A stretch of 64,000 bases of DNA, taken from NCBI GenBank assembly GCA_035481795.1, contig DATHRI010000007.1, forward strand, positions 73,939 to 137,938, written 5' to 3'. Under the pieces are notes generated by a model. The model was given only the letters and a program-made list of their open reading frames with translations, was not told where the DNA came from and did not search any database. This document shows, in pieces, positions 1 to 64,000 of the stretch. Every line of letters starts with the position of its first letter. Positions within the stretch are counted from its first letter, which is position 1. The position numbers and the translations under genes were made by a program. This DNA comes from Steroidobacteraceae bacterium (GTDB lineage: Bacteria > Pseudomonadota > Gammaproteobacteria > Steroidobacterales > Steroidobacteraceae).

Positions 1-38
1 GATATCAAAGACGCTCAATGTCATCAGAGAAAATCCAT

Positions 39-3000
39 TCATGCATCCGCGAGTGACAGCAGGCTCGCATTGCCCCCCACGGCCGCGGTATTGGTACTGA
101 TCGTCTGCTCCGTGGCAAAGCGCGTCAGGTAATGCGGCCCGCCGGCCTTGGGTCCGGTACCCGAAAGACCGCAGCCGCCAAAGGGCTGCACGCCTACGAC
201 CGCGCCGATCATATTCCGATTGACATAGATATTCCCGATTCGCGCCCGGGACGCGATGCGCTCCGCGACGGCATCGATGCGCGTGTGAATGCCGAGGGTG
301 AGCCCATAGCCCATTGCATTTAGCTGCTCGACGACGTGATCGAGCTCGCTCGCGCGATAGGTCAGAATGTGCACAATGGGTCCAAATACCTCGCGTTCCA
401 GTGCGGCAAGCCCGGGCACGGCAACCGCCAGAGGCGCGAAAAACCTGCCGCGGCCGACGTGCGCGCCCAGCTGCGCCCGGTGGTGCCACAGACCACTCGC
501 CGTCACTTGTGCCGCATAGGTCTCGAGCATCGTGAGCGCTTCACGATCGATGACCGGCCCCACATCTGTCGCAAGCCACGCGGGATTTCCCACGCGCAGC
601 TCGTCCATGTATCCGGCCAGAAGCTCCTTGACGCGCGGCGCGACCTCCTCCTGCAGGATGAGCGCCCGCAACGCGGAGCAGCGCTGGCCGGCGCTGTTGA
701 AGCCGGAAGCCGCCGCATCGAGTACGACCTGCTCGGGCAACGCCGAGCTGTCGACGAGCATTGCGTTGATACCGCCGGTCTCGGCAATGAAAGTTGCAAT
801 CGCGCCCGGGCGGGCGGCAAGGCTGCGCTCGATGAGCCGCCCCGTCGCGGTTGAGCCGGTGAAGACGACGCCCGCCACGCGCGGATCGCGCGTGAGTGCG
901 GCGCCGACCGTGCCGCCCTCCCCCGGCAGAAACTGCAGCACTTCGACCGGTACGCCCGCCTCGTGCAGGAATTGCACGGCGAGCGCCGCAGTGAGTGGCG
1001 TTTGCTCGGCCGGCTTGGCGATGACGGCGTTGCCCGCCGCGAGCGCCGCGCTCACCTGTCCGGTGAAGATTGCGAGCGGAAAATTCCACGGGCTGATGCA
1101 GGCAAACACGCCACGCCCCCGCAGCCGCAGCGCATTCTTCTCGCCCGTAGGACCCGGCAACAGCGTCTCGGCAGCAAACAGGCGGCGCGACTGCTGTGCG
1201 TAGTAGCGCAGGAAGTCGACCGCCTCGCGCACTTCCGCGACACCGTCGGGCAGGGTCTTGCCCGCTTCGAGCACGCAGCGCGCGATGAGCTCTTCGCGGC
1301 GCGTCTCGAAGATTTCGGCCGCCCGCTCGAGAATTGCGGCGCGCTCGGCGGCATCGCGCGCCTCCCACGCGGCGGCGGCGGCGCCTGCGCCGGTGAGCGC
1401 GCGCTCGACATCGGCAGAGGAGGCCTGCACGACCGTCCCGAGCTGCTGCGATTCATCCGCTGGATTGACGAGCTGCAGCCCTTTTCCCGTGCCCGCCTTG
1501 CCATTGACCAGCGTCGCCGCGCGCCAGGGCGCGGCGGCAGCGGCCTCGCAGGCTCTCTTCAGCCGTTCAAGTTCCGCCGCGTCGGCGAAATTGACGCCCA
1601 GGGAATTCAGCCGTTCACCGCCGTAGAGCTGTCGCGGTAGCGCGATGCGCGGATGGGAGACCTGCGCCAGGCGGTCAACCTCGGCGATGGGATCCGCGAC
1701 CACGTCTGCCGCCGGCAGCCGCTCATCGACTACGCGATTGACAAAGGACGTATTGGCGCCGTTCTCGAGGAGCCTGCGGACGAGGTAGGGCAACAGATCC
1801 TCATGTGCTCCCACCGGGGCATACACGCGGCACGGATAGCCGCCGGCATCGGCGGCAATGACCTGTGAATACAGCTCCTCGCCCATGCCGTGCAGTCGCT
1901 GGAATTCGAATGCGCCGCGGCGATCGCGGAAGAGTTCCGTGATGTACGCAACGGTATGCGCGTTGTGAGTGGCGAACTGCGGGTAGATCACGTCGGTAGC
2001 CGTCGCGAGAAGTCGCGCGCAGGCGAGGTACGACACGTCGGTGTTTGCCTTGCGCGTGAACACGGGGTAGCCGGCAAGGCCGCGCTCCTGCGCGCGCTTG
2101 ATCTCGCTGTCCCAATACGCACCCTTGACCAGACGCACGGTGAGGCTGCGGCCGAGCGCGCGCGCGCGTTCGATGAGCCATTCGAGAAGCGCCGGCGTGC
2201 GCTTTTGATACGCCTGCACGGCAAGCCCAAAGCCGCTGTAGTTCGCGAGCTCCTTGCTTGCGAGCAGCGCTTCGATCAGAAGAAGCGAGAGCTCCAGCCG
2301 CTCGGCCTCCTCGGCATCGATGGTGACGCCGATACCCGCATCGCGCGCCAGTTTGACGAGCGCGAGCAATTGCGGCGCGAGCTCCGCGACAACGCGCTGG
2401 CGCTGCGCGAACTCGTAACGCGGATGCAGCGCCGAGAGCTTGATGGAAATGCTGTGCCGCGCGGACATCGCGGTCCCGGGCCGAACCGCGCGGCCGACCG
2501 CGACAATCGCCGCCCGATATTTCTCAAAGTAGCGCGCGGCGTCGGCCGGCGTCAGCGCCGCCTCGCCCAGCATGTCGAAGGAATAGCGGTACGCGCGCTC
2601 CGTCGTCCCGGTGGTGCGCTCCAGCGCCTCTTCGATGGTCCGGCCCATGACGAACTGATGGCCGAGGATGCGCATGGCCTGGCGCAACGCCGCGCGCGCC
2701 ACGGGCTCGCTGATGCGACTCGCGAGCCGCGCAAACCAGCCCCCCACCGAACTCGCCGCCGTGCGATCCACATCGACCATGCTCCCGGTCAGCATCAGCC
2801 CCCAGGTCGATGCATTGACGAACAGCGACTCGCTGTCCCCCAGATGCTCCCCCCAGTCGCCGGCGGCGATCTTGTCGGCAATCAGCCGATCCGCCGTGTG
2901 CGCGTCCGGAATGCGCAGCAGCGCCTCTGCGAGGCACATCAGAATCACGCCCTCGGGCGATGCGAGGTGGTATTCGCGCAGAAAGGCATCGAGCCCGGAG

Positions 3001-3239
3001 CCCGACGGCCGGGCTGCGCGCACCGCCTGCACCAGCGCCAGCCCGCGCGCCTGTACCGCGGCCGCGTCCGCCGCGGCAAGCCGCGCGCGCTCGGCGAGCG
3101 CGCGCACGATGGGCTCCTCCGGCGCGAGAAATGCCGAATTGATCACGCTGCCGACCGTGGAGGTGGGTGCAACGTCGTCCGGCACGACGAAGCGCACCGC
3201 GCGAGAAGGTGAAGAGTGCATGCTGCGAGTATAATTCAT
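39..3239 (-). CDS. putA: Bifunctional proline dehydrogenase / P5C dehydrogenase PutA (short form, no DNA-binding domain)
   Basis: Long ORF. PRODH region motifs [15 protein letters not shown] and [10 protein letters not shown], then aldehyde dehydrogenase motifs [18 protein letters not shown] and [10 protein letters not shown]. Start set to ATG 3239 (MNYTRS..); ATG 3221 is also possible. The ORF-track start 3437 would run through kbl. Confidence 0.9.
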
Positions 3240-3242
3240 GCG

Positions 3243-4448
3243 ATGAATGCCTCGATTCTGGAGCGCCTGCGCAGCGATCTCGCCGAGCTGCGCGCGGCCG
3301 GCCTTTACAAAGGCGAGCGCGTGCTGGGCAGCCCGCAGGGCGGGGTCATCCGCACCGGCGAGCACGACGTCATCAATCTCTGCGCCAATAACTACCTCGG
3401 GCTCGCCAATCATGCGGCGGTGCGCGAGGCGGCGCACCGCGCCATCGACGCCAAGGGCTATGGCATGGCGTCAGTGCGTTTCATCTGCGGCACCCAGGGC
3501 GTGCACAAACAGCTCGAGGAGCGCCTCAGCCGTTTTCTCGGCACTGAGGACGCGATCCTGTATTCCTCCTGCTTCGACGCCAATGGCGGTCTCTTCGAGA
3601 CTCTCCTCGATGAGCGCGACGCCGTCATCTCCGACACGCTCAACCACGCGAGCATCATCGACGGCATCCGCCTGTGCAAAGCCCAGCGCTACCGCTACGC
3701 GAACAGCGACATGGCGGAGCTCGAGAGCCGGCTGCAGGAGGCAAAGGGCGCGCGCACGCGCCTGATCGCGACCGACGGCGTATTTTCAATGGATGGCTAC
3801 ATCGCAAATCTCGCCGCGATCTGCGCTCTCGCTGAGCGCTACGACGCGCTCGTCATGGTCGATGACTCGCATGCCACGGGCTTCATGGGGGCGACGGGGC
3901 GCGGCACCCCCGAGCACTGCGGCGTCGCCGAGCGCATCGATATCTACACCGGGACGTTCGGCAAGGCGCTCGGCGGAGGCTGCGGGGGCTACGTCGCCGC
4001 ACGGCGCGAGATCGTCGAATGGCTGCGGCAGCGTTCCCGCCCCTATCTCTTCTCGAACAGCATTCCACCGCTGGTCGCGGCCGTGAGCCTGCGCGTGCTC
4101 GATCTTCTGGATGACACTTCGGAACTGCGCACGCGGCTGTTCGACAATGCGCGCTACTTCCGCGCCGGACTCGAGCGCGCCGGCTTTGAACTGAAGCCCG
4201 GCGAGCATCCGATCATTCCCGTCATGCTGGGGGATGCGGCGCTCGCCAGCCGCATGGCGGAGCGCTTGCTCGAGCACGGCGTGTACGTCATTGGCTTCTC
4301 CTTTCCGGTGGTGCCGAAGGGTGCAGCACGCATCCGCACGCAGATGTCCGCGGCGCTCACGCAGGCTCAGCTCGATGTCGCGCTCAAGGCTTTCGCGAGC
4401 GTCGGCCAGGAACTGGGGGTCATTGAGAAGGAGCGCAGACGCGGATGA
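3243..4448 (+). CDS. kbl: 2-amino-3-ketobutyrate CoA ligase (glycine C-acetyltransferase)
   Basis: Collinear with E. coli Kbl from [26 protein letters not shown]-enzyme motifs [20 protein letters not shown] and GTFGKALGG. Start ATG 3243 preferred over GTG 3216. Confidence 0.93.
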
Positions 4449-5473
4449 AAGCGCTGGTCAAGAAGGAACGTCGGCCCGGAATCTGGCTCGATGAGATCGC
4501 CGAGCCCAAAGTCGGCCCAAACGATGTGCTCATCAAGATCGCCAAGACCGCCATCTGCGGCACCGACATGCACATCTATAAATGGGATAGCTGGGCGCAA
4601 AAGACGATCCCTGTGCCGATGGCGATCGGGCATGAGTACTACGGCCACATCGTCGAGATTGGCTCCGAGGTGGCGGGATTTAAGGCCGGCGATCGAGTCT
4701 CCGGAGAAGGGCATATCACCTGCGGCTATTGCCGCAATTGCCGTGCGGGGCGGCGCCACCTGTGCCGCAATACGGTCGGGGTCGGCGTCAACCGTCCCGG
4801 CGCCTTTGCCGAGTATCTTGCGATTCCGGCGGGCAATGCGTTCAAGCTGTCCGCGGCCATTTCGGACGACGTCGCCTCGATCCTCGACCCCTTTGGCAAT
4901 GCCACCCATACCGCGCTCGCCTTCAACATGGTCGGCGAGGATGTGCTCATCACGGGCGCGGGCCCCATCGGCATCATGGCCGTCGCCATCGCCCGCTTCG
5001 TGGGCGCGCGCCACGTCGTCATCACCGACGTCAATGACTATCGTCTGGGGCTCGCACGGAAAATGGGCGCATCGCGCGCGATCAACGTGACGCGCGAGTC
5101 GCTCGATCAGACGATGAAGGATCTTGACATGCAGGAGGGCTTCGACGTGGGGCTCGAGATGTCCGGCAACGCTGCGGCGCTGCGCGAGCTGCTGCGCACC
5201 ATGCACCATGGCGGCAGCGTCGCGATACTCGGCATTCCCCCGGAGGACACGGCCATCGACTGGAACGAGGTGATTTTCAAGGGGCTGACGCTGAAGGGCA
5301 TCTACGGCCGCGAGATGTTTGAGACCTGGTACAAGATGTCGAGCCTGCTGCAGAGTGGACTGTCACTCGCGCCTATAATTACGCACCACTATGGGATAGC
5401 CGACTACCTGCAGGGATTTGAGACCATGGGGTCGGGCCAATCGGGCAAAGTCATTCTCGATTGGGCAGCCTGA
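4445..5473 (+). CDS. tdh: L-threonine 3-dehydrogenase
   Basis: Zn-dependent ADH fold ([18 protein letters not shown]). Strongly Tdh-like N-terminus MKALVKK. ATGA overlap with the kbl stop gives the classic kbl-tdh operon. Confidence 0.93.
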
Positions 5474-5583
5474 TGCGGACTCGTCGCCGCGCTGCCGGTG
5501 CGCATCACTTACTCGCGACGTCATCGCGGCAATCGCCTGAATTTAGTCATTAAAGCCCTCCCCTAATCTGCCCTGCCGCGGAG

Positions 5584-6009
5584 GTGTGCGTGAGGCAAGC
5601 GACCTTTATCCTCAAGGTGCCAAGCAGCGCCCCCGGACTGATCGAAATTACTGATCCCATTCGCGCCTGGGTTGAAGCACAATCGGTAACGACAGGGTTA
5701 CTGACGCTCTTCTGCCGCCACACTTCAGCGTCGCTTCTCATTCAGGAAAATGCCGCTCCCGAGGTGCGCGCGGACCTCGAAACATTCTTTCAAAAACTCG
5801 CTCCTGAAGAACCCGGCCGCTACGCACACGATAACGAAGGCCCTGATGACATGCCGGCCCACCTGCGCTCAGCGCTCACCCAGGTGCAGCTTTCGATTCC
5901 AATCCTTGCGGGCAGGCTGGTACTCGGAACCTGGCAGGGGATATACCTCTTCGAGCATCGGCGCCGACCGCAAGAGCGACAGGTCGCGCTGCACCTGTTA
6001 GGCACGTAG
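5584..6009 (+). CDS. YjbQ/UPF0047 family protein (secondary thiamine-phosphate synthase-like)
   Basis: 141-aa ORF with typical YjbQ signature stretches (TGLLTLFCRHTSASLLIQEN, DDMPAHLRS, GTWQGIYLFEHR). Confidence 0.8.
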   Translation: MCVRQATFILKVPSSAPGLIEITDPIRAWVEAQSVTTGLLTLFCRHTSASLLIQENAAPEVRADLETFFQKLAPEEPGRYAHDNEGPDDMPAHLRSALTQVQLSIPILAGRLVLGTWQGIYLFEHRRRPQERQVALHLLGT

Positions 6010-6109
6010 CTGCAGCCAATACGCCGGCGCAAGCGGCAGAACGACAGCCATGAGTGGATTCCGGTCTGCTACGGACGTCGCGCGGGACGCTACGTCTGCT
6101 TGGTGAAGA

Positions 6110-6580
6110 CTACAGTACAGGGCCGGCCTTCGACCCTGTGGCCGCTGCCTGCGGTGTCGGAGAATTTGGCGTCAATGTCATAGCCGTATTCTGTCCGGCC
6201 GGCCGCTGCCCAACGGCATACGGCGCAGCGCCAACCCGACCCCTGGCATAAATGCTGGCCGAACCATCGGCAGAAATCCTGCCGTCGAGCTGCAGCCAGC
6301 CCGGCTGCTCCTTCGTGCCCTTTTCACCATGCAAGACGCTATTGTTGACGATCGAATTGAATTCGAAGGAATAGCCGAGCGCGCCATTCGAATTTCCGCA
6401 GGACAGTCTGGTGTCCCAAATTCCGTCAAAACGGCTTGCGAGGCCGTCCCCGCGGGCAACGCCCAGCAGGTCGGGGACCAGGCATAGGCTTATCGCGACG
6501 AGACTCTTCACGACGCCGTTCTTTGTGCAGCGGGTGCACGCTTCGCGGAATATTGCAAAGAGCCGCATGAGCAAATCCAA
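6110..6580 (-). CDS. Hypothetical secreted protein
   Basis: 156-aa ORF with a hydrophobic N-terminal segment (VKSLVAISLCLV) and non-repetitive, protein-like composition. No family recognised. Start uncertain. Confidence 0.45.
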   Translation of the reverse strand: MDLLMRLFAIFREACTRCTKNGVVKSLVAISLCLVPDLLGVARGDGLASRFDGIWDTRLSCGNSNGALGYSFEFNSIVNNSVLHGEKGTKEQPGWLQLDGRISADGSASIYARGRVGAAPYAVGQRPAGQNTAMTLTPNSPTPQAAATGSKAGPVL

Positions 6581-6661
6581 TTCCGACCGAACCGCTGACC
6601 GAGCTTAACGCGACGACCGCGCCGGTCCATCGGCAATCCGCACGGCCAACTGGGACGAGGC

Positions 6662-8503
6662 CTACGGGACGCCGCAGAAGCAGTAGGCGTACAGCCGGTC
6701 CCGTGCGGTGAAGTGACTGAGGCGCTCGACTTCGCGCGCCAGTGGATCAAGCTCGGTGAGGACGTGCGCCAGCGCGCGTGCGTTGCCGTCGGCGCTGAAC
6801 AGGAGCCGCGCAACACTACCCTTGAGCTGCATGGCCAGCTGTTCCGCCCAGGTCAACTCCGGCTCGATGAAGTGCACATCGTAGGTCGTGAGCTTCGCGC
6901 GCCGCGCCGCCGCTTTGACCGCATCGTCAAATGAGCCCAGCTCATCGACGAGCCCGAGGCGTTTGCCGTCGACGCCTGCCCAGACACGGCCCTGACCGAT
7001 CTCGTCCACCTGATCGCGCGTCTTCTTGCGGCCACTGGCGACGCGCTTGATGAATTCTTCGTAGCCGCGCTCAACCGTCGACTGCAGCAGCGCGCGGGCG
7101 GGCGCACCGAGCGGACGGTCGAGGCGCAATTGACCGGAGAGCGGCGTCGTGCCGACGCCATCGACATTGACACCGACCTTGGCGAGGGTGCGCGGCACAG
7201 TGGGAATAATCGCAAAGATGCCGATGGAACCGGTCACTGTCGCGGGACTTGCCCAGATCTCATCCGCGGGTGCGGAGATGTAGTAGCCGCCGGAGGCTGC
7301 GTAATTGGCCATCGATACGATGAGCGGCTTGCCGGCGGCTTTGAGCGCTTTGAGCTCTTGGTAGATCTGCTCGGAGGCGTTCACGCTGCCGCCGGGACTG
7401 TCGACGCGCAGCACCACCGCGCGCACGTTGTCATCCATGCGCGCCGTTCTGATCAAGCGCGCCGTGGACTCCCCGCCGATCGTACCGGGGGGCTGGTCGC
7501 CGTCGAGGATTTCCCCTTCGGCTACGATGACACCGATTCGGTGGCCGCGCCCCGCCGTGATTTTCTTCTGCGCATGGAGGATGCGCGCGTAGTCCTGGTC
7601 GGAGACCGAATGGAAGGATCCATCCGACTCGTCTTCGCCGACCATGGCGATGAGCTCGTGTTCGACCTCGAGCCGCGTCTTGACACCGGTGACCAGGCCC
7701 GCCTTGAGCGCAACCTGCGGAGCGTCGCCGTCGGCCGCCGGAATGCTTTTCGGCAGGTCCGTCACGTAGGTCGCGACCGCGTCCGCCGGAAGCTTGCGCG
7801 CCTTGGTGGTCGCGGCCTGGTAGCTCGTCCACAGCGCACTCAAATAGCCCAGCGCGTTCTGGCGCGCATCCTCCGACATGTCGTTGCGCGTGAAGACCTC
7901 CACCGCGCTTTTGAAGGCGCCGACGCGGAACACGTTGATGTCGACGCCGAGCTTGTCGAGCGCGTCTTTGAAGAACATGCGATAGCCGTCATAGCCGTCA
8001 ATGAGCACGAAGCCCATGGGGTCGACGTAGATCTCATCCGCCTGCGCCGCGATGTAGTACGGCGCCTGCAGGTAGCTCGTCGCGACGGCGATGACCTTCT
8101 TGCCGCTCGCGCGGAATTCGCGGATGGCGCGTGCCAGCTCCTCAAGCGTCGGCTGGCCGCCGCCCTCAAAATGCTCCAGATCGAGCACCAGCACGGGAAT
8201 GCGCTTGTCTTTGGCCGCCGCGCGGATGCTGTCGGTGAGGTCCCACAGGAGGGTCTCGGCGCGCTCCTTGCCGCGCGCCTCCTCGAGGGCTCTTTGCAGG
8301 GGATCGCCGGAGAGCTGCTCGACGAGGCGCCCTTCCGGGGCCACGACGAGCGCCGCCCGCTGCGGGACGCTTGGGATCGAGCCGTGCAGTGCGACCAGCA
8401 CCACGCCGAAGATAAAGAACAGCAGAAGCAAATGCAGCACCCGGCGCAGGCCGTCGAGAAACTGCCATACGCCGTGCCCGATATTGCGAAGCGACGCCAT
8501 CAA
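6662..8503 (-). CDS. sppA: Signal peptide peptidase SppA, 67K type
   Basis: 613 aa. N-terminal TM segment followed by two S49/ClpP-like peptidase repeats (VLRVDSPGGSV, ASGGYYISAPADEI). Confidence 0.9.
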   Translation of the reverse strand: MMASLRNIGHGVWQFLDGLRRVLHLLLLFFIFGVVLVALHGSIPSVPQRAALVVAPEGRLVEQLSGDPLQRALEEARGKERAETLLWDLTDSIRAAAKDKRIPVLVLDLEHFEGGGQPTLEELARAIREFRASGKKVIAVATSYLQAPYYIAAQADEIYVDPMGFVLIDGYDGYRMFFKDALDKLGVDINVFRVGAFKSAVEVFTRNDMSEDARQNALGYLSALWTSYQAATTKARKLPADAVATYVTDLPKSIPAADGDAPQVALKAGLVTGVKTRLEVEHELIAMVGEDESDGSFHSVSDQDYARILHAQKKITAGRGHRIGVIVAEGEILDGDQPPGTIGGESTARLIRTARMDDNVRAVVLRVDSPGGSVNASEQIYQELKALKAAGKPLIVSMANYAASGGYYISAPADEIWASPATVTGSIGIFAIIPTVPRTLAKVGVNVDGVGTTPLSGQLRLDRPLGAPARALLQSTVERGYEEFIKRVASGRKKTRDQVDEIGQGRVWAGVDGKRLGLVDELGSFDDAVKAAARRAKLTTYDVHFIEPELTWAEQLAMQLKGSVARLLFSADGNARALAHVLTELDPLAREVERLSHFTARDRLYAYCFCGVP

Positions 8504-8511
8504 CCCAACGC

Positions 8512-8856
8512 TCAGATTTTCTCTTCGATGCGCGCCGCCTTGCCGGAAAGTGCGCGCAGGTAGTAGAGCTTGGCGCGGCGTACGCTGCCGCGGCGCTTGA
8601 CGACGACATCGCTGATCGACGGGCTGTGGGACTGGAAGACGCGCTCGACGCCCTCACCGTGCGAGATCTTGCGCACCGTAAATGAGGAGTTGAGGCCGCG
8701 ATTGCTCTTGGCGATCACGACGCCCTCGTACGCCTGTACGCGCTCGCGGTCGCCCTCGACCACCTTCACCTGCACGACCACCGTGTCGCCCGGATTGAAA
8801 TCCGGAAGCTTTCTCGTCATGCGACGACTTTCGATGTCCTGAACGATCTTACTCAT
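8512..8856 (-). CDS. rplS: 50S ribosomal protein L19
   Basis: 114 aa. Canonical L19 sequence ([30 protein letters not shown]). Confidence 0.97.
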
Positions 8857-8859
8857 AAC

Positions 8860-9621
8860 TCACCTTTCCTCCGCCGGCTCGCCGGCCTTGCGGGCAGCGA
8901 GCAATTTATGGAGGGCTTCCCCGGCCTCGGCCGTCAGCTCCTCCTTCGCGATCAGATCCGGGCGGCGCAGCCATGTGCGGGCCACCGCCTGCGCGAGCCG
9001 CCAGCGCCGGATGTCAGCGTGATCACCGGACAATAGCACTTGCGGCACCGCCAGGCCCTCGAAAACCTCGGGCCGCGTGTAGTGCGGCCAGTCCAGAAGA
9101 CCCGCCGCAAAGGAGTCCTCCGCGCTGGAGCGCTCATCGCCGAGAACACCCGGCATGAGGCGCGCCACCGCGTCGATCACCACGAGCGCGGGCAGCTCGC
9201 CACCCGAGAGCACGTAATCGCCGATCGACAGGTCCCGATCGACGCCGAGGGCAATCACCCGCTCATCAAGCCCCTCGTAGCGGCCCGCGATGAGCAAAAA
9301 TCCCGGCAGGGCGGCGAGCTCGCGCGCCTTCGCCGCCGTGAAAAGCTCGCCCTGCGCCGACAGGCAAATCCGCGGGCTGCCGGCGGGCAGGCGCGCATGC
9401 GCCGCCCGGATCGCAGCCACCATGGGCTCGGGCTTCAACACCATGCCCGGACCCCCACCGTAGGGCCGGTCATCCACCGTGCGGTGCGCATTGGCCGTAT
9501 GCGCACGCGGATCCTCCGTACCGACTCGCAAGAGCCCGCGCTCGGCGGCGCGACCGAGCACGCCGAAAGCGAGCGCGCCACGGACCATGTCCGGAAACAG
9601 CGTGACGATCTCAATGTGCAC
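8860..9621 (-). CDS. trmD: tRNA (guanine37-N1)-methyltransferase
   Basis: TrmD sequence VHIEIVTLFPDM... Start taken as GTG 9621, preceded by GGAG. The ORF-track start 9657 overlaps rimM. Confidence 0.93.
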   Translation of the reverse strand: MHIEIVTLFPDMVRGALAFGVLGRAAERGLLRVGTEDPRAHTANAHRTVDDRPYGGGPGMVLKPEPMVAAIRAAHARLPAGSPRICLSAQGELFTAAKARELAALPGFLLIAGRYEGLDERVIALGVDRDLSIGDYVLSGGELPALVVIDAVARLMPGVLGDERSSAEDSFAAGLLDWPHYTRPEVFEGLAVPQVLLSGDHADIRRWRLAQAVARTWLRRPDLIAKEELTAEAGEALHKLLAARKAGEPAEER

Positions 9622-9631
9622 GCGCGCGCTC

Positions 9632-10138
9632 CTAGTCGGAGTCGACCGGCCAATCAACGACGATGCGACCCGCCGCCAAATCCACGGCCCACAGATATTC
9701 AGGCGTCGCCGGCACCCAGTGCTCTGCAGAGGCCCCCTGCCGGATCACCATCGTGGCGCCGTTCGCGGCCTCGACAAAGTGCGCGAGCACGCCCAAGTCC
9801 ACACCCTCGCGGTTGCTCACCGCCAGTCCCACGAGATCCGCGCGGTAGTACTCGCGCCTGCGCGTGGGCGGCAGCTCGCCGCGCGCCACCTCAATCACCG
9901 CGCCGACGAGCTCCTGCGCCGCCGGTCGATCCTCAATGCCCTCCAGATGCACCACGAGCTCGCGCCCCTGCGAGCGCCCTTCCGTTACGACGTGGGTCGA
10001 GCGCGCGCCGCGGGAGCTGCGCAGCGTCCACTTGCGGTAATCGAGCAGCGCCTCGAGCGGGTCGGTAAAGGATTCCACGTGCAGCCAGCCTTTGACGCCG
10101 AATGGCCTGCGAATTCGCCCGAGCTCGACCCACTGCAC
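9632..10138 (-). CDS. rimM: 16S rRNA processing protein RimM
   Basis: 168 aa. N-terminus ELGRIRRPFGVKGW is typical of RimM. Sits between rpsP and trmD. Confidence 0.92.
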   Translation of the reverse strand: MQWVELGRIRRPFGVKGWLHVESFTDPLEALLDYRKWTLRSSRGARSTHVVTEGRSQGRELVVHLEGIEDRPAAQELVGAVIEVARGELPPTRRREYYRADLVGLAVSNREGVDLGVLAHFVEAANGATMVIRQGASAEHWVPATPEYLWAVDLAAGRIVVDWPVDSD

Positions 10139-10163
10139 GAAGCCGCCGCTCGCGCCGGACGCG

Positions 10164-10424
10164 TCAGGTGCTGGGGCTCGCCTGCTTGCGGTAGGACGCG
10201 ACGAGCGCGCGCACGCGATCGGACTGCTGCGCGCCCTGGCTCAGCCAGTAATCGATGCGCGGCAGGTCAAGCTTAAGCTTTGGCTCACTGCGGCGCGCGA
10301 TCGGGTTGAAGAACCCGACGTGCTCGAGGCTGAGACCGCCCTGGCGCTTGCGGCTGTCCGTCACCACCAAATGATAAAAGGGCTGATTCCGTGCTCCGCG
10401 CCGCGTCAGACGAATCGTTACCAT
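10164..10424 (-). CDS. rpsP: 30S ribosomal protein S16
   Basis: MVTIRLTRRGARNQPFYHLVV is the canonical S16 N-terminus. Start moved to ATG 10424. Confidence 0.96.
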   Translation of the reverse strand: MVTIRLTRRGARNQPFYHLVVTDSRKRQGGLSLEHVGFFNPIARRSEPKLKLDLPRIDYWLSQGAQQSDRVRALVASYRKQASPST

Positions 10425-10501
10425 GATGAGATCGGCCGCCCAAAAAAGAGCGCGGATTCTACGCAAAAGCGGCCGCCTGCGCAAAACGGCCCTCGCGGGC
10501 G

Positions 10502-11842
10502 TTAAGACAGGCGCCCCTTAAATGAACCCATCAGCCGCTGCAAGTGGCCGCCTTTCAGGCTCTTCATCATCCGCTGCATATCCTGAAACTGCTTCAGCAG
10601 CCGATTGACGTCCTGCACCTGCACCCCCGCGCCGCCCGCGATGCGCCGCCGCCGCGATCCGTCGATGACAGCGGGCTGGCGCCGCTCGCGCTGCGTCATG
10701 GAATTGATGATGGCGATCTGGCGGCGCACTTCCCGATCACCCTGGTCCGCCGACACCGCCCGGCGTCCGGCCGCCGCCGGCAACTTATCGAGGAGCGAGC
10801 CCATGCCACCGAGCTTCTGCACCTGCTCGAGCTGAGTCTTGAGGTCCGCAAGATCAAAGCCCTTGCCGCGCGCCACCTTTTGGGCGAGCCGCGTCGCCTC
10901 CTCGGTGCTCACCTCGCGCTGCACCTGCTCCACCAGGCTCACGACATCGCCCATGCCGAGGATGCGCGAGGCCATGCGCTCCGGATCAAAGGGCTCGAGG
11001 GCCTCGGTCTTCTCACCCACGCCAAGGAAGATGATGGGTTTGCCCGTGACCTCGCGCACCGACAGTGCGGCACCCCCGCGCGCATCGCCGTCGGCCTTGG
11101 TGAGCACGATACCGGTCAAATCCAGCGCCGCGGCGAAGGCGCGCGCGGCATGCAGGGCGTCCTGCCCGGCCATCGCATCGATGACGAAGAGGCGCTCGCT
11201 GGCACCCACAAGCGCATCGATCTGCCGCACCTCGGCCATCAGCGCCTCATCCACGTGCAGCCGTCCGGCGGTGTCGACGATGAGGATGTCGAAGACGCCG
11301 CGACGCGCCTCATCGAGGGCGGCGCGTGCAATCTCGGCAGGGGCATGCGCCGGCGGCGCGCGGAAGAACTGCGCACCCACCTGCCCGGCCAGGCGCTCGA
11401 GCTGCAGGATTGCCGCCGGTCGCGAGAGGTCGGTGCTCGTCAGCAGTACGCGCTTGCGCTCCCGCTCGATGAGCCAGCGCGCCAGCTTCGCCGCCGTCGT
11501 GGTCTTGCCCGCGCCCTGCAATCCCGCGAGCAGCACCACGATGGGCGGCTGCGCGCGCAGGCTGAAGCCGGCGCGCGCTCCGCCCATGAGCGCCACCATC
11601 TCGCGGTGCAGGATGCCGATGAAGGCCTGGCCGGGGGTGAGGCTGGCGCTCACTTCTGCACCGACGGCCTTCACCTTGACGGCATCAATGAAGGTCTTGA
11701 TGACCGGCAGCGCCACATCTGCCTCGAGCAGCGCCACGCGCACCTCGCGCAACGCCTCGGCGATGTTGTCCTCGGTGATGCGGCCGCGGCCGCGCAGCTT
11801 CTCGATGGTGCGCGTCAGCCGAGCCGAAAGGTTTTCGAACAT
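10502..11842 (-). CDS. ffh: Signal recognition particle protein Ffh
   Basis: MFENLSARLT start at 11842. SRP54 GTPase motifs (GLQGAGKTTT, DTAGR, TKADGD) and a Met-rich M domain. Confidence 0.96.
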   Translation of the reverse strand: MFENLSARLTRTIEKLRGRGRITEDNIAEALREVRVALLEADVALPVIKTFIDAVKVKAVGAEVSASLTPGQAFIGILHREMVALMGGARAGFSLRAQPPIVVLLAGLQGAGKTTTAAKLARWLIERERKRVLLTSTDLSRPAAILQLERLAGQVGAQFFRAPPAHAPAEIARAALDEARRGVFDILIVDTAGRLHVDEALMAEVRQIDALVGASERLFVIDAMAGQDALHAARAFAAALDLTGIVLTKADGDARGGAALSVREVTGKPIIFLGVGEKTEALEPFDPERMASRILGMGDVVSLVEQVQREVSTEEATRLAQKVARGKGFDLADLKTQLEQVQKLGGMGSLLDKLPAAAGRRAVSADQGDREVRRQIAIINSMTQRERRQPAVIDGSRRRRIAGGAGVQVQDVNRLLKQFQDMQRMMKSLKGGHLQRLMGSFKGRLS

Positions 11843-11942
11843 GCGAGCAATTATATCCGTAGCGGCAGCCCTTTCGGGCCACGAGGATGCGTGCAATGCG
11901 CGAGAATATCCGTCGCCGCAGCCACCTCCCGGGGGTCTTGCC

Positions 11943-13208
11943 TTGAACGGTTCTCCGACGCTGAATCTACTTCTCGGCCTCGCGGCCCTGCTCCTCGTCA
12001 TCGCCTTCTCCTCGGGCACCGAGGTCGCGATGCTGTCCGTCAACCGCTACCGCATCCGACACCGCGCCCACACCGGTCAGGGCACCGCCAAGCTCCTCGA
12101 CCGGCTGCTGCAAAAGCCCGACGATTGGCTGGGAGCGAATCTGGTCATCCTGGCGGCGGCAAGCGTATTCGCCTCCTCGATCGCGACACTGCTCGCCCAG
12201 AGGAGCGGCAATGCCTACGCCGTCCCGGCGACGAGCGCCGCGCTCACCGTCATCGTGATCGTCTTCTGCGAGCTTGCGCCGAAGATCTACGCAGCGACGC
12301 ATCCGGAGTGGGTGGCCCTGCGCTCCGCGCACATCTACCGCGCGCTCGTGCTACTCGCACGGCCGCTCCTGTGGATCACCAATCAGCTCGCGTACGGCCT
12401 GCTGCGCGTGTTCGGCGTCGTCAAGGCGTCGCGCAGCAGCCAGAATTTGAGTACGGAAGAATTGCGGACCGTAGTCGCGGAAGCCGGACCGATGATCCCG
12501 GCGCGGCATCGGCAGATGCTGCTCTCGATCCTGGATCTGGGGCAGCTCACGGTGAACGACATCATGGTGCCGCGCCAGGAGATCGCGGGCATCGACGTGC
12601 AGGACAGCTGGGAAGACCTGCTCGACCAGCTGCGCCAGACGCCGCACACCCGGCTCCCCGTGTACGACGGCGAGCTCGACAACATCGTCGGCATCCTGCA
12701 CATGAAGCGCGTTGCCCAGGAACTCGCCCGCGGCACACTGACGCGCGAGCGGCTCGTGGAGATCGCCCGCAACCGCGAGCCGTATTTCGTGCCCGAGGGC
12801 ACCTCGCTCGCCGTGCAGCTCACGCACTTTCAACGCAACCGGCGCCGCCTTGCCTTTGTCGTCAACGAGTACGGCGACATCGAGGGCTTCGTGACGCTGG
12901 AAGACATTCTCGAGGAGATCGTCGGCGAGTTCACCACCGACCCTGCGACCGTCATTCACAAAGACATTCACGTGGAGCGCGCGGGTGTGTTCATCATCAA
13001 TGCCAGCGCCACGGTGCGCGCTCTCAACCGTGCGCTGCAATGGCAGCTGCCGACCAGCGGGCCGAAGACCGTGAACGGGCTTCTCCTCGAGCAGCTCGAG
13101 ACGATCCCCGATCCGGGAACCGCGCTCAAAGTGGGCCGCTATCAGTTCGAGGTTCTGCAGATCGCGGACAATGCGATCAAGACCGTGCGTGTGTTTGCCC
13201 CGGACTGA
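11943..13208 (+). CDS. HlyC/CorC family transporter (DUF21 - CBS pair - CorC_HlyC)
   Basis: Collinear with E. coli YfjD-type proteins (FSSGTEVAMLSVNRYR, VNEYGDIEGFVTLEDILEEIVGEF). Start proposed at in-frame TTG 11943. An in-frame ATG at 11841 would add 34 aa. Confidence 0.85.
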   Translation: MNGSPTLNLLLGLAALLLVIAFSSGTEVAMLSVNRYRIRHRAHTGQGTAKLLDRLLQKPDDWLGANLVILAAASVFASSIATLLAQRSGNAYAVPATSAALTVIVIVFCELAPKIYAATHPEWVALRSAHIYRALVLLARPLLWITNQLAYGLLRVFGVVKASRSSQNLSTEELRTVVAEAGPMIPARHRQMLLSILDLGQLTVNDIMVPRQEIAGIDVQDSWEDLLDQLRQTPHTRLPVYDGELDNIVGILHMKRVAQELARGTLTRERLVEIARNREPYFVPEGTSLAVQLTHFQRNRRRLAFVVNEYGDIEGFVTLEDILEEIVGEFTTDPATVIHKDIHVERAGVFIINASATVRALNRALQWQLPTSGPKTVNGLLLEQLETIPDPGTALKVGRYQFEVLQIADNAIKTVRVFAPD

Positions 13209-14619
13209 GGCTCTGCGGGTCCGCGCGCAACGCAAAGGCCGCGGCCAGCGCCTCGCCGATCCGGCCCGCCACGTGCACTTCCAGCCCCGCAAGGGGTTTG
13301 CGCGGCGCGTTGTCGTGCGCCACCAGCGCCTGCGTGAACCCCTGCTTGTGCGCCTCGCGCAGGCGCTCCTCGCCGTACGCAACCGGCCGCAGCTCACCGG
13401 TGAGCCCGAGTTCACCAAAGGCGACGAGCGAGCGCGGCAGCGGCCGATCGTTCAGGCTCGACGCCAGCGCCAGCATCAGCGGCAGATCCCACGCCGTCTC
13501 CTCGATTTGGATACCGCCCACCACGTTGGCAAACACGTCGTGCTCCTGCAGCGACACGCCCGCATGGCGACTGAGGACGGCGAGCAGCATGGCCACTCGG
13601 TTGGCATCAAGCCCCTGCGCGACGCAGCGGGGCGCGCCAAACCGCATCCAATCGACGAGGCCCTGAAGCTCGATCAGCAGCGGCCGCCCGCCGTCGCGCG
13701 TCACGGTGACGATGCTGCCGGGTGATACCTGCGGCGCGCGCGCGAGAAAAATGGCGGCCGGGTTCTTCACCTCTTGCAATCCGGTCTCGCTCATGGCGAA
13801 GAAGCCCAGCTCATGCGCCGCACCGAAACGGTTCTTGGTTGCGCGCACCAGGCGATAGCGGCTGCCGGCCTCGCTTTCAAAGTACAGGACCGTGTCAACG
13901 AGATGCTCGAGCAGGCGCGGCCCGGCGATTGCGCCCTCCTTGGTCACGTGCCCGATGATGACGACGGCGGTGCCGCTCGCCTTGGCGAAGCGCACGAGTC
14001 GCGCGGTGCACTCGCGCAGCTGCGTCACGGCCCCGGCGAGCGCCGCGGACTCCCCGAGCTGCACGGTCTGGATCGAGTCGACGACGAGGAGCGCAACTCT
14101 CCCATCCACGGCGAGCGCGAGCACCTGTTCCAAATCGCTCTCATTCACAAGGGTAAGATCCCGCGCCATGAGGCCGAGGCGACGCGCGCGCATACCCACT
14201 TGGGCGACAGACTCCTCGCCGCTTGCGTACAGGACGGGGCGCGTCTGCGCGACATGCGCTGTCACCTGCAGCAGCAATGTCGACTTGCCGATGCCGGGGT
14301 CGCCTCCGAGGAGCACCACGGATCCGGCGACGAGACCGCCGCCCAAAACGCGATCGAGCTCATCCTGGCCCGTCATGAGGCGCGCGGCTGGCGCGTCCAG
14401 CGTCCCGGCGAGACTCTGCGGCGCCGCGGCGACCGCCCGCCCGGCGGCTGCGCTGGCGGGGCTCACGGTGCGCTTCTCGAGCGAGTTCCAGGCCGCGCAC
14501 TGCGGGCACTGGCCCTGCCACTTGAGGCTTTCGGCCCCGCAGGCGCTGCACGCGAAAACACTGGTGGCACGGACCATGGGCTGCGCTTTAGTGACGGGAG
14601 CGGTGCGCTCGTTGTTCAA
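13177..14619 (-). CDS. radA: DNA repair protein RadA
   Basis: Zn finger CSACGAESLKWQGQCPQC, Walker A GDPGIGKST, KNRFG motif and a Lon-like C-terminal domain. ATG 14577 is an alternative start. Confidence 0.94.
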   Translation of the reverse strand: MNNERTAPVTKAQPMVRATSVFACSACGAESLKWQGQCPQCAAWNSLEKRTVSPASAAAGRAVAAAPQSLAGTLDAPAARLMTGQDELDRVLGGGLVAGSVVLLGGDPGIGKSTLLLQVTAHVAQTRPVLYASGEESVAQVGMRARRLGLMARDLTLVNESDLEQVLALAVDGRVALLVVDSIQTVQLGESAALAGAVTQLRECTARLVRFAKASGTAVVIIGHVTKEGAIAGPRLLEHLVDTVLYFESEAGSRYRLVRATKNRFGAAHELGFFAMSETGLQEVKNPAAIFLARAPQVSPGSIVTVTRDGGRPLLIELQGLVDWMRFGAPRCVAQGLDANRVAMLLAVLSRHAGVSLQEHDVFANVVGGIQIEETAWDLPLMLALASSLNDRPLPRSLVAFGELGLTGELRPVAYGEERLREAHKQGFTQALVAHDNAPRKPLAGLEVHVAGRIGEALAAAFALRADPQSLSPGQTHARS

Positions 14620-14856
14620 CTTGGCTAGGATTCGCCGCGGGGAGACGCTGAATGACGGGTTTGTGACTAGCTGCTCGGACTACCTTGAAGGCAATGCTAG
14701 CTTATGCCGGCCCGAACTGGGGCGGGCAAGCGGGCGCGGGCCAACCGTTGTGTCGATGTCGATTACAGATTGCATGGGCGGGAATCCACGGGGCGCAGGT
14801 CGCAGGCTGACCCGCCCTGTGACGTGCTTCACACCGCCGTGGCGCCGAGGCATGGC

Positions 14857-15681
14857 ATGACCTTGAAAGGCAAGCTGCGCTGTGTCGGCGTGACCGACAC
14901 GGGCAAGGTGCGCGAGCACAACGAGGATACGATTGCCTTCGATGCGGATATCGGTCTGCTGGTGCTCGCCGACGGCATGGGCGGCTACAACGCCGGAGAG
15001 GTCGCGAGCGGCATCGCCGTCAAAACCATCCTGAATCTCGTGCGCGAGTCGGTTGACCGGCAGGATCTGCGCACCCTCGACCGCGAGTCGGGCATGTCGC
15101 GGCCCAGCATCATCCTGCGCGACGCCATTCACCGGGCGAACAAGATCATCTACCAGACCGCGCGCACCCAGCCCAACTGCGAGGGCATGGGCACCACCGT
15201 CGTATCGATGCTGTTCTTCGACAACCGCGCCTCGATCGCGCACGTCGGCGACTCGCGGCTGTATCGTCTCAGGAGCGACAAGTTCGAACAGGTGACGATG
15301 GATCACTCGCTGCTGCAGGAACTGGTCGATCGCGGCTTTTACTCCGCCGAGGAGGCGCAGCGCGCCGCCAACAAGAACTATGTCACCCGCGCGCTCGGCG
15401 TCGAGCCGAACGTGGATGTCGAAGTGCAGGAAGTACCGGTCCAAAAGGGCGATTTCTACGCACTCTGCTCGGACGGGCTTTCCGACATGGTGGAAGATGA
15501 TGACATTCACTTAACGCTCACCACCTTTGGTGCTAATCTAGATACGGTCGCTAAACAATTGATTCAACTGGCTAATGACAATGGTGGGCGGGATAACATC
15601 TCGGTCGTCATGGCAAACGTTTTAGATGCGTTCCCGGCGCGCCGGGGAATTGTCGACAAGATCCTGGGCTGGTTCGGCTGA
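14857..15681 (+). CDS. PP2C-family Ser/Thr protein phosphatase (Stp1-like)
   Basis: VTDTGKVREHNEDT, LADGMGG, GMGTT and DNISVV are PPM motifs. Start set to ATG 14857 (MTLKGK..). Confidence 0.88.
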   Translation: MTLKGKLRCVGVTDTGKVREHNEDTIAFDADIGLLVLADGMGGYNAGEVASGIAVKTILNLVRESVDRQDLRTLDRESGMSRPSIILRDAIHRANKIIYQTARTQPNCEGMGTTVVSMLFFDNRASIAHVGDSRLYRLRSDKFEQVTMDHSLLQELVDRGFYSAEEAQRAANKNYVTRALGVEPNVDVEVQEVPVQKGDFYALCSDGLSDMVEDDDIHLTLTTFGANLDTVAKQLIQLANDNGGRDNISVVMANVLDAFPARRGIVDKILGWFG

Positions 15682-15694
15682 CGCGAGGTCTCAC

Positions 15695-16408
15695 ATGGCA
15701 AGGTTGGTCTTAAGCCTGGATAGCCAGGTCATGGCTGAATACAACATGACCAAGGAGCGCTACACCATTGGGCGGCTTCCGGATAACGACGTGCGCATCG
15801 ACAATCCGGCGGTGAGCGGCCACCACTCGCTCATCATCAACATCCTCAATGACTCTTTTCTTGAGGATCTGAACAGCACCAACGGCACCTACGTCAACGG
15901 CAAGCTCATTAAAAAGCATGCCCTGCAGCACGGCGACGTGGTCACCGTCGGGCACCACCAACTGCGCTTTGTGGAAGACGACGAGCAGCAGGATGAATTC
16001 GAGAAGACGATGGTGATCCAGCCCTCGGCGCGACCCGTTGAACGGCTGCGCACCGCCGCCGAGGCGGCCGACCACGCCTCGCCGGGAGTCTCCGCGACCG
16101 CCAAGGCGCGGGCGCTTGCCGACGGCGCGAGCCTGGTAAAGAACGCCAAGCTGCAGGTGCTCTCCGGTGCCTTCGCCGGTCGGGAATTGGAGCTCAACAA
16201 AGCGCTCACGACGCTCGGCCGACCCGGCGTGCAGGTGGCCGCCATCACGCGCCGCGCGGATGGCTACTTCATCGTGCACGTCGACAGCGGCAAGGAGAGC
16301 GACTTCCCGCTGGTCAACGGCTCCGCCATCGGCGCACAGGCCACGCGCCTCGCCGACAACGACGTCATTCAGCTCGCCGGCGTCAAGATGGGGTTCTTCG
16401 AAAGCTAG
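15695..16408 (+). CDS. FHA domain-containing protein (two FHA-like domains)
   Basis: N-terminal FHA (YTIGRLPDNDVRIDNPAVSGHHSLI...STNGTYVNG). The C-terminal half again has FHA-like features (LTTLGRPG...VNGSAI). Start ATG 15695, 14 nt after the PP2C stop. Confidence 0.85.
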   Translation: MARLVLSLDSQVMAEYNMTKERYTIGRLPDNDVRIDNPAVSGHHSLIINILNDSFLEDLNSTNGTYVNGKLIKKHALQHGDVVTVGHHQLRFVEDDEQQDEFEKTMVIQPSARPVERLRTAAEAADHASPGVSATAKARALADGASLVKNAKLQVLSGAFAGRELELNKALTTLGRPGVQVAAITRRADGYFIVHVDSGKESDFPLVNGSAIGAQATRLADNDVIQLAGVKMGFFES

Positions 16409-16475
16409 CGCGATTGAGATTCGCGCCCAAGGCGCCACCCGAACCTGCAGCCGCTCGCTGCAGAGCGGCGAGTGG

Positions 16476-17552
16476 TCAGCGGAATTCCCGTGGCACACGC
16501 TGCCTGACGCCGCAGAGCAGCTCATAGGGAATCGTGCCGGCATGCACTGAAACTTCCTCCACGCGAAGGCCCGCGCCCCACAATACCCCGCGAGAGCCCA
16601 CGTGCACGTCCGCGACCTCGTCGATATTGACGGCAATCATGTCCATCGAAACATGCCCGACGAGCGCAGCGCGCCGCCCGTCGATGAGTACCGGCGCACC
16701 ATTGGCAAGGCTGCGCGGCAGGCAGTCGCCGTAGCCGCCCGCAAGTATGGCAATGGTCGTGTCGCGCTCGGCGCGCCAGGCCGCGCCGTAGCCTACTCCC
16801 TCGCCGCGCGCTACGCGCCGCGTGGCAAGGACCGTAGTCTCGAGCGTCATGACCGGCTGCAAGCTAAATCGTGCGCCGCTGTCCTGCGCAAAGGGTGATA
16901 CGCCGTAGAGCGCAATTCCGGGGCGGATCCAGTCGCCGTGCGCATCCGGCCACCCGAGAATTCCGGCCGAGTTGCCCATGCTCGTGGCAAATGTCATCCC
17001 GCGCGTCAGCGCCTTGAAGCGCGCAACTTGCGCCGCGGTGGCGCCGTCTTCCAGCTCATCCGCGCGCGCCAGGTGCGTCAGAAGGCGTATCTCACGGGGC
17101 AGCCTCGGCAGCCGCTGCAGCCGTTCGAGTGCCGCGGGAAAGTCTTCGCTGCGAAACCCCAGGCGATTCATGCCGGTATCGATCTTGAGCCACAGCACGA
17201 ACTGATGCGCGGCCCGCGACTCTTCCAACAGCTCGATCTGGCGTGCGTCGTGCACGACGAGATCGAGCCCATGATGCGCGGCCTCTGCCAACTCCTCGCG
17301 CGCGAACACGCCTTCAAGCAGCACGATCGGCTGCACGATGCCCGCCGTGCGCAGCTGAATACCCTCATCGAGCCGCGCTACGCCGAAGGCATCTGCCTCA
17401 TTGAGGGCAAGCGCGGTCTGCGTCAGCCCGTGCCCATAGGCATTCGCCTTAACGACCGCGACTACGCGTGCCGCCGGTGCAAAACGGCGCAGCACCCGCA
17501 GGTTCGAGCGTAAGGCGTCGGTGTCGATGACGGCCCGGATGAGCCGGCTCAC
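16476..17552 (-). CDS. alr: Alanine racemase
   Basis: 358 aa. PLP-Lys motif VVKANAYGHG and a typical Alr C-terminus. Confidence 0.92.
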   Translation of the reverse strand: MSRLIRAVIDTDALRSNLRVLRRFAPAARVVAVVKANAYGHGLTQTALALNEADAFGVARLDEGIQLRTAGIVQPIVLLEGVFAREELAEAAHHGLDLVVHDARQIELLEESRAAHQFVLWLKIDTGMNRLGFRSEDFPAALERLQRLPRLPREIRLLTHLARADELEDGATAAQVARFKALTRGMTFATSMGNSAGILGWPDAHGDWIRPGIALYGVSPFAQDSGARFSLQPVMTLETTVLATRRVARGEGVGYGAAWRAERDTTIAILAGGYGDCLPRSLANGAPVLIDGRRAALVGHVSMDMIAVNIDEVADVHVGSRGVLWGAGLRVEEVSVHAGTIPYELLCGVRQRVPREFR

Positions 17553-18976
17553 TTCAATACGCCCTCGGCGTAGGAGTCGGGGCTGTAGCTGCGAAAGCGG
17601 CTGTATTCGCCTTGAAAGGTCAGCTGAAAATTCGCGGTGGCGCCGTTTCTGTGCTTGGCGAGATCAATTTCGGCGACGCCCTTCTTCGTCGTGTTCTTGT
17701 CGTACACCTCCTCGCGATAGATGAGGAGGATCATGTCGGCGTCCTGCTCGAGTGAGCCGCTCTCGCGCAGATCCGACATCACCGGGCGCTTGTGCTCGCG
17801 CTGCTCGACGCCACGGTTGAGCTGCGAGAGTGCGATGACGGGACAGGCAAGCTCCTTGGCGAGCGCCTTCAGGCCGCGGGAGATCTCCGCAATCTCGGTC
17901 GCACGATTCTCCTTCGTTCCGGGCACGTGCATGAGCTGCAGATAGTCGACGACGATGAGATGCAAGCCATGCTCGCGCTTGATGCGGCGCGCCCGCGCGC
18001 GCAGATCGGTCGGTGTCAGGGCTGGCGTCTCGTCAATAAAGATGCGCGCCTGGGACAACTGACCCGTGGCGCTTGTCAAACGCACCCAGTCTTCATCGGC
18101 GATGCGGCCGCTCCTGATGGCATTCAGCGGCACGTTGCCTACGGAGGACAACATGCGGGTCAGGAGCTGGTCGGAAGGCATTTCCATGCTGAAGACCACG
18201 ACCGAAGCTTGCGTCGTGCGGTCGAGCGCCGCGTTCTCCGCCATGTTGACGGCGAGCGTGGTCTTGCCCATCGACGGGCGGCCGGCAACGATCACGAGAT
18301 CCCCTGGACGCAGCCCGCCGGTCACCTTGTCAAAGTCGTGAAAGCCCGTCGCGAGCCCCCGCAGCGAGTCCGGATTGGCATGCCAGGAGTCGATCTGGTC
18401 AATGAGCGCCGGCAGTAGCGTCTTCGCCGACTGCGCGCCGTCGCGGCTCCTGGTGCCTTCCTCGGCGATCTCAAAGACGCGCTGCTCGGCGCGGTCGACG
18501 AGCTCGCTCGCCGTCAGTCCTTCATCGCTGAAGACCGAGGCGGCGATCTCGGTGCCCGCGCGAATGAGCTTGCGCAGCAGCGCGCGCTCGCGGACGATTT
18601 CGGCATACGCGCGCACGTTGGCGGCCGTGGGCGTATCGCGCACCAGAGTGCCGAGATAAGCGAGTCCGCCGACATCCTCCAAGAGGCCCGTGCGCTGCAG
18701 CTGCTCGGCGACTGTAACGGCATCGCAGGGCTGGCCGGTGCCGGCGAGGCTGCCGATGGAGTCAAAGATCAGCCGATGGTCGGGGCGGTAGAAGTCGCCG
18801 CTGCGCACGACGTCGGCGACATTCTCCCAGGCCACCGGATCCAACAGCAGACCGCCGAGCAGTGCCTGCTCGGCTTCAACTGAGTGCGGGGGGGTGCGAA
18901 GCTCCTCAAGCGTTCCGGATTCGCGACGCGCATTGGCGGGAACGGCCACTGCAATCTCGCGCGCGCTGCGGAGCAA
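17549..18976 (-). CDS. dnaB: Replicative DNA helicase DnaB
   Basis: PPHSVEAEQALLGGLL, Walker A AGRPSMGKTT, RecA-like C-terminal domain. Confidence 0.96.
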   Translation of the reverse strand: MLRSAREIAVAVPANARRESGTLEELRTPPHSVEAEQALLGGLLLDPVAWENVADVVRSGDFYRPDHRLIFDSIGSLAGTGQPCDAVTVAEQLQRTGLLEDVGGLAYLGTLVRDTPTAANVRAYAEIVRERALLRKLIRAGTEIAASVFSDEGLTASELVDRAEQRVFEIAEEGTRSRDGAQSAKTLLPALIDQIDSWHANPDSLRGLATGFHDFDKVTGGLRPGDLVIVAGRPSMGKTTLAVNMAENAALDRTTQASVVVFSMEMPSDQLLTRMLSSVGNVPLNAIRSGRIADEDWVRLTSATGQLSQARIFIDETPALTPTDLRARARRIKREHGLHLIVVDYLQLMHVPGTKENRATEIAEISRGLKALAKELACPVIALSQLNRGVEQREHKRPVMSDLRESGSLEQDADMILLIYREEVYDKNTTKKGVAEIDLAKHRNGATANFQLTFQGEYSRFRSYSPDSYAEGVLK

Positions 18977-18985
18977 GCCTTGCGG

Positions 18986-19435
18986 CTACTCCTCCGCAAC
19001 GATGACGACGGTGACCGGCGCGTCGACGTCGGCGTGCAGGTGCACGTGCACAACATGTTCACCCAGCATGCGCAGCGGCCCGCCCGGCAGGCGCACCTCG
19101 CTGCGGGCGATCGCCATGCCCGCGCGGGTGGCGGCTTCGGCGATGTCCGCCGTGCCGATGGAACCGAAGAGCTTGCCCTCGGTGCCGGCCTTGGCCGCAA
19201 TGGTGAGTCGATAATCCGTAAGCGCCGCGGCCCGCTCGCTTGCCGAGTGCAGTTCCTCGCCGGCAATCTTTTCAAGCTCCGCGCGCCGCAGCTCAAACTT
19301 TTCGATATTGGCGGCGGTGGCAAGCGTCGCCTTGCCCTGCGGCAGCAGAAAATTACGGCCAAAGCCGGATTTGACCTTCACCCGATCGCCGATGTTGCCG
19401 AGATTGGCGACCTTCTGCAGCAGGATGAGTTCCAT
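18986..19435 (-). CDS. rplI: 50S ribosomal protein L9
   Basis: [36 protein letters not shown] is a canonical L9 N-terminus. Confidence 0.96.
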
Positions 19436-19446
19436 GCTTCAGCCCG

Positions 19447-19686
19447 TCAGTGCTGATCGGTGTACGGCAGCAGCGCGAGGAAGCGCGCGCGCTTGATCGC
19501 GACGGCGAGCTGCCGCTGGTAGAAGGACTTCGTCCCCGTGATGCGGCTCGGCACAATCTTGCCGGTCTCGGTGACGTAGCCCTTCAAGGTCGCGAGGTCC
19601 TTGTAATCAATCGACTTCACGCCCTCGGCGGTGAAGCGGCAGAATTTCTTGCGCCGCGAAAAGCGGCTTGGGGTGCTGGTTTTCAT
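19447..19686 (-). CDS. rpsR: 30S ribosomal protein S18
   Basis: 79 aa. [16 protein letters not shown]...ITGT...[12 protein letters not shown] is canonical S18. Confidence 0.96.
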
Positions 19687-20171
19687 GATCGGGTGAACGT
19701 AGCTGGGCGCTCATCGGCTGCGCCGCCGTCTTCGGCCTCGACCGCCGCGGGCTCATCGCGCAGGCGGTCGCGCCGCCTGCCGCCGCCGTCCTCGTCATCC
19801 GCGCCGAGTCCCTCATCGCGCGGACGGTCGCGCCGGCCACCGGCTTCCTCTTCCTCGGCCTTCGCCATGTGGGAGGGCTCAATAATCGCCGCATCGACGC
19901 TGGTGACGAGATGCCGCAGCACGGCGTCGCTGAAACGAAACGCGCCCGTCAGTTCATCAACGATTTTCTGGTCGCACTCGATGTTCATCAGAACGTAGTG
20001 CGCTTTGTGCACCTTGGCGATCGGATAGGCAAGCTGGCGCCGCCCCCAGTCTTCCAGGCGATGCACGTGTCCATTGCCGGCTGCGATCATCCCCTTGTAG
20101 CGGTCGATCATCGCCGGAACCTGCTCGCTCTGGTCGGGGTGCACCAGAAACACGATTTCATAATGCCTCAT
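19683..20171 (-). CDS. rpsF: 30S ribosomal protein S6 with a long charged C-terminal tail
   Basis: [18 protein letters not shown] is canonical S6. The last ~60 aa are D/E/R/G-rich. Its stop overlaps the rpsR start by 4 nt, with no priB between them. Confidence 0.95.
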
Positions 20172-20318
20172 GGATCTACCTTATGGTTTAGCAGCCGCTT
20201 GTCCGCGAGGATGCGTCAATGCAGCAAGGAGATCTCGGCCTTGGGGCCCGTGCCCACCGCCGTGCCCCTGCGGATCAGGGGCCGCGCAGAATACTGAAAA
20301 GCCCTGCGAACCGCAATA

Positions 20319-21110
20319 TTAAGGTGTCGGGTATGCCGGCGCGGCGCGGCCAGGCGCAGTCTCGACCGAGCTCGCGCCGCGCTGGCGCACGGCCTCGTAG
20401 AGAAGCATCCCGGCCGCCACCGACACATTCAGGCTCTCGACCGCCCCGAGCTGCGGCAGGCGCACCAAATAGTCGCAGTTCGCGCGCGTCAGCCGGCGCA
20501 ATCCGCCCCCCTCGCCGCCGAGGACAAGCACTGTGCCCGCGGTGAGATCCACATCCTGGGCACGCGCCTGTGCCTGCAAGTCGGCGCCGACAATCCAGAG
20601 TCCGGCATGCTTCAAGAGCGCAAGGCAGCGCACGAGGTTGGTAACGGTAACCACCGGCGTCGTCTCGGCGGCCCCGGCGGCAACCTTCTTTACCGCCGCA
20701 GTCAGCTGCGCGGCGCGATCCTTCGGGACGACGAGCGCGAGCGCGGCGCAAGCGTCCGCGGTGCGCAGGCACGCTCCCAAGTTATGCGGGTCCTGCACGC
20801 CGTCAAGCGCCAGCACCAGCGGGCGGATCGCGCCGCCGAGTGCCGCCAGGAGATCGTCCTCGCTCCACGGCGCAAGGCCGGCGATCTCGGCCATCACGCC
20901 CTGATGCACGGCGTCCCGCAGCGACTCAAACTCGCGCGGCTGTACGCGCTCGGCCGCAAGGCCGTGGCGGCTCGCAAGCTCAACGAGCTCGCGGATGCGC
21001 GGATCGTCGCGCCCGGCGGCAAGCCGCAGGCGCAAGACGCGCTCCGGGCGCCGCAACAGGAGCGCGCGCACGGCGTGCACACCATAGACCGTCTCGACGC
21101 CTGGCTTCAC
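20319..21110 (-). CDS. rlmB: 23S rRNA (guanosine2251-2'-O)-methyltransferase RlmB
   Basis: SpoU/TrmH-type methylase (LDGVQDPHNLGA, LGGEGGGLRRLT, VESLNVSVA) directly downstream of rnr. Confidence 0.9.
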   Translation of the reverse strand: MKPGVETVYGVHAVRALLLRRPERVLRLRLAAGRDDPRIRELVELASRHGLAAERVQPREFESLRDAVHQGVMAEIAGLAPWSEDDLLAALGGAIRPLVLALDGVQDPHNLGACLRTADACAALALVVPKDRAAQLTAAVKKVAAGAAETTPVVTVTNLVRCLALLKHAGLWIVGADLQAQARAQDVDLTAGTVLVLGGEGGGLRRLTRANCDYLVRLPQLGAVESLNVSVAAGMLLYEAVRQRGASSVETAPGRAAPAYPTP

Positions 21111-23143
21111 GCCTCGACGAGCTCCAGATCAATGAGACCCTCGATCGGATTGACTGCGGTGACGACGACTCTAATCGGGGCTCCGGCACGCAGCCGCCGG
21201 CCGTGTCCCCGCCCGCGCCAGCCGTGACCGTCGCTTTCCATTTCGTACACGTCGTCCGTCAGGCGATCGACATGCAGGAGTCCATCGACCGCGACCTCGA
21301 GAATCTGCACGAAACAGCCAAAATCCACCACCGTCGTAATGAGTCCGTGGAAGGTTTGGCCGATACGCTCGCGCAAGTAGGTGCACTTTAAAAAGCTCGA
21401 CACATAGCGGTCAGCCTCGTCCGCGCGCTTCTCGAGCTTGGAAGTGCTCTCGCCCAGAGCTCCCAGCTCCGACGTCTCGTAGCGCACCGCCGCGCCGCCC
21501 GCGACTGCGCCGAGCGCCTTCAGTGTGCGGTGGACGACGAGATCGGGGTAGCGTCTGATCGGTGACGTAAAGTGCGCGTAGTGCTCCAGAGCAAGGCCGA
21601 AATGGCCAATGTTCGTCGGCTGATACAGCGCCTGCGGCAGTGAGCGGATGATAAGCGACTCGACGAACGGCCGCTCGGGCGAGCGACCGAGGCGATGCGT
21701 GATGGCCTGCAGGTCGCGCGGCGCCACCGTTTTTGGAATCTGCGCCCCGATGCCGAGCGCGGTGAGCGTCGCATGCAGGCGCTCGAGCTTCTGCTCCTCG
21801 GGCTGTCCGTGGACCCGGTACAGGGTGGGCGTGCGCGTGCGCGCAAGCTCGCTCGCCACGGCCACATTGGCCATGATCATGCATTCTTCGACGAGCCGAT
21901 GCGCATCGTTCCGGGCGACGAGATCAATTGCCGTTACGTGTTCGGAGTCGATGCGGAAGCGCGCTTCGGGCGCATCGAAATCCAGTGCGCCGCGCCGGGC
22001 GCGCGCTCTGTGCAGAAGCTTATAGACGTCAACGAGGACTCGCAGGCGCTCGCGGAGCGTCCCCAATTGCGCGCACGCCGCAGGCTGTGCTTCGAACAGG
22101 GCCTTGAATGCCAGCGTGTAGGTGAGTCGCGCCGCCGAGCGCATCACCGCCTGATAAAAGCGCGCGCCTTTCAACGCGCCGTGCCGATTGATGAGCATGT
22201 CAGCCACGAAGCACAGCCGGTCTACTTTGGGCGCGAGCGAGCACAGATGATCGGACAGCGGCGTCGGCAGCATGGGCACGACGCGCGTCGGAAAATAGAC
22301 AGAAGTCCCGCGCGCGCGCGCTTCGGTGTCGAGCGCCGTCCCGGGTCGCACGTAGTAGCTGACGTCGGCAATCGCGACGATGAGACGAAACCCCTCCGCG
22401 TGCGCTTCCGCATAGACCGCATCGTCAAAGTCCTTGGCGTCCTCGCCGTCAATGGTCACGAGCGGCAGGTCGCGCAGATCGATCCGTGATCCCGCCTCCT
22501 GCGCATCCACACGGTCGCCGTGGGCATGCGCCTCGCGCAATGCAGCCGGCGTGAACGAGTTTGGCAAGTCAAAACGTGCGATTGCGGCCTCGGTGCCGAG
22601 CTCCACTGGGCGAGCCGGATCGAGGCGCTTTTCAACCACTGCCTGCGCAGGCGCGGTGGAGCTGGCGTAGCGGTGGATGCGCGCGATGACCCAGTCGCCG
22701 TTACGGGCACCGGCAAGGTCAGTCGCAGCCACGCTGCAACGCAGCTGCAGGCGCCGGTCCGCAGCGCTCACCCAGGCGCCGCGACCCTCCTGCTCGATCG
22801 TGCCCAGAAATGCCGTGACCCCGCGGTCGAGCACCGCCTGCACTTCCCCCGTCCAGCGTCCGCCGCCGTCGCCGGCCACACGCACGCGTACGCGGTCGCC
22901 ATGCAATAGGCCGCGCATTTGTGGTGGCGGCAGGAAAATGTCCTCGTTGAGGCCCAGCACTCGCAGGAAGCCGAAGCCACCGCGGTTCGCGCTGACTGTG
23001 CCTTCGACGATCTGGCCGTCGAGCGAGTTTTTGCCCCTCCTTGCCGGTCCGCCGGAGCGTTTTGCCCCGCGCGCCGACGCTGCTTTCTTGGCCGCAGCCG
23101 GCGCGCGGTCGCGGCGGCCATATTTGCCCCGTCGTGGCGTCAA
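21107..23143 (-). CDS. rnr: Ribonuclease R
   Basis: 678 aa. Basic N-terminus, cold-shock-like region (GGFGFLRV), RNB catalytic domain (IDGEDAKDFDDAV, HFGL..YAHFTSPIRRY) and an S1 domain. Confidence 0.94.
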   Translation of the reverse strand: MTPRRGKYGRRDRAPAAAKKAASARGAKRSGGPARRGKNSLDGQIVEGTVSANRGGFGFLRVLGLNEDIFLPPPQMRGLLHGDRVRVRVAGDGGGRWTGEVQAVLDRGVTAFLGTIEQEGRGAWVSAADRRLQLRCSVAATDLAGARNGDWVIARIHRYASSTAPAQAVVEKRLDPARPVELGTEAAIARFDLPNSFTPAALREAHAHGDRVDAQEAGSRIDLRDLPLVTIDGEDAKDFDDAVYAEAHAEGFRLIVAIADVSYYVRPGTALDTEARARGTSVYFPTRVVPMLPTPLSDHLCSLAPKVDRLCFVADMLINRHGALKGARFYQAVMRSAARLTYTLAFKALFEAQPAACAQLGTLRERLRVLVDVYKLLHRARARRGALDFDAPEARFRIDSEHVTAIDLVARNDAHRLVEECMIMANVAVASELARTRTPTLYRVHGQPEEQKLERLHATLTALGIGAQIPKTVAPRDLQAITHRLGRSPERPFVESLIIRSLPQALYQPTNIGHFGLALEHYAHFTSPIRRYPDLVVHRTLKALGAVAGGAAVRYETSELGALGESTSKLEKRADEADRYVSSFLKCTYLRERIGQTFHGLITTVVDFGCFVQILEVAVDGLLHVDRLTDDVYEMESDGHGWRGRGHGRRLRAGAPIRVVVTAVNPIEGLIDLELVEA

Positions 23144-23200
23144 TTGACAGCCCTCAAACCCATGCGTACATTTCGGCGCCTTCCTTGCTTCCGGCTCACC

Positions 23201-23282
<82 letters not shown>

Positions 23283-23370
23283 TTTTTTTCAATGTCTTAC
23301 GATACATTATTAATGTAATTTCTTGACGCTGATTTTGTCTGGCGAGTAACGAATCGCCGAGCTTTATTCT

Positions 23371-23460
23371 ACGCACGCTTCTGAAGCGGCGCGTGCCAAT
23401 CGCTTCAACTACCCAGGCGACTCTACTTTCACGTCGCGAACCGAGCGAGATAAGAAATCG
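23371..23460 (+). repeat. Copy 1 of a 90-nt dispersed repeat of unknown nature
   Basis: Gapless hand alignment to 30697-30786 gives 67 of 90 identical positions, including a 29-nt block with one mismatch (gcgtgccaatcgcttcaa...). Confidence 0.7.
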
Positions 23461-23860
23461 GTTCATGCCGATGCATGGCCTGGGATCGAGCTTTGCGCCG
23501 GCTGCGAGTGCCGCAGCTCAAGACTTCACCAGCTACGGCTTCGCATCGCACGCGTTCATCGATCGCGGCGTCGCTCATGCCGCGTTCGGCTTGTGCAAGG
23601 CGTAGCGCGGCGGATCAGCAGGCATTCAAGTCGCACACGGGCCACCCCCGATTGCGCAATCGCGTAGCCGGGGTCGCGCCTCATATTGTCCTAAGTGCCT
23701 GCGAGGACGTTCTGAGATAGATAGCCCGATAGCAACCGTTTGCGACCATCAACTTCGGGTCAACTTAAGCCATTGGCTGGTTGCAAAAACTCACGCGAAA
23801 CCTTGTACTGCTGCCTCGGCCCTGCCCCCGGGCGCTGGTGATTGCATGCACTAGATCTGT

Positions 23861-23877
23861 GTATTACAATGTAATAC
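23861..23877 (+). promoter_or_regulatory. Perfect palindrome abutting the antitoxin start codon (candidate TA operator)
   Basis: GTATTACA-A-TGTAATAC has 8-bp arms and ends 1 nt before ATG 23878. RHH antitoxins typically autoregulate through such inverted repeats. Confidence 0.5.
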
Positions 23878-24099
23878 ATGGCCACCATCACCCTTCGATT
23901 GCCCGATGCTCTGGACCACGCGCTCGAGCGTCAAAGTAATGCTGCTGGCGTCTCCAAGAGCGACCTAGCACGCGAAGCGCTGCGCAGATTTCTCACCGTA
24001 TCGGAGTTTCAGCGTTTGCGCGCGAGGCTCGTCCGTCGCGCTCAGGCCCAGGGCGTTCACATGGACGAAGATGTCTTCCGCTTGCTCGACCGGAAGTGA
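23878..24099 (+). CDS. Ribbon-helix-helix (CopG-like) antitoxin
   Basis: 73 aa. N-terminus MATITLRLPDALDHALE has an RHH beta-strand pattern. The stop overlaps the start of the downstream PIN gene (GTGA). Confidence 0.8.
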   Translation: MATITLRLPDALDHALERQSNAAGVSKSDLAREALRRFLTVSEFQRLRARLVRRAQAQGVHMDEDVFRLLDRK

Positions 24100-24497
24100 G
24101 GATCGTTCTGGACTCCTCCGCACTGATCGCCGCCGCGATCAGTCGAGCCGGCGTGTGCGCCGAATTGCTCGAGGATGTGCTCACGCACCATGAACTCGTG
24201 ATCTCGGACTTCATCACGCACGAACTCCGCCGCAAACTTCGCGACAAGTTTAATTTCCCGGAGAGTGAGGTCCGCCAGCTGCAGCGCTTTTTGGGCAAGG
24301 TGGCGACGGCGGTGGTCCCCGCGGACCTGTCGATGGATGTCTGCCGCGATCCGGCCGACATTCCAGTTCTCGGTACTGCCGTCGCCGGCAACGCATCGAT
24401 CCTAGTCACAGTGGACAAGAACCTCCTTACGATCCGCGAGTTTCAAGGCATTGCAATCATCAAACCGGGCGAATTCTGGCGACAGACCACGGGCTGA
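24096..24497 (+). CDS. PIN-domain toxin (putative ribonuclease)
   Basis: 133 aa. N-terminal IVLDSSALIAA with the first PIN acidic residue, plus later acidic positions (..CRDPADIPVLGTA.., TVDKNLL). Coupled to the RHH gene. Confidence 0.78.
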   Translation: MRIVLDSSALIAAAISRAGVCAELLEDVLTHHELVISDFITHELRRKLRDKFNFPESEVRQLQRFLGKVATAVVPADLSMDVCRDPADIPVLGTAVAGNASILVTVDKNLLTIREFQGIAIIKPGEFWRQTTG

Positions 24498-24676
24498 TTC
24501 GTGCCCCGGCAGCCGGTCGCCGCGACGCGCGGCAGTTCCGCGAACTGCAGGCCAATCCGTCAGCTGGCGGGCCATGACCGGGCACTGGTGGCGCTTAAAT
24601 GGCTGCCCGGAAGCGGCCGCCCGCGGCTTTAGGTAGGCTATACGCATAGCCACGAAGAGCATAAGTGTCCAACACC

Positions 24677-26577
24677 GTGCAACGCGAGAATCCCCGGACA
24701 CCTGCTCAGGGTGCAACGACGGCGATTGATGCCGCTCACATATTCGTCAGCCATGCCTCGCATGGATACGTCCATTGCGGTTGAGGTATGCAATGCGCTA
24801 GAGCGCCAGGGGCGACGCTGCTGGATCGCTCACCGAGACGTGGTGCCAGGGGAGTTGTATGCCGATGCCATCGTGCGAGCCATTGATGCCGCAAGCGCCG
24901 TGTTGCTGTTGTTGTCGCAACCTGCAGCTTCGTCGCCGCACGTGCTCAGGGAGATTGAGCGTGCCACTTCGAAACGACGGCCGGTATTGACGTTACGGAT
25001 CGACCTTGCGTCGATGCCACCCGCGCTCGAGTACTTTCTCAATGCCTCGCACTGGCTCGACGCGAGCGCTTCGGGCGTCCCCACCATTCTGCCAACGCTG
25101 GTCGACGCGGTGAACCGCCTAGGCGATCCTGCCTCCAGTACATTCAAGGCGCCGAACGCACCACGACCACAGGCTTCAGGTCCGGCATCAGTTGGTGTGG
25201 GTTCGGTGGCCCGCGCGAAATCCATCGCGGTGCTGCCATTTGCCAACATGAGTTCGGAGCCTGATCAGGAATTCTTCTCCGACGGGTTGGCCGAAGAGAT
25301 CATTAACCTGTTGACGCATACTCCCGGCCTGAAGGTGATGCGCGCACATCAGCCTTCGCCTTTCGGGGCAAGGAACAGGATATTCGTGGCATTGCGGATG
25401 CGCTCGGAGTGACTCATGTGCTCGCGGGCAGCGTGCGCCGGGCGGGCAATCGCCTGCGCATCACCGGGCAGTTGATTCATGCCGCTGATGGGACGCACCT
25501 GTGGTCGGAGCGGTACGACCGGCAAATGAGCGACATTTTTGCGATCCAGGACGAGATATCGACGGCAATCGTTGGAGCCCTGAGGATAAAGCTCTCGGAT
25601 GGGACTGGCTCAAGTCGATATACACCGAACCTTGCAGCCTATGAGGCCTACCTGAAGGCCAGGCATCTTGCACAAAAGGTCACGCCGGAGTCGCTGGAGC
25701 TGGCACGGCAAAGTTACGAACAGGCGATTCAACTTGACGCCGCTTTTGCCCTCGCTCATATCGGACTCGGATACCATTGGATATCCGTCATGATTTTCGG
25801 TCGCTGTTCCGCGCATGAGGTAGTGCCGGCGGCGCGCGCCGCAGCCCACAAAGCCCTGCAAATCGATCCCACACTTCCGGAAGCCCATGCGTTGCTGGGT
25901 CTGCTGGCAGCGATGTATGACTTTGACTGGGAGGCCGCTGAGCGCCACTTCGGCTTTCCGATGGCGAAGAGCGTAGGCTTTGTGTCTTCCGACCGAGTTA
26001 CAGCTGGTTCCAGTTCCTGTGCGGCCATGTGGAGCAGGCGATCGCGTTCGCCCGTCGCGGGATCGAGGAGGACCCGCTTGATGTATGGCCCCGGATGAAC
26101 CTGCAGGCCTATTTGCAGTCGGCGGGCCACCCGTCTGAAGCCCTCGAGCAACTGCAGAAGGTGCTTGAAATAGACGAGCACCAAGTGGTCGCCATGGTGG
26201 CCATGTCCATGATCTACGCCGACCGGGGCGATCTCGCACAGGCGCTGACGGTTGCGCGGCGGGCACATGCGCTCGCCCCATGGTATCTGGATGCGGTTGC
26301 GGTGCTTGCGGCGCTGCTACGGCGCAGCGGAGAGGGTGGGGCAGCGATGCCGCTGGAGCGGCTGCTGGATGCGGCACAGAGGATCGGCGATGCCCCGGCG
26401 CACGCGATCTTTCATCTGCTCTGCGGCCATGTGGATCAGGGGGCCGATTGGGCAGTAAAGGCCCTCGAAGAGCGTGACCTGTCGATTTCGATCTATCTCC
26501 GCTTCGTCGTGAGTAAAGACCTCAAAGCGAGCCCGCGCTGGCCGCAGATCGCGAAGCAGTTGAACCTGGAGGGATAG
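24677..26577 (+). pseudogene. Frameshifted TIR - IAVLPF module - TPR protein, a decayed paralog of 35647-37665
   Basis: Homology to the intact paralog runs through three reading frames and four frame segments. These are AAHIFVSHAS (from GTG 24677), ORF 24711-25412, ORF 25409-26098 and ORF 26029-26577. Frame switches lie near 24760, 25338 and 25990-26020. Confidence 0.8.
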
Positions 26578-26984
26578 GTTCGTCGCCAGCCGGACGATCA
26601 GCGATCCGTGGCCAGAAAGCAGTCGGTCACGATGGGCCGATCCGGATCAACACCGGCCTAACACGTCAATGACGGCAGACAATCATCGTACTCTGGGAGC
26701 CAGTGATTGCGGGTGGTACGCCGCTTCGCGTGACGACATCAGAAAGTTGGTGAAAACAATCCCAGAGTGACAAGCCGGCTCATGCGAGCCCAAGCGATGC
26801 CAAGCGATGCCACCGCAGCGCGCGATTGAGATGAGTAACTTTCCGGGCATTCTTCCTAAGCGATGTTTGCTACGAAGGCCGCGGCGAATCCCGCCGCTAC
26901 TTGGTGACCGTGCCGCTCCGGCTCTGCTTCCAATCACAGAATCGGCGGTCGGCAATCCCAAAGCTCATTCTTGCAACGTGATAT

Positions 26985-27870
26985 CTACTCCACAAATCGC
27001 CGCACGAAGCGCAGCGCTGTATCGGCAACCTCACGCCAGCCGCTGTCGACGGTAAGGGCGTGCCCGCGGTTGGCAATCTCAATGAATTCCGTCACGCCGA
27101 TATTACGCTGTTGCTCTCTGAACGACGCCCGGGCGATTGCCGTAGGAACCGTGTGATCATTCTCGCCTGAGATAACTAGGAGCGGCCCCCGCCGTGGATT
27201 TTCGATTTCGACCTTGTCTTCGGTCCAAGGATTGAGGTTCGCGGCGGCGGCTTGGAACAGGGGGGCGCCTGAGGCCGGGACAGCGAAGGTCTCGTACAGC
27301 TCCTTAGCCTCCTTCTCGCTCACCGCATTGGCAAAGCCAAATCGAAACTGATCGAAGGTGAGTGGGACGGCGCGATTGCGATTGGCCGGATTTCCCAGAA
27401 CCGGCCACGCCGACTTGAGTGATGAAAATGGAAGCGGCAGCACGCCGCGAAATGGAGCCGGATCGATGGCAACCGTCGTCGCGCCAAGTCCGCGTCCGGC
27501 GAGAATCTGCACGAGCAGGCCCCCGAAGGAATGACCGATGAGGGCGGGCTTTTTCGACAGCCCGGCGATTATTCGTTCCAAATAGTCGGCAACGGCGCCA
27601 ATTGTCTTGCGGGCAAAAAGGTCCGGGTGTGCGTTCGCTTCCGCAACCGTGTCTGGGTCATCCGGCCAACCCGGCGTTAGCGCTGTGTAGCCAGCCTCTT
27701 CGAACAGCTTTGCCCACCGATCCCAGCTACTTGGCAGCAGCCAAAGGCCGTGGACAAAAACAACCGGCTGGCGGTTCGTCCTGTTCGCGCGCTCGATCTG
27801 CTGCGTTTCGTGTTCCGTAATCGTTCTCGCGATGGTCGTCCCGCTTGTTTGCCCGTTCACGTTGAGTTCT
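26985..27870 (-). CDS. Alpha/beta hydrolase
   Basis: VVFVHGLW and nucleophile elbow GHSFGG. Start proposed at GTG 27870, preceded by GGAG. The ORF track extends to 28013. Confidence 0.8.
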
Positions 27871-28060
27871 CCTGTTGCAGGAAGCAGTCCTGACAGCAAA
27901 CAACGCCGGTGATTCCAATCCTGAGGGGTGCGCTTTGCCGGTCTTTCAAATAAGTAGCCATAACCATTCCTCGAGTAGCTCGCGGATGCGTCTGGAACGC
28001 AGAAGCCGGCCACTCTCTAAGGTTGGCGACTCCCGCTCACAAGCTCCAGCAAAGCTGGTG

Positions 28061-28519
28061 TCACTTGAGGTAGACGGTGTCGGTCGGCCCGTGTCCGGTA
28101 ATGTAAACGATTACTCGATCTGCCTTGGTTTCCGCAAAATGTGCAATACCACCCGGTTCGGTGTAGAAACTTCCGGCCGGCAGAGCCTTTTCGGCCCCAG
28201 CGCCCGCGAGTGGGCCGTAACCGAAATACCACACGCCGGAGACCACGATGGCGGTGCGATCGTCGCGGTGGGTATGAGCCTGGATCTTGGTGTTTGCCGG
28301 AACGCTCAGGCGGATTGTGTAAGGACCGTCCTGGGTTGAGTCCCCTGACATCACGGTGGTACGAATTCCGGCGACCCCCGAAGTGCCTGCGCCTGAATCG
28401 TGCGCCGGCATCGCGTCGACCTCACTCGGCGTGAGGCGCAGCTGGGGCGAGAACAGGGGCGCGGCATAGGCCACCGTGAACAGTAGACCCAGTGAAAGTG
28501 TGGCGATGCGCGCGCTCAT
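28061..28519 (-). CDS. Secreted cupin domain protein
   Basis: Signal peptide MSARIATLSLGLLFTVAYA. Cupin-like His pattern (HTHRDD....YFGYG, GIAHF). Confidence 0.7.
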   Translation of the reverse strand: MSARIATLSLGLLFTVAYAAPLFSPQLRLTPSEVDAMPAHDSGAGTSGVAGIRTTVMSGDSTQDGPYTIRLSVPANTKIQAHTHRDDRTAIVVSGVWYFGYGPLAGAGAEKALPAGSFYTEPGGIAHFAETKADRVIVYITGHGPTDTVYLK

Positions 28520-29430
28520 TTGGCCAGGAATTCCGTGACGATCTTGACCGTTGCCTGCGGATTCTCTTCCATGATCCAGTGACCGGAGTGAGGAACGATT
28601 CCGCTGCTGACATGATCCGCGACAAACCGCAACTCATCTGCCATCCCGGTGCCGAAAGACTTCTCCCCTCCTACGCCAAGCACGGGCATCGTCAGCTTCC
28701 CTCCTTGAGCCAACAGCGCCTTGTTGTCGGTGGCGTCTTGGGAAAACGCGCCGAACTGCTCAAAAGCGTCGTGCATGGCATGCGGTTTCGCGTAAAGCGC
28801 GGCATAGTGATCGCGCGTTTGCGTATCAATAGCTTTCGGATCCGCCGATAGCTCGTTGTAGAAGCGGTCGAGATAAATACGCTCCCGTCCCCGCACCAAT
28901 CGCTCTTCGTCGGGACCGCGGAAGTTGAAGTGCCACAACAAAGGGCTGCGCAGAATGCTGTCCCAATTACCAATGCCGGGTAACGGCGCATCGATGACGA
29001 CCCATCGCGCAATGCGCTGCGGAAATTGGGCCGCCAGCGCGTAGCCCACCATATTGCCGATGTCGTGGGTCACGAGATCGGCCCTTTTCACCTGCAGCGC
29101 GTCCATTACCCCGGCGATGTCCAGAGCCTGATTCTTCTTGGTGTAGCCGGAATCAGGATGCGCCGACAAACCCATGCCGCGAAGGTCAGGCACGATGACG
29201 GTGTGGTCCCTTACCAATACGGTTGCCAGCGGGGCCCACATATCCCCCGTATCCCCAAAACCGTGCAGCAGGATGACCGCCGGCCCTCGGCCGCCGACAC
29301 GCACAAAAAGACTGGTGCCGTTGGTTGCTACCATCTGCGTATGAAAAGTGACTGGAAATGCTTCGATACGCGCCAAGGCTGGCGTGGTGAGGAAAGCGGC
29401 AGCCGCGAGGGCCACCAGATGCCTAAACAT
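28516..29430 (-). CDS. Secreted alpha/beta hydrolase (epoxide hydrolase / dehalogenase-like, Asp nucleophile)
   Basis: Signal peptide, then LLHGFGD oxyanion region, THDIGN nucleophile elbow and C-terminal GHW. Overlaps the cupin gene by 4 nt. Confidence 0.82.
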   Translation of the reverse strand: MFRHLVALAAAAFLTTPALARIEAFPVTFHTQMVATNGTSLFVRVGGRGPAVILLHGFGDTGDMWAPLATVLVRDHTVIVPDLRGMGLSAHPDSGYTKKNQALDIAGVMDALQVKRADLVTHDIGNMVGYALAAQFPQRIARWVVIDAPLPGIGNWDSILRSPLLWHFNFRGPDEERLVRGRERIYLDRFYNELSADPKAIDTQTRDHYAALYAKPHAMHDAFEQFGAFSQDATDNKALLAQGGKLTMPVLGVGGEKSFGTGMADELRFVADHVSSGIVPHSGHWIMEENPQATVKIVTEFLAK

Positions 29431-29542
29431 GAACCCTCCAATACTCAGCGGTTACCGGTCTGTCGTGCTAGGCACTGTAGTTTCCAAATGGAGTTCGCGA
29501 TAGCTGATAATCAGCCGATCCAAATTTCGGAAAAAACGAACA

Positions 29543-30469
29543 ATGCTTAAGCTTGAATCCATCGCGGCATTCTCTGCTATCGCGGAGGCCGGCTCTATTA
29601 CGGGTGGCGCGCGGCGTTTAGCGTTATCGAAGTCGGTTGTCAGCGAGCGCCTCACGGAGCTAGAGCGCGTCCTGGGTACCAAACTCGTGCGCCGAACAAC
29701 GCGTAGTCTGTCGTTGACCGATGACGGCAACACATTCCATGAACGCGCCAAACAAATACTGCGAAACGTAGAAAGCGCTGCCTCTGAGCTCACTGAGCGA
29801 CGCGGTACCCTCACCGGCCCTCTACGCATCTCTGCGCCCGTGAGTTTCGGAACCCTGCACCTCGGGCAGGCATTGTTCGGCTTTCTCGCGAGGTATCCTG
29901 GAATTGAGCTCACATTGGAACTCGATGACCGATTCGTGGATATCCACGGTGAGGGCTACGACGCCATCGTGCGTCACGGTCCGGTGGACGATGACCGGAT
30001 CATCGTGAAGCGCCTCTCTGCGAGCAGACGCGTGCTAGTGGCATCCCCCGACTATCTGAAGCGCTTCGGCAATCCCACTTCGCTTCAAGATCTCGGGCAA
30101 CACCGCGGCATCATGTATGGAAATCGTGGCGCTGCGGACTGGCGCTTTCGGGTGGGCCGCAAATGGGTGATTGCGCGACCGCAGGTGGCCCTACGTGTCA
30201 ACAATGGGGTGCTCATGCGCGATGCAGCCGTTGCAGGGCTGGGGATTGCCTTGCTAGCGACTTTTTTGCTCGAGACCCCGCTAAGAAAGCAAACGCTCAA
30301 AGTTCTGGATATCGGAGCTGAGGCAGAAGGAGCAACGATCTACTTTGCTTACCCCGAACACCTCCGCTCGTCCGGGAAAATTCGGGAACTGAGTGCCTGG
30401 CTGCGGCAGTCCGTTGGCGAGCCCGCCTATTGGGACACCGACTCGAACCGCAGTAGTCCGCGAAGCTAA
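29543..30469 (+). CDS. LysR family transcriptional regulator
   Basis: N-terminal wHTH (FSAIAEAGSITGGARRLALSKSVVSERLTELE) and a LysR substrate-binding domain. Divergent from the hydrolase operon. Confidence 0.9.
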   Translation: MLKLESIAAFSAIAEAGSITGGARRLALSKSVVSERLTELERVLGTKLVRRTTRSLSLTDDGNTFHERAKQILRNVESAASELTERRGTLTGPLRISAPVSFGTLHLGQALFGFLARYPGIELTLELDDRFVDIHGEGYDAIVRHGPVDDDRIIVKRLSASRRVLVASPDYLKRFGNPTSLQDLGQHRGIMYGNRGAADWRFRVGRKWVIARPQVALRVNNGVLMRDAAVAGLGIALLATFLLETPLRKQTLKVLDIGAEAEGATIYFAYPEHLRSSGKIRELSAWLRQSVGEPAYWDTDSNRSSPRS

Positions 30470-30696
30470 TTCGCGCGTAGACGCCTGGCCTAAATGCGCG
30501 GAAATGGAACTCGTGCATTGCCCGGGACGAGGCGCAGACCCGAAGTGCCGTGCAAGACTGAGTAGCCCATTGCGATCGCTAGGGAAGGCATGGGGCTCCC
30601 TGATATCCCTCGACGCGATGGTCGGCAGCGAGGACTGAACGATGCGCCCACGCAAGCCCGCGGCATATCAACGAAGCCCACCCCAGCAACCAGTTC

Positions 30697-30786
30697 GCGC
30701 ACGCTTCCGAAGTGCCGCGTGCCAATCGCTTCAATCGCCCAAGCGACTCCCTTCTACGCTCGCGATCCGAGCACGATCAGAAACGC
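30697..30786 (+). repeat. Copy 2 of the 90-nt dispersed repeat
   Basis: See 23371-23460. Weaker similarity continues rightward in both copies (23488-23506 vs 30842-30860). Confidence 0.7.
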
Positions 30787-31155
30787 CTAATTCCGGGATT
30801 GGGGAATACCGTGAGCTTGTGGTCGGGGATTTGCCTTCGGCCAGCTTTGGCTGCCGCCGTGCTCAAAATTCCAGCTATCCCCTGATGAGTCTGGGTGGAA
30901 CGTCGCTGACCGGTCCGATTGCGGTCACTCATTGCCTAATTCACGTATCGAGTCGATGGGCGGTGGATTAGGCGAGGTCGACCGCGAGACGTTTGTGATC
31001 GACGAACCGCGTTTATGAGGGACCAAGGTTCGCTGGAGGCGGTATGGCAAAGGAGTCGCTAGCTCGGTGATGAGCCGTCGGCGAGTACAGAAGCTCGGTG
31101 CGCAGAGTGCACTTGCATGGTCGCACCAAGCTTGGCGTCGCTGGCGTTGGGGGAC

Positions 31156-32316
31156 TCACACGGTCCGGACATCACCCGCGAGGTGGTGCACGAGGTGCCG
31201 CACGACATCGCGTGCATCGTCCTCCGCGCCGAAGATGAACGTCGACTTGCGACGCCGTAACACAGGCAATCCCATCGCGTAGACACCGGGGACACCCAAG
31301 ACAACGCCACCGTCGTGGCGTAGCTCACCCCCGCGATCGACGACCGGCAGTTCGAGCCAGCGATAGTCGGGACGAAATCCTGTGGCCCAGATGATCGAGC
31401 GGATCTCGCCGCTGCGCAGGTCGAGTGACAGCCGTGGCGATGCCGGCGCGTGGGTCGGCTCGAAACGCTCTGCTGGGTCAACCTCGGCGTCGGGCGCGTT
31501 GGTGCAGCCCCAAGCGTCGAACGTATCGAGCAACCGGCTCATCTTTAGGTCGGCAAGCGCGAATTGATTGGCAAGCCCTCCCGAGAAGAGCGCGCGGCCG
31601 TCACGAATAGCGCCCAGCCGGCCGACGATCTCGACTCCCGCAGCTCGCAGAACGTTCAGGTCGAGAGTCGCGTGCTCGACTGTGCCCACCAGCTGTGGCG
31701 ATGGCAACCTCCGGGCACGCTCGAGATCGTCGATCTCATCGTAACGCTGGCTCCAGACACCAGAGGCGTCCATCCACCAGAGCACATCCCGGCCACGGTA
31801 GTTCCGCGGCAACCGCACGTGCTCTCCGACCGACAGTGTCACCGGGCGGCCCGAGCGCTGGATCTCGTCAGCGAGCTGCACGCCCGTCGCCGAGGCGCCC
31901 ACGACGAGTACGCCGCCCGGCGGTAGCCGCTCCGGATTGCGATAGTCGAATGCCGTGAAGCATTCGATGTGCTGCGGCACTGCTTGGCGCACCTGCGGCA
32001 CCCTCGGGATGTTTGCGGGGCCGCTCGCCAGCACCACGCTGCGGCAGCGGATCGCGCCGCGGTCGGTCGCGACGCGATAGCCGCCATTGATTCGCCTGAT
32101 GGAGGTGACGGTTGTGTGGGTGCGCACGGGCGCGGAGCTCGCCGCAGCAAACCCGGCGATGTGCGCAACCACCTCGGGCATCGTCATGAAACCGTCGGGA
32201 TCGGCGCCGTTGTATGGATAACCTGGCAGCCGACTTTGCCAGTTGGGCGTCAACAGGCGCAGCGAATCCCAACGCTCGCGCCGCCAGGAGTTCGCCACCT
32301 CACCGCGCTCGAGCAC
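31156..32316 (-). CDS. NAD(P)/FAD-dependent oxidoreductase (flavin monooxygenase-like); 5' end unresolved
   Basis: Second Rossmann motif VVGASATG and an FMO-like layout. The first dinucleotide motif (VVVGGGHTGLA) is encoded upstream of the first canonical start, at 32317-32400 in the same frame. Confidence 0.75.
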   Translation of the reverse strand: MLERGEVANSWRRERWDSLRLLTPNWQSRLPGYPYNGADPDGFMTMPEVVAHIAGFAAASSAPVRTHTTVTSIRRINGGYRVATDRGAIRCRSVVLASGPANIPRVPQVRQAVPQHIECFTAFDYRNPERLPPGGVLVVGASATGVQLADEIQRSGRPVTLSVGEHVRLPRNYRGRDVLWWMDASGVWSQRYDEIDDLERARRLPSPQLVGTVEHATLDLNVLRAAGVEIVGRLGAIRDGRALFSGGLANQFALADLKMSRLLDTFDAWGCTNAPDAEVDPAERFEPTHAPASPRLSLDLRSGEIRSIIWATGFRPDYRWLELPVVDRGGELRHDGGVVLGVPGVYAMGLPVLRRRKSTFIFGAEDDARDVVRHLVHHLAGDVRTV

Positions 32317-32436
32317 GATGTGATCGATCGAGTGCTCGGTGAGAACACGACTAGTCGCAAGCCCGGTGTGCCCGCCGCCGACGACGACCGTGGTGATGTT
32401 TTCGATGGCGAGCCCGTCGCGGGCGACGCAGTCCCG

Positions 32437-32991
32437 CTAGACGACCTCGACGGTTACGTTGGTCGGATTGGTCACGATGTCGTATACGGCGGAGCGCTTT
32501 TGGGATTGCGCCACGAGCGCCTCGATGTCTTTCTTCGACGCGTCGGCGTCTATATGGAAAGTGACCTTGATGTCGTCGTAGCCATTGCGCACGGTGCTGT
32601 CGATGCCGAGGATGCCATAAAGATTCATCTTGCCCTCGAGTTTTGCCTCCACGGAGCGCAGCTGTATGCCGCGATTCTGCGCCACCGCAGCGACTCCAGC
32701 CGTCAAGCAGCTCGCAAGACCGACGAGCACCAGCTCGACCGGCGTCGCACCGAGGTCCTCGGAGGCGAAAATCTCCGGATGATCGGTCTCGAAGGAGAAC
32801 TCGGTCTTGTGCGACTGCTCCTCCCCGAGCCCACGAAATCCACTTACCGTCGAGCGGGCATGAGTACCGTTCTGCCACTTGCAGGCTGCGCGCCAGGTGA
32901 ACTCGGCGGCCGCGGGGGCGTTCCTCAGCGCCTCCCTTGCGTCAAGGAGCGCTTGGACGTTGACACCATTATTGACACTGAGCTGCGCCAT
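32437..32991 (-). CDS. OsmC family peroxiredoxin
   Basis: 184 aa. OsmC fold signature with the two conserved Cys contexts (RAACKW.., GLASCLT). Confidence 0.85.
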   Translation of the reverse strand: MAQLSVNNGVNVQALLDAREALRNAPAAAEFTWRAACKWQNGTHARSTVSGFRGLGEEQSHKTEFSFETDHPEIFASEDLGATPVELVLVGLASCLTAGVAAVAQNRGIQLRSVEAKLEGKMNLYGILGIDSTVRNGYDDIKVTFHIDADASKKDIEALVAQSQKRSAVYDIVTNPTNVTVEVV

Positions 32992-33137
32992 GTTTCTGCC
33001 TCCTGGATAACTTGGGAACGTCGTGCCGACAGCTTGCGCGCGTGCAGAGCGCGACGCTACGCTCCGGTGGCAAAGGGTACAACCGGCGTTGACCGAACAC
33101 TATGACTTATCGGTTATAAGCTGGTGCGCTGCGGCAA

Positions 33138-34517
33138 TTGGAGACAGCAAAGCAGAAGAAGCCCTATGATCGCGCAGTCCATCGCGCCAGGAGAGCCGCG
33201 TCTGTGGAAGCTTCACGCCGTTTCGGCTTCGAGACTCGTCAGGTTCATGCCGGTCAGCGTCCGGACCCGAATACTGGTGCGCGTGCGGTACCGATTTTTC
33301 AGACCACCAGCTACGTCTTCGAAGATCCAGAAGCGGCAGCCGCCTATTTCAACCTCCAGGAGTACGGCAACACCTACTCGAGGATCGTAAACCCGACGGT
33401 GGCTGTGTTCGAGGAGCGCATCGCGAGTCTGGAGGGTGGATGCGGCGCGGTAGCATTCGCAAGCGGGTTGGCCGCGCAGGCCGCAGCGCTCTTTACGCTG
33501 CTCGCACCGGGCGACCACGTCGTGTCGTCAGCGGCGTTGTACGGCGGAACAGTTAATCAGTTCAAGCACCTGCTGCGCAAGCTGAATGTGGAGCTGACAT
33601 GGGTCGATCCCGACGCCCTCGGTGCCTGGAGGGCCGCGGTTCGCAACAACACCAAGGCGTTTTTCGGGGAGACGATCGGCAACCCCGGCGGTAACGTGCT
33701 CGATATCGAGGCAATCGCGGCCGTTGCGCACGAGCACGGGGTGCCGCTTCTCGTCGACAACACGTTCGCGACACCGTATCTGTGCCGTCCGATCGAGTGG
33801 GGCGCCGACATCGTGCTGCACTCGGCAACCAAATACATCGGAGGCCACGGCACGAGCATCGGCGGCGTGGTCGTGGATTCGGGCCAGTTCAATTGGTCGA
33901 ACGGCCGGTTCCCGGTTATCGCCGAGCCCTCTCCCGCCTATCACGGACTGCAGTTCCACGAGACCTTCGGCACGTACGGCTACCTGATGAAGCTGCGCGC
34001 CGAGACCCTGCGGGATCTGGGTGCTTGCATGGGGCCCTTCAATGCGTTCCTCTTCCTGCAGGGACTAGAGACCTTGTCGCTGCGTATGTCGCGTCACGTC
34101 GAGAACGCCATCGCGATCTCCGACTACCTCGAGTCGCACGAGCTCGCGTCGAACGTAACGTATCCCGGCTTGCGCACCAGCCGATACCGTCCTCTCGCGG
34201 ACAAGTACCTGCCGCATGGCGCGGGCTCAGTGTTGTCGTTCGATATCCGGGGCGGCCGAGACGCCGGACAGGACTTCATTCGTGGCCTCACCCTGTGGTC
34301 GCACCTCGCGAACGTCGGCGACGCGAAGAGCCTCGTCATTCATCCGGCGAGCACGACGCACCGACAGCTCGACGAGCAGGAGCTCAGAGCGGCCGGTGTT
34401 GGCCCGGGGACGATCCGACTGTCGGTCGGCATCGAAGACGCCGAAGATCTGATCTGGGACCTCGAGCAGGGCTTCGCTCGCGCCCGTGCGCCCGGATCCC
34501 TGGAGGGCGTTCGATGA
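33138..34517 (+). CDS. metY: O-acetylhomoserine aminocarboxypropyltransferase (sulfhydrylase)
   Basis: FETRQVHAGQ, PIFQTTSY, NTYSRI.NPT and the PLP-Lys region HSATKYIGGHG. Length is typical of MetY/MetZ. Confidence 0.9.
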   Translation: METAKQKKPYDRAVHRARRAASVEASRRFGFETRQVHAGQRPDPNTGARAVPIFQTTSYVFEDPEAAAAYFNLQEYGNTYSRIVNPTVAVFEERIASLEGGCGAVAFASGLAAQAAALFTLLAPGDHVVSSAALYGGTVNQFKHLLRKLNVELTWVDPDALGAWRAAVRNNTKAFFGETIGNPGGNVLDIEAIAAVAHEHGVPLLVDNTFATPYLCRPIEWGADIVLHSATKYIGGHGTSIGGVVVDSGQFNWSNGRFPVIAEPSPAYHGLQFHETFGTYGYLMKLRAETLRDLGACMGPFNAFLFLQGLETLSLRMSRHVENAIAISDYLESHELASNVTYPGLRTSRYRPLADKYLPHGAGSVLSFDIRGGRDAGQDFIRGLTLWSHLANVGDAKSLVIHPASTTHRQLDEQELRAAGVGPGTIRLSVGIEDAEDLIWDLEQGFARARAPGSLEGVR

Positions 34518-35002
34518 ACACATTCGACCTCGGGCGTTATCAGGACCCGTTGACCATCCAGCGCGTGCTGCTGGCCGCAAAGACCATTGCGATCGTGGGG
34601 TTATCGGGCAACCCGCTGCGTGCCAGTTACTTCGTCGGGTTCTACTTACAGCGACACGGATATCGCGTGATTCCGGTGAATCCGCGCGAGTCGGAGATCC
34701 TCGGCGAGCGGAGCTTCGCAAGTCTGCGGGAGGTGCCGGTTGCCGTCGATGTCGTCAACGTCTTCCGCGCACCGATGGCCCTGCCTGGGATCGCGACAGA
34801 AGCCGTGGCGATCGGCGCCAAGTGCCTGTGGTGCCAATTCACGGTGATTAACGAGGAAGGCGCGCGCATCGCGGAGGAAGGCGGCCTTTCAGTCGTCATG
34901 GATCGCTGCATCAAGGTCGAGCATGCCCGCTACGCGGGACGAATGCACTGGCTTGGCTTCAACACTCAGCGAATCACCTCTGTTCGCAGTGGCCTGCAGT
35001 AG
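34514..35002 (+). CDS. CoA-binding domain protein (YccU-like)
   Basis: MNTFDLG.. start overlaps the metY stop (ATGA). IAIVGLS.NP.RASY....L...GY.V.PVNP is the CoA_binding_2 signature. Confidence 0.85.
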   Translation: MNTFDLGRYQDPLTIQRVLLAAKTIAIVGLSGNPLRASYFVGFYLQRHGYRVIPVNPRESEILGERSFASLREVPVAVDVVNVFRAPMALPGIATEAVAIGAKCLWCQFTVINEEGARIAEEGGLSVVMDRCIKVEHARYAGRMHWLGFNTQRITSVRSGLQ

Positions 35003-35207
35003 AGCACCACGTGGGTGTCGAGCAAAAATCTCACGGCTCGATTGGGCCCCCGAAGAGCTCCTGCCGCTATTACTTGTAGAGCGGTTTGTCAAAGTCCTTG
35101 GCGACAGATGGGAATTTCGCCGCGAATTAGGTCGTGGGTAACCTTGCGGGTAACTGACGAGGCCGCATTGTATGAAATCCCATTAGATCAGGAAGTTACG
35201 CGTCAGA

Positions 35208-35229
35208 TTCGAGTCCTCTCCTGGGCATT
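35208..35229 (+). repeat. attR-like direct repeat (orphan copy of the tRNA-Leu 3' end)
   Basis: Identical 22-mer to 23263-23284. No matching 5' acceptor strand (gcccagg) upstream, so it is a remnant and not a second tRNA gene. Confidence 0.85.
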
Positions 35230-35646
35230 CGTCGTTTTTTATACTTAATAATCAATAACTTATATCGTTGCAACTGGGACTCCAAGTCTTTCGTGCCGCC
35301 GGGCGCAGTGTACGTGAGCCGCTGCGCGAGAGAGCGATTGTAAAGCGATCCGATTGCTCGCGTTGCGGAGCACTTGCGAGCCGCTGAGGCGGCGCCTCTT
35401 TATCTACGCATTGACACGATGGGGAGACCTTTACTCCGGCCGCATCAAAGAGAAGCAATGGATCCCTGGTCTCTACGGACGCGTTTCGACCATGAGCTGT
35501 TAGGCAGATCTTTCTTGTACGGGTCGAGCGTCGCAAATCGGCCAGTTCCGACACGATTCCTTCAGTCCCTCGAAAATCGTTCCAATGTCCGCTATGTAGA
35601 GAATCGAGGGTTCTGCTCGAGTGGCTGGAGTTGGCCGCACCGCCGC

Positions 35647-37665
35647 TTAGCTCGGAAACTTCAACTCCCGCTCAATCGCCTGGAAGCGCGGCTCTTTGCG
35701 CAAGGGGTCCAGGAGCGGGTCGGTCTTTACGTATATCAGACCCGGGTCACGCAGCCGCAGCGCCGTCTCGAGCCATACGAGCGCCTTCGCCCGATTACCC
35801 CACTGCGCATAGATCGTGGCGTACTGGTACGCCGAGGCATCGCCATTTGCTGCCTTCAGTTTCGAAAGCACAGCTTCTGCATCGGGGTGCCGGCCGAGCT
35901 TGTCATAGGTCACCGCGAGGCACTGTTGACTCTCCCAGTAGTCCGGCTTCGTCTCGCATGAAGCGCGCGCGCGCTGCAAATCCCCGAGTTCGTAATAGGC
36001 GAGCCCGCGATCCGCGTAGGTCGCCTTGTAGTCAGGGTCAATATTGATGGCTTTTGCGAAAGCTGCAACTGCCTCCTCATAGCGGCGGGCTGCATGCAGC
36101 GCCCGGCCCAGCAGGGAATGGCTCAGGAGACCGAGCGGGTCGAGCACGACGGCGCGGCGGGCAGCCGCAAGACCCGCATCGAAGTGCCCCATGTAGACTG
36201 CAAATGCACCGCTATCTCGCACAACCTGGGCATTGCCCGGCGCGAGCGCCAGGGCGCGCTCGTAGGCTTCACTCGCGTGCCTGAAGTCGAGCGTGCTTTC
36301 CGAAACGAACGCCAATGCGAGGTGAGCCTGGGCCAGGTCCGGCGCGAGCGCGAGCGCTTGGCGCGCATCCGCTTGCGCCTTGTCATTGCCTTCACGCACC
36401 GCCTCTGGGGTCTCGGCCTCCCCGGCGGCAGTGGAAAGGGCGATCGATCGGGCTGCGAACGCGAGCGCATAGTGCGGATCCAAGCGGATTGCTTCCGTGT
36501 ACGCGGCAATCGCGGCTGGGAGGTCTTTGGCGTCGCGACTCGAGCGATACGCCTTAGCCCCGCGCAGATACGCGTCGAAGGCAGCCGGATTGCGCGTCCC
36601 GCCGAGCTCGACTCTGGCTGCGACATCGCCGAGTAGCGTGGCTTTCAGGGCGCTGGCTACCGCGGTGGCAATCTCGGTCTGCAGGTTCAGCACATCGCCT
36701 AAGTCCCGGTCATAGGTCTTCGACCACAGGTGAAAGCCCGTGACGGCATTGATCAGCTGCGCAGTGATGCGGATGGTGTTTGCCGAGCGCCGCACGCTGC
36801 CTTCGAGGACTGCGCCCACGTTCAGTTTGCGCGCGATCGTGCCGATGTCAGTGTCTTTGCCCTTGAACGAGAACGCCGAGGTGCGGGCGGCGACCTGGAG
36901 CTCATTGACCTCAGTGAGGGAATTGAGCAGCTCCTCCGTGAGCCCGTCCGAGAAATACTCCCGCTCCTTATCCCCGCTCATGTTGACGAACGGCAGCACG
37001 GCGATCGAGTGCGGCGGCGGGTTGAAGGCGATGGGGGCCGCGCCTGCGTGGGCGGCCGTCTCTGGCGTCGCGTGTTTGGGGATCCAGAACTCATTGGCGA
37101 GGAAGTACGCCAGCGCCGCGACGACGCCGACGGCAACGATCGCGAGCAGGACCGGCTTTGACCTCCGGGATGCGCGGACCGGCTCCGTTATTGCCACCGT
37201 AGCACCCGACACTGCGCTCATCGGCGACAGCTCCGGCGACAGCAGGCGCCGTATCCGTTCAACGAAGGCAGGAGGTGTCTCGTCTCCCGGCAGGCGCGTC
37301 CACTGCACCGCCCGGAAGGCGTCCGGGACAAAGGCCTCCTGATCGCGCGTACCGTCAACGACGACCGGTACCAGGAAGGGCTTCTGCTGGGCCATGTGAT
37401 GGGTGCGTTCGATTGCGAGATTCCACTCGTGCCGAAAATAGCCCTCGAGACGCTCCTGGGTGTGCTGCGAGACAATCGGAATAAAGAGCGCGCAATCGTG
37501 GATCTCGTGCCGGATCTTCTGATCCCACGCGTCCCCGCCGCGCAGCTCGCTCTGATCGAAAAAGACCTCGATGCCGGCGGCACGCAGTGCCGCGCAAATC
37601 TTCTGGGCCGCCTGCGCATCCTGCGAGGCGTAGCTCAGAAATACCGCGTGCGAGGGTTCAGTCAC
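35647..37665 (-). CDS. TIR domain - single TM - IAVLPF (TolB-N-like) module - TPR repeat protein
   Basis: N-terminal TIR_2-like region (AVFLSYASQDAQAAQKICAAL...GYFRHEWNLAIE). Hydrophobic helix PVLLAIVAVGVVAALAYFLA. SIAVLPFVNMSGDKEREYFSDGLTEE module. Long TPR array (AIRLDPHYALAF, ALALAPDLAQAH, AINIDPDYKATY). GTG start. Confidence 0.85.
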   Translation of the reverse strand: MTEPSHAVFLSYASQDAQAAQKICAALRAAGIEVFFDQSELRGGDAWDQKIRHEIHDCALFIPIVSQHTQERLEGYFRHEWNLAIERTHHMAQQKPFLVPVVVDGTRDQEAFVPDAFRAVQWTRLPGDETPPAFVERIRRLLSPELSPMSAVSGATVAITEPVRASRRSKPVLLAIVAVGVVAALAYFLANEFWIPKHATPETAAHAGAAPIAFNPPPHSIAVLPFVNMSGDKEREYFSDGLTEELLNSLTEVNELQVAARTSAFSFKGKDTDIGTIARKLNVGAVLEGSVRRSANTIRITAQLINAVTGFHLWSKTYDRDLGDVLNLQTEIATAVASALKATLLGDVAARVELGGTRNPAAFDAYLRGAKAYRSSRDAKDLPAAIAAYTEAIRLDPHYALAFAARSIALSTAAGEAETPEAVREGNDKAQADARQALALAPDLAQAHLALAFVSESTLDFRHASEAYERALALAPGNAQVVRDSGAFAVYMGHFDAGLAAARRAVVLDPLGLLSHSLLGRALHAARRYEEAVAAFAKAINIDPDYKATYADRGLAYYELGDLQRARASCETKPDYWESQQCLAVTYDKLGRHPDAEAVLSKLKAANGDASAYQYATIYAQWGNRAKALVWLETALRLRDPGLIYVKTDPLLDPLRKEPRFQAIERELKFPS

Positions 37666-37967
37666 CGGCGGGCCCCCAGACAGATCGCGGGAGGTCTTCT
37701 CATCGCCTCCGTAGCCGGCAGCTTAGCTCAAGCGGCTAAGTTTGGCCGAGCCGGCTCACCGGCTGAGGGGCAACCGGTGACGACGGAGCTAACGGGCGAA
37801 TCACCGGACCGCGTCGGGTCAATTGCCGCTGGTGGGTGCTGCGTGTCCCTCCCGGCACCATCGCTCCTCTGTTGGCGGTGGTAGGCAGTCGGAGGTTACG
37901 CTTGCGAGTTGACTCGAACGACCCGGGCTGGGTGCGCACGTCCCTGCGCGCAGCCCTTTCGCAATCG

Positions 37968-38429
37968 CTATTGCTTGTCGAAGACAAGCGTCTCGTCGCC
38001 CGTGGCGCCGCTGAGCTGCACACCTGTGTTTTGTACCGTGAGCGTTTTGCCGTCTGCCGATACGACACGATGGACGTGGCCAACGACCTTGCCCTCCTTC
38101 TTGAGATCGAAGTCCCAAGTGTTTGCGTCGATCTTCTTGCCGAGCGTCGTATCCGCGGGCCCGCCCGGTCCCTGCTTTTCCTCTTTACCGTCGCGGTACT
38201 GCGCGCGCATCGACTTTTGCTTGCCATCTGCGCCTGTCAGCTTCTGGTCGAGCGTGTACAGGCCTTTGGCTTCGGTGTAGACACGGGTGCCGGCGGTCAG
38301 CTCTGAGCCCGCATTGAACTTCGATTTCGCGACATTGAGCTTCCAGGTGCCCACGACCGGGTCTGCCGCGAATGCCGGGCTGGCGAAGAACACTCCTGCG
38401 AGCACGATGAGTGAGAGTATCTTTTTCAC
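37968..38429 (-). CDS. Secreted hypothetical protein (small beta-rich, lipocalin-like guess)
   Basis: Clear signal peptide MKKILSLIVLAGVFFASPAFA. Mature part begins DPVVGTWKLN. No family recognised with certainty. Confidence 0.7.
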   Translation of the reverse strand: MKKILSLIVLAGVFFASPAFAADPVVGTWKLNVAKSKFNAGSELTAGTRVYTEAKGLYTLDQKLTGADGKQKSMRAQYRDGKEEKQGPGGPADTTLGKKIDANTWDFDLKKEGKVVGHVHRVVSADGKTLTVQNTGVQLSGATGDETLVFDKQ

Positions 38430-39010
38430 GTTGTCCCCCTTGAGTGATTGCAGCTCTTAACTTTTTTAGCGATCCGCTCCGGTGCCACTCCGAGCGAGCG
38501 TTGGAGGATGCACGTCAGCGTTCCTAAGATCAAGGAAGAGCGTGTGGCCTGCCGGCGTCGATGCCGCAATGCGGTAGGCGCCGCAATCGGTACTAAAGTG
38601 AAGGCACCTCATGTCGACAGCCGCTGCGATCATCTGCCTCGATCACATAGATCAGCGACCCAGCTGAGCACACGTGGTATCAATTCAACCCGCCCCAGCA
38701 TAAAGATTGCATGGGCAACTTTGCGGGTAAAGTGAAAGTTACCGATTAACTCTTTGAGTTGGCTGGTGAATTTTTCCCGCTGAACGATCGTTTACGTTTC
38801 TTTTTAATTTCTATTTGCTTGCGGAAGCAAAGATATGGTGTTAACGCGCGATGAACTCGTAGCCCGTTTGACAAGGGCGGGCGAACTTGCCTCCGGCCTC
38901 CTAAATAGCGGGATCCAGAACACGCGCCCCCCGACGGCGCATTTTGCGCCGCCGGGGCCGAATTTTCCTAAGGGCGCGTCATCCGTGCCCGTACGATCTG
39001 CGGAAAATTT

Positions 39011-39793
39011 CTACTTGAACATCGCGTTGGCGCGCGAGAGATCATCGCGATGCGGCGCGAAGTCGACCATCGATGTGAAAGCCGCGCCAGCCAGCGGATC
39101 TTTCGCCACGGCAGCATTCAGCGCCGCATTCACCTTGTCGAGACCTGCTGCATCGGGCGTGAGGTAGAACACGAAGAACCAGTTGGGATCCTGCGTGTGA
39201 ATCGCCTCTTCCGCAACCTGGTACGCCACGACGGCGCCGTCATTCATGAGCTTCTCGAAAAACGGCACGAACAACGCCTTGCTCAACGTCGAGACCGCGT
39301 CGTTGGGTGCATCCGCCTTCAATTTGTAGTACGCCGCATGGTCGTAGCCATTCTTCAAAGGACCGCTCTTGTAGTTGTAGAAGCGACTGACATAGAGCCC
39401 GTCCCAGTGCGCGGTTGCGCTCGCGAAAGTCGCATTGGTTGCCGAGCCGTTCTTGTAGAACTCCTCAAGGAGGTTCAGCACGCCGGCCTCGGATGTCGCG
39501 CACCACCAGCCATAGTGCGTCGCGCCATGTTCGGTATGAACCAAGGCCTCCCCATTGCCGGCCGCGATGATCGTGCCCTTCGCAAGCGCGGCATCGATGA
39601 TTTTCTGCGAGGTCGCGTTGTTCTTTTCCATGTCCGCCCATTTCGAGCGCGGCAGCACCCAGTTTGACACGTAGGTGTAGATCCGCGGCTTCTCTTTGAC
39701 TTCGCTCGACTGCGCGCTCGCAGGCGTTGTCGCAAAACCCAACGCGCCTGCGAGGCACGCGCCCGCCAGTACTCTGACCAGTATCGTATTCAT
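39011..39793 (-). CDS. Secreted hypothetical protein
   Basis: Signal peptide MNTILVRVLAGACLAGALGFATTPASA. 260 aa of protein-like composition. No family recognised. Confidence 0.7.
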   Translation of the reverse strand: MNTILVRVLAGACLAGALGFATTPASAQSSEVKEKPRIYTYVSNWVLPRSKWADMEKNNATSQKIIDAALAKGTIIAAGNGEALVHTEHGATHYGWWCATSEAGVLNLLEEFYKNGSATNATFASATAHWDGLYVSRFYNYKSGPLKNGYDHAAYYKLKADAPNDAVSTLSKALFVPFFEKLMNDGAVVAYQVAEEAIHTQDPNWFFVFYLTPDAAGLDKVNAALNAAVAKDPLAGAAFTSMVDFAPHRDDLSRANAMFK

Positions 39794-40646
39794 GTCGTCT
39801 CCCCGATCGTTTGCTTAGAAGGTGTTGGTGTGGGGTCGGTGAGCACACGTGAATGGGTGGCCCGAGAGCAGCCCAAGGCGCGATGTCTTCTTCCCCCGAG
39901 CACAGGAAGATACGCCCCGAAGCTAAGGGTTGGCATTAAGATTCAATTAAGTTCGTGCTGCGGCGAAGCACGCTGGCCGCGCACTAACCCGATGCAGCGC
40001 AATCCTGGATGTCCGCGCCAGTGCGGCCGTGGGCACAACGGATAGTGCATGCGCGCATTTAGCGCGCCAATTCTCAAGGATGCGGCGATCCAGCGTCCTT
40101 CGATAGCGGTGAATGACTCCAAATGTTACGGATGGATGTTGCAAACGAAATGTGACGTAGGCTGAAATGACCGACCGGCAGGTTGCCGCCAAGATACGCG
40201 AGTATTTCTCCGCTGCCTGATTGAAAGGCTGGTAACTGCAACTGTCGGCTAGGAAATCGCGGACTGCGAACGACTCGTAAAGCATCGGTCCGAAACAAGC
40301 GGGCCTCGACGACTATCAATCTCTCCCGGCTCACATAACTGGCGTTTCTTTCGCTGGAGTGCAGCCACTGCGCGCGCCTTTCGTGCGAGTCTCGATGCCG
40401 CGCTCGAGGCGCGAGCCCGTCCAATTCTTGGTTTACTCAGGTGGTGAGCAGTCACGCGAGTAAATACGAATGCCCGTCACGTAATGACTGTTTTGACCTT
40501 GCGTGGATGCTTGAATCCTTGAAGAATGCTCCAGAATCACTTGATTCAACATACAGCAGCCCTCGTCGCAATCGCCAGCCGACGCTGCGACTTTAGCCGT
40601 GAGTTCAGACCTCCGACTGGGTGTGCGTTAGCAAAAGGAACCGGTC

Positions 40647-41153
40647 ATGACAGAAGAACACACCATCGACCAAGGCGCCGTCACCCGCAAGCTCAAAGTT
40701 CTGGCGCAGAAGATGCCGCTAAGGATTCTCGTCGTTGACGACGATGAACTTGAGCGCGAGCTGATTGCGGACCGGCTCAAGGCACACGACTTCGAAGTCG
40801 CGTGCGCAGCCAATGGCGAAGAAGCGCTCGCCCTTCTCGAAGGGCAGTCCATCCCTGTAATATTGGTCGATTGGGCGATGCCGATCATGAACGGTATCGA
40901 ACTCACGGAGCAGTTGCGAAGCCGGGGCACAGACGATTCTTGCATCATCATGCTCACCTCCCGCGACCGCACACTCGACTACGAGGCAGCCTACCGTGCT
41001 GGCGTCGACGATTATCTAACCAAGAAAGTGCATGACACGGAACTGCTGGCACGCATTCACGCTGGCTTAAACACTTTTGCCCTGCGGCGCTCGCTGAAGG
41101 ACGCCCGCGCTGCACTTGCGGATGCTCTGGCGAGTCAGGCGCACGCAGCTTAG
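40647..41153 (+). CDS. Single-domain response regulator (CheY-like)
   Basis: ILVVDDDELE...VILVDWAMPIMNG...LTKK receiver motifs. AAGGAA upstream of the ATG. Confidence 0.88.
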   Translation: MTEEHTIDQGAVTRKLKVLAQKMPLRILVVDDDELERELIADRLKAHDFEVACAANGEEALALLEGQSIPVILVDWAMPIMNGIELTEQLRSRGTDDSCIIMLTSRDRTLDYEAAYRAGVDDYLTKKVHDTELLARIHAGLNTFALRRSLKDARAALADALASQAHAA

Positions 41154-41449
41154 TCGGACCATGGGTCGGTGCTTTTCCCGACATCGTGAAAGTGTGATGC
41201 GCTGCCAGTACCTATGTGCGCGAACGAACTGACGCTACTGGCAACTGCGCCCACTCTCATTGCAATGCTTTCGAAGCGCTCCGCTGCGCGGCGGCCATAT
41301 TCGCACGCGGGCTTTAAGGAGTCGCTGGCGAAGAGCTGTGGATGTCCGCTGCTTCAACTCGTCCCGCGACAATAAATCATCTAACGCACTCGCTGTAGGA
41401 GCCGATTGGCGATGCACCAGTGCGACTGCCCGGAACTGGCACAGTTGCA

Positions 41450-42442
41450 ATGCAGGAGAGCATGAGTCAAATGGAACCCGACCTCGGCACTACCACGCAG
41501 GTTCTGAAGCTTCCGTTTGCAGTTCCGCCCCGGGTATTGCTTGTCGATGACGACGAGCTCGCATTGGCAGCGCTGCAGAGTCTCGTAACGGCTGCGGGTC
41601 TTGAGGTCGCTACAGCGCTCAGCGGTGCCGCGGCATTGACGTCTCTGCAGGAGACTTTTGCACCAATAGTCATAATGGATCTGAAAATGCCCGACATGGA
41701 TGGTCTCGCGGTATGCCGCACCATCCGCCAGCGAACATGGCCAGGCTATGTCTATATCGTACTTCTGACAATACAAGACGCTGAAGACGACGTTCTTGCG
41801 GGTCTTGATGCCGGGGCCGACGACTATATGAGCAAGCGGATGTCATCCGCGCACCTGTTGGCACGGCTGCGCATCGCGCAACGCATTTTAGCACTGGAAC
41901 AGTCACTCAAAGACGCCTTGGCGGAAAAGCGCCGTCTGACAATGACCGACCCATTGACCGGTGCGCCGAATCGGCGCTACTTCAAGCGACGTCTGAGCCG
42001 GGAGCTCGAACGCATGCGCCGCTTTGGAGGCGAGCTATGTCTGATGTCCCTCGACATCGACCGTTTCAAACAGATCAATGATCGCTACGGACATTCTTCA
42101 GGCGACGCGGTGTTGCAGGAGTTCGTGCGGCGCATGGGCCAGTGTTTGCCGCGCAACACCGACTGGTGCGCGCGGATGGGCGGGGAGGAATTTGTGGTGG
42201 TCCTTGAAGGGACTAATCTCGTAGGTGCAAAGAAGGTAGCCGAACGGCTTCTCGAAGCCATGGCGGCCCCACCGATGCGAACGCAAGCGGGCATGATCGA
42301 TGTGACGGTCAGCATTGGAGTGAGTGGGCTGGAGGCCGCCGCAGATCACAAGGAATTAAGCGTCGAGTCGCTCATGCGTGTCGCAGACGGACGTCTTTAC
42401 CAGAGCAAAGAGAACGGTCGGAACCGCGTTACCTTGTCCTAA
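41450..42442 (+). CDS. Response regulator - diguanylate cyclase (REC-GGDEF)
   Basis: Receiver (VLLVDDDELA..IMDLKMPDMDG) plus GGDEF with an intact GGEEF active site and an RNTD I-site 5 aa upstream. Start ambiguous (41420, 41450 or 41462). Confidence 0.88.
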   Translation: MQESMSQMEPDLGTTTQVLKLPFAVPPRVLLVDDDELALAALQSLVTAAGLEVATALSGAAALTSLQETFAPIVIMDLKMPDMDGLAVCRTIRQRTWPGYVYIVLLTIQDAEDDVLAGLDAGADDYMSKRMSSAHLLARLRIAQRILALEQSLKDALAEKRRLTMTDPLTGAPNRRYFKRRLSRELERMRRFGGELCLMSLDIDRFKQINDRYGHSSGDAVLQEFVRRMGQCLPRNTDWCARMGGEEFVVVLEGTNLVGAKKVAERLLEAMAAPPMRTQAGMIDVTVSIGVSGLEAAADHKELSVESLMRVADGRLYQSKENGRNRVTLS

Positions 42443-42493
42443 CTGAGCACAAAAACGCGACCGGCCGGAAATGGAAAATGAAAGGAGGCGCAG

Positions 42494-43255
42494 ATGAACG
42501 CGACGGAATTGCGAACAGTACTGTATATCGACGACGAGCCGCATATTCGAGAGATCGTGCAAATTGCGCTCGGCCTCTCAAATGAACTCAAGGTCCACAC
42601 CGGCGAATCGGGCGCTCAGGCGCTCGAGCTTGCCCGCGAGCTGCAACCGGATGTACTGCTGCTTGACGTGATGATGCCAGGCCTCGATGGACCCGCAACC
42701 CTGAGCAGGATGCGTGCTGATCCCGCGATTGCTCACATACCGGTCATCTTCGTAACCGCCAAAGCCATGCCGCGCGAAGTTGCGCTGTTTCGCAAAATGG
42801 GTGCCATCGGCATCATCGCCAAGCCTTTTGATCCGATGCAGCTCACCAAACAGCTGCGTTCCCTGTGGGAAGGACATACCGCCAAAGCGCCGCCTCTCGA
42901 TGAGCGCATGGATAAACGAATCCTACAGCGCGAGGTGACGCAGCTTGGGAGAAGATTTTTGGAGCGCACGAGAGGTGAGGCGATCACACTGCATTCGCTG
43001 GTGGAGCACGCCCATAACGGCGATCCACTCGTCATCGATCAAATCGAGCACCTGGCGCATAAAATTCGCGGCAGTGGATCAATGTTCGGGTACGCGGCAG
43101 TGAGCGCTTGCGCCGGCGATCTCGAGTGCCTTGTCGAGGGAGTGAGATTGCGTCAGGAGTCAGCCGGCGCCGCCATCGAACCGCAAGTCCTGCAAGATTT
43201 AATCGTCTGCACCCAGCGGCTCTCGCAAGCAGTCGAAGCGGCGGAATCGACTTAG
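42494..43255 (+). CDS. Response regulator receiver - HPt fusion protein
   Basis: Receiver (VLYIDDEPHI..VLLLDVMMPGLDG) followed by HPt motif HLAHKIRGSGSMFG. Strong RBS AAAGGAGG. Confidence 0.85.
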   Translation: MNATELRTVLYIDDEPHIREIVQIALGLSNELKVHTGESGAQALELARELQPDVLLLDVMMPGLDGPATLSRMRADPAIAHIPVIFVTAKAMPREVALFRKMGAIGIIAKPFDPMQLTKQLRSLWEGHTAKAPPLDERMDKRILQREVTQLGRRFLERTRGEAITLHSLVEHAHNGDPLVIDQIEHLAHKIRGSGSMFGYAAVSACAGDLECLVEGVRLRQESAGAAIEPQVLQDLIVCTQRLSQAVEAAEST

Positions 43256-43258
43256 GGT

Positions 43259-44830
43259 TCAAACATCCGGCCGCTCCACAAGTGAGAGAATTGTATGCAC
43301 GATGTGCGCCTCTGATACGCGCGATTTGACGAGCGTAGCGGCGACTCGCTGCTGCACATCACGTGCGACTTCAGAGGCAGAGAGAATTACAACCGGCAGC
43401 GGCTGGGAGACGAGGCTCGGCAGCCTCTCGAGCAAGCTGAGGCCCGTGCCGTCCGGCAAGCCCATATCGAGCACCAGCAACGAGAAGTTCTCCTCGCGCA
43501 GCAGCGCTTCCGCTGCTCGCAGTGTGCAGGCAAGCACGACTTCGGCGTTGCCGGCCAGCGCCATCTCGAGCACATGGCTCAGATCCTCGTCGTCTTCCAC
43601 GTGCAATATGCGGGGAGTGGCCGTGCGCTCCTGCAACGCTTCGGCTTTGTCCGTAAAAATCGGTGCCCGAAAGGTCTGCGTATCCGACTGCGTGACGGCT
43701 GGCGCCAGTTGCAGCGTTTGACCCGCTTGCGGCAATTCGAAATAGAAAGTCGTGCCTTGACCTGTGATGCTGGTAAATCCGATCGTGCCGCCCATCGCCT
43801 CCAATAGCTGTCGCGTGATGCTTAATCCCAGACCCGTGCCCTCAAAGTGACGGGACGTGGAAGAGTCGGCCTGCGCGAATTTCTCGAATACATGCTGCCG
43901 AAATTCCTCAGGAATGCCTGTGCCGCGATCCTCGATTTCGATCCGCACGTGAGTGCCGCGTGCAATCGTGCGCACTTGGACGGTGCTACCTGCGGGGGAG
44001 AACTTGGCGGCGTTCGACAACAGATTCGCCATCACCTGCATCAAGCGGTCCGGATCGGCCGCCACTTCCATACTTGCTGGCGTGTCTTCGAGCACAAATT
44101 GCACCTGGTACTTCACGCCATAGGCCTGGTTGACTGCTAACGCTTGTTGCAAAAACGCCATCACGCGCACGCTTTCGGTCCGCATCTCCAAGCCGCCGGA
44201 CTTGATCTTCTCGACGTCGAGAATGTCATTAATGATGCGCACCAGCCGCTCGCTGTTCTGATGCGCAATCTTCACCATCGTCGCTGCCTTCTCCGGCAAC
44301 ATTCCAAGAACGCCCGCGTCGATAAGCCCTAAGGCGCCGCGAATCGAGGTTAGTGGCGTTCGCAGCTCGTGACTCACCGTGGAGATGAAGTCGTCCCGAA
44401 GCTGCAGCTGCAATTTTCGGACCTGGTCCGTCTCGACTTCCATGCGCTTTCGCTCGATGGCATACCGCAGAGATCGAAGAAGCGCCTGGGCCTGGATTTG
44501 GCCCTTAATGAGGTAGTCTTGTGCGCCCTCATGCAACGCCTCTGTAGCGACTGCTTCATCGTCGAGACCCGTGAGTACAACCAGTGGAATGCGCGGCGCG
44601 ACCGCGTGCATCTCGCGCACCGCCGCTATTCCCATCGCGTCAGGCAATCCGAGATCGAGCAGCACAATGTTTGCGACCTTCGTCGACAGATGGGTGAGTG
44701 CGTCCTTCATACATCCGTGATGCGTTAACTCCAGCTTGACCGAGCTTGACTCCCTGAGCATTTCCTGCAACAACCGGGCATCTCCCGGATTGTCCTCGAT
44801 CAAGAGCACTTGAATTGGCTGGGCGCTCAT
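43259..44830 (-). CDS. Hybrid sensor histidine kinase (REC - HisKA - HATPase - REC)
   Basis: N-terminal receiver ([18 protein letters not shown]), H-box [14 protein letters not shown] boxes, C-terminal receiver ([21 protein letters not shown]). Confidence 0.9.
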
Positions 44831-45285
44831 TTGGCCGTGGTTCGTGGCAACTTGACCTTCGTCAGCCAGAAGTCGTTAATGCTCTTGACGAGGTCCTCAA
44901 ACGCTTCCAAGAGCACGGGTTTCGTCAGGTAGCAGTTTGCATGGAGTTGATAGCTCCTTACGATGTCCGCTTCCGCACTGGAGGTAGTCAGAATGACCGT
45001 CGGGATCAATTTAAGGCTGGCATCCTTCTTGATGTGAGCGAGAAGCTCGCGGCCATCCATTTTCGGGAGGTTCAGATCGAGCAGGATCAGATCCGGACGC
45101 GGAGCAGCGGCGTGGGCGCCGGCACGCCTTAGAAAGGCCAAGGCCTCTACGCCGTCACTCGCTACATGCAATTTGATAGTAGTGTCGGCTTCGCGGAAAG
45201 CTTCCTGCGTCAGCCGGATATCGCCGGGATTGTCCTCGACCAAGAGGACTTCGATAGGCTTACCGCCTTCGCCAATGATTTTCAA
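44827..45285 (-). CDS. Single-domain response regulator (Rcp1-like)
   Basis: [15 protein letters not shown]...[13 protein letters not shown]. 4-nt overlaps with both flanking kinase genes. Confidence 0.9.
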
Positions 45286-47771
45286 GATGTGATTTCCCCT
45301 GCTGCCAATGCAAATCGGAAGGTAGAACCCTGTCCGAGTTGCGACTCAACCGAGATTCGGCCGCCGTGTCGTTCGACAATCCTCTTGCAGATAGCCAATC
45401 CTATGCCGGTACCGGCGAACTCTCCCCGCTTGTGCAGCCGCTGAAACATGCCAAAGATACGTTCGAAGTATTGCGGCTCGATTCCGAGCCCATTGTCCTG
45501 AACGGAAAATGTCCATTTTTTCCCACCATTGCGAGCGGCGGCAATCTGCACCCGCGGAGTTCCCGGACTCTGATACTTGATAGCGTTGCCTATCAGGTTC
45601 TGAAATAGTTGAATCAGCTGAATCTTGTCCGCCATGACGCTCGGCAGGGGATCGTGCGTTACGACAGCGCCGCTATCCTTAATGACGTCGCGCAGGTTCT
45701 GCAGTGCCTGCCCCAATGCGTCTTCACTGGAGATATCGCGCAGGTTTCCCGCTTTTGACCCCACTCGCGAGTAGGCGAGCACGTCCTGGATCAATCGCTG
45801 CATGCGGCTGACCCCGTCCACGGCGTACGCGATGAACTCATCGGCGTCGGAGTCGAGCCTTCCCTTATAGCGTCTCGCAAGCAGCTGCGTGTAGCTCGCG
45901 ACCATGCGTAAGGGCTCCTGCAAGTCATGCGAGGCAATGTTGGCAAATTGCTCAAGATCTTCATTCGAGCGATTGAGGTAGAAAACATCAGCTTCGGCTT
46001 TCTTGCGCACGCTGATGTCGCGGATTGCGGCGGTCACCAGCATGCCTTCGGCGCTTTCCAGCGGGCTCAACATGAGCTCGAGTGGAAACTCGCTGCCATC
46101 CTTGCGCCGCCCGGAAAGCTCAATGCCAGTGCCGATCTGCTGCGCCAGCGCCTCGGCGGCACTTCGGGCATCATCAGCGATCAGCCGTTCCGCGAATCCC
46201 TTGGGAATGATGTTCTTCACCTGCTGGCCCAAGAGCTCATCGCGGCGGTATCCAAATTGCTTTTCCGCCTGCACATTCAGCAGCACGATGTCGCCTGCCT
46301 GGTTCACGACCACCATCGCATCCGGAGCGGCTTCCAGGAGCCCCCGGTAGCGGCTCTCCATCTGCACCATATGCTTCTCGGCTGTCTTGCGCACGCTGAT
46401 GTCGCGGATTGCGGCGGTCACCAGGATGCCTTCGGCGCTTTCCAGCGGGCTCAACATGAGCTCGAGTGGAAACTCGCTGCCATCCTTGCGCCGCCCGGAA
46501 AGCTCAATGCCAGTGCCGATCTGCTGCGCCAGCGCATCTTCGGCGGATCGCAGGCCGTCTGCCACGAGACGCTCGGCAAATCCTTTGGGAATGATGTTCT
46601 TCACCTGCTGGCCCAAGAGCTCATCGCGGCGGTATCCAAATTGCTTCTCTGCCTGCACATTCAACAGCACGATGTCGCCTGCCTGATTCACGACCACCAT
46701 CGCATCCGGAGCGGCTTCCATGAGCCCTCGATACTTCGCCTCTGACTCCTTCCTCTCGCTCAGATCGCGTGTGACCTCAGAAAATCCCCGCAGCATTCCG
46801 GCTGCGTCGCGCAGTGCCGTGAAGGTGACGCGCGCCAGAAATTCTGAGCCGTCTTTGCGCACGCGCAGGCTCTGTTCTTCGTGCCGACCGCTCTCGACCG
46901 TAATCCGGAGGACCTCAGCCGGCCTACCCCGCGCAATGTCTTCTGGTGGAAAAAAGCGGGAGAAGTTCTGACCGACGATCTCTTCGGCGCGGTAACCCTT
47001 GATGCGTTCAGCGCCGACACTCCATGTCATGACCTGTCCGTGCGGATCTAGCATGAGGATCGCGTAGTCCTGTACTTCGGACACGAGCATCCGATATTTC
47101 TCTTCGCTTTCCCGCAGTGCCTTCGCTGCGAGTGCTCGTGTCAAGTTGTCGCGAAGAATGCTCCAGCCTGCGGCAGCCGTAATCAACAAGCCGAGGATCG
47201 TCCCGAGAAGCAACACCGTCTTGGTCTCGCCGAATTTGTATTTGGCGTCTGCATCGCGTTGCACCAGCAATCCGAGCTCCTCGTCCTCCAGCTTGCGCGC
47301 CTCCGCCTGAAAGGCATCCGAGACCAGCTCGCCGCGCCCCGTTTGAGCCATTGTTGCTGCTTCCACGCCCTGGGTACGGCGCAGGCCAATAACCATTTCA
47401 GCCAATTGGATCCGTTGGGCAATCAGTGCTTCGAGGCCTTGAAGCGCGCGCTGTTGTTTGGGGTTATCCTCCGTCAGGCGCCGAACTGTTCGCACGGACA
47501 GTGTTGCGCGTGCGAGACTTGCGCGGTAGGACTCGACGTAAGATTCATCGCCAGTCAGTACATATCCGCGGCTACTCGACTCAACGCCCTTGAAAGCGAG
47601 CCGCACCTTCTGCAGGTTCTCCAGAACCTCGTGGGTGTGTTGCACCCATCGGGTGCTATCACTGAATACGCCTATGCTGTAATAGGAGAACGCTCCTACA
47701 ACGAGTAAGGCGACAATGGCAGCCCCGAAGGCGAGCTGCACCTTGCGATTTAGCACGGTGTAGATCTTCAC
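45282..47771 (-). CDS. CHASE3 - PAS x3 - histidine kinase
   Basis: N-terminal TM - CHASE3-like periplasmic region - second TM. Three PAS domains, two nearly identical. H-box [12 protein letters not shown] and an HATPase domain. Confidence 0.9.
46012..46779. repeat. 384-bp tandem duplication inside the kinase gene (two PAS modules)
   Basis: 46012-46160 vs 46396-46544 differ at 1 position. 46199-46345 vs 46583-46729 differ at about 6 positions. A ~50-nt patch between these blocks is strongly diverged. Confidence 0.9.
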
Positions 47772-48189
47772 TGCGCACCACTCCAGCGGGCGCGGATCGA
47801 AAAGTGTCCGCGCTGAGCCGTTCCTTGAGGATCTTCGGAAGGACGTTAGTCACCACGCGATCAGAAAACCGGATCCGTCAGGGGATCGACAGGTTATCTC
47901 GGATACTGCCAGCATCTACTAGTTTGAAGCCGCGGTATGTCCGGTGGGTCACAGCCTGAAAACTAAGGCAACAGATCCGATCAAAAAATGCACCACGTGC
48001 CAGAGTGTGCTGCCGTCTTACGTCCACGTGCGGTGCCCGCAGCGATCGAGCGCGTCTTCTAAATCATGATGGCCGGCGACGCTCAGTATGTGACCCAAGT
48101 CCCAATTGACGAATGAGTTAGGTTCGCTACGTTAGCTACCGCACCGTGCGGCGCACGCTAATCTTGCTACTACAGTCGCCGAGGTTTGA

Positions 48190-50385
48190 ATGCATGGCGA
48201 CATGATGTCTCAACAAATCATACTCCTGATCCAGGAAGATTCCGCGGATGCCACGGCTGTGCAGGAGGCGCTGAGTAACTCAATCGATGGATTCTTCAAA
48301 GTCGAATGGATCAGAGGGTGTATCGAGGGTCTGCAACGACTGGCAGCGGAAGGAAACCAAAGGGGAGATCGAATAGCAGCAATTTTGGTCGACCTCTTTC
48401 TGACAGACAGTCACGGGATCGAGACATTCGATAAGCTCTTTCACGCCGCGCCGCAGATACCGATCCTCGTCCTCACAAGCTCGCAGGATGAGGATATTGC
48501 CAAACTGGCAGTCCAGCGTGGCGCGCAGGATTATCTCCTAAAGGCGCGCCTCGACAGTTACCTCTTGCCGAAGGCCTTAAACAGCATGATTGGGCGGGCG
48601 GCCAACGCCGAGGCGTTGTTCGAAGAAAAGGAACGCGCCCAAGTAACACTCGACTCTATCGGCGACGCGGTCATGAGCACTGACATTTGGGGCCAGGTTA
48701 CCTACCTCAATGTGGTGGCGGAAAGTCTGACCGGCTGGTCGCGCGAGGATGCGGCAGGCCACGCTTTTGAGGAAGTGTTCCGCATTATCGATGCCGGAAC
48801 CCGCGAGCCCTTGCAGAACCCTATGACGTTTGCGATTCAGGAAAACCGGACCGTAGGCTTGACGCCGAATTGCATCCTGATCCGACGGGACGGCCATGAA
48901 GCCGCAGTCGAAGATTCAGCGGCACCCATTCACGATCGTCGCGGACGTGTAACCGGCGCTGTGATGGTTTTTCATGATGTGAGCGCTGCGCGGTCGCTGT
49001 CGCTTAGGATGTCTTATCTCGCCCAGCACGACAGTCTCACCGATTTACCCAATAGAACGCTATTGAATGACCGCCTGGCGCAGGTAATTGCTCTAGCCTA
49101 CCGTAACCAGCACAAGTTCGCGCTGCTGTTTCTGGATGTGGACCGTTTCAAACATATCAACGACTCTCTAGGCCACGCCGTCGGCGACCGCCTGCTGCAG
49201 TCGGTGGCGCAGCGTCTAGTAGCGTGCGTTCGTAGCTCAGACACCGTGAGCCGTCAAGGGGGCGATGAATTCGTCGTCCTGCTATCGGAGATGAAGCACG
49301 CAAAGGATGCCGCCATCATCGCGGATAAGATTCTGTTGGCACTCGCTACACCTCACAACATCGATGAGCATGAGCTGCACGTTACTGTGAGCATCGGCAT
49401 CGTTACGTACCCTGCTGATGCGACCGAGGCGGAGACGTTGATGAAGAACGCGGACTTTGCGATGTACCACGCCAAGGAAGCCGGGCGCAATAACTATCAA
49501 TTCTTCAAGCCAGACATGAACCTTCGTGCAGTCGAGCGACAATCCCTCGAGACCGGGCTGCGCCATGCTTTAGAGCGAGAGGAGTTTGTGTTGCATTATC
49601 AGCCCAAAATAGATTTGCAGAACGGATCCATAATCGGAGTCGAGGCGCTCATCCGCTGGCGCCATCCCCAGCGCGGTCTCGTGTCCCCAGCGCAGTTCGT
49701 ACCCGTAGCGGAAGAATGTGGCTTCATAGTACCCATCGGCCGGTGGGTATTGCGCGAAGCCTGCCGGCAAGCCCGGATGTGGCAGGACTGGGGTCTGCCC
49801 GCGCTACGCATCGCAATTAATATCTCTCCGGTCGAATTACGCGCCAAGGATTTCGTCGCCGGAGTGCGCGGTATTCTGGCGAAGACCGGGCTTGAAGCGC
49901 GCTATCTGGAACTCGAACTTACCGAAACTTTTCTAATGCAGGACTCGAGATCAACCGTTGCTGTCCTCAAAGACCTCAAAGACATCGGCGTGCATCTCGC
50001 CCTCGACGACTTTGGTACTGGCTACTCAAGCTTGAGCTACGTGAAACGTTTTCCAATCGACACCCTGAAAATCGATCAGTCATTTGTCCGCGATATTGCT
50101 ACCGATGCGGACGACGCGAGTATCGTCAGCGCTGTGATTAGCATGGGAAAGAGCCTCCATATGCGCGTTGTTGCAGAGGGAATCGAAACACAAGGGCAGC
50201 TCGAATTTCTACAAAAGCACAGCTGCCCGTTTGGGCAGGGCTACTTGTTCAGTCCACCACTGGGAGCTTGGGAATTCGCCCAATTACTGGGACACAGCAA
50301 AAGAACCGTAGCCGAGACCACTGTTGCGCAATTAAGCAGTCTCGGTGAAGAACGGCCGTCTTGGCGCGTCGGCCAAAAGGCGTGA
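48190..50385 (+). CDS. REC - PAS - GGDEF - EAL protein (paralog 1)
   Basis: Receiver-like N-terminus. PAS, then GGDEF with an intact GGDEF site and an RSSD I-site. EAL domain (EALIRW, DDFGTGYSSL). ATG 48190 has a GAGG RBS. Paralog alignment favours ATG 48205 (MSQQIILL). Confidence 0.9.
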   Translation: MHGDMMSQQIILLIQEDSADATAVQEALSNSIDGFFKVEWIRGCIEGLQRLAAEGNQRGDRIAAILVDLFLTDSHGIETFDKLFHAAPQIPILVLTSSQDEDIAKLAVQRGAQDYLLKARLDSYLLPKALNSMIGRAANAEALFEEKERAQVTLDSIGDAVMSTDIWGQVTYLNVVAESLTGWSREDAAGHAFEEVFRIIDAGTREPLQNPMTFAIQENRTVGLTPNCILIRRDGHEAAVEDSAAPIHDRRGRVTGAVMVFHDVSAARSLSLRMSYLAQHDSLTDLPNRTLLNDRLAQVIALAYRNQHKFALLFLDVDRFKHINDSLGHAVGDRLLQSVAQRLVACVRSSDTVSRQGGDEFVVLLSEMKHAKDAAIIADKILLALATPHNIDEHELHVTVSIGIVTYPADATEAETLMKNADFAMYHAKEAGRNNYQFFKPDMNLRAVERQSLETGLRHALEREEFVLHYQPKIDLQNGSIIGVEALIRWRHPQRGLVSPAQFVPVAEECGFIVPIGRWVLREACRQARMWQDWGLPALRIAINISPVELRAKDFVAGVRGILAKTGLEARYLELELTETFLMQDSRSTVAVLKDLKDIGVHLALDDFGTGYSSLSYVKRFPIDTLKIDQSFVRDIATDADDASIVSAVISMGKSLHMRVVAEGIETQGQLEFLQKHSCPFGQGYLFSPPLGAWEFAQLLGHSKRTVAETTVAQLSSLGEERPSWRVGQKA

Positions 50386-50722
50386 TGCCCAATCCAATGC
50401 ATCAGTTTCGGGACGCCCCCCCGCCGCACACAACCGACAAGAGCGATCGCCGGTACCCAAGGGTAAATCCATCAAGAATTCCTGATGGGTAACTAATAAC
50501 ATGGCTCCCCCCTGCTCCTACGGCATTAGATGCACCAGAATGAGGAATGCAGATCACTGAATAACGGAGAGCGGAAGTCACCGAATTCTCGCTGCCGCCG
50601 CAATACAGGTCTCCTGTATGAGGCGCTAATCCGCGAACGAGCGCGCACTCATTGGAATCGTGCCAAACCGGCCCGTTGGTGTGTTGCCGCACGCCGGTGC
50701 GCGCTCAAGTCACTGTACCGGA

Positions 50723-51442
50723 TCAGTGAGTCGTGCGTAGAGGCAGGAGGCGGTCGGTTTCCCTCTTCACCGCGCTGTAGCACTCGCAGGAAAGTTGCTC
50801 CAGTCGCGGCCGGTCGAGCACCGTAATCATCCCACGACTGTACGTAATCACGCCAAGCCTCTGGAGTTTGCCGGCGGCGTCGGTAACTCCCTCGCGGCGC
50901 ACGCCGAGCATGTCGGCGATGAGCTCCTGAGTCATCATTAATTTGTTGCTCGGCAGCCGATCGAGCGACAGGAGCAGCCAGCGGGCCAGTTGCTGGTCGA
51001 CCGTATGATGCCGGTTACAGACCGCCGTTTGAGCCATCTGCGTGATCAGGGCCTGCGTGTAGCGCAGCAGAATATGCATGGTCTCGCCCTGGCGTTCGAA
51101 TTCCTGCTTTAGCCGCCGACCGCTCAGCCGATATGCAGCACCGGCACTTTGCACGATTGCGCGACTCGTCGTCGTCTCTCCACCCATGAAAAGCGAAACC
51201 CCAATTACGCCGTCATTGCCCACCACGCAGATTTCCGCAGACGCACCGTTCTCGAGCACGTACAGAAGCGAAACAATAGAGTCGGTCGGAAAATAGATAT
51301 GACGCAACATGTCGCCGGCCTCGTAGACAACCGCGCCCAGCGGCAGCGTGACGAGCTTCAGATGCGGGAAGAGGCGTTCGCGCTCGGCCGGCGGTAACGC
51401 GTCCAGAATATGATTCTGCTGTGGGAAAACTATCCCTGGCAA
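50723..51442 (-). CDS. Crp/Fnr family transcriptional regulator
   Basis: cNMP-binding beta-roll (IYFPTDSIVSLLY..G..AEICVVGNDGVIG) and C-terminal HTH (TQELIADMLGVRREGVTDAAGKL). TTG start. Confidence 0.85.
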   Translation of the reverse strand: MPGIVFPQQNHILDALPPAERERLFPHLKLVTLPLGAVVYEAGDMLRHIYFPTDSIVSLLYVLENGASAEICVVGNDGVIGVSLFMGGETTTSRAIVQSAGAAYRLSGRRLKQEFERQGETMHILLRYTQALITQMAQTAVCNRHHTVDQQLARWLLLSLDRLPSNKLMMTQELIADMLGVRREGVTDAAGKLQRLGVITYSRGMITVLDRPRLEQLSCECYSAVKRETDRLLPLRTTH

Positions 51443-51563
51443 TGGCTGGCCCTCAATGGCGTACCCTGCTTTTGTAAGACTACACCCTCAGAGGCACTTG
51501 CGCTATGTCCGCTTCCGCGCATAGCGTCCATCGCCAATGCCGCGACAGAGGCTACGCCACATT

Positions 51564-51597
51564 AAAAAAGCCCGTTCGCACCGCAGTGCGAACGGGC
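51564..51597 (-). terminator. Orphan Rho-independent terminator (minus strand)
   Basis: Perfect 12-bp stem gcccgttcgcac / gtgcgaacgggc with loop cgca. On the minus strand it is followed by TTTTTT. No annotated minus-strand CDS ends upstream of it. Confidence 0.75.
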
Positions 51598-51960
51598 TCA
51601 AGCTGAATCCGCAGATGAGCCCTCGCTTCCAAAGAACCTTAGGAGCGTAGCAGGGCGCGGGGAGTGTACGGATTCAGATTTCTGACCATAACCTTGAACG
51701 CTTGCTGGGCAATACACCTCCTTTTCCCGTAGCACCAAGAACTACTATGACTGCGCGTTGACGTCCTGTCTTCGATTGAGTCAACTATCCGTACAGTGGG
51801 TTTACCGGGCATAGAAGGCGTTTTCCGTGCGCTATCGAACACACACGCACCCTGAACAGCGCAAAATGAGACACAAGTCCGGATTTCTATGTTCGACAGC
51901 GTACAGACGGGGCGCGTAAACGCTGATTCAATACAGTAGGCGAGGTGTTGGCACACAGAA
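51564..51960 (-). ncRNA. Candidate small RNA or short-ORF transcript ending at the orphan terminator (5' end unknown)
   Basis: Lower-GC spacer. A 9-bp perfect long-range stem (51603-51611 / 51669-51677) closes a further helix directly upstream of the terminator. Several GGA motifs and one AAAGGAGGTG lie on the minus strand. Confidence 0.3.
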
Positions 51961-51967
51961 GGATCTA

Positions 51968-54100
51968 ATGTCTCAAAACATCCTGCTGATCGAGGACGAT
52001 TTGTCGTACGCCACCGCTATTCGCGAGGCGCTCATCCGCTCGAACCATGGCGCCTTTCAAGTCGAGTGGGTTAGACATTGCATAGAGGGACTCGAGCGGC
52101 TGGTAAAGACGGGAAGGCAGGAGCAAAGCCGGCCGGATGGCATCGCGGCAGTGTTGGCCAACCTCTTTCTCGCCGACAGCCACGGAATTGGCACTTTCGA
52201 TCGACTCTTCTGCGCGGCTCCCGAGGTTCCGATCCTCGTTCTGAGCGCTACGCAGGATGAGGAGACCGCCAAATTGGCCGTTCAGCATGGCGCGCAGGAC
52301 TATCTGCTGAAAGCCAAGTTCGACGGCGACTCGTTCCCGAAGGTGCTCGCAAGCATTGTCGAGCGCGCGGCGAGTGCGGAGGCGCTATTCGAGGCAAAAG
52401 AGCACGCACAAATGCTGCTCAATTCCATTGGCGACGGTGTCATGAGCATCGACGTCTGGGGCCACGTCACCTATCTGAATGCGGTTGCCGAAACCTTAAC
52501 CGGGTGGTCTCGGGCGGAGGCAGCGGGTCGGCCGCTTGCGGAGGTCTTCCGAATCATTGATGCCACGAGCCGTGAAGTTGCGCAGAATTCGATGCTCCTC
52601 GCAATGCGGCAAGACAAGACAGTTGGTCTCACCCCTAACCGCGTCCTTGTACGGCGCGACGGTGTTGAAGCTGCGATCGAGGACTCCGCTTCACCCATCC
52701 ATGACCGAAACGGACATGTGACAGGGGCCGTCATGGTGTTTCACGATGTGAGCGTGGCCCGTGCGCTGACGGCCAGGATGTCCTATCTCGCCCAACACGA
52801 TAGCCTCACCGCTCTACCCAACAGGATGTTGCTGACGGATCGGTTGACGCAGATGATGTCGCTGGCGCAGCGCCATCAACAGAAAATCGCTGTGCTATAC
52901 GTCGACCTGGATTGCTTCAAGCACATCAACGACTCGCTGGGACATGGGATAGGCGACCGCGTCCTGCAGTCGGTAGCGCAGCGATTGCTCAGCAGCGTAC
53001 GCAGCTCCGACACCATCAGCCGCTATGGAGGCGATGAATTCGTGATTCTCCTCGCAGACGCGGTGCACGCGCAGGATGCGCTCGTGAGCGTCGACAAAAT
53101 ACTGCTCGCGCTCGCCGCGCCGCATCGCGTCGAACAGCACGATCTCAGCATCACGGCGAGCATCGGCATCGCTATTTATCCCGATGACGGCACCGACGCC
53201 GCGACGCTGATAAAGCACGCGGACTTTGCCATGCTGCACGCCAAGGACAGCGGCCGCAACAGCTACCAATTCTTCAAGCCCGAGATGAATAAGCGCGCGG
53301 TCGCGCGGCAATCCCTTGAGACCGATCTGCGTCACGCCTTAGAACGGCAGCAATTTCTGTTGCATTATCAACCTAAGATGAATCTCGAATCGGGCGCGGT
53401 CGTGGGTGTCGAGGCGCTCATTCGCTGGCGACATCCGCAGCGCGGACTGGTGGCGCCGGGGTATTTCATACCGGCAGCCGAAGAATCCGGCTGCATCGTG
53501 CCAATCAGCCGTTGGGTTTTGCGCGAAGGCTGCCGGCAAGCCCGCGCCTGGCACGACGCCGGCCTGCCTGCGATCTGTATCGCGATCAATACCTCTGCGA
53601 TTGAATTGCGCTCTAAAGATTTCGTGACGGCAGTGCGCGCAATTCTTACTGAGACCGGACTTGAGCCGCGCTATTTGGAGATTGAGCTCACTGAAGCCTT
53701 CCTGATGCAGGATCCGAAATCCACCACCGCCGTGCTGCAGGAACTCAAAGACGTTGGCGTGCAACTCACGCTCGATGACTTCGGGACCGGTTTCTCGAGT
53801 TTGAGCTACCTCAAGCGCTTCCCAATCGACACCCTAAAAATTGATCAGTCGTTCGTGCGTGATCTTATGACCGACGCCGATGACGCCAGCATCGTAAGAG
53901 CGGTGATAAGTATGGGGCAGAGTCTACACAAACAGGTGGTCGCCGAAGGCGTGGAAACACGCGAGCAGCTTGAGTTCCTTCGCGCGCACGCCTGCCCTGA
54001 GGGGCAAGGCTTCTATTTCAGTCATCCGGTGACCGCCGGGGAGCTCGGTCCATTGTTGGGGCGCAATGTTGTGGAACCGCGCTCACAACAAGTGTATTAA
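51968..54100 (+). CDS. REC - PAS - GGDEF - EAL protein (paralog 2)
   Basis: Same architecture and high similarity to 48190-50385 (MSQNILLIEDD.., RYGGDEFVILL with RSSD I-site, EALIRW, DDFGTGFSSL). Confidence 0.9.
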   Translation: MSQNILLIEDDLSYATAIREALIRSNHGAFQVEWVRHCIEGLERLVKTGRQEQSRPDGIAAVLANLFLADSHGIGTFDRLFCAAPEVPILVLSATQDEETAKLAVQHGAQDYLLKAKFDGDSFPKVLASIVERAASAEALFEAKEHAQMLLNSIGDGVMSIDVWGHVTYLNAVAETLTGWSRAEAAGRPLAEVFRIIDATSREVAQNSMLLAMRQDKTVGLTPNRVLVRRDGVEAAIEDSASPIHDRNGHVTGAVMVFHDVSVARALTARMSYLAQHDSLTALPNRMLLTDRLTQMMSLAQRHQQKIAVLYVDLDCFKHINDSLGHGIGDRVLQSVAQRLLSSVRSSDTISRYGGDEFVILLADAVHAQDALVSVDKILLALAAPHRVEQHDLSITASIGIAIYPDDGTDAATLIKHADFAMLHAKDSGRNSYQFFKPEMNKRAVARQSLETDLRHALERQQFLLHYQPKMNLESGAVVGVEALIRWRHPQRGLVAPGYFIPAAEESGCIVPISRWVLREGCRQARAWHDAGLPAICIAINTSAIELRSKDFVTAVRAILTETGLEPRYLEIELTEAFLMQDPKSTTAVLQELKDVGVQLTLDDFGTGFSSLSYLKRFPIDTLKIDQSFVRDLMTDADDASIVRAVISMGQSLHKQVVAEGVETREQLEFLRAHACPEGQGFYFSHPVTAGELGPLLGRNVVEPRSQQVY

Positions 54101-54325
54101 TCTGGAGCCTACCTGAGCGCAGCAGCGTGCCCAGGAATCTGAGAGCGCGCCGGCCGTTGGGGAGCGGGAGCGCAATCGGGCCATTCGCGGGTTCCGGGCG
54201 CGTGCTTCACCGAAGACTATTGATGCGATGCAACTGCGCTCACCATACGCATTCTCGTGGATCCGCGTGCTCTAGACCCCGGGCAACTGCACGGAGTAGC
54301 ATGCGACCGATTCAACAGCGCGGAG

Positions 54326-54607
54326 ATGTCCATGGCAAGCGAACCACAAGATCTTTCCCGACGCGATTTTTTCCGGCGCGCCACGACCTATGCCATTGGA
54401 GCTGCTGCGATCGTCCAGGCTGTGCAGCCGAAGATCGCGACGGCACAGGCAAAAGTGGCTCAGAGCTCAGTCTCGTATCAAGACAAGCCGAAGGGTACGC
54501 AGCGCTGCGATGGTTGCACCCTTTTCCAGGCGCCAAAATCCTGCAAAGTCGTTGACGGGGAAATTAGCCCACAGGGCTGGTGCTCACTCTTTGCAGCGAA
54601 GACCTAA
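54326..54607 (+). CDS. High-potential iron-sulfur protein (HiPIP) with Tat signal
   Basis: Twin-arginine motif SRRDFFRR and AxA site ATAQA. The mature domain has the four HiPIP Cys (CDGC...SC...GWC). Confidence 0.85.
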   Translation: MSMASEPQDLSRRDFFRRATTYAIGAAAIVQAVQPKIATAQAKVAQSSVSYQDKPKGTQRCDGCTLFQAPKSCKVVDGEISPQGWCSLFAAKT

Positions 54608-54820
54608 GGCCGCGAGCCATGCCCGTGGCCCCAGTAGGCGCCCACCCTGAAGATGGTGCGCCTCCGAACTTCGCCTAGAGACTACCTAGCCGATTGCGGG
54701 CACCTAGCTTTTGATTTGGCCGCGCACGTCAGCTCAGCTGACCTCCGAGGCGGGCGCAGTCGCGGTTGGTTGCGCTGCGCATTTGTCGTCGCCGAGTCCT
54801 GCGTCTACTAGATCTAACAG

Positions 54821-55108
54821 CTACTTGAATTTCCTCGTCATATTCTCGAGGGCCGCCATGACATCTGCCCCGGCTTTGTCCATGTGCGCCTTCAGTTGCT
54901 CCCAAGCGCGTTCGTTAGCGTTTTTCAGATTGTAGAAATTCTCCCATGCTTGGGATTGCTTGGCGCGCAGGTCCTCGAGATTTTTTTTATACTGGCTCTT
55001 GGCATGCGCCTCGATCTGCTCGGCGCCCGCTCTGAAGCGCTCCGTTTGCTCCTTCCATTCGTTCAGGTTTTTTTCCATCAGCGCCTGATAGTGTTCCCGG
55101 GTTTCCAT
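54821..55108 (-). CDS. Small coiled-coil protein, possible phasin-like granule protein
   Basis: 95 aa from ATG 55108, preceded by GGAGG. All-helical heptad-like sequence with three ..W(K/E)(E/N)(Q/F).. repeats. Co-directional just downstream of phaA-phaB. Confidence 0.6.
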   Translation of the reverse strand: METREHYQALMEKNLNEWKEQTERFRAGAEQIEAHAKSQYKKNLEDLRAKQSQAWENFYNLKNANERAWEQLKAHMDKAGADVMAALENMTRKFK

Positions 55109-55219
55109 GGCATTCCTCCTACAGTTGTATCGTGCGCATCTCGCCGCTCGGCCATCTCCTGATCGGGCATCTGCGCAGCGCCCAAGTGCCTGCAACGTAC
55201 GCCTCGATGGGCATTTGAC

Positions 55220-55963
55220 TCACATATAAACGCCGCCGTTGACGTTGATCTGCTGCCCGGTAATGTAATCGCCATCGGCCGCCAAGAAAAGCACGGCCTT
55301 GGCGATCTCCTCGGGCTTGCCGAAGCGGCCGAGTGGTATACGGCCGAGGATCTGCTTCTGCACCGGCTCTGGAACTTTCGACAACATGTCGGTCAGGGTG
55401 AAGCCCGGTGCGAGCGAATTCACAGTGATGTTGTGCCGCGCGACTTCCATCGCGGCGGTCCGGGAAAAGGCGATGATGCCGCCTTTGCTGGCAGCGTAAT
55501 TGGCCTGCCCGAAATTACCGGCCTGGCCGACGAACGAGCTGATATTGATGATTCGCCCATAGTTCTGCTCGATCATCAACGGCATGACCGCCGTCACACC
55601 GAAATAACACGCGTTCAGGTTCGTGTGGATCACCTCAAGCCATTCATTATCGGTCATCTTACGCAGCGTTTTATCGCGCGTGATGCCGGCATTGTTGACA
55701 AGAATATCGAGTCGCCCCCAAGCGCTCCGAATCTTTTGCACCAAGTCAGTCCACGTTGAGCGCTCACTGACGTCGCCTTGGAGCAGTAGGGTCTTTGAGC
55801 CGCGCGCGCGTAGCTCCTCTTCCAGCGCCTGCGCTTCAGTCCCGCCGGAGCGGTAGTTGATGGCTATCGAAGCCCCTTCCGCGGCGAACATCGTCGCGAT
55901 CGCGCGGCCAATACCGCGAGATGCGCCTGTCACGAGCGCATATTGCCCGCTCAATCTACCCAT
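55220..55963 (-). CDS. phaB: Acetoacetyl-CoA reductase (SDR)
   Basis: TGASRGIG cofactor motif and YAASKGG catalytic motif. 247 aa. Immediately downstream of the thiolase. Confidence 0.85.
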   Translation of the reverse strand: MGRLSGQYALVTGASRGIGRAIATMFAAEGASIAINYRSGGTEAQALEEELRARGSKTLLLQGDVSERSTWTDLVQKIRSAWGRLDILVNNAGITRDKTLRKMTDNEWLEVIHTNLNACYFGVTAVMPLMIEQNYGRIINISSFVGQAGNFGQANYAASKGGIIAFSRTAAMEVARHNITVNSLAPGFTLTDMLSKVPEPVQKQILGRIPLGRFGKPEEIAKAVLFLAADGDYITGQQINVNGGVYM

Positions 55964-56270
55964 GTGATTACCCCTGTGGAATTTGTATCGAGGAGCGCAG
56001 CTTCGTTAATCAAAGCAGTTTTGCAGCGCCGACGAATTGTGGTTATAGGATGTGTCCGAAAGTCCGCGCCACCCCTAAAGTGTTGTGCTTTCGCAGAGAC
56101 CTTGGTCCGGCGCGCTCGCACGACGCTGCATGTGGCAGCCTGGGCTGCGTGCCGACGCTACGAAACACTCACAAGCCTACACCAAATCGGGCGCCATCGG
56201 CGGCGCGTCGCGCCGCGTATCGGGCGCAAAGCCGCAAAGCCGACGACCGGCTAATGCCCCGAGCGGCTCT

Positions 56271-57446
56271 TCAGCGCTCCACCGCGAGTGCGACGCCCAT
56301 GCCACCGCCGATGCACAGACTAGCCAAGCCCTTGTGTGCGTTCCGCCGGACCATCTCGTGCAGCAGTGTCACCAGGATGCGGCAGCCCGAAGCGCCGATG
56401 GGGTGACCGATGGCGATGGCGCCACCATTGACGTTTATTTTCGAGGTGTCCCATCCCATCTCGTTGTTGACCGCAATGGCCTGGGCGGCAAAGGCCTCGT
56501 TCACTTCTATGAGATCCAAATCCGAAGCAGCCCAACCGGCCTTTCTCAGGCACAACTGACTCGCCGGCACCGGTCCCATGCCCATAAACTTCGGATCCAC
56601 ACCCGCAGACGCATAGGACTTGATCCGCGCCAGAGGCTTGAGACCCAACTCGTTCGCTTTCCGGGCCGACATCACGAGCACCACGGCTGCGCCGTCATTG
56701 ATGCCTGAGGCGTTCCCGGCCGTAACCGTGCCGTCCTTAGTGAAAACCGGTTTGAGCTCCGCGAGTGATTCTGCGGTGATGCCGTGGCGGATGAATTCAT
56801 CGGTCTCAAATACAATTGAGCCTTTCTTGGAGACGATCTCGATCGCGGCGATCTCCGCCTTGAATCTGCCAGCCTTTTGCGCCGCCTCGGCCTTCTGCTG
56901 CGAGGCCGCCGCGAAGTCATCTTGCGCACGGCGCGAAATCTGGTATTTCGTCGCCACATTTTCGGCCGTGACGCCCATGTGGTACTGGTTGTAGACGTCC
57001 CAAAGCCCGTCGACAATCATGCTGTCGATGAGCTTCACATCGCCCATCCGGAATCCATCGCGCGAGCCCGGCAGAACATGAGGTGCCGCGCTCATGTTCT
57101 CTTGTCCACCAGCGATCACGATCTCCGCATCGCCACACTTGATGGCCTGTGCGGCCAGGTGTGTCGCCTTGAGGCCGCTGCCGCAGACTTTGCCGATCGT
57201 CATTGCCGGCACCATATCCGGGATACCCGCACGGATCAGTGCCTGACGGGCAGGATTCTGCCCACAGCCGGCGGTGAGCGCCTGGCCGAGGATCACTTCC
57301 GATATCTGTTCGGGCCTAACGCCGGAGGCGACAAGCAATGCCCGAATGACTTGTCCACCCAGATCGGCGGCCGGAACCTTGGCAATCGATCCGCCGAATT
57401 TCCCCACTGCGCTCCGCAGTGCGGCGGTGATGACTACGTCATTCAT
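56271..57446 (-). CDS. phaA: Acetyl-CoA acetyltransferase (beta-ketothiolase)
   Basis: Thiolase signatures (GKVCGSGLKA active Cys, NVNGGAIAIGHPIGASG, CIGGGMG). Confidence 0.93.
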   Translation of the reverse strand: MNDVVITAALRSAVGKFGGSIAKVPAADLGGQVIRALLVASGVRPEQISEVILGQALTAGCGQNPARQALIRAGIPDMVPAMTIGKVCGSGLKATHLAAQAIKCGDAEIVIAGGQENMSAAPHVLPGSRDGFRMGDVKLIDSMIVDGLWDVYNQYHMGVTAENVATKYQISRRAQDDFAAASQQKAEAAQKAGRFKAEIAAIEIVSKKGSIVFETDEFIRHGITAESLAELKPVFTKDGTVTAGNASGINDGAAVVLVMSARKANELGLKPLARIKSYASAGVDPKFMGMGPVPASQLCLRKAGWAASDLDLIEVNEAFAAQAIAVNNEMGWDTSKINVNGGAIAIGHPIGASGCRILVTLLHEMVRRNAHKGLASLCIGGGMGVALAVER

Positions 57447-57908
57447 TCTAACGCCTCGTCCCAGAGTTCGGAAAACCGCGGGAATAGGCGCCCGCTTTCG
57501 CCTACGCGTTTGAGCGCCTCCGCAGCTTCTTTGATGCTAGCCCACCAGAGGCAAACCTGTCCAAACCCGCGATGGCTCGAGGAGCCAGTAACGCACTGCA
57601 TCATTTGCGGCCGAAGCTGTGGAAATGATGGGTGAACGGTACGGCGCAGCATTGACAATGCACTGGTCTTGATCATCAGTGCAGATTTCGGAGGTATAAC
57701 TCCAGCGCACAAAGTTCGCGGAGCGCACAGCTCGCCGAATGGCGAGCGGCAATTCGGACGGGCGAAGCGCGCGACTGTTCACTTGCGAAAAATCATACGG
57801 AGTACTATGCAGGCGCAGGCATGTGTTGCGATCGGCCTCGCAAGTAAGTGACAGTGAGCACGAAAATAATCCGCCCTGCGGCGTTCGGTGGCCTAGATAG
57901 GATCTCAT
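57443..57908 (-). pseudogene. Possible frameshifted small gene upstream of phaA
   Basis: Two overlapping minus-strand ORFs in different frames (57537-57908 and 57443-57712). The 3' frame ends in an ATGA overlap with the phaA start. The frames would join near 57537-57560. Confidence 0.3.
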
Positions 57909-57948
57909 CCTATAGGCGCCCCTAGAGCAGGCTTATGCGAGTAACCCT

Positions 57949-59895
57949 ATGAATCAGAATATATATCGAGTTCCTGAGAGCTTCGCTGCCGCTGCCCAAT
58001 TCGATCGCGGCGATTACGATCGCATGTACGCGGAGTCTATCGAGGATCCTGAGCACTTCTGGACTCGCATCGCTCGCCGCATTGAATGGATTCGTCGGTT
58101 CCGACAGGTCAGAGACGTGAGCTATGCAGAGGGGGATTTTCGCATCCGCTGGTTTGTCGACGGAAAGCTCAACGTCTCCAGCAATTGCCTGGACCGCCAC
58201 TTGGAGATGCGCGCCGATAAGATCGCGATCATCTGGGAGGGCGATGACCCCAACGAAACCGAATCCATCAGTTACCGCGAGCTACACGAACGTGTCTGTC
58301 AATGCGCGAACGCATTGAAGTCCCTGGGCGTCGTAGCGGGAGATCGCGTCACCATTTACTTGCCAATGATCCCCGAGATCGCCATTGCGATGCTCGCATG
58401 CGCACGCATCGGCGCCGTTCATTCGGTCGTGTTCGGCGGCTTCTCTTCCGAGGCATTGGGCGGTCGTATTGCGGACTGTGATTCTACGCTGGTCATCACC
58501 GCCGACGAAGGCGTCCGCGGCGGCAAGCGCGTCCCGTTGAAGGCCAATGTCGACGGCGCCCTTAGCATCAAGGGCACGGCTTGCGTCAAGCACGTTCTGG
58601 TCGTTCGGCGCACGGGTGCGCCGGTAGCAATGTACACGCCGCGTGACCGCTGGTATGACGACGTCGTGCTGCAGCAGGCGAAGTCGTGCGCACCGGCGGT
58701 GATGGACGCAGAAGATCCCCTTTTCATCCTCTACACTTCCGGTTCGACTGGCAAGCCCAAGGGCGTGTTGCACACGAGCGGCGGCTACCTCGTGTATGCC
58801 GCGTTCACGCATCAAGCGGTATTTGATCTGCGCGAAGATGATGTCTACTGGGCGACTGCCGATATCGGCTGGGTCACGGGCCACACGTACATCGTCTACG
58901 GGCCGCTCGCAAATGGCGCGACCACGGTCATGTTTGAGGGAGTGCCGAACTATCCAGACGCACGCCGACTCTGGCAGATTGTCGATAAGCACGGCGTGAC
59001 GATTCTGTATTCTTCGCCTACAGCAATTCGCTCGCTGATGCGTGAAGGCGAGGCGCCCGTCAAAGCCAGCTCCCGCAAGAGCCTGCGTCTGCTGGGCTCG
59101 GTCGGCGAGCCGATCAATCCAGAGGCGTGGGAGTGGTACCACCGCGTCGTGGGCGATGATCGCTGTCCGATTGTCGACACGTGGTGGCAGACCGAGACCG
59201 GTGGGATTCTGATCAGCCCGTTGCCTGGCGCGATGGACCTGAAGCCCGGTTCTGCCACTTTGCCGTTCTTCGGTGTGCGGCCGGCCATCGTCGACAATGA
59301 AGGTCGGATTCTCGACGGCGCCTGCGAGGGCAATCTCGTATTACTTGACAGCTGGCCCGGACAGATGCGCACGGTGCACGGCGACCATCAGCGCTTCATC
59401 GACACGTACTTTAAGGCCTTTCCCGGAATGTACTTCACCGGTGATGGTGCGCGCCGCGATACGGACGGTTACTACTGGATCACAGGGCGTGTGGACGACG
59501 TGCTCAATGTCGCCGGTCACCGCTTAGGCACGGCGGAAATTGAAAGCGCCATGAGCGCACATCCTCAGGTGGCCGAATCAGCCGCCGTGGGATTCCCGCA
59601 CGACATCAAAGGCCAAGGTATCTATGTCTACGTAACCTTGATCGCCGGTGCCGAGCCCAGCGAGCGCCTGCGCGCAGAATTGCGTGACTGGGTGCGCAAG
59701 GAGATTAGCCCGATCGCAACTCCCGATGTCATCCAATGGGCGCCGGGGCTGCCGAAGACACGGTCCGGCAAGATCATGCGGCGGATTCTGCGCAAGATCG
59801 CCGCCAATGAGCACGATCAGCTCGGCGATATATCAACGCTTGCGGATCCCAGCGTGGTCGAGCAGCTAGTCAAGGAGCGGGCGCACCGCCGATGA
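57949..59895 (+). CDS. acs: Acetyl-CoA synthetase
   Basis: 648 aa. AMP-binding motif [11 protein letters not shown]. The Acs-typical N-terminus (..[22 protein letters not shown]) and C-terminal [13 protein letters not shown]. Confidence 0.95.
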
Positions 59896-60201
59896 ATTCA
59901 CGGTCCGTGATTTAGACGCTTTGCTGGGCGAGATCGGCGCGGCTCGCTTCTATAGGAGCACTTCCCGGTTTGCGTATTGGTAGCATGCGCAGCTCATTGT
60001 TGACGCGGCGTCCGGGCGTGCTGGGAGATTTTTCTTAGACGGGCAGGAAGGCTGCGATTTTTATCCCGCCGCTACTTGTTCAGCTATCAGGAGCGGCTGA
60101 ATCGGGAAAATCAGGGGCGTGCGCCACGTACAGTAGGCCTGTATTCATGCGTCTCCACGTCGCGCTTCTTAGAATCACAATTCGGCGACCTACCGTATCA
60201 T

Positions 60202-61266
60202 TCATGATTCGCGCTCACCGAGCCATGCAGCGATCTTTGTGGGCACATCTTGCTGCGCACGCGCGCTCACATACATCCCAATATGTCCCACGTCGACTGC
60301 CAGTGCCGTGTAGTCCGCACTGCCGACGAGGCGTGCGAGTGGCACGCTGGCGCTCGGCGGCACCAGATGATCTTTGCTGGCGTATATATTGAGCACGGGT
60401 TGAGTGATTCGGCTCAGTTCGACGCGTCGTCCGCCGAGAGTGACGCTGCCGGTGACAAGACCATTTTCTTGATAGAACCATTGCAGAAACTGGCGCAGTG
60501 CTGCCGCCGCCTGGTCGGGGCTGTCGAAGATCCAGCGCTCCATGCGCATGAAATTCTCGAGCTGCCGCTGATCGTCGCCTGCTTGCACGATGTCCACGTA
60601 TTTCTGCTGTGTCAGGCGAAACGGCATCAGCGACAAATAGATGCTGTTTAAGCTCTCGCCGGAGAGATTGCCTCCCTGCGCCAGCAGGTCGAGATCCAGT
60701 GCTTGCACCCATTTTGACAGCAAGTTCTCCGGTGTTTTGAAATCGACCGGTGTCACCATCGTGATCAGGTTTTTAATGCGCTCAGGGTAGAGCGCGGCGT
60801 AGCAAAGGCTGAAGGTGCCACCTTGACATACGCCCAGCAGATTGACGCCCGCGATCTGGTGAGTATCGATGATGTGCTGAACGCAGTGATGCAGATAGCC
60901 GTTAATGTAGTCGTCAAGATCGGTGAATCGATCCGCCCCGTCTGGATAGCCCCAATCGATGAGGTAGACGTCGAGCCCGGCTTCGAGAAAGCGCCGGATC
61001 AGCGACCGATCGATCTGCAGATCCATCATGTAAGGACGGTTGACGAGCGCATAGCAAATCAAGACAGGCGTGATGCCGGCCGGCTTGGTGAGGGGCTCAT
61101 AGCGGTACAGGGCGACCTTATCTTCGCCCCACACGCGCTGCTTAGCGGAACATCCGGGCCGTGCGTTCGCAGCGCCTCCAATCGCCGCCAGCGTAGCGCT
61201 CAAGCGGCGCCCGAAGTCGAGGATCTCAGACGAAAGTGCCTGCGGATCGGGTAGCGAACTGTTCAT
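60202..61266 (-). CDS. phaC: Class III PHA synthase subunit PhaC
   Basis: ~354 aa (the class III size) with lipase-box variant GVCQGG. ATGA overlap with phaE. Confidence 0.88.
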   Translation of the reverse strand: MNSSLPDPQALSSEILDFGRRLSATLAAIGGAANARPGCSAKQRVWGEDKVALYRYEPLTKPAGITPVLICYALVNRPYMMDLQIDRSLIRRFLEAGLDVYLIDWGYPDGADRFTDLDDYINGYLHHCVQHIIDTHQIAGVNLLGVCQGGTFSLCYAALYPERIKNLITMVTPVDFKTPENLLSKWVQALDLDLLAQGGNLSGESLNSIYLSLMPFRLTQQKYVDIVQAGDDQRQLENFMRMERWIFDSPDQAAAALRQFLQWFYQENGLVTGSVTLGGRRVELSRITQPVLNIYASKDHLVPPSASVPLARLVGSADYTALAVDVGHIGMYVSARAQQDVPTKIAAWLGERES

Positions 61267-62192
61267 TTCGCAATCCGTGGGCGGCGCCGCATCGGGCGTT
61301 TTTTGCTCTGCTTTGGCGACGCCGGGGCCTGTGCGCGCAGGTGCGCTCGCAACAGCTTCACTTGCCGATGAAGTGAATTGACTTCGGCGCGCGTCGGCAC
61401 GTCAAACTGCTTTGCCCACGCTTCAAGCTCGCGTTGTTGCTCGGCGCGCACGGCATTCGAGCTGTTCGCTAAATCGGCGATGAGCTGCCCGTACTCGGGA
61501 CTGTGCGCGACGCTGCCGTACACTTCTTCGGCGCATTCAATCCACAGATCGTAAATGGCCTTAATGCTGCCCATGGAGCGGGCCGGCGTGCCGCCCTCGG
61601 CGGCACTTAGGCGCGCGCTGAATTTCTTCGTCGTCTCGGCGCCGATATGAATCCACTGCCGAGCGAGCTTCGCCTGCACTTCCTGATAGTTCGCAAGCAG
61701 ACGGGTAAATCTTTGCCACGCTTCCTGCCGCTCACGCGTCAATCCGAGCGCGGCGAACTCGGGCGGTGAAGCGGTGGATCCCAAGCCCGGCGCAGAGGAG
61801 CCCAGGCCAAGCATCAGCGTTTGCCACCATTGTTGAGGATCCGGGGGGCTGCGAAAGTTCGGCAGCTGTCCGAACCGCGCTCCGAGCTCTTCAAACCAAG
61901 TGTTCATGATGGCCGCAAACGACCGGGCGCGGCCTGCTGGGTCCGCCGCGTTGGCATCGCTCTGCGCTAGCGCGCGCCCGAGGCCGAGGTATTGTTCCCA
62001 GGCGTTGCTGAATTCGCGCATGAAAGGTGGCGCGCCGCCTTCCGCGGTTGCGGCGCGCTTGAGCCACCAATCAAACATCCCCGATACGTCGGCCGGACCG
62101 GAGCTCTGCTTCAGCCAGCGTTGTAACAGCTCTTGCTGCATCTGAAGCAGGGTCCCGGGCCCGGGATCCGTCTGGGAGCTGTTATCAGCCAT
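61263..62192 (-). CDS. phaE: Class III PHA synthase subunit PhaE
   Basis: Immediately upstream of, and translationally coupled to, the class III phaC. Size and low-complexity middle region are typical of PhaE. Start ATG 62192 has a GGAGG RBS. Confidence 0.75.
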   Translation of the reverse strand: MADNSSQTDPGPGTLLQMQQELLQRWLKQSSGPADVSGMFDWWLKRAATAEGGAPPFMREFSNAWEQYLGLGRALAQSDANAADPAGRARSFAAIMNTWFEELGARFGQLPNFRSPPDPQQWWQTLMLGLGSSAPGLGSTASPPEFAALGLTRERQEAWQRFTRLLANYQEVQAKLARQWIHIGAETTKKFSARLSAAEGGTPARSMGSIKAIYDLWIECAEEVYGSVAHSPEYGQLIADLANSSNAVRAEQQRELEAWAKQFDVPTRAEVNSLHRQVKLLRAHLRAQAPASPKQSKKRPMRRRPRIAK

Positions 62193-62474
62193 CGACCCTC
62201 CTTCGCGTATGCGGCGCAAGACAAAGATGTATCTCGACGCAGAACCGCTTGTTCCAGTGATTCACAGGGATTATGCAATATCATGATTTACAGGATAAAA
62301 ACGCCCTGCACCGGCACGTCGTCTTATGTTGCCCGGTGCTGCAGGCAGTTGTGCGGCGCATACAAACAAGATTACGATAGCCCTCATGATACTCCCCGCC
62401 CATGCGTTCTCGCACGGCTTCACCCCGAGTGTGGGGCGGGCCCCCGTGGCCATTTCCCGGACGGGTCCCCGCTC

Positions 62475-62978
62475 TTGAGCGACGTACGCATCATCAAAAA
62501 GTACGCGAATCGGCGGTTGTATGACGCGACGGCCAGTCGTCACGTCACCTTAGACGACCTGCGAAAGCTCATCGTCGGCGGTGAAAAGATCAAAGTGGTC
62601 GATGACAAATCGGGAGAAGATCTCACCCGGGCGACCCTGCTGCAGATCATCGCGGAACAGGAACAATTCGCAACGCCGGTGCTCAGCACGGAACTGATGG
62701 AAACCGTAATCCGCTTCTACGGTAATCCCGTACAGGAACTGCTGACTCGCTATCTCGAGCAGAGCGTCGGTAATGTGCTCCGGCAACAACAGACGCTACA
62801 GGCGCAAATGGCCAAAGCGCTCGAGGCGCCGATGGCGCCGATCACAGATCTCGCGCGCCAGAACATGGCCCTGTGGTCGACGATGCAAGCCTCGATGTTA
62901 TCGGCCATGGGGATACCGGCGCCGAATGAGACCGCAAAGAGCGCCTCTGACTCGACCGACAAGAAAGACAAACCGTAA
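62475..62978 (+). CDS. phaR: PHA synthesis repressor PhaR
   Basis: IIKKYANRRLYDATASRHVTLDDL...GEDLTRATLLQII is the PhaR N-terminal DNA-binding signature. Start proposed at in-frame TTG 62475. Confidence 0.85.
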   Translation: MSDVRIIKKYANRRLYDATASRHVTLDDLRKLIVGGEKIKVVDDKSGEDLTRATLLQIIAEQEQFATPVLSTELMETVIRFYGNPVQELLTRYLEQSVGNVLRQQQTLQAQMAKALEAPMAPITDLARQNMALWSTMQASMLSAMGIPAPNETAKSASDSTDKKDKP

Positions 62979-63064
62979 ATGGGGCACCGCTGGCAAGCGC
63001 CGCGCGGCACTGCTTGCGCGCCATCTCCGCCCATTCATGGAGAGCTGCAAGGACCTTATTAGAT

Positions 63065-63826
63065 ATGCAAGTGCAATCGAAGACCGTCGCAATCACAGGC
63101 GCGGGCCGCGGCATTGGACGCGCGCTAGCCCGTCAATTTGCCGAGCGGGGCGCAAACATGGCACTGCTCGATGTGAATGCCGCGGACCTTGATGAGACTC
63201 GTACACTATGTCAGGCACACGGTATTGAAGCGCGCTGCTATCGCGCCGACGTAGCCGCAGAGGACCAGGTGATCGCCGTCATGGAGGCGATCGTGCACGA
63301 CTTCGGACGCTTTGACGTGATTGTCAATAATGCGGGGATCGTCGACGACGCATTGCTGATCCAGGTCAGGAACGGTGTCGTATCGGACAGGATGAGTCTC
63401 AGTAAGTGGCAAGCCGTCGTTAACGTGAATCTCACCGGCGTATTCCTCTGCGCCCGCGAGGCCGCGGCGCACATGGTGAAACTCGGACAAGGTGGCGTCA
63501 TCGTCAATATCTCGAGCATCTCGCGGCATGGCAATGTAGGGCAGACAAACTATACGGCGACGAAAGCGGGCGTGGCGGCGATGACCGTGGTGTGGGCAAA
63601 AGAACTCGCGCGGTATGGCATCCGCGCCGGGGCGATCGCACCGGGATTCACCGACACGGAGATCCTGGCGCAAATGCGGCCCGAGGTGCTGCAGAAGGTT
63701 ATCGCGCCGGTCCCACTGCGGCGCCTGGGCGCGCCGGCCGAGATCGCGCACGCGGCGCTGTTCATTGTGGAAAATGAATTTTTCACGGGGCGCTGTATCG
63801 ATCTGGACGGTGGACTGCGGCTGTAG
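63065..63826 (+). CDS. SDR family oxidoreductase (FabG-like)
   Basis: TGAGRGIG, NNAG and YTATKAG motifs. Start ATG 63065 (MQVQSK..). Confidence 0.85.
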   Translation: MQVQSKTVAITGAGRGIGRALARQFAERGANMALLDVNAADLDETRTLCQAHGIEARCYRADVAAEDQVIAVMEAIVHDFGRFDVIVNNAGIVDDALLIQVRNGVVSDRMSLSKWQAVVNVNLTGVFLCAREAAAHMVKLGQGGVIVNISSISRHGNVGQTNYTATKAGVAAMTVVWAKELARYGIRAGAIAPGFTDTEILAQMRPEVLQKVIAPVPLRRLGAPAEIAHAALFIVENEFFTGRCIDLDGGLRL

Positions 63827-64000
63827 GCGCGCCGCGCAGAGGTGCCCTGCGTGTGCTTTCTCCCTCCCCGAACCTCTTGCGCCGCGTTACAATTGCGTGA
63901 TCGTGCGTTACTGAATCTCTACATAGTCTAAATATAATTTATATCTATCAACTACTTATAGAGTTCTAGTTACACCGCTAACCGCTCTTCCGATTTATCT

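Follow-up and report, generated by a model that had tools for sequence, protein, structure and literature searches.

SARM1 and the bacterial TIR enzymes SPARTA TIR-APAZ, TIR-SAVED, AbTIR, PdTIR and BtpA share the TIR fold, a W/Y-x-x-x-E motif and a glycine in the BB-loop, and induced oligomerization is the general rule by which catalytic TIR enzymes are activated. SARM1 and the bacterial effector TIRs respond to cytoplasmic triggers (the NMN/NAD+ ratio, guide-target duplexes or cyclic nucleotides), and every described bacterial TIR system that we found in the literature senses its trigger in the cytoplasm. Thoeris places a ThsB-type TIR beside the gene of an effector (ThsA, whose effector domain may be SIR2, Macro, TM or another), type I CBASS and Pycsar have a linked CD-NTase or pyrimidine cyclase and carry SAVED or STING on the TIR protein, and STAND/Avs-like proteins hold an NTPase between effector and repeats. 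E. coli TIR-II, compared here by its published description, combines a TIR domain containing the catalytic Glu with TPRs in one polypeptide that has no obligatory partner (PMC11350192). In the same survey, single-protein TIR systems from E. coli genomes, TIR-II among them, guard the host against phages and act on phage proteins expressed intracellularly; TM and TPR segments belong to different systems, with neither a TM between TIR and TPR nor a TolB_N-like module, and TLR-type membrane and repeat features seem to be missing from bacterial TIR systems (PMC11350192).

Receptors with an extracytoplasmic sensor are found among animal TLRs, which are type I proteins with an N-terminal LRR ectodomain as solenoid sensor, a single span and a cytoplasmic C-terminal TIR that is regarded mainly as an adaptor, and in the CadC/ToxR-type family. 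E. coli CadC (3ly7-3lya for its periplasmic domain) has a cytoplasmic winged-helix effector, one TM and a periplasmic sensor in which an alpha/beta subdomain is followed by a helical TPR-like bundle.

The stretch of Steroidobacteraceae DNA analyzed here (64,000 nucleotides, referred to as the window) carries a gene that joins these layouts (Table 1). A sequence-only reading of this DNA did not recognize the single-gene architecture as a described system, and our literature search likewise found no description of a TIR-TM-TPR architecture. Where STAND/Avs-like proteins have an NTPase, this protein has a membrane helix and a TolB_N-like module; unlike in the systems of PMC11350192 its TPR array has a predicted periplasmic location, and unlike in SARM1 and the bacterial effector TIRs its head would be regulated across the membrane.

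Table 1 Features of the TIR-TM-TPR gene and its surroundings, in positions of the window
Feature	Position	Strand	Basis
Intact 672-aa gene: TIR, membrane helix, TolB_N/FlgO-like module, TPR array	35647..37665	(-)	ORF listing, domain matches, homologs, AlphaFold2
TIR domain, residues 6-142, predicted cytoplasmic head	37240..37650	(-)	Pfam TIR_2, family profile, hhalign to SARM1, model
Gly44 codon, BB-loop DQSELRGGDAW	37534..37536	(-)	unchanged in 80/80 relatives, SARM1 alignment
Glu80 codon, predicted catalytic Glu, Y76-x-x-x-E80 on helix C	37426..37428	(-)	invariance, alignments, codon check
Single TM helix, residues 171-193, preceded by RASRRSK	37087..37155	(-)	hydropathy, relatives, model
Alpha/beta module IAVLPF..YFSDGLTEE..LEGSVRR, residues 216-345, TolB_N/FlgO-like	36631..37020	(-)	profiles, model, Foldseek
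TPR array and end-cap, residues 355-667	35665..36603	(-)	Pfam TPR, NCBIfam TPR_END_plus, pLDDT > 90
Cys570 and Cys582, co-varying pair in sensor	35920..35958	(-)	aligned relatives, codon check
22-bp direct repeat of tRNA-Leu 3' end, att-like island junction	35208..35229	(+)	exact match to 23263-23284, E = 8e-7
tRNA-Leu(cag)	23201-23282		
Decayed paralog in island: TIR, module and TPR over three frames, membrane helix deleted	24711..26577	(+)	tblastn, TIR_2 and TPR matches

Results

The gene is intact and has full-length homologs

The open reading frame starts with GTG, and its GC3 of 0.77 is usual for coding sequence in the window. It is not a chance frame: the best 120 homologs of the first search were all full length with 76-84% identity, and each of both homolog searches returned at least 8000 scored candidates. 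The TIR and TPR parts that had been read from the DNA were recovered by the Pfam and NCBIfam domain matches, and the same two libraries gave no NTPase domain; the protein has no signal peptide. A promoter scan found no sigma-70 consensus site upstream of the gene, a result that is uninformative for a high-GC host.

An AlphaFold2 model built from a 58-sequence alignment (42-84% identity) reached a mean pLDDT of 80.6, with only moderate confidence in the TIR (70-88) and in the middle module (64-86). An earlier model, computed from 30 homologs of ~80% identity, was unusable because its TIR and middle module fell below 50. Foldseek matches to the whole model were dominated by TPR proteins.

The TIR head retains a predicted catalytic site

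Pfam TIR_2 matched residues 8-128 with a score of 81.8 bits (E = 7.2e-23), above its cutoff of 28, which bears out the TIR_2-like domain proposed at first sight. A profile of the family matched 28 TIR chains among solved structures at E <= 0.01, including 7uxr, 3h16, 6wt6, SARM1/tir-1, SPARTA and Cat1, and hhalign aligned the SARM1 TIR over the whole domain as tabulated. The modeled strands and helices alternate as in TIR folds. When solved structures were searched with the TIR as a single sequence, only strands A-C were aligned and the Glu was not reached.

The conserved Glu context pointed out earlier centers on Glu80, which is unchanged across sets of 30, 58 and 80 relatives, the set of 80 having 38-55% identity. 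The family profile places Glu80 opposite the 'WSKFE' Glu of 6wt6, and hhalign pairs Glu80 and Tyr76 with the E and W of SARM1 'WVHKE' and Gly44 with the Gly of the SARM1 BB-loop 'EAGK'. The conserved Glu, between strands C and D, thus falls at what we take to be the position of SARM1 E642, the NADase Glu. Glu80, Gly44, Ser66 and Trp122 are all unchanged in 80/80 relatives. The Glu and the BB-loop, which the sequence-only reading had marked for inspection in a structural model, are both present in a TIR-like fold. BB-loop residues 39-43 have a low pLDDT, which fits the mobility expected of this loop.

The best TIR matches in PADLOC are effector-type NADases, namely the pAgo-associated TIR (1.4e-11) and TIR-SAVED (1.3e-09), the latter matched by its TIR part alone over residues 1-70. 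ThsB models gave partial matches only (E = 1.7e-3 to 9.4e-3). No PADLOC-DB v2 model matched the full length of the protein, and all 11 matches were confined to the TIR region (residues 1-107).

A single helix separates the head from the sensor

The one strongly hydrophobic helix noted from the DNA (residues 171-193) is the sole hydrophobic peak of the protein, with a 19-residue Kyte-Doolittle mean of 2.77 at residues 171-190, and AlphaFold2 predicted a helix at 172-193. A hydrophobic segment (KD >= 1.6) is kept in 79/80 relatives, mostly at residues 160-190, and the helix sequence itself is poorly kept (19% identity in the family). The basic stretch RASRRSK flanks the helix on its N-terminal side; across the family, the 15 residues on either side contain 3.2 versus 2.2 K/R, a modest positive-inside bias. 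The nearest sensors, 58-70% identical, stand with a TM helix behind Ser/Thr-kinase or CadC/OmpR-type DNA-binding heads. Because such heads must be cytoplasmic, the TIR probably faces the cytoplasm too, with the sensor in the periplasm, and the N-in/C-out topology that we infer from these sequence comparisons agrees with the placement first suggested. The order of N-terminal effector, single TM and C-terminal sensor is found alike by hydropathy, in relatives, in the model and in the kinase- and wHTH-headed siblings. A cyclase-headed protein encoded on S. meliloti pSymA (WP_164820585.1) shares the module and TPR array; it has no membrane helix and is wholly cytoplasmic, and therefore this type of sensor is not intrinsically periplasmic.

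The parallel with animal TLRs drawn in the sequence-only reading stands for the overall layout, since both have an extracytoplasmic solenoid sensor, a single span and a cytoplasmic TIR. It does not extend to the orientation, which is reversed here with an N-terminal TIR, nor to the repeats, which are TPR and not LRR; the catalytic Glu is also kept here, in contrast to the mainly adaptor role ascribed to the TIRs of TLRs. The likeness is convergent, with the TIR domain alone being homologous.

The sensor has sub-cutoff similarity to that of CadC and diverges fastest in its TPR array

The alpha/beta module recognized earlier as preceding TPR arrays in adenylate-cyclase-like regulators is present and conserved (56% mean pairwise identity within the family), and it does occur in adenylate-cyclase-headed proteins. 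Some relatives match Pfam FlgO (2.3e-20) and TolB_N (4.9e-20). Positions 218-390 of the NCBIfam CadC model NF007540 aligned with residues 231-412 (E = 1.8e-7, 30.4 bits, where the cutoff is 400), and the module profile gave marginal matches to solved structures (E = 0.04-0.4), including 5t10/5t11 and FlgO structures. In the AlphaFold2 model the module has a beta-alpha...beta-beta-beta-alpha fold. Foldseek also brought up 3ly8, 3ly9 and 3lya, structures of the periplasmic domain of CadC, with E ~ 1e-5 and alignments of ~350 columns; against 3ly8 the values were E = 8e-6 and a target-normalized TM-score of 0.38. The module may correspond to the first half of a CadC-like sensor.

The long TPR array, likewise read from the DNA, was recovered by several Pfam TPR families above their cutoffs at residues ~425-570 and by the NCBIfam 'TPR end-of-group' model (TPR_END_plus), which scored 52.2 bits at 612-664, above its cutoff of 32. 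It is the most divergent folded part of the protein, with a mean pairwise identity in the family of 27% versus 58% for the TIR. Such divergence is expected of a recognition surface, and the array is presumably the variable, ligand-binding part. Cys570 and Cys582 are both Cys or both not Cys in 57/58 and 74/80 aligned relatives, and may form a disulfide; this co-variation speaks for the proposed topology.

The order of parts is that of CadC and other CadC/ToxR-type proteins, but the head is a TIR and not a winged helix, and the TPR array is much longer. The receptor would work like this family while standing outside it, the Trans_reg_C effector being missing: that head occurs only in siblings, and TIR_2 takes its place here. 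With a TIR in place of the winged helix, the receptor cannot control transcription directly.

Output heads are exchanged on a common sensor

At E <= 1e-30 the family comprises 35,940 representatives, all head types pooled, and the scan of genomes confirmed at least 588 relatives, again with every head type counted. It is far from rare, being one of the larger uncharacterized receptor families in environmental metagenomes. The sensor (module and TPR) is common to Ser/Thr-kinase-, wHTH- and cyclase-headed siblings at up to 70% identity; in wHTH-headed siblings, whose head type is that of CadC, the sensors are 58-66% identical. The TIR gene represents one of several outputs within a modular family of receptors whose heads are swapped. 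Since the nearest relatives are bitopic CadC/ToxR-type proteins together with kinase and cyclase siblings, signal transduction is indicated at least as much as defense. A search of 50,697 phage genomes gave no match to the family, and 2.9 million viral contigs held none of full length.

The gene has no conserved partner and lies beside an island junction

The sequence-only reading had listed SIR2/Macro ThsA, cyclase, STING and STAND NTPase partners as absent nearby, and domain scans agree: SIR2, Macro, STING, CD-NTase and STAND NTPase domains were absent from the neighbors scanned (21-50 kb), no SAVED gene is nearby, and the only cyclases near the gene are GGDEF proteins. The linked genes of type I CBASS/Pycsar are accordingly missing, and so is a Thoeris-type effector neighbor anywhere in the window. 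Neither 26 genome loci nor the seven contexts of ~80%-identical homologs, which all differ from each other, yielded a conserved partner gene or a recurrent defense gene; among 191 neighbors of the 26 loci the sole recurrent cluster was the family itself. The Pfam content of neighbors is mostly housekeeping or metabolic. Genes flanking the receptor in the window are not linked to other family loci, with one exception: the upstream gene of 153 aa has a homolog near a family member in locus L080, which we treated as chance and not as synteny.

As reported from the DNA, the gene lies directly outside an island junction, where a 22-bp copy of the tRNA-Leu end is found 418 bp from its stop codon. 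The decayed paralog described inside the island was also recovered, as pieces in three frames with TIR_2 and TPR matches on three ORFs. It is collinear with the intact TIR-headed relative P0259 apart from two frame changes, and lacks ~50 residues that include the TM of P0259 (187-205); this deletion and the two frameshifts rule it out as a TM-less subtype. The defense-type reading proposed from this setting finds no backing in the wider context, which has no recurrent defense gene and mostly housekeeping or metabolic neighbors, or in phages, from which the family is absent.

Discussion

We lean, with moderate confidence, towards a self-contained, CadC-style bitopic inner-membrane receptor whose output is TIR-catalyzed NAD+ cleavage. 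The N-terminal TIR would stay in the cytoplasm, helix 171-193 would cross the inner membrane, and the C-terminal 480 residues, a TolB_N/FlgO-like module followed by a TPR array as in a CadC-like sensor, would lie in the periplasm. There the variable TPR array may bind a ligand or sense the state of the envelope. Sensing would change how the receptor oligomerizes and so draw its TIR domains together. As in other catalytic TIRs, their association could build an active site, with Glu80 and the BB-loop at its center, that cleaves NAD+. The consequence would be either lowered NAD+ or the release of ADP-ribose-type products onto unlinked targets. Because no effector gene is conserved beside it, the output is most likely carried by the receptor protein itself. 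What the analysis shows directly are the domains, a helix kept across the family, an unchanging Glu, the exchange of heads and the lack of a partner gene; the topology, activation by oligomerization, cleavage of NAD+ and a role in the cell are inferred.

The same architecture could serve single-gene, anti-phage abortive infection, in which the periplasmic TPR array detects phage parts or envelope damage while a phage adsorbs or its DNA enters, and the TIR responds by depleting NAD+ and halting growth, which would make the protein a true functional analogue of Toll-like receptors. The precedent of single-protein TIR systems that protect E. coli (PMC11350192), the defense effector TIRs as best matches of the head, and the position at an island junction beside a decayed paralog all favor such a role, and an arms race would fit the expansion of paralogs and the rapid divergence of the TPR array. 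Toxin-antitoxin genes also recur nearby (RHH/PIN in the window as read from the translations, HigB in locus L001, PIN in L081 and L082), L082 has a SLFN_AlbA_2 gene as well, and in Novosphingobium sp. RL4 (NZ_CP141945.1, ~491-493 kb) the gene adjoins those of a CHAT protease and a Tle1-like phospholipase. However, no PADLOC family occurs in more than 3/111 neighbor proteins, a count reached only by additional TIR proteins; the neighborhoods are mostly housekeeping or metabolic, and several close homologs adjoin core genes (ychF, pth, the L25 gene and prs). The closest sensor relatives are ordinary signal-transduction proteins, the phage genomes and viral contigs lack the full-length family, and PADLOC models give no full-length match. 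An anti-phage role is possible but has no support from context, and we regard abortive infection of this kind as unlikely.

If the TIR were instead an assembly or adaptor domain and not an enzyme, clustering of the sensor would recruit TIR or other cytoplasmic partners encoded elsewhere, in the manner of TLR adaptors. TIR proteins do stand side by side at some loci (three in 9 kb in L086), TIR_2 is found in 3/111 neighbors, TIR domains have a scaffold role in animals, and conservation of the Glu, being not always matched by NADase activity, is no proof of catalysis (TIR survey, PMC7075850). Against this, an adaptor-like partner is not conserved nearby, and 80 diverse relatives all keep the BB-loop Gly, the Glu and, four positions ahead of the Glu, the aromatic residue, which is hard to explain without catalysis and makes a purely adaptor function quite improbable. 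An envelope-biogenesis or scaffold protein, with a structural TolB_N/FlgO-like and TPR part (cf. PilF/PilW, NlpI, FlgO) and an accessory TIR, would account for the many family members that JGI names 'TolB-like protein' plus PilF, TadD, NlpI or a generic TPR term, for weak partial NCBIfam matches to PilW, NlpI, Tgl and GltE, and for the FlgO and TolB_N matches of some relatives. The NCBIfam matches reflect generic TPR similarity far under the family cutoffs, though, pilus, flagellar and Tol-Pal genes are not linked, and the heads are exchanged with kinase, wHTH and cyclase domains. Such interchange marks the C-terminal part as a sensor and not a structural element, and an envelope role seems to us highly improbable.

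Returning to the receptor with NADase output, we raise tentatively, and as a doubtful proposition at this stage, that the TIR-headed proteins form a large undescribed bacterial class of transmembrane TIR receptors, in which an extracytoplasmic TPR sensor controls a cytoplasmic TIR NADase. With thousands of members, a kept helix, an invariant Glu and a fast-diverging sensor predicted to face outward, the family would close the gap left by systems that sense in the cytoplasm. In one form this class would match Toll-like receptors in function and provide the first prokaryotic immune receptor to sense attack from outside the cytoplasm; in the other, NAD+ products made by TIR domains would be a general, non-immune sensing output beside kinase, DNA-binding and cyclase outputs. 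Near-identical sensors on kinase, DNA-binding and cyclase heads offer a natural experiment on whether TIR chemistry serves as ordinary signaling or only as an immune or suicide effector, and Novosphingobium sp. RL4, a cultured carrier, makes the receptor family testable.

Domain organisation and predicted active site

The sequence-only reading had described an intact gene for a TIR, membrane helix and TPR protein, and the ORF listing returned it as 672 codons from a GTG start, with a GC3 of 0.77, in line with other genes of the window. JGI metagenome 3300050821 is the source of the window, which lies on a 120-kb contig. The proposed domains were likewise recovered: Pfam TIR_2 matched residues 8-128 (E = 7.2e-23, 81.8 bits vs a cutoff of 28), several Pfam TPR families exceeded their cutoffs at residues ~425-570, and a 'TPR end-of-group' domain (NCBIfam) covered residues 612-664. 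A 19-residue Kyte-Doolittle scan gave a single hydrophobic peak at residues 171-190 (mean 2.77), flanked by RASRRSK on its N-terminal side and by one basic residue on its C-terminal side. An AlphaFold2 model built from a 58-sequence alignment (mean pLDDT 80.6) has a helix spanning residues 172-193, then a folded alpha/beta module (220-345), which holds the IAVLPF..YFSDGLTEE motif, and a confident TPR solenoid (360-667). Mean pairwise identity in the family alignment was 58 % for the TIR, 56 % for the module, 27 % for the TPR array and 19 % for the linker/helix region, which keeps its hydrophobicity only, not its sequence.

Glu80, in the FRHEW motif, is invariant in 30 close homologs, 58 of mixed distance and 80 at 38-55 % identity, as are Phe9, Ser11, Gly44, Ile51, Ser66 and Trp122. 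The TIR-domain profile matched solved bacterial and eukaryotic TIRs, namely 7uxr, 3h16 (PdTIR), 6wt6 (TIR-STING), SARM1/tir-1, SPARTA TIR-APAZ, Cat1 and TIR-SAVED, and set Glu80 opposite the Glu of 'WSKFE' in 6wt6. Using hhalign, we aligned the human SARM1 TIR to residues 6-142; Glu80 was set opposite the Glu in 'WVHKE', Tyr76 opposite the Trp of that motif and Gly44 opposite the Gly of the BB-loop. In the AlphaFold2 model this domain alternates strands and helices, as a TIR should; Glu80 falls on helix 76-88, and the BB-loop is flexible. A TIR survey found an inter-strand Glu, shortly after the conserved Ser/Thr ending strand C, to be critical for NADase activity, with the caution that conservation of this Glu does not always equal activity (PMC7075850). 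The catalytic Glu is thus intact, being invariant and aligned with those of TIR-STING and SARM1, and the protein is a TIR superfamily member with predicted catalytic hallmarks.

Sensor and membrane topology

In some relatives the module reached Pfam FlgO (2.3e-20) and TolB_N (4.9e-20). Positions 218-390 of the NCBIfam CadC model corresponded to residues 231-412 at E = 1.8e-7, far under that model's cutoff, and Foldseek recovered the CadC periplasmic domain (3ly8, 3ly9 and 3lya; E ~ 1e-5, ~350 columns) amid many generic TPR matches. In the TPR part, Cys570 and Cys582 are both Cys or neither in 57/58 and 74/80 relatives, a co-variation that would fit a disulfide in an oxidising compartment.

An exhaustive representative search revealed proteins 58-70 % identical to this sensor, vs 39-56 % for most TIR-headed relatives. 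Among ten such proteins, three carry a Ser/Thr kinase and four a Trans_reg_C winged-helix domain as head, and in all ten a hydrophobic helix directly precedes the IAVLPF motif. Kinases and DNA-binding domains have to be in the cytoplasm, which should place the sensor outside; the TIR lacks a signal peptide and requires NAD+, and would occupy the same position as these heads. This comparison is the strongest argument for the probable N-in/C-out topology. The cytoplasmic TIR, single helix and external repeat sensor of the sequence-only reading are therefore retained as a prediction from these siblings, but the likeness to Toll-like receptors extends to logic only, with a reversed orientation, TPR in place of LRR repeats, and homology confined to the TIR. 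A cyclase-headed sibling from S. meliloti (WP_164820585.1) has the module and TPRs and lacks the membrane helix, so the sensor can also work in the cytoplasm. Matches to the module also occur in 568 plasmid records; most of these are rhizobial (Rhizobium, Sinorhizobium, Bradyrhizobium), and a record often has several.

Family distribution and genomic context

Two word-indexed searches each gave at least 8000 scored candidates, and 35,940 proteins reached E <= 1e-30 in an exhaustive search of 50 %-identity representatives; of the top 150, about 90 were TIR-headed over their full length. With one genome per species, TIR-headed members occurred in Steroidobacteraceae, other Gammaproteobacteria, Burkholderiales, Verrucomicrobiota/Opitutales, Pyrinomonadaceae, Caulobacteraceae and Usitatibacteraceae, all of them MAGs. 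The nearest genome relatives are uncultured Gammaproteobacteria (L001, 76 % identity; a Steroidobacteraceae MAG, 65 %). Databases give family members generic names ('TolB-like protein/TPR', 'TIR domain-containing protein', 'tetratricopeptide repeat protein'). The single cultured carrier found was Novosphingobium sp. RL4 (NZ_CP141945.1; TIR_2 E = 1.1e-20), whose translated ORF has KLSRRR ahead of a helix at its residues 179-197, and a WVRDE motif. No family match was present in 50,697 phage genomes, and 2.9 million viral contigs yielded nine, all partial.

Four giant relatives (P0121, P0125, P0142 and P0159; 2200-2800 aa) matched the sensor in 4-8 separate stretches: entire sensor units follow one another in tandem within a single chain. 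P0148 (1172 aa, Opitutae), with a TIR head, matched the query in two stretches and may carry a second sensor unit.

When 191 neighbours within 4 genes on either side of 26 TIR-headed genome loci were clustered, the only cluster in more than three loci was the family itself (9 loci). In a PADLOC and Pfam scan of 111 proteins within 3 genes on either side, no PADLOC family occurred in more than three neighbours, those at three being further TIR proteins; Pfam content was largely housekeeping or metabolic (tRNA synthetase, MutS, peptidase M13, BamB-type, GGDEF/EAL, hydrolases). As the sequence-only reading had noted for the window, known partners are absent: no linked effector was found there, and none recurred in more than three loci among the 191 neighbours. 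Homologs at ~80 % identity shared no two contexts (L001, L081, L082, L083, L086, L089, L090). The L086 arrangement, seen in three samples, is a local paralog amplification; its 627-aa protein has TIR_2 only on record and no TPR matches. Unlike most MAG loci, the Novosphingobium locus has neighbours of conflict type.

Features of the window and of loci carrying family members or homologs
Feature	Position	Strand	Description
tRNA-Leu(cag)	23201-23282
22-bp repeat	23263-23284 = 35208-35229		exact, E = 8e-7; last 20 bases of tRNA-Leu plus two more
Island segment	23263-35229		~12 kb between att-like repeats
Putative RHH antitoxin and PIN (VapC-like) toxin	23878-24497	+	overlapping 73-aa and 133-aa ORFs, by reading translations
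Decayed paralog	24711-26577	+	TIR_2, IAVLPF module, TPRs over three reading frames
TIR gene	35647-37665	-	672 aa
153-aa unannotated gene	37968-38429	-	upstream of TIR gene; hydrophobic signal-peptide-like N-terminus
Signalling cluster	40647-50385		response regulator (RR), RR-GGDEF, RR-Hpt, hybrid histidine kinase, another RR, CHASE3-PAS histidine kinase, RR-PAS-GGDEF-EAL protein
L001			HigB toxin gene three genes upstream
L080	8784-9236		homolog of 153-aa gene
L081			PIN gene directly upstream, metabolic genes around
L082			PIN/RHH pair and SLFN_AlbA_2 gene downstream
L083			three genes, last a DNA pol III alpha-type polymerase; looks like imuA-imuB-dnaE2 cassette
L086	3792-12304		three TIR-headed proteins (685, 661, 627 aa) within 9 kb on one metagenome contig
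L089			ychF, pth, L25 gene, prs
L090			wHTH-headed sibling
L091 (Novosphingobium sp. RL4)	515-6837		662-aa protein (no Pfam matches, divergent from TIR receptor gene), CHAT-domain protease, Tle1-like phospholipase (917 aa)
L092 (S. meliloti pSymA)	2437-4200		WP_164820585.1

The island next to the TIR gene

The island junction and decayed paralog of the sequence-only reading both proved real. The distal repeat lies 418 bp from the TIR gene stop codon. No integrase was found among scanned ORFs of the ~12-kb segment, which holds two alpha/beta hydrolases, a cupin, a LysR regulator, an OsmC protein, an FAD oxidoreductase, a methionine-pathway enzyme / Cys/Met PLP enzyme, a CoA-binding protein, a TA-like pair and the TIR pseudogene, and looks like an old, immobilised island. 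The putative RHH/PIN pair is directly upstream of the paralog, which has lost ~50 residues, membrane helix included, relative to its nearest intact relative (P0259). We considered the paralog as a soluble subtype and rejected this; its three frames and the ~50-residue loss mark a pseudogene.

The TIR gene is convergent with a CoA-binding gene and a Cys/Met PLP-enzyme gene. Overall it behaves as a mobile, often duplicated, sometimes decaying accessory gene without a partner. The defence part of the suggested accessory or defence-type turnover is not backed by context: the loci examined had no consistent defence-island signature.

Upstream lies the 153-aa gene and, beyond it, a two-component/c-di-GMP cluster. 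A 53 %-identical homolog of the 153-aa gene lies in L080, a Gammaproteobacteria MAG, ~800 bp upstream of a gene of the family whose match spans residues 175-670 only (TM to C-terminus). No other flanking gene occurred a second time, and this co-occurrence may be coincidence. GC falls in steps, from 0.62-0.68 in the first ~22 kb to 0.59-0.63 over the island and 0.56-0.61 beyond 38 kb, which suggests a mosaic origin; the 2-kb bin of the TIR gene stands out at 0.65.

Proposed function

Searches for the defining partners or domains of Thoeris, CBASS/Pycsar and STAND receptors found none, which rules out these systems. As anticipated, no described system with the TIR-membrane helix-TolB_N-like-TPR architecture was found in open-access papers and preprints, and an earlier computational mention is possible. 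In its predicted layout the TIR protein works like CadC and ToxR, but it lacks their defining DNA-binding head.

The best-supported reading of the observed domains, conserved helix, invariant active-site residues, head interchange and lack of a linked effector is a putative self-contained CadC-style transmembrane receptor with a catalytic TIR as output. Oligomerisation is the general activation rule of TIR NADases. By analogy, sensor-driven oligomerisation would activate the TIR, and the output would be NAD+ cleavage. A TLR-like, anti-phage function is possible. In its favour are a known case of single-protein TIR+TPR defence in E. coli (PMC11350192), locations rich in TA genes or at an island edge, and the CHAT protease and Tle1-like phospholipase in Novosphingobium sp. 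RL4; however, neighbourhoods are mostly housekeeping and the closest relatives are of signal-transduction character. A TIR acting purely as a scaffold is a weaker alternative to the catalytic receptor, and a structural role in the envelope is weaker still.
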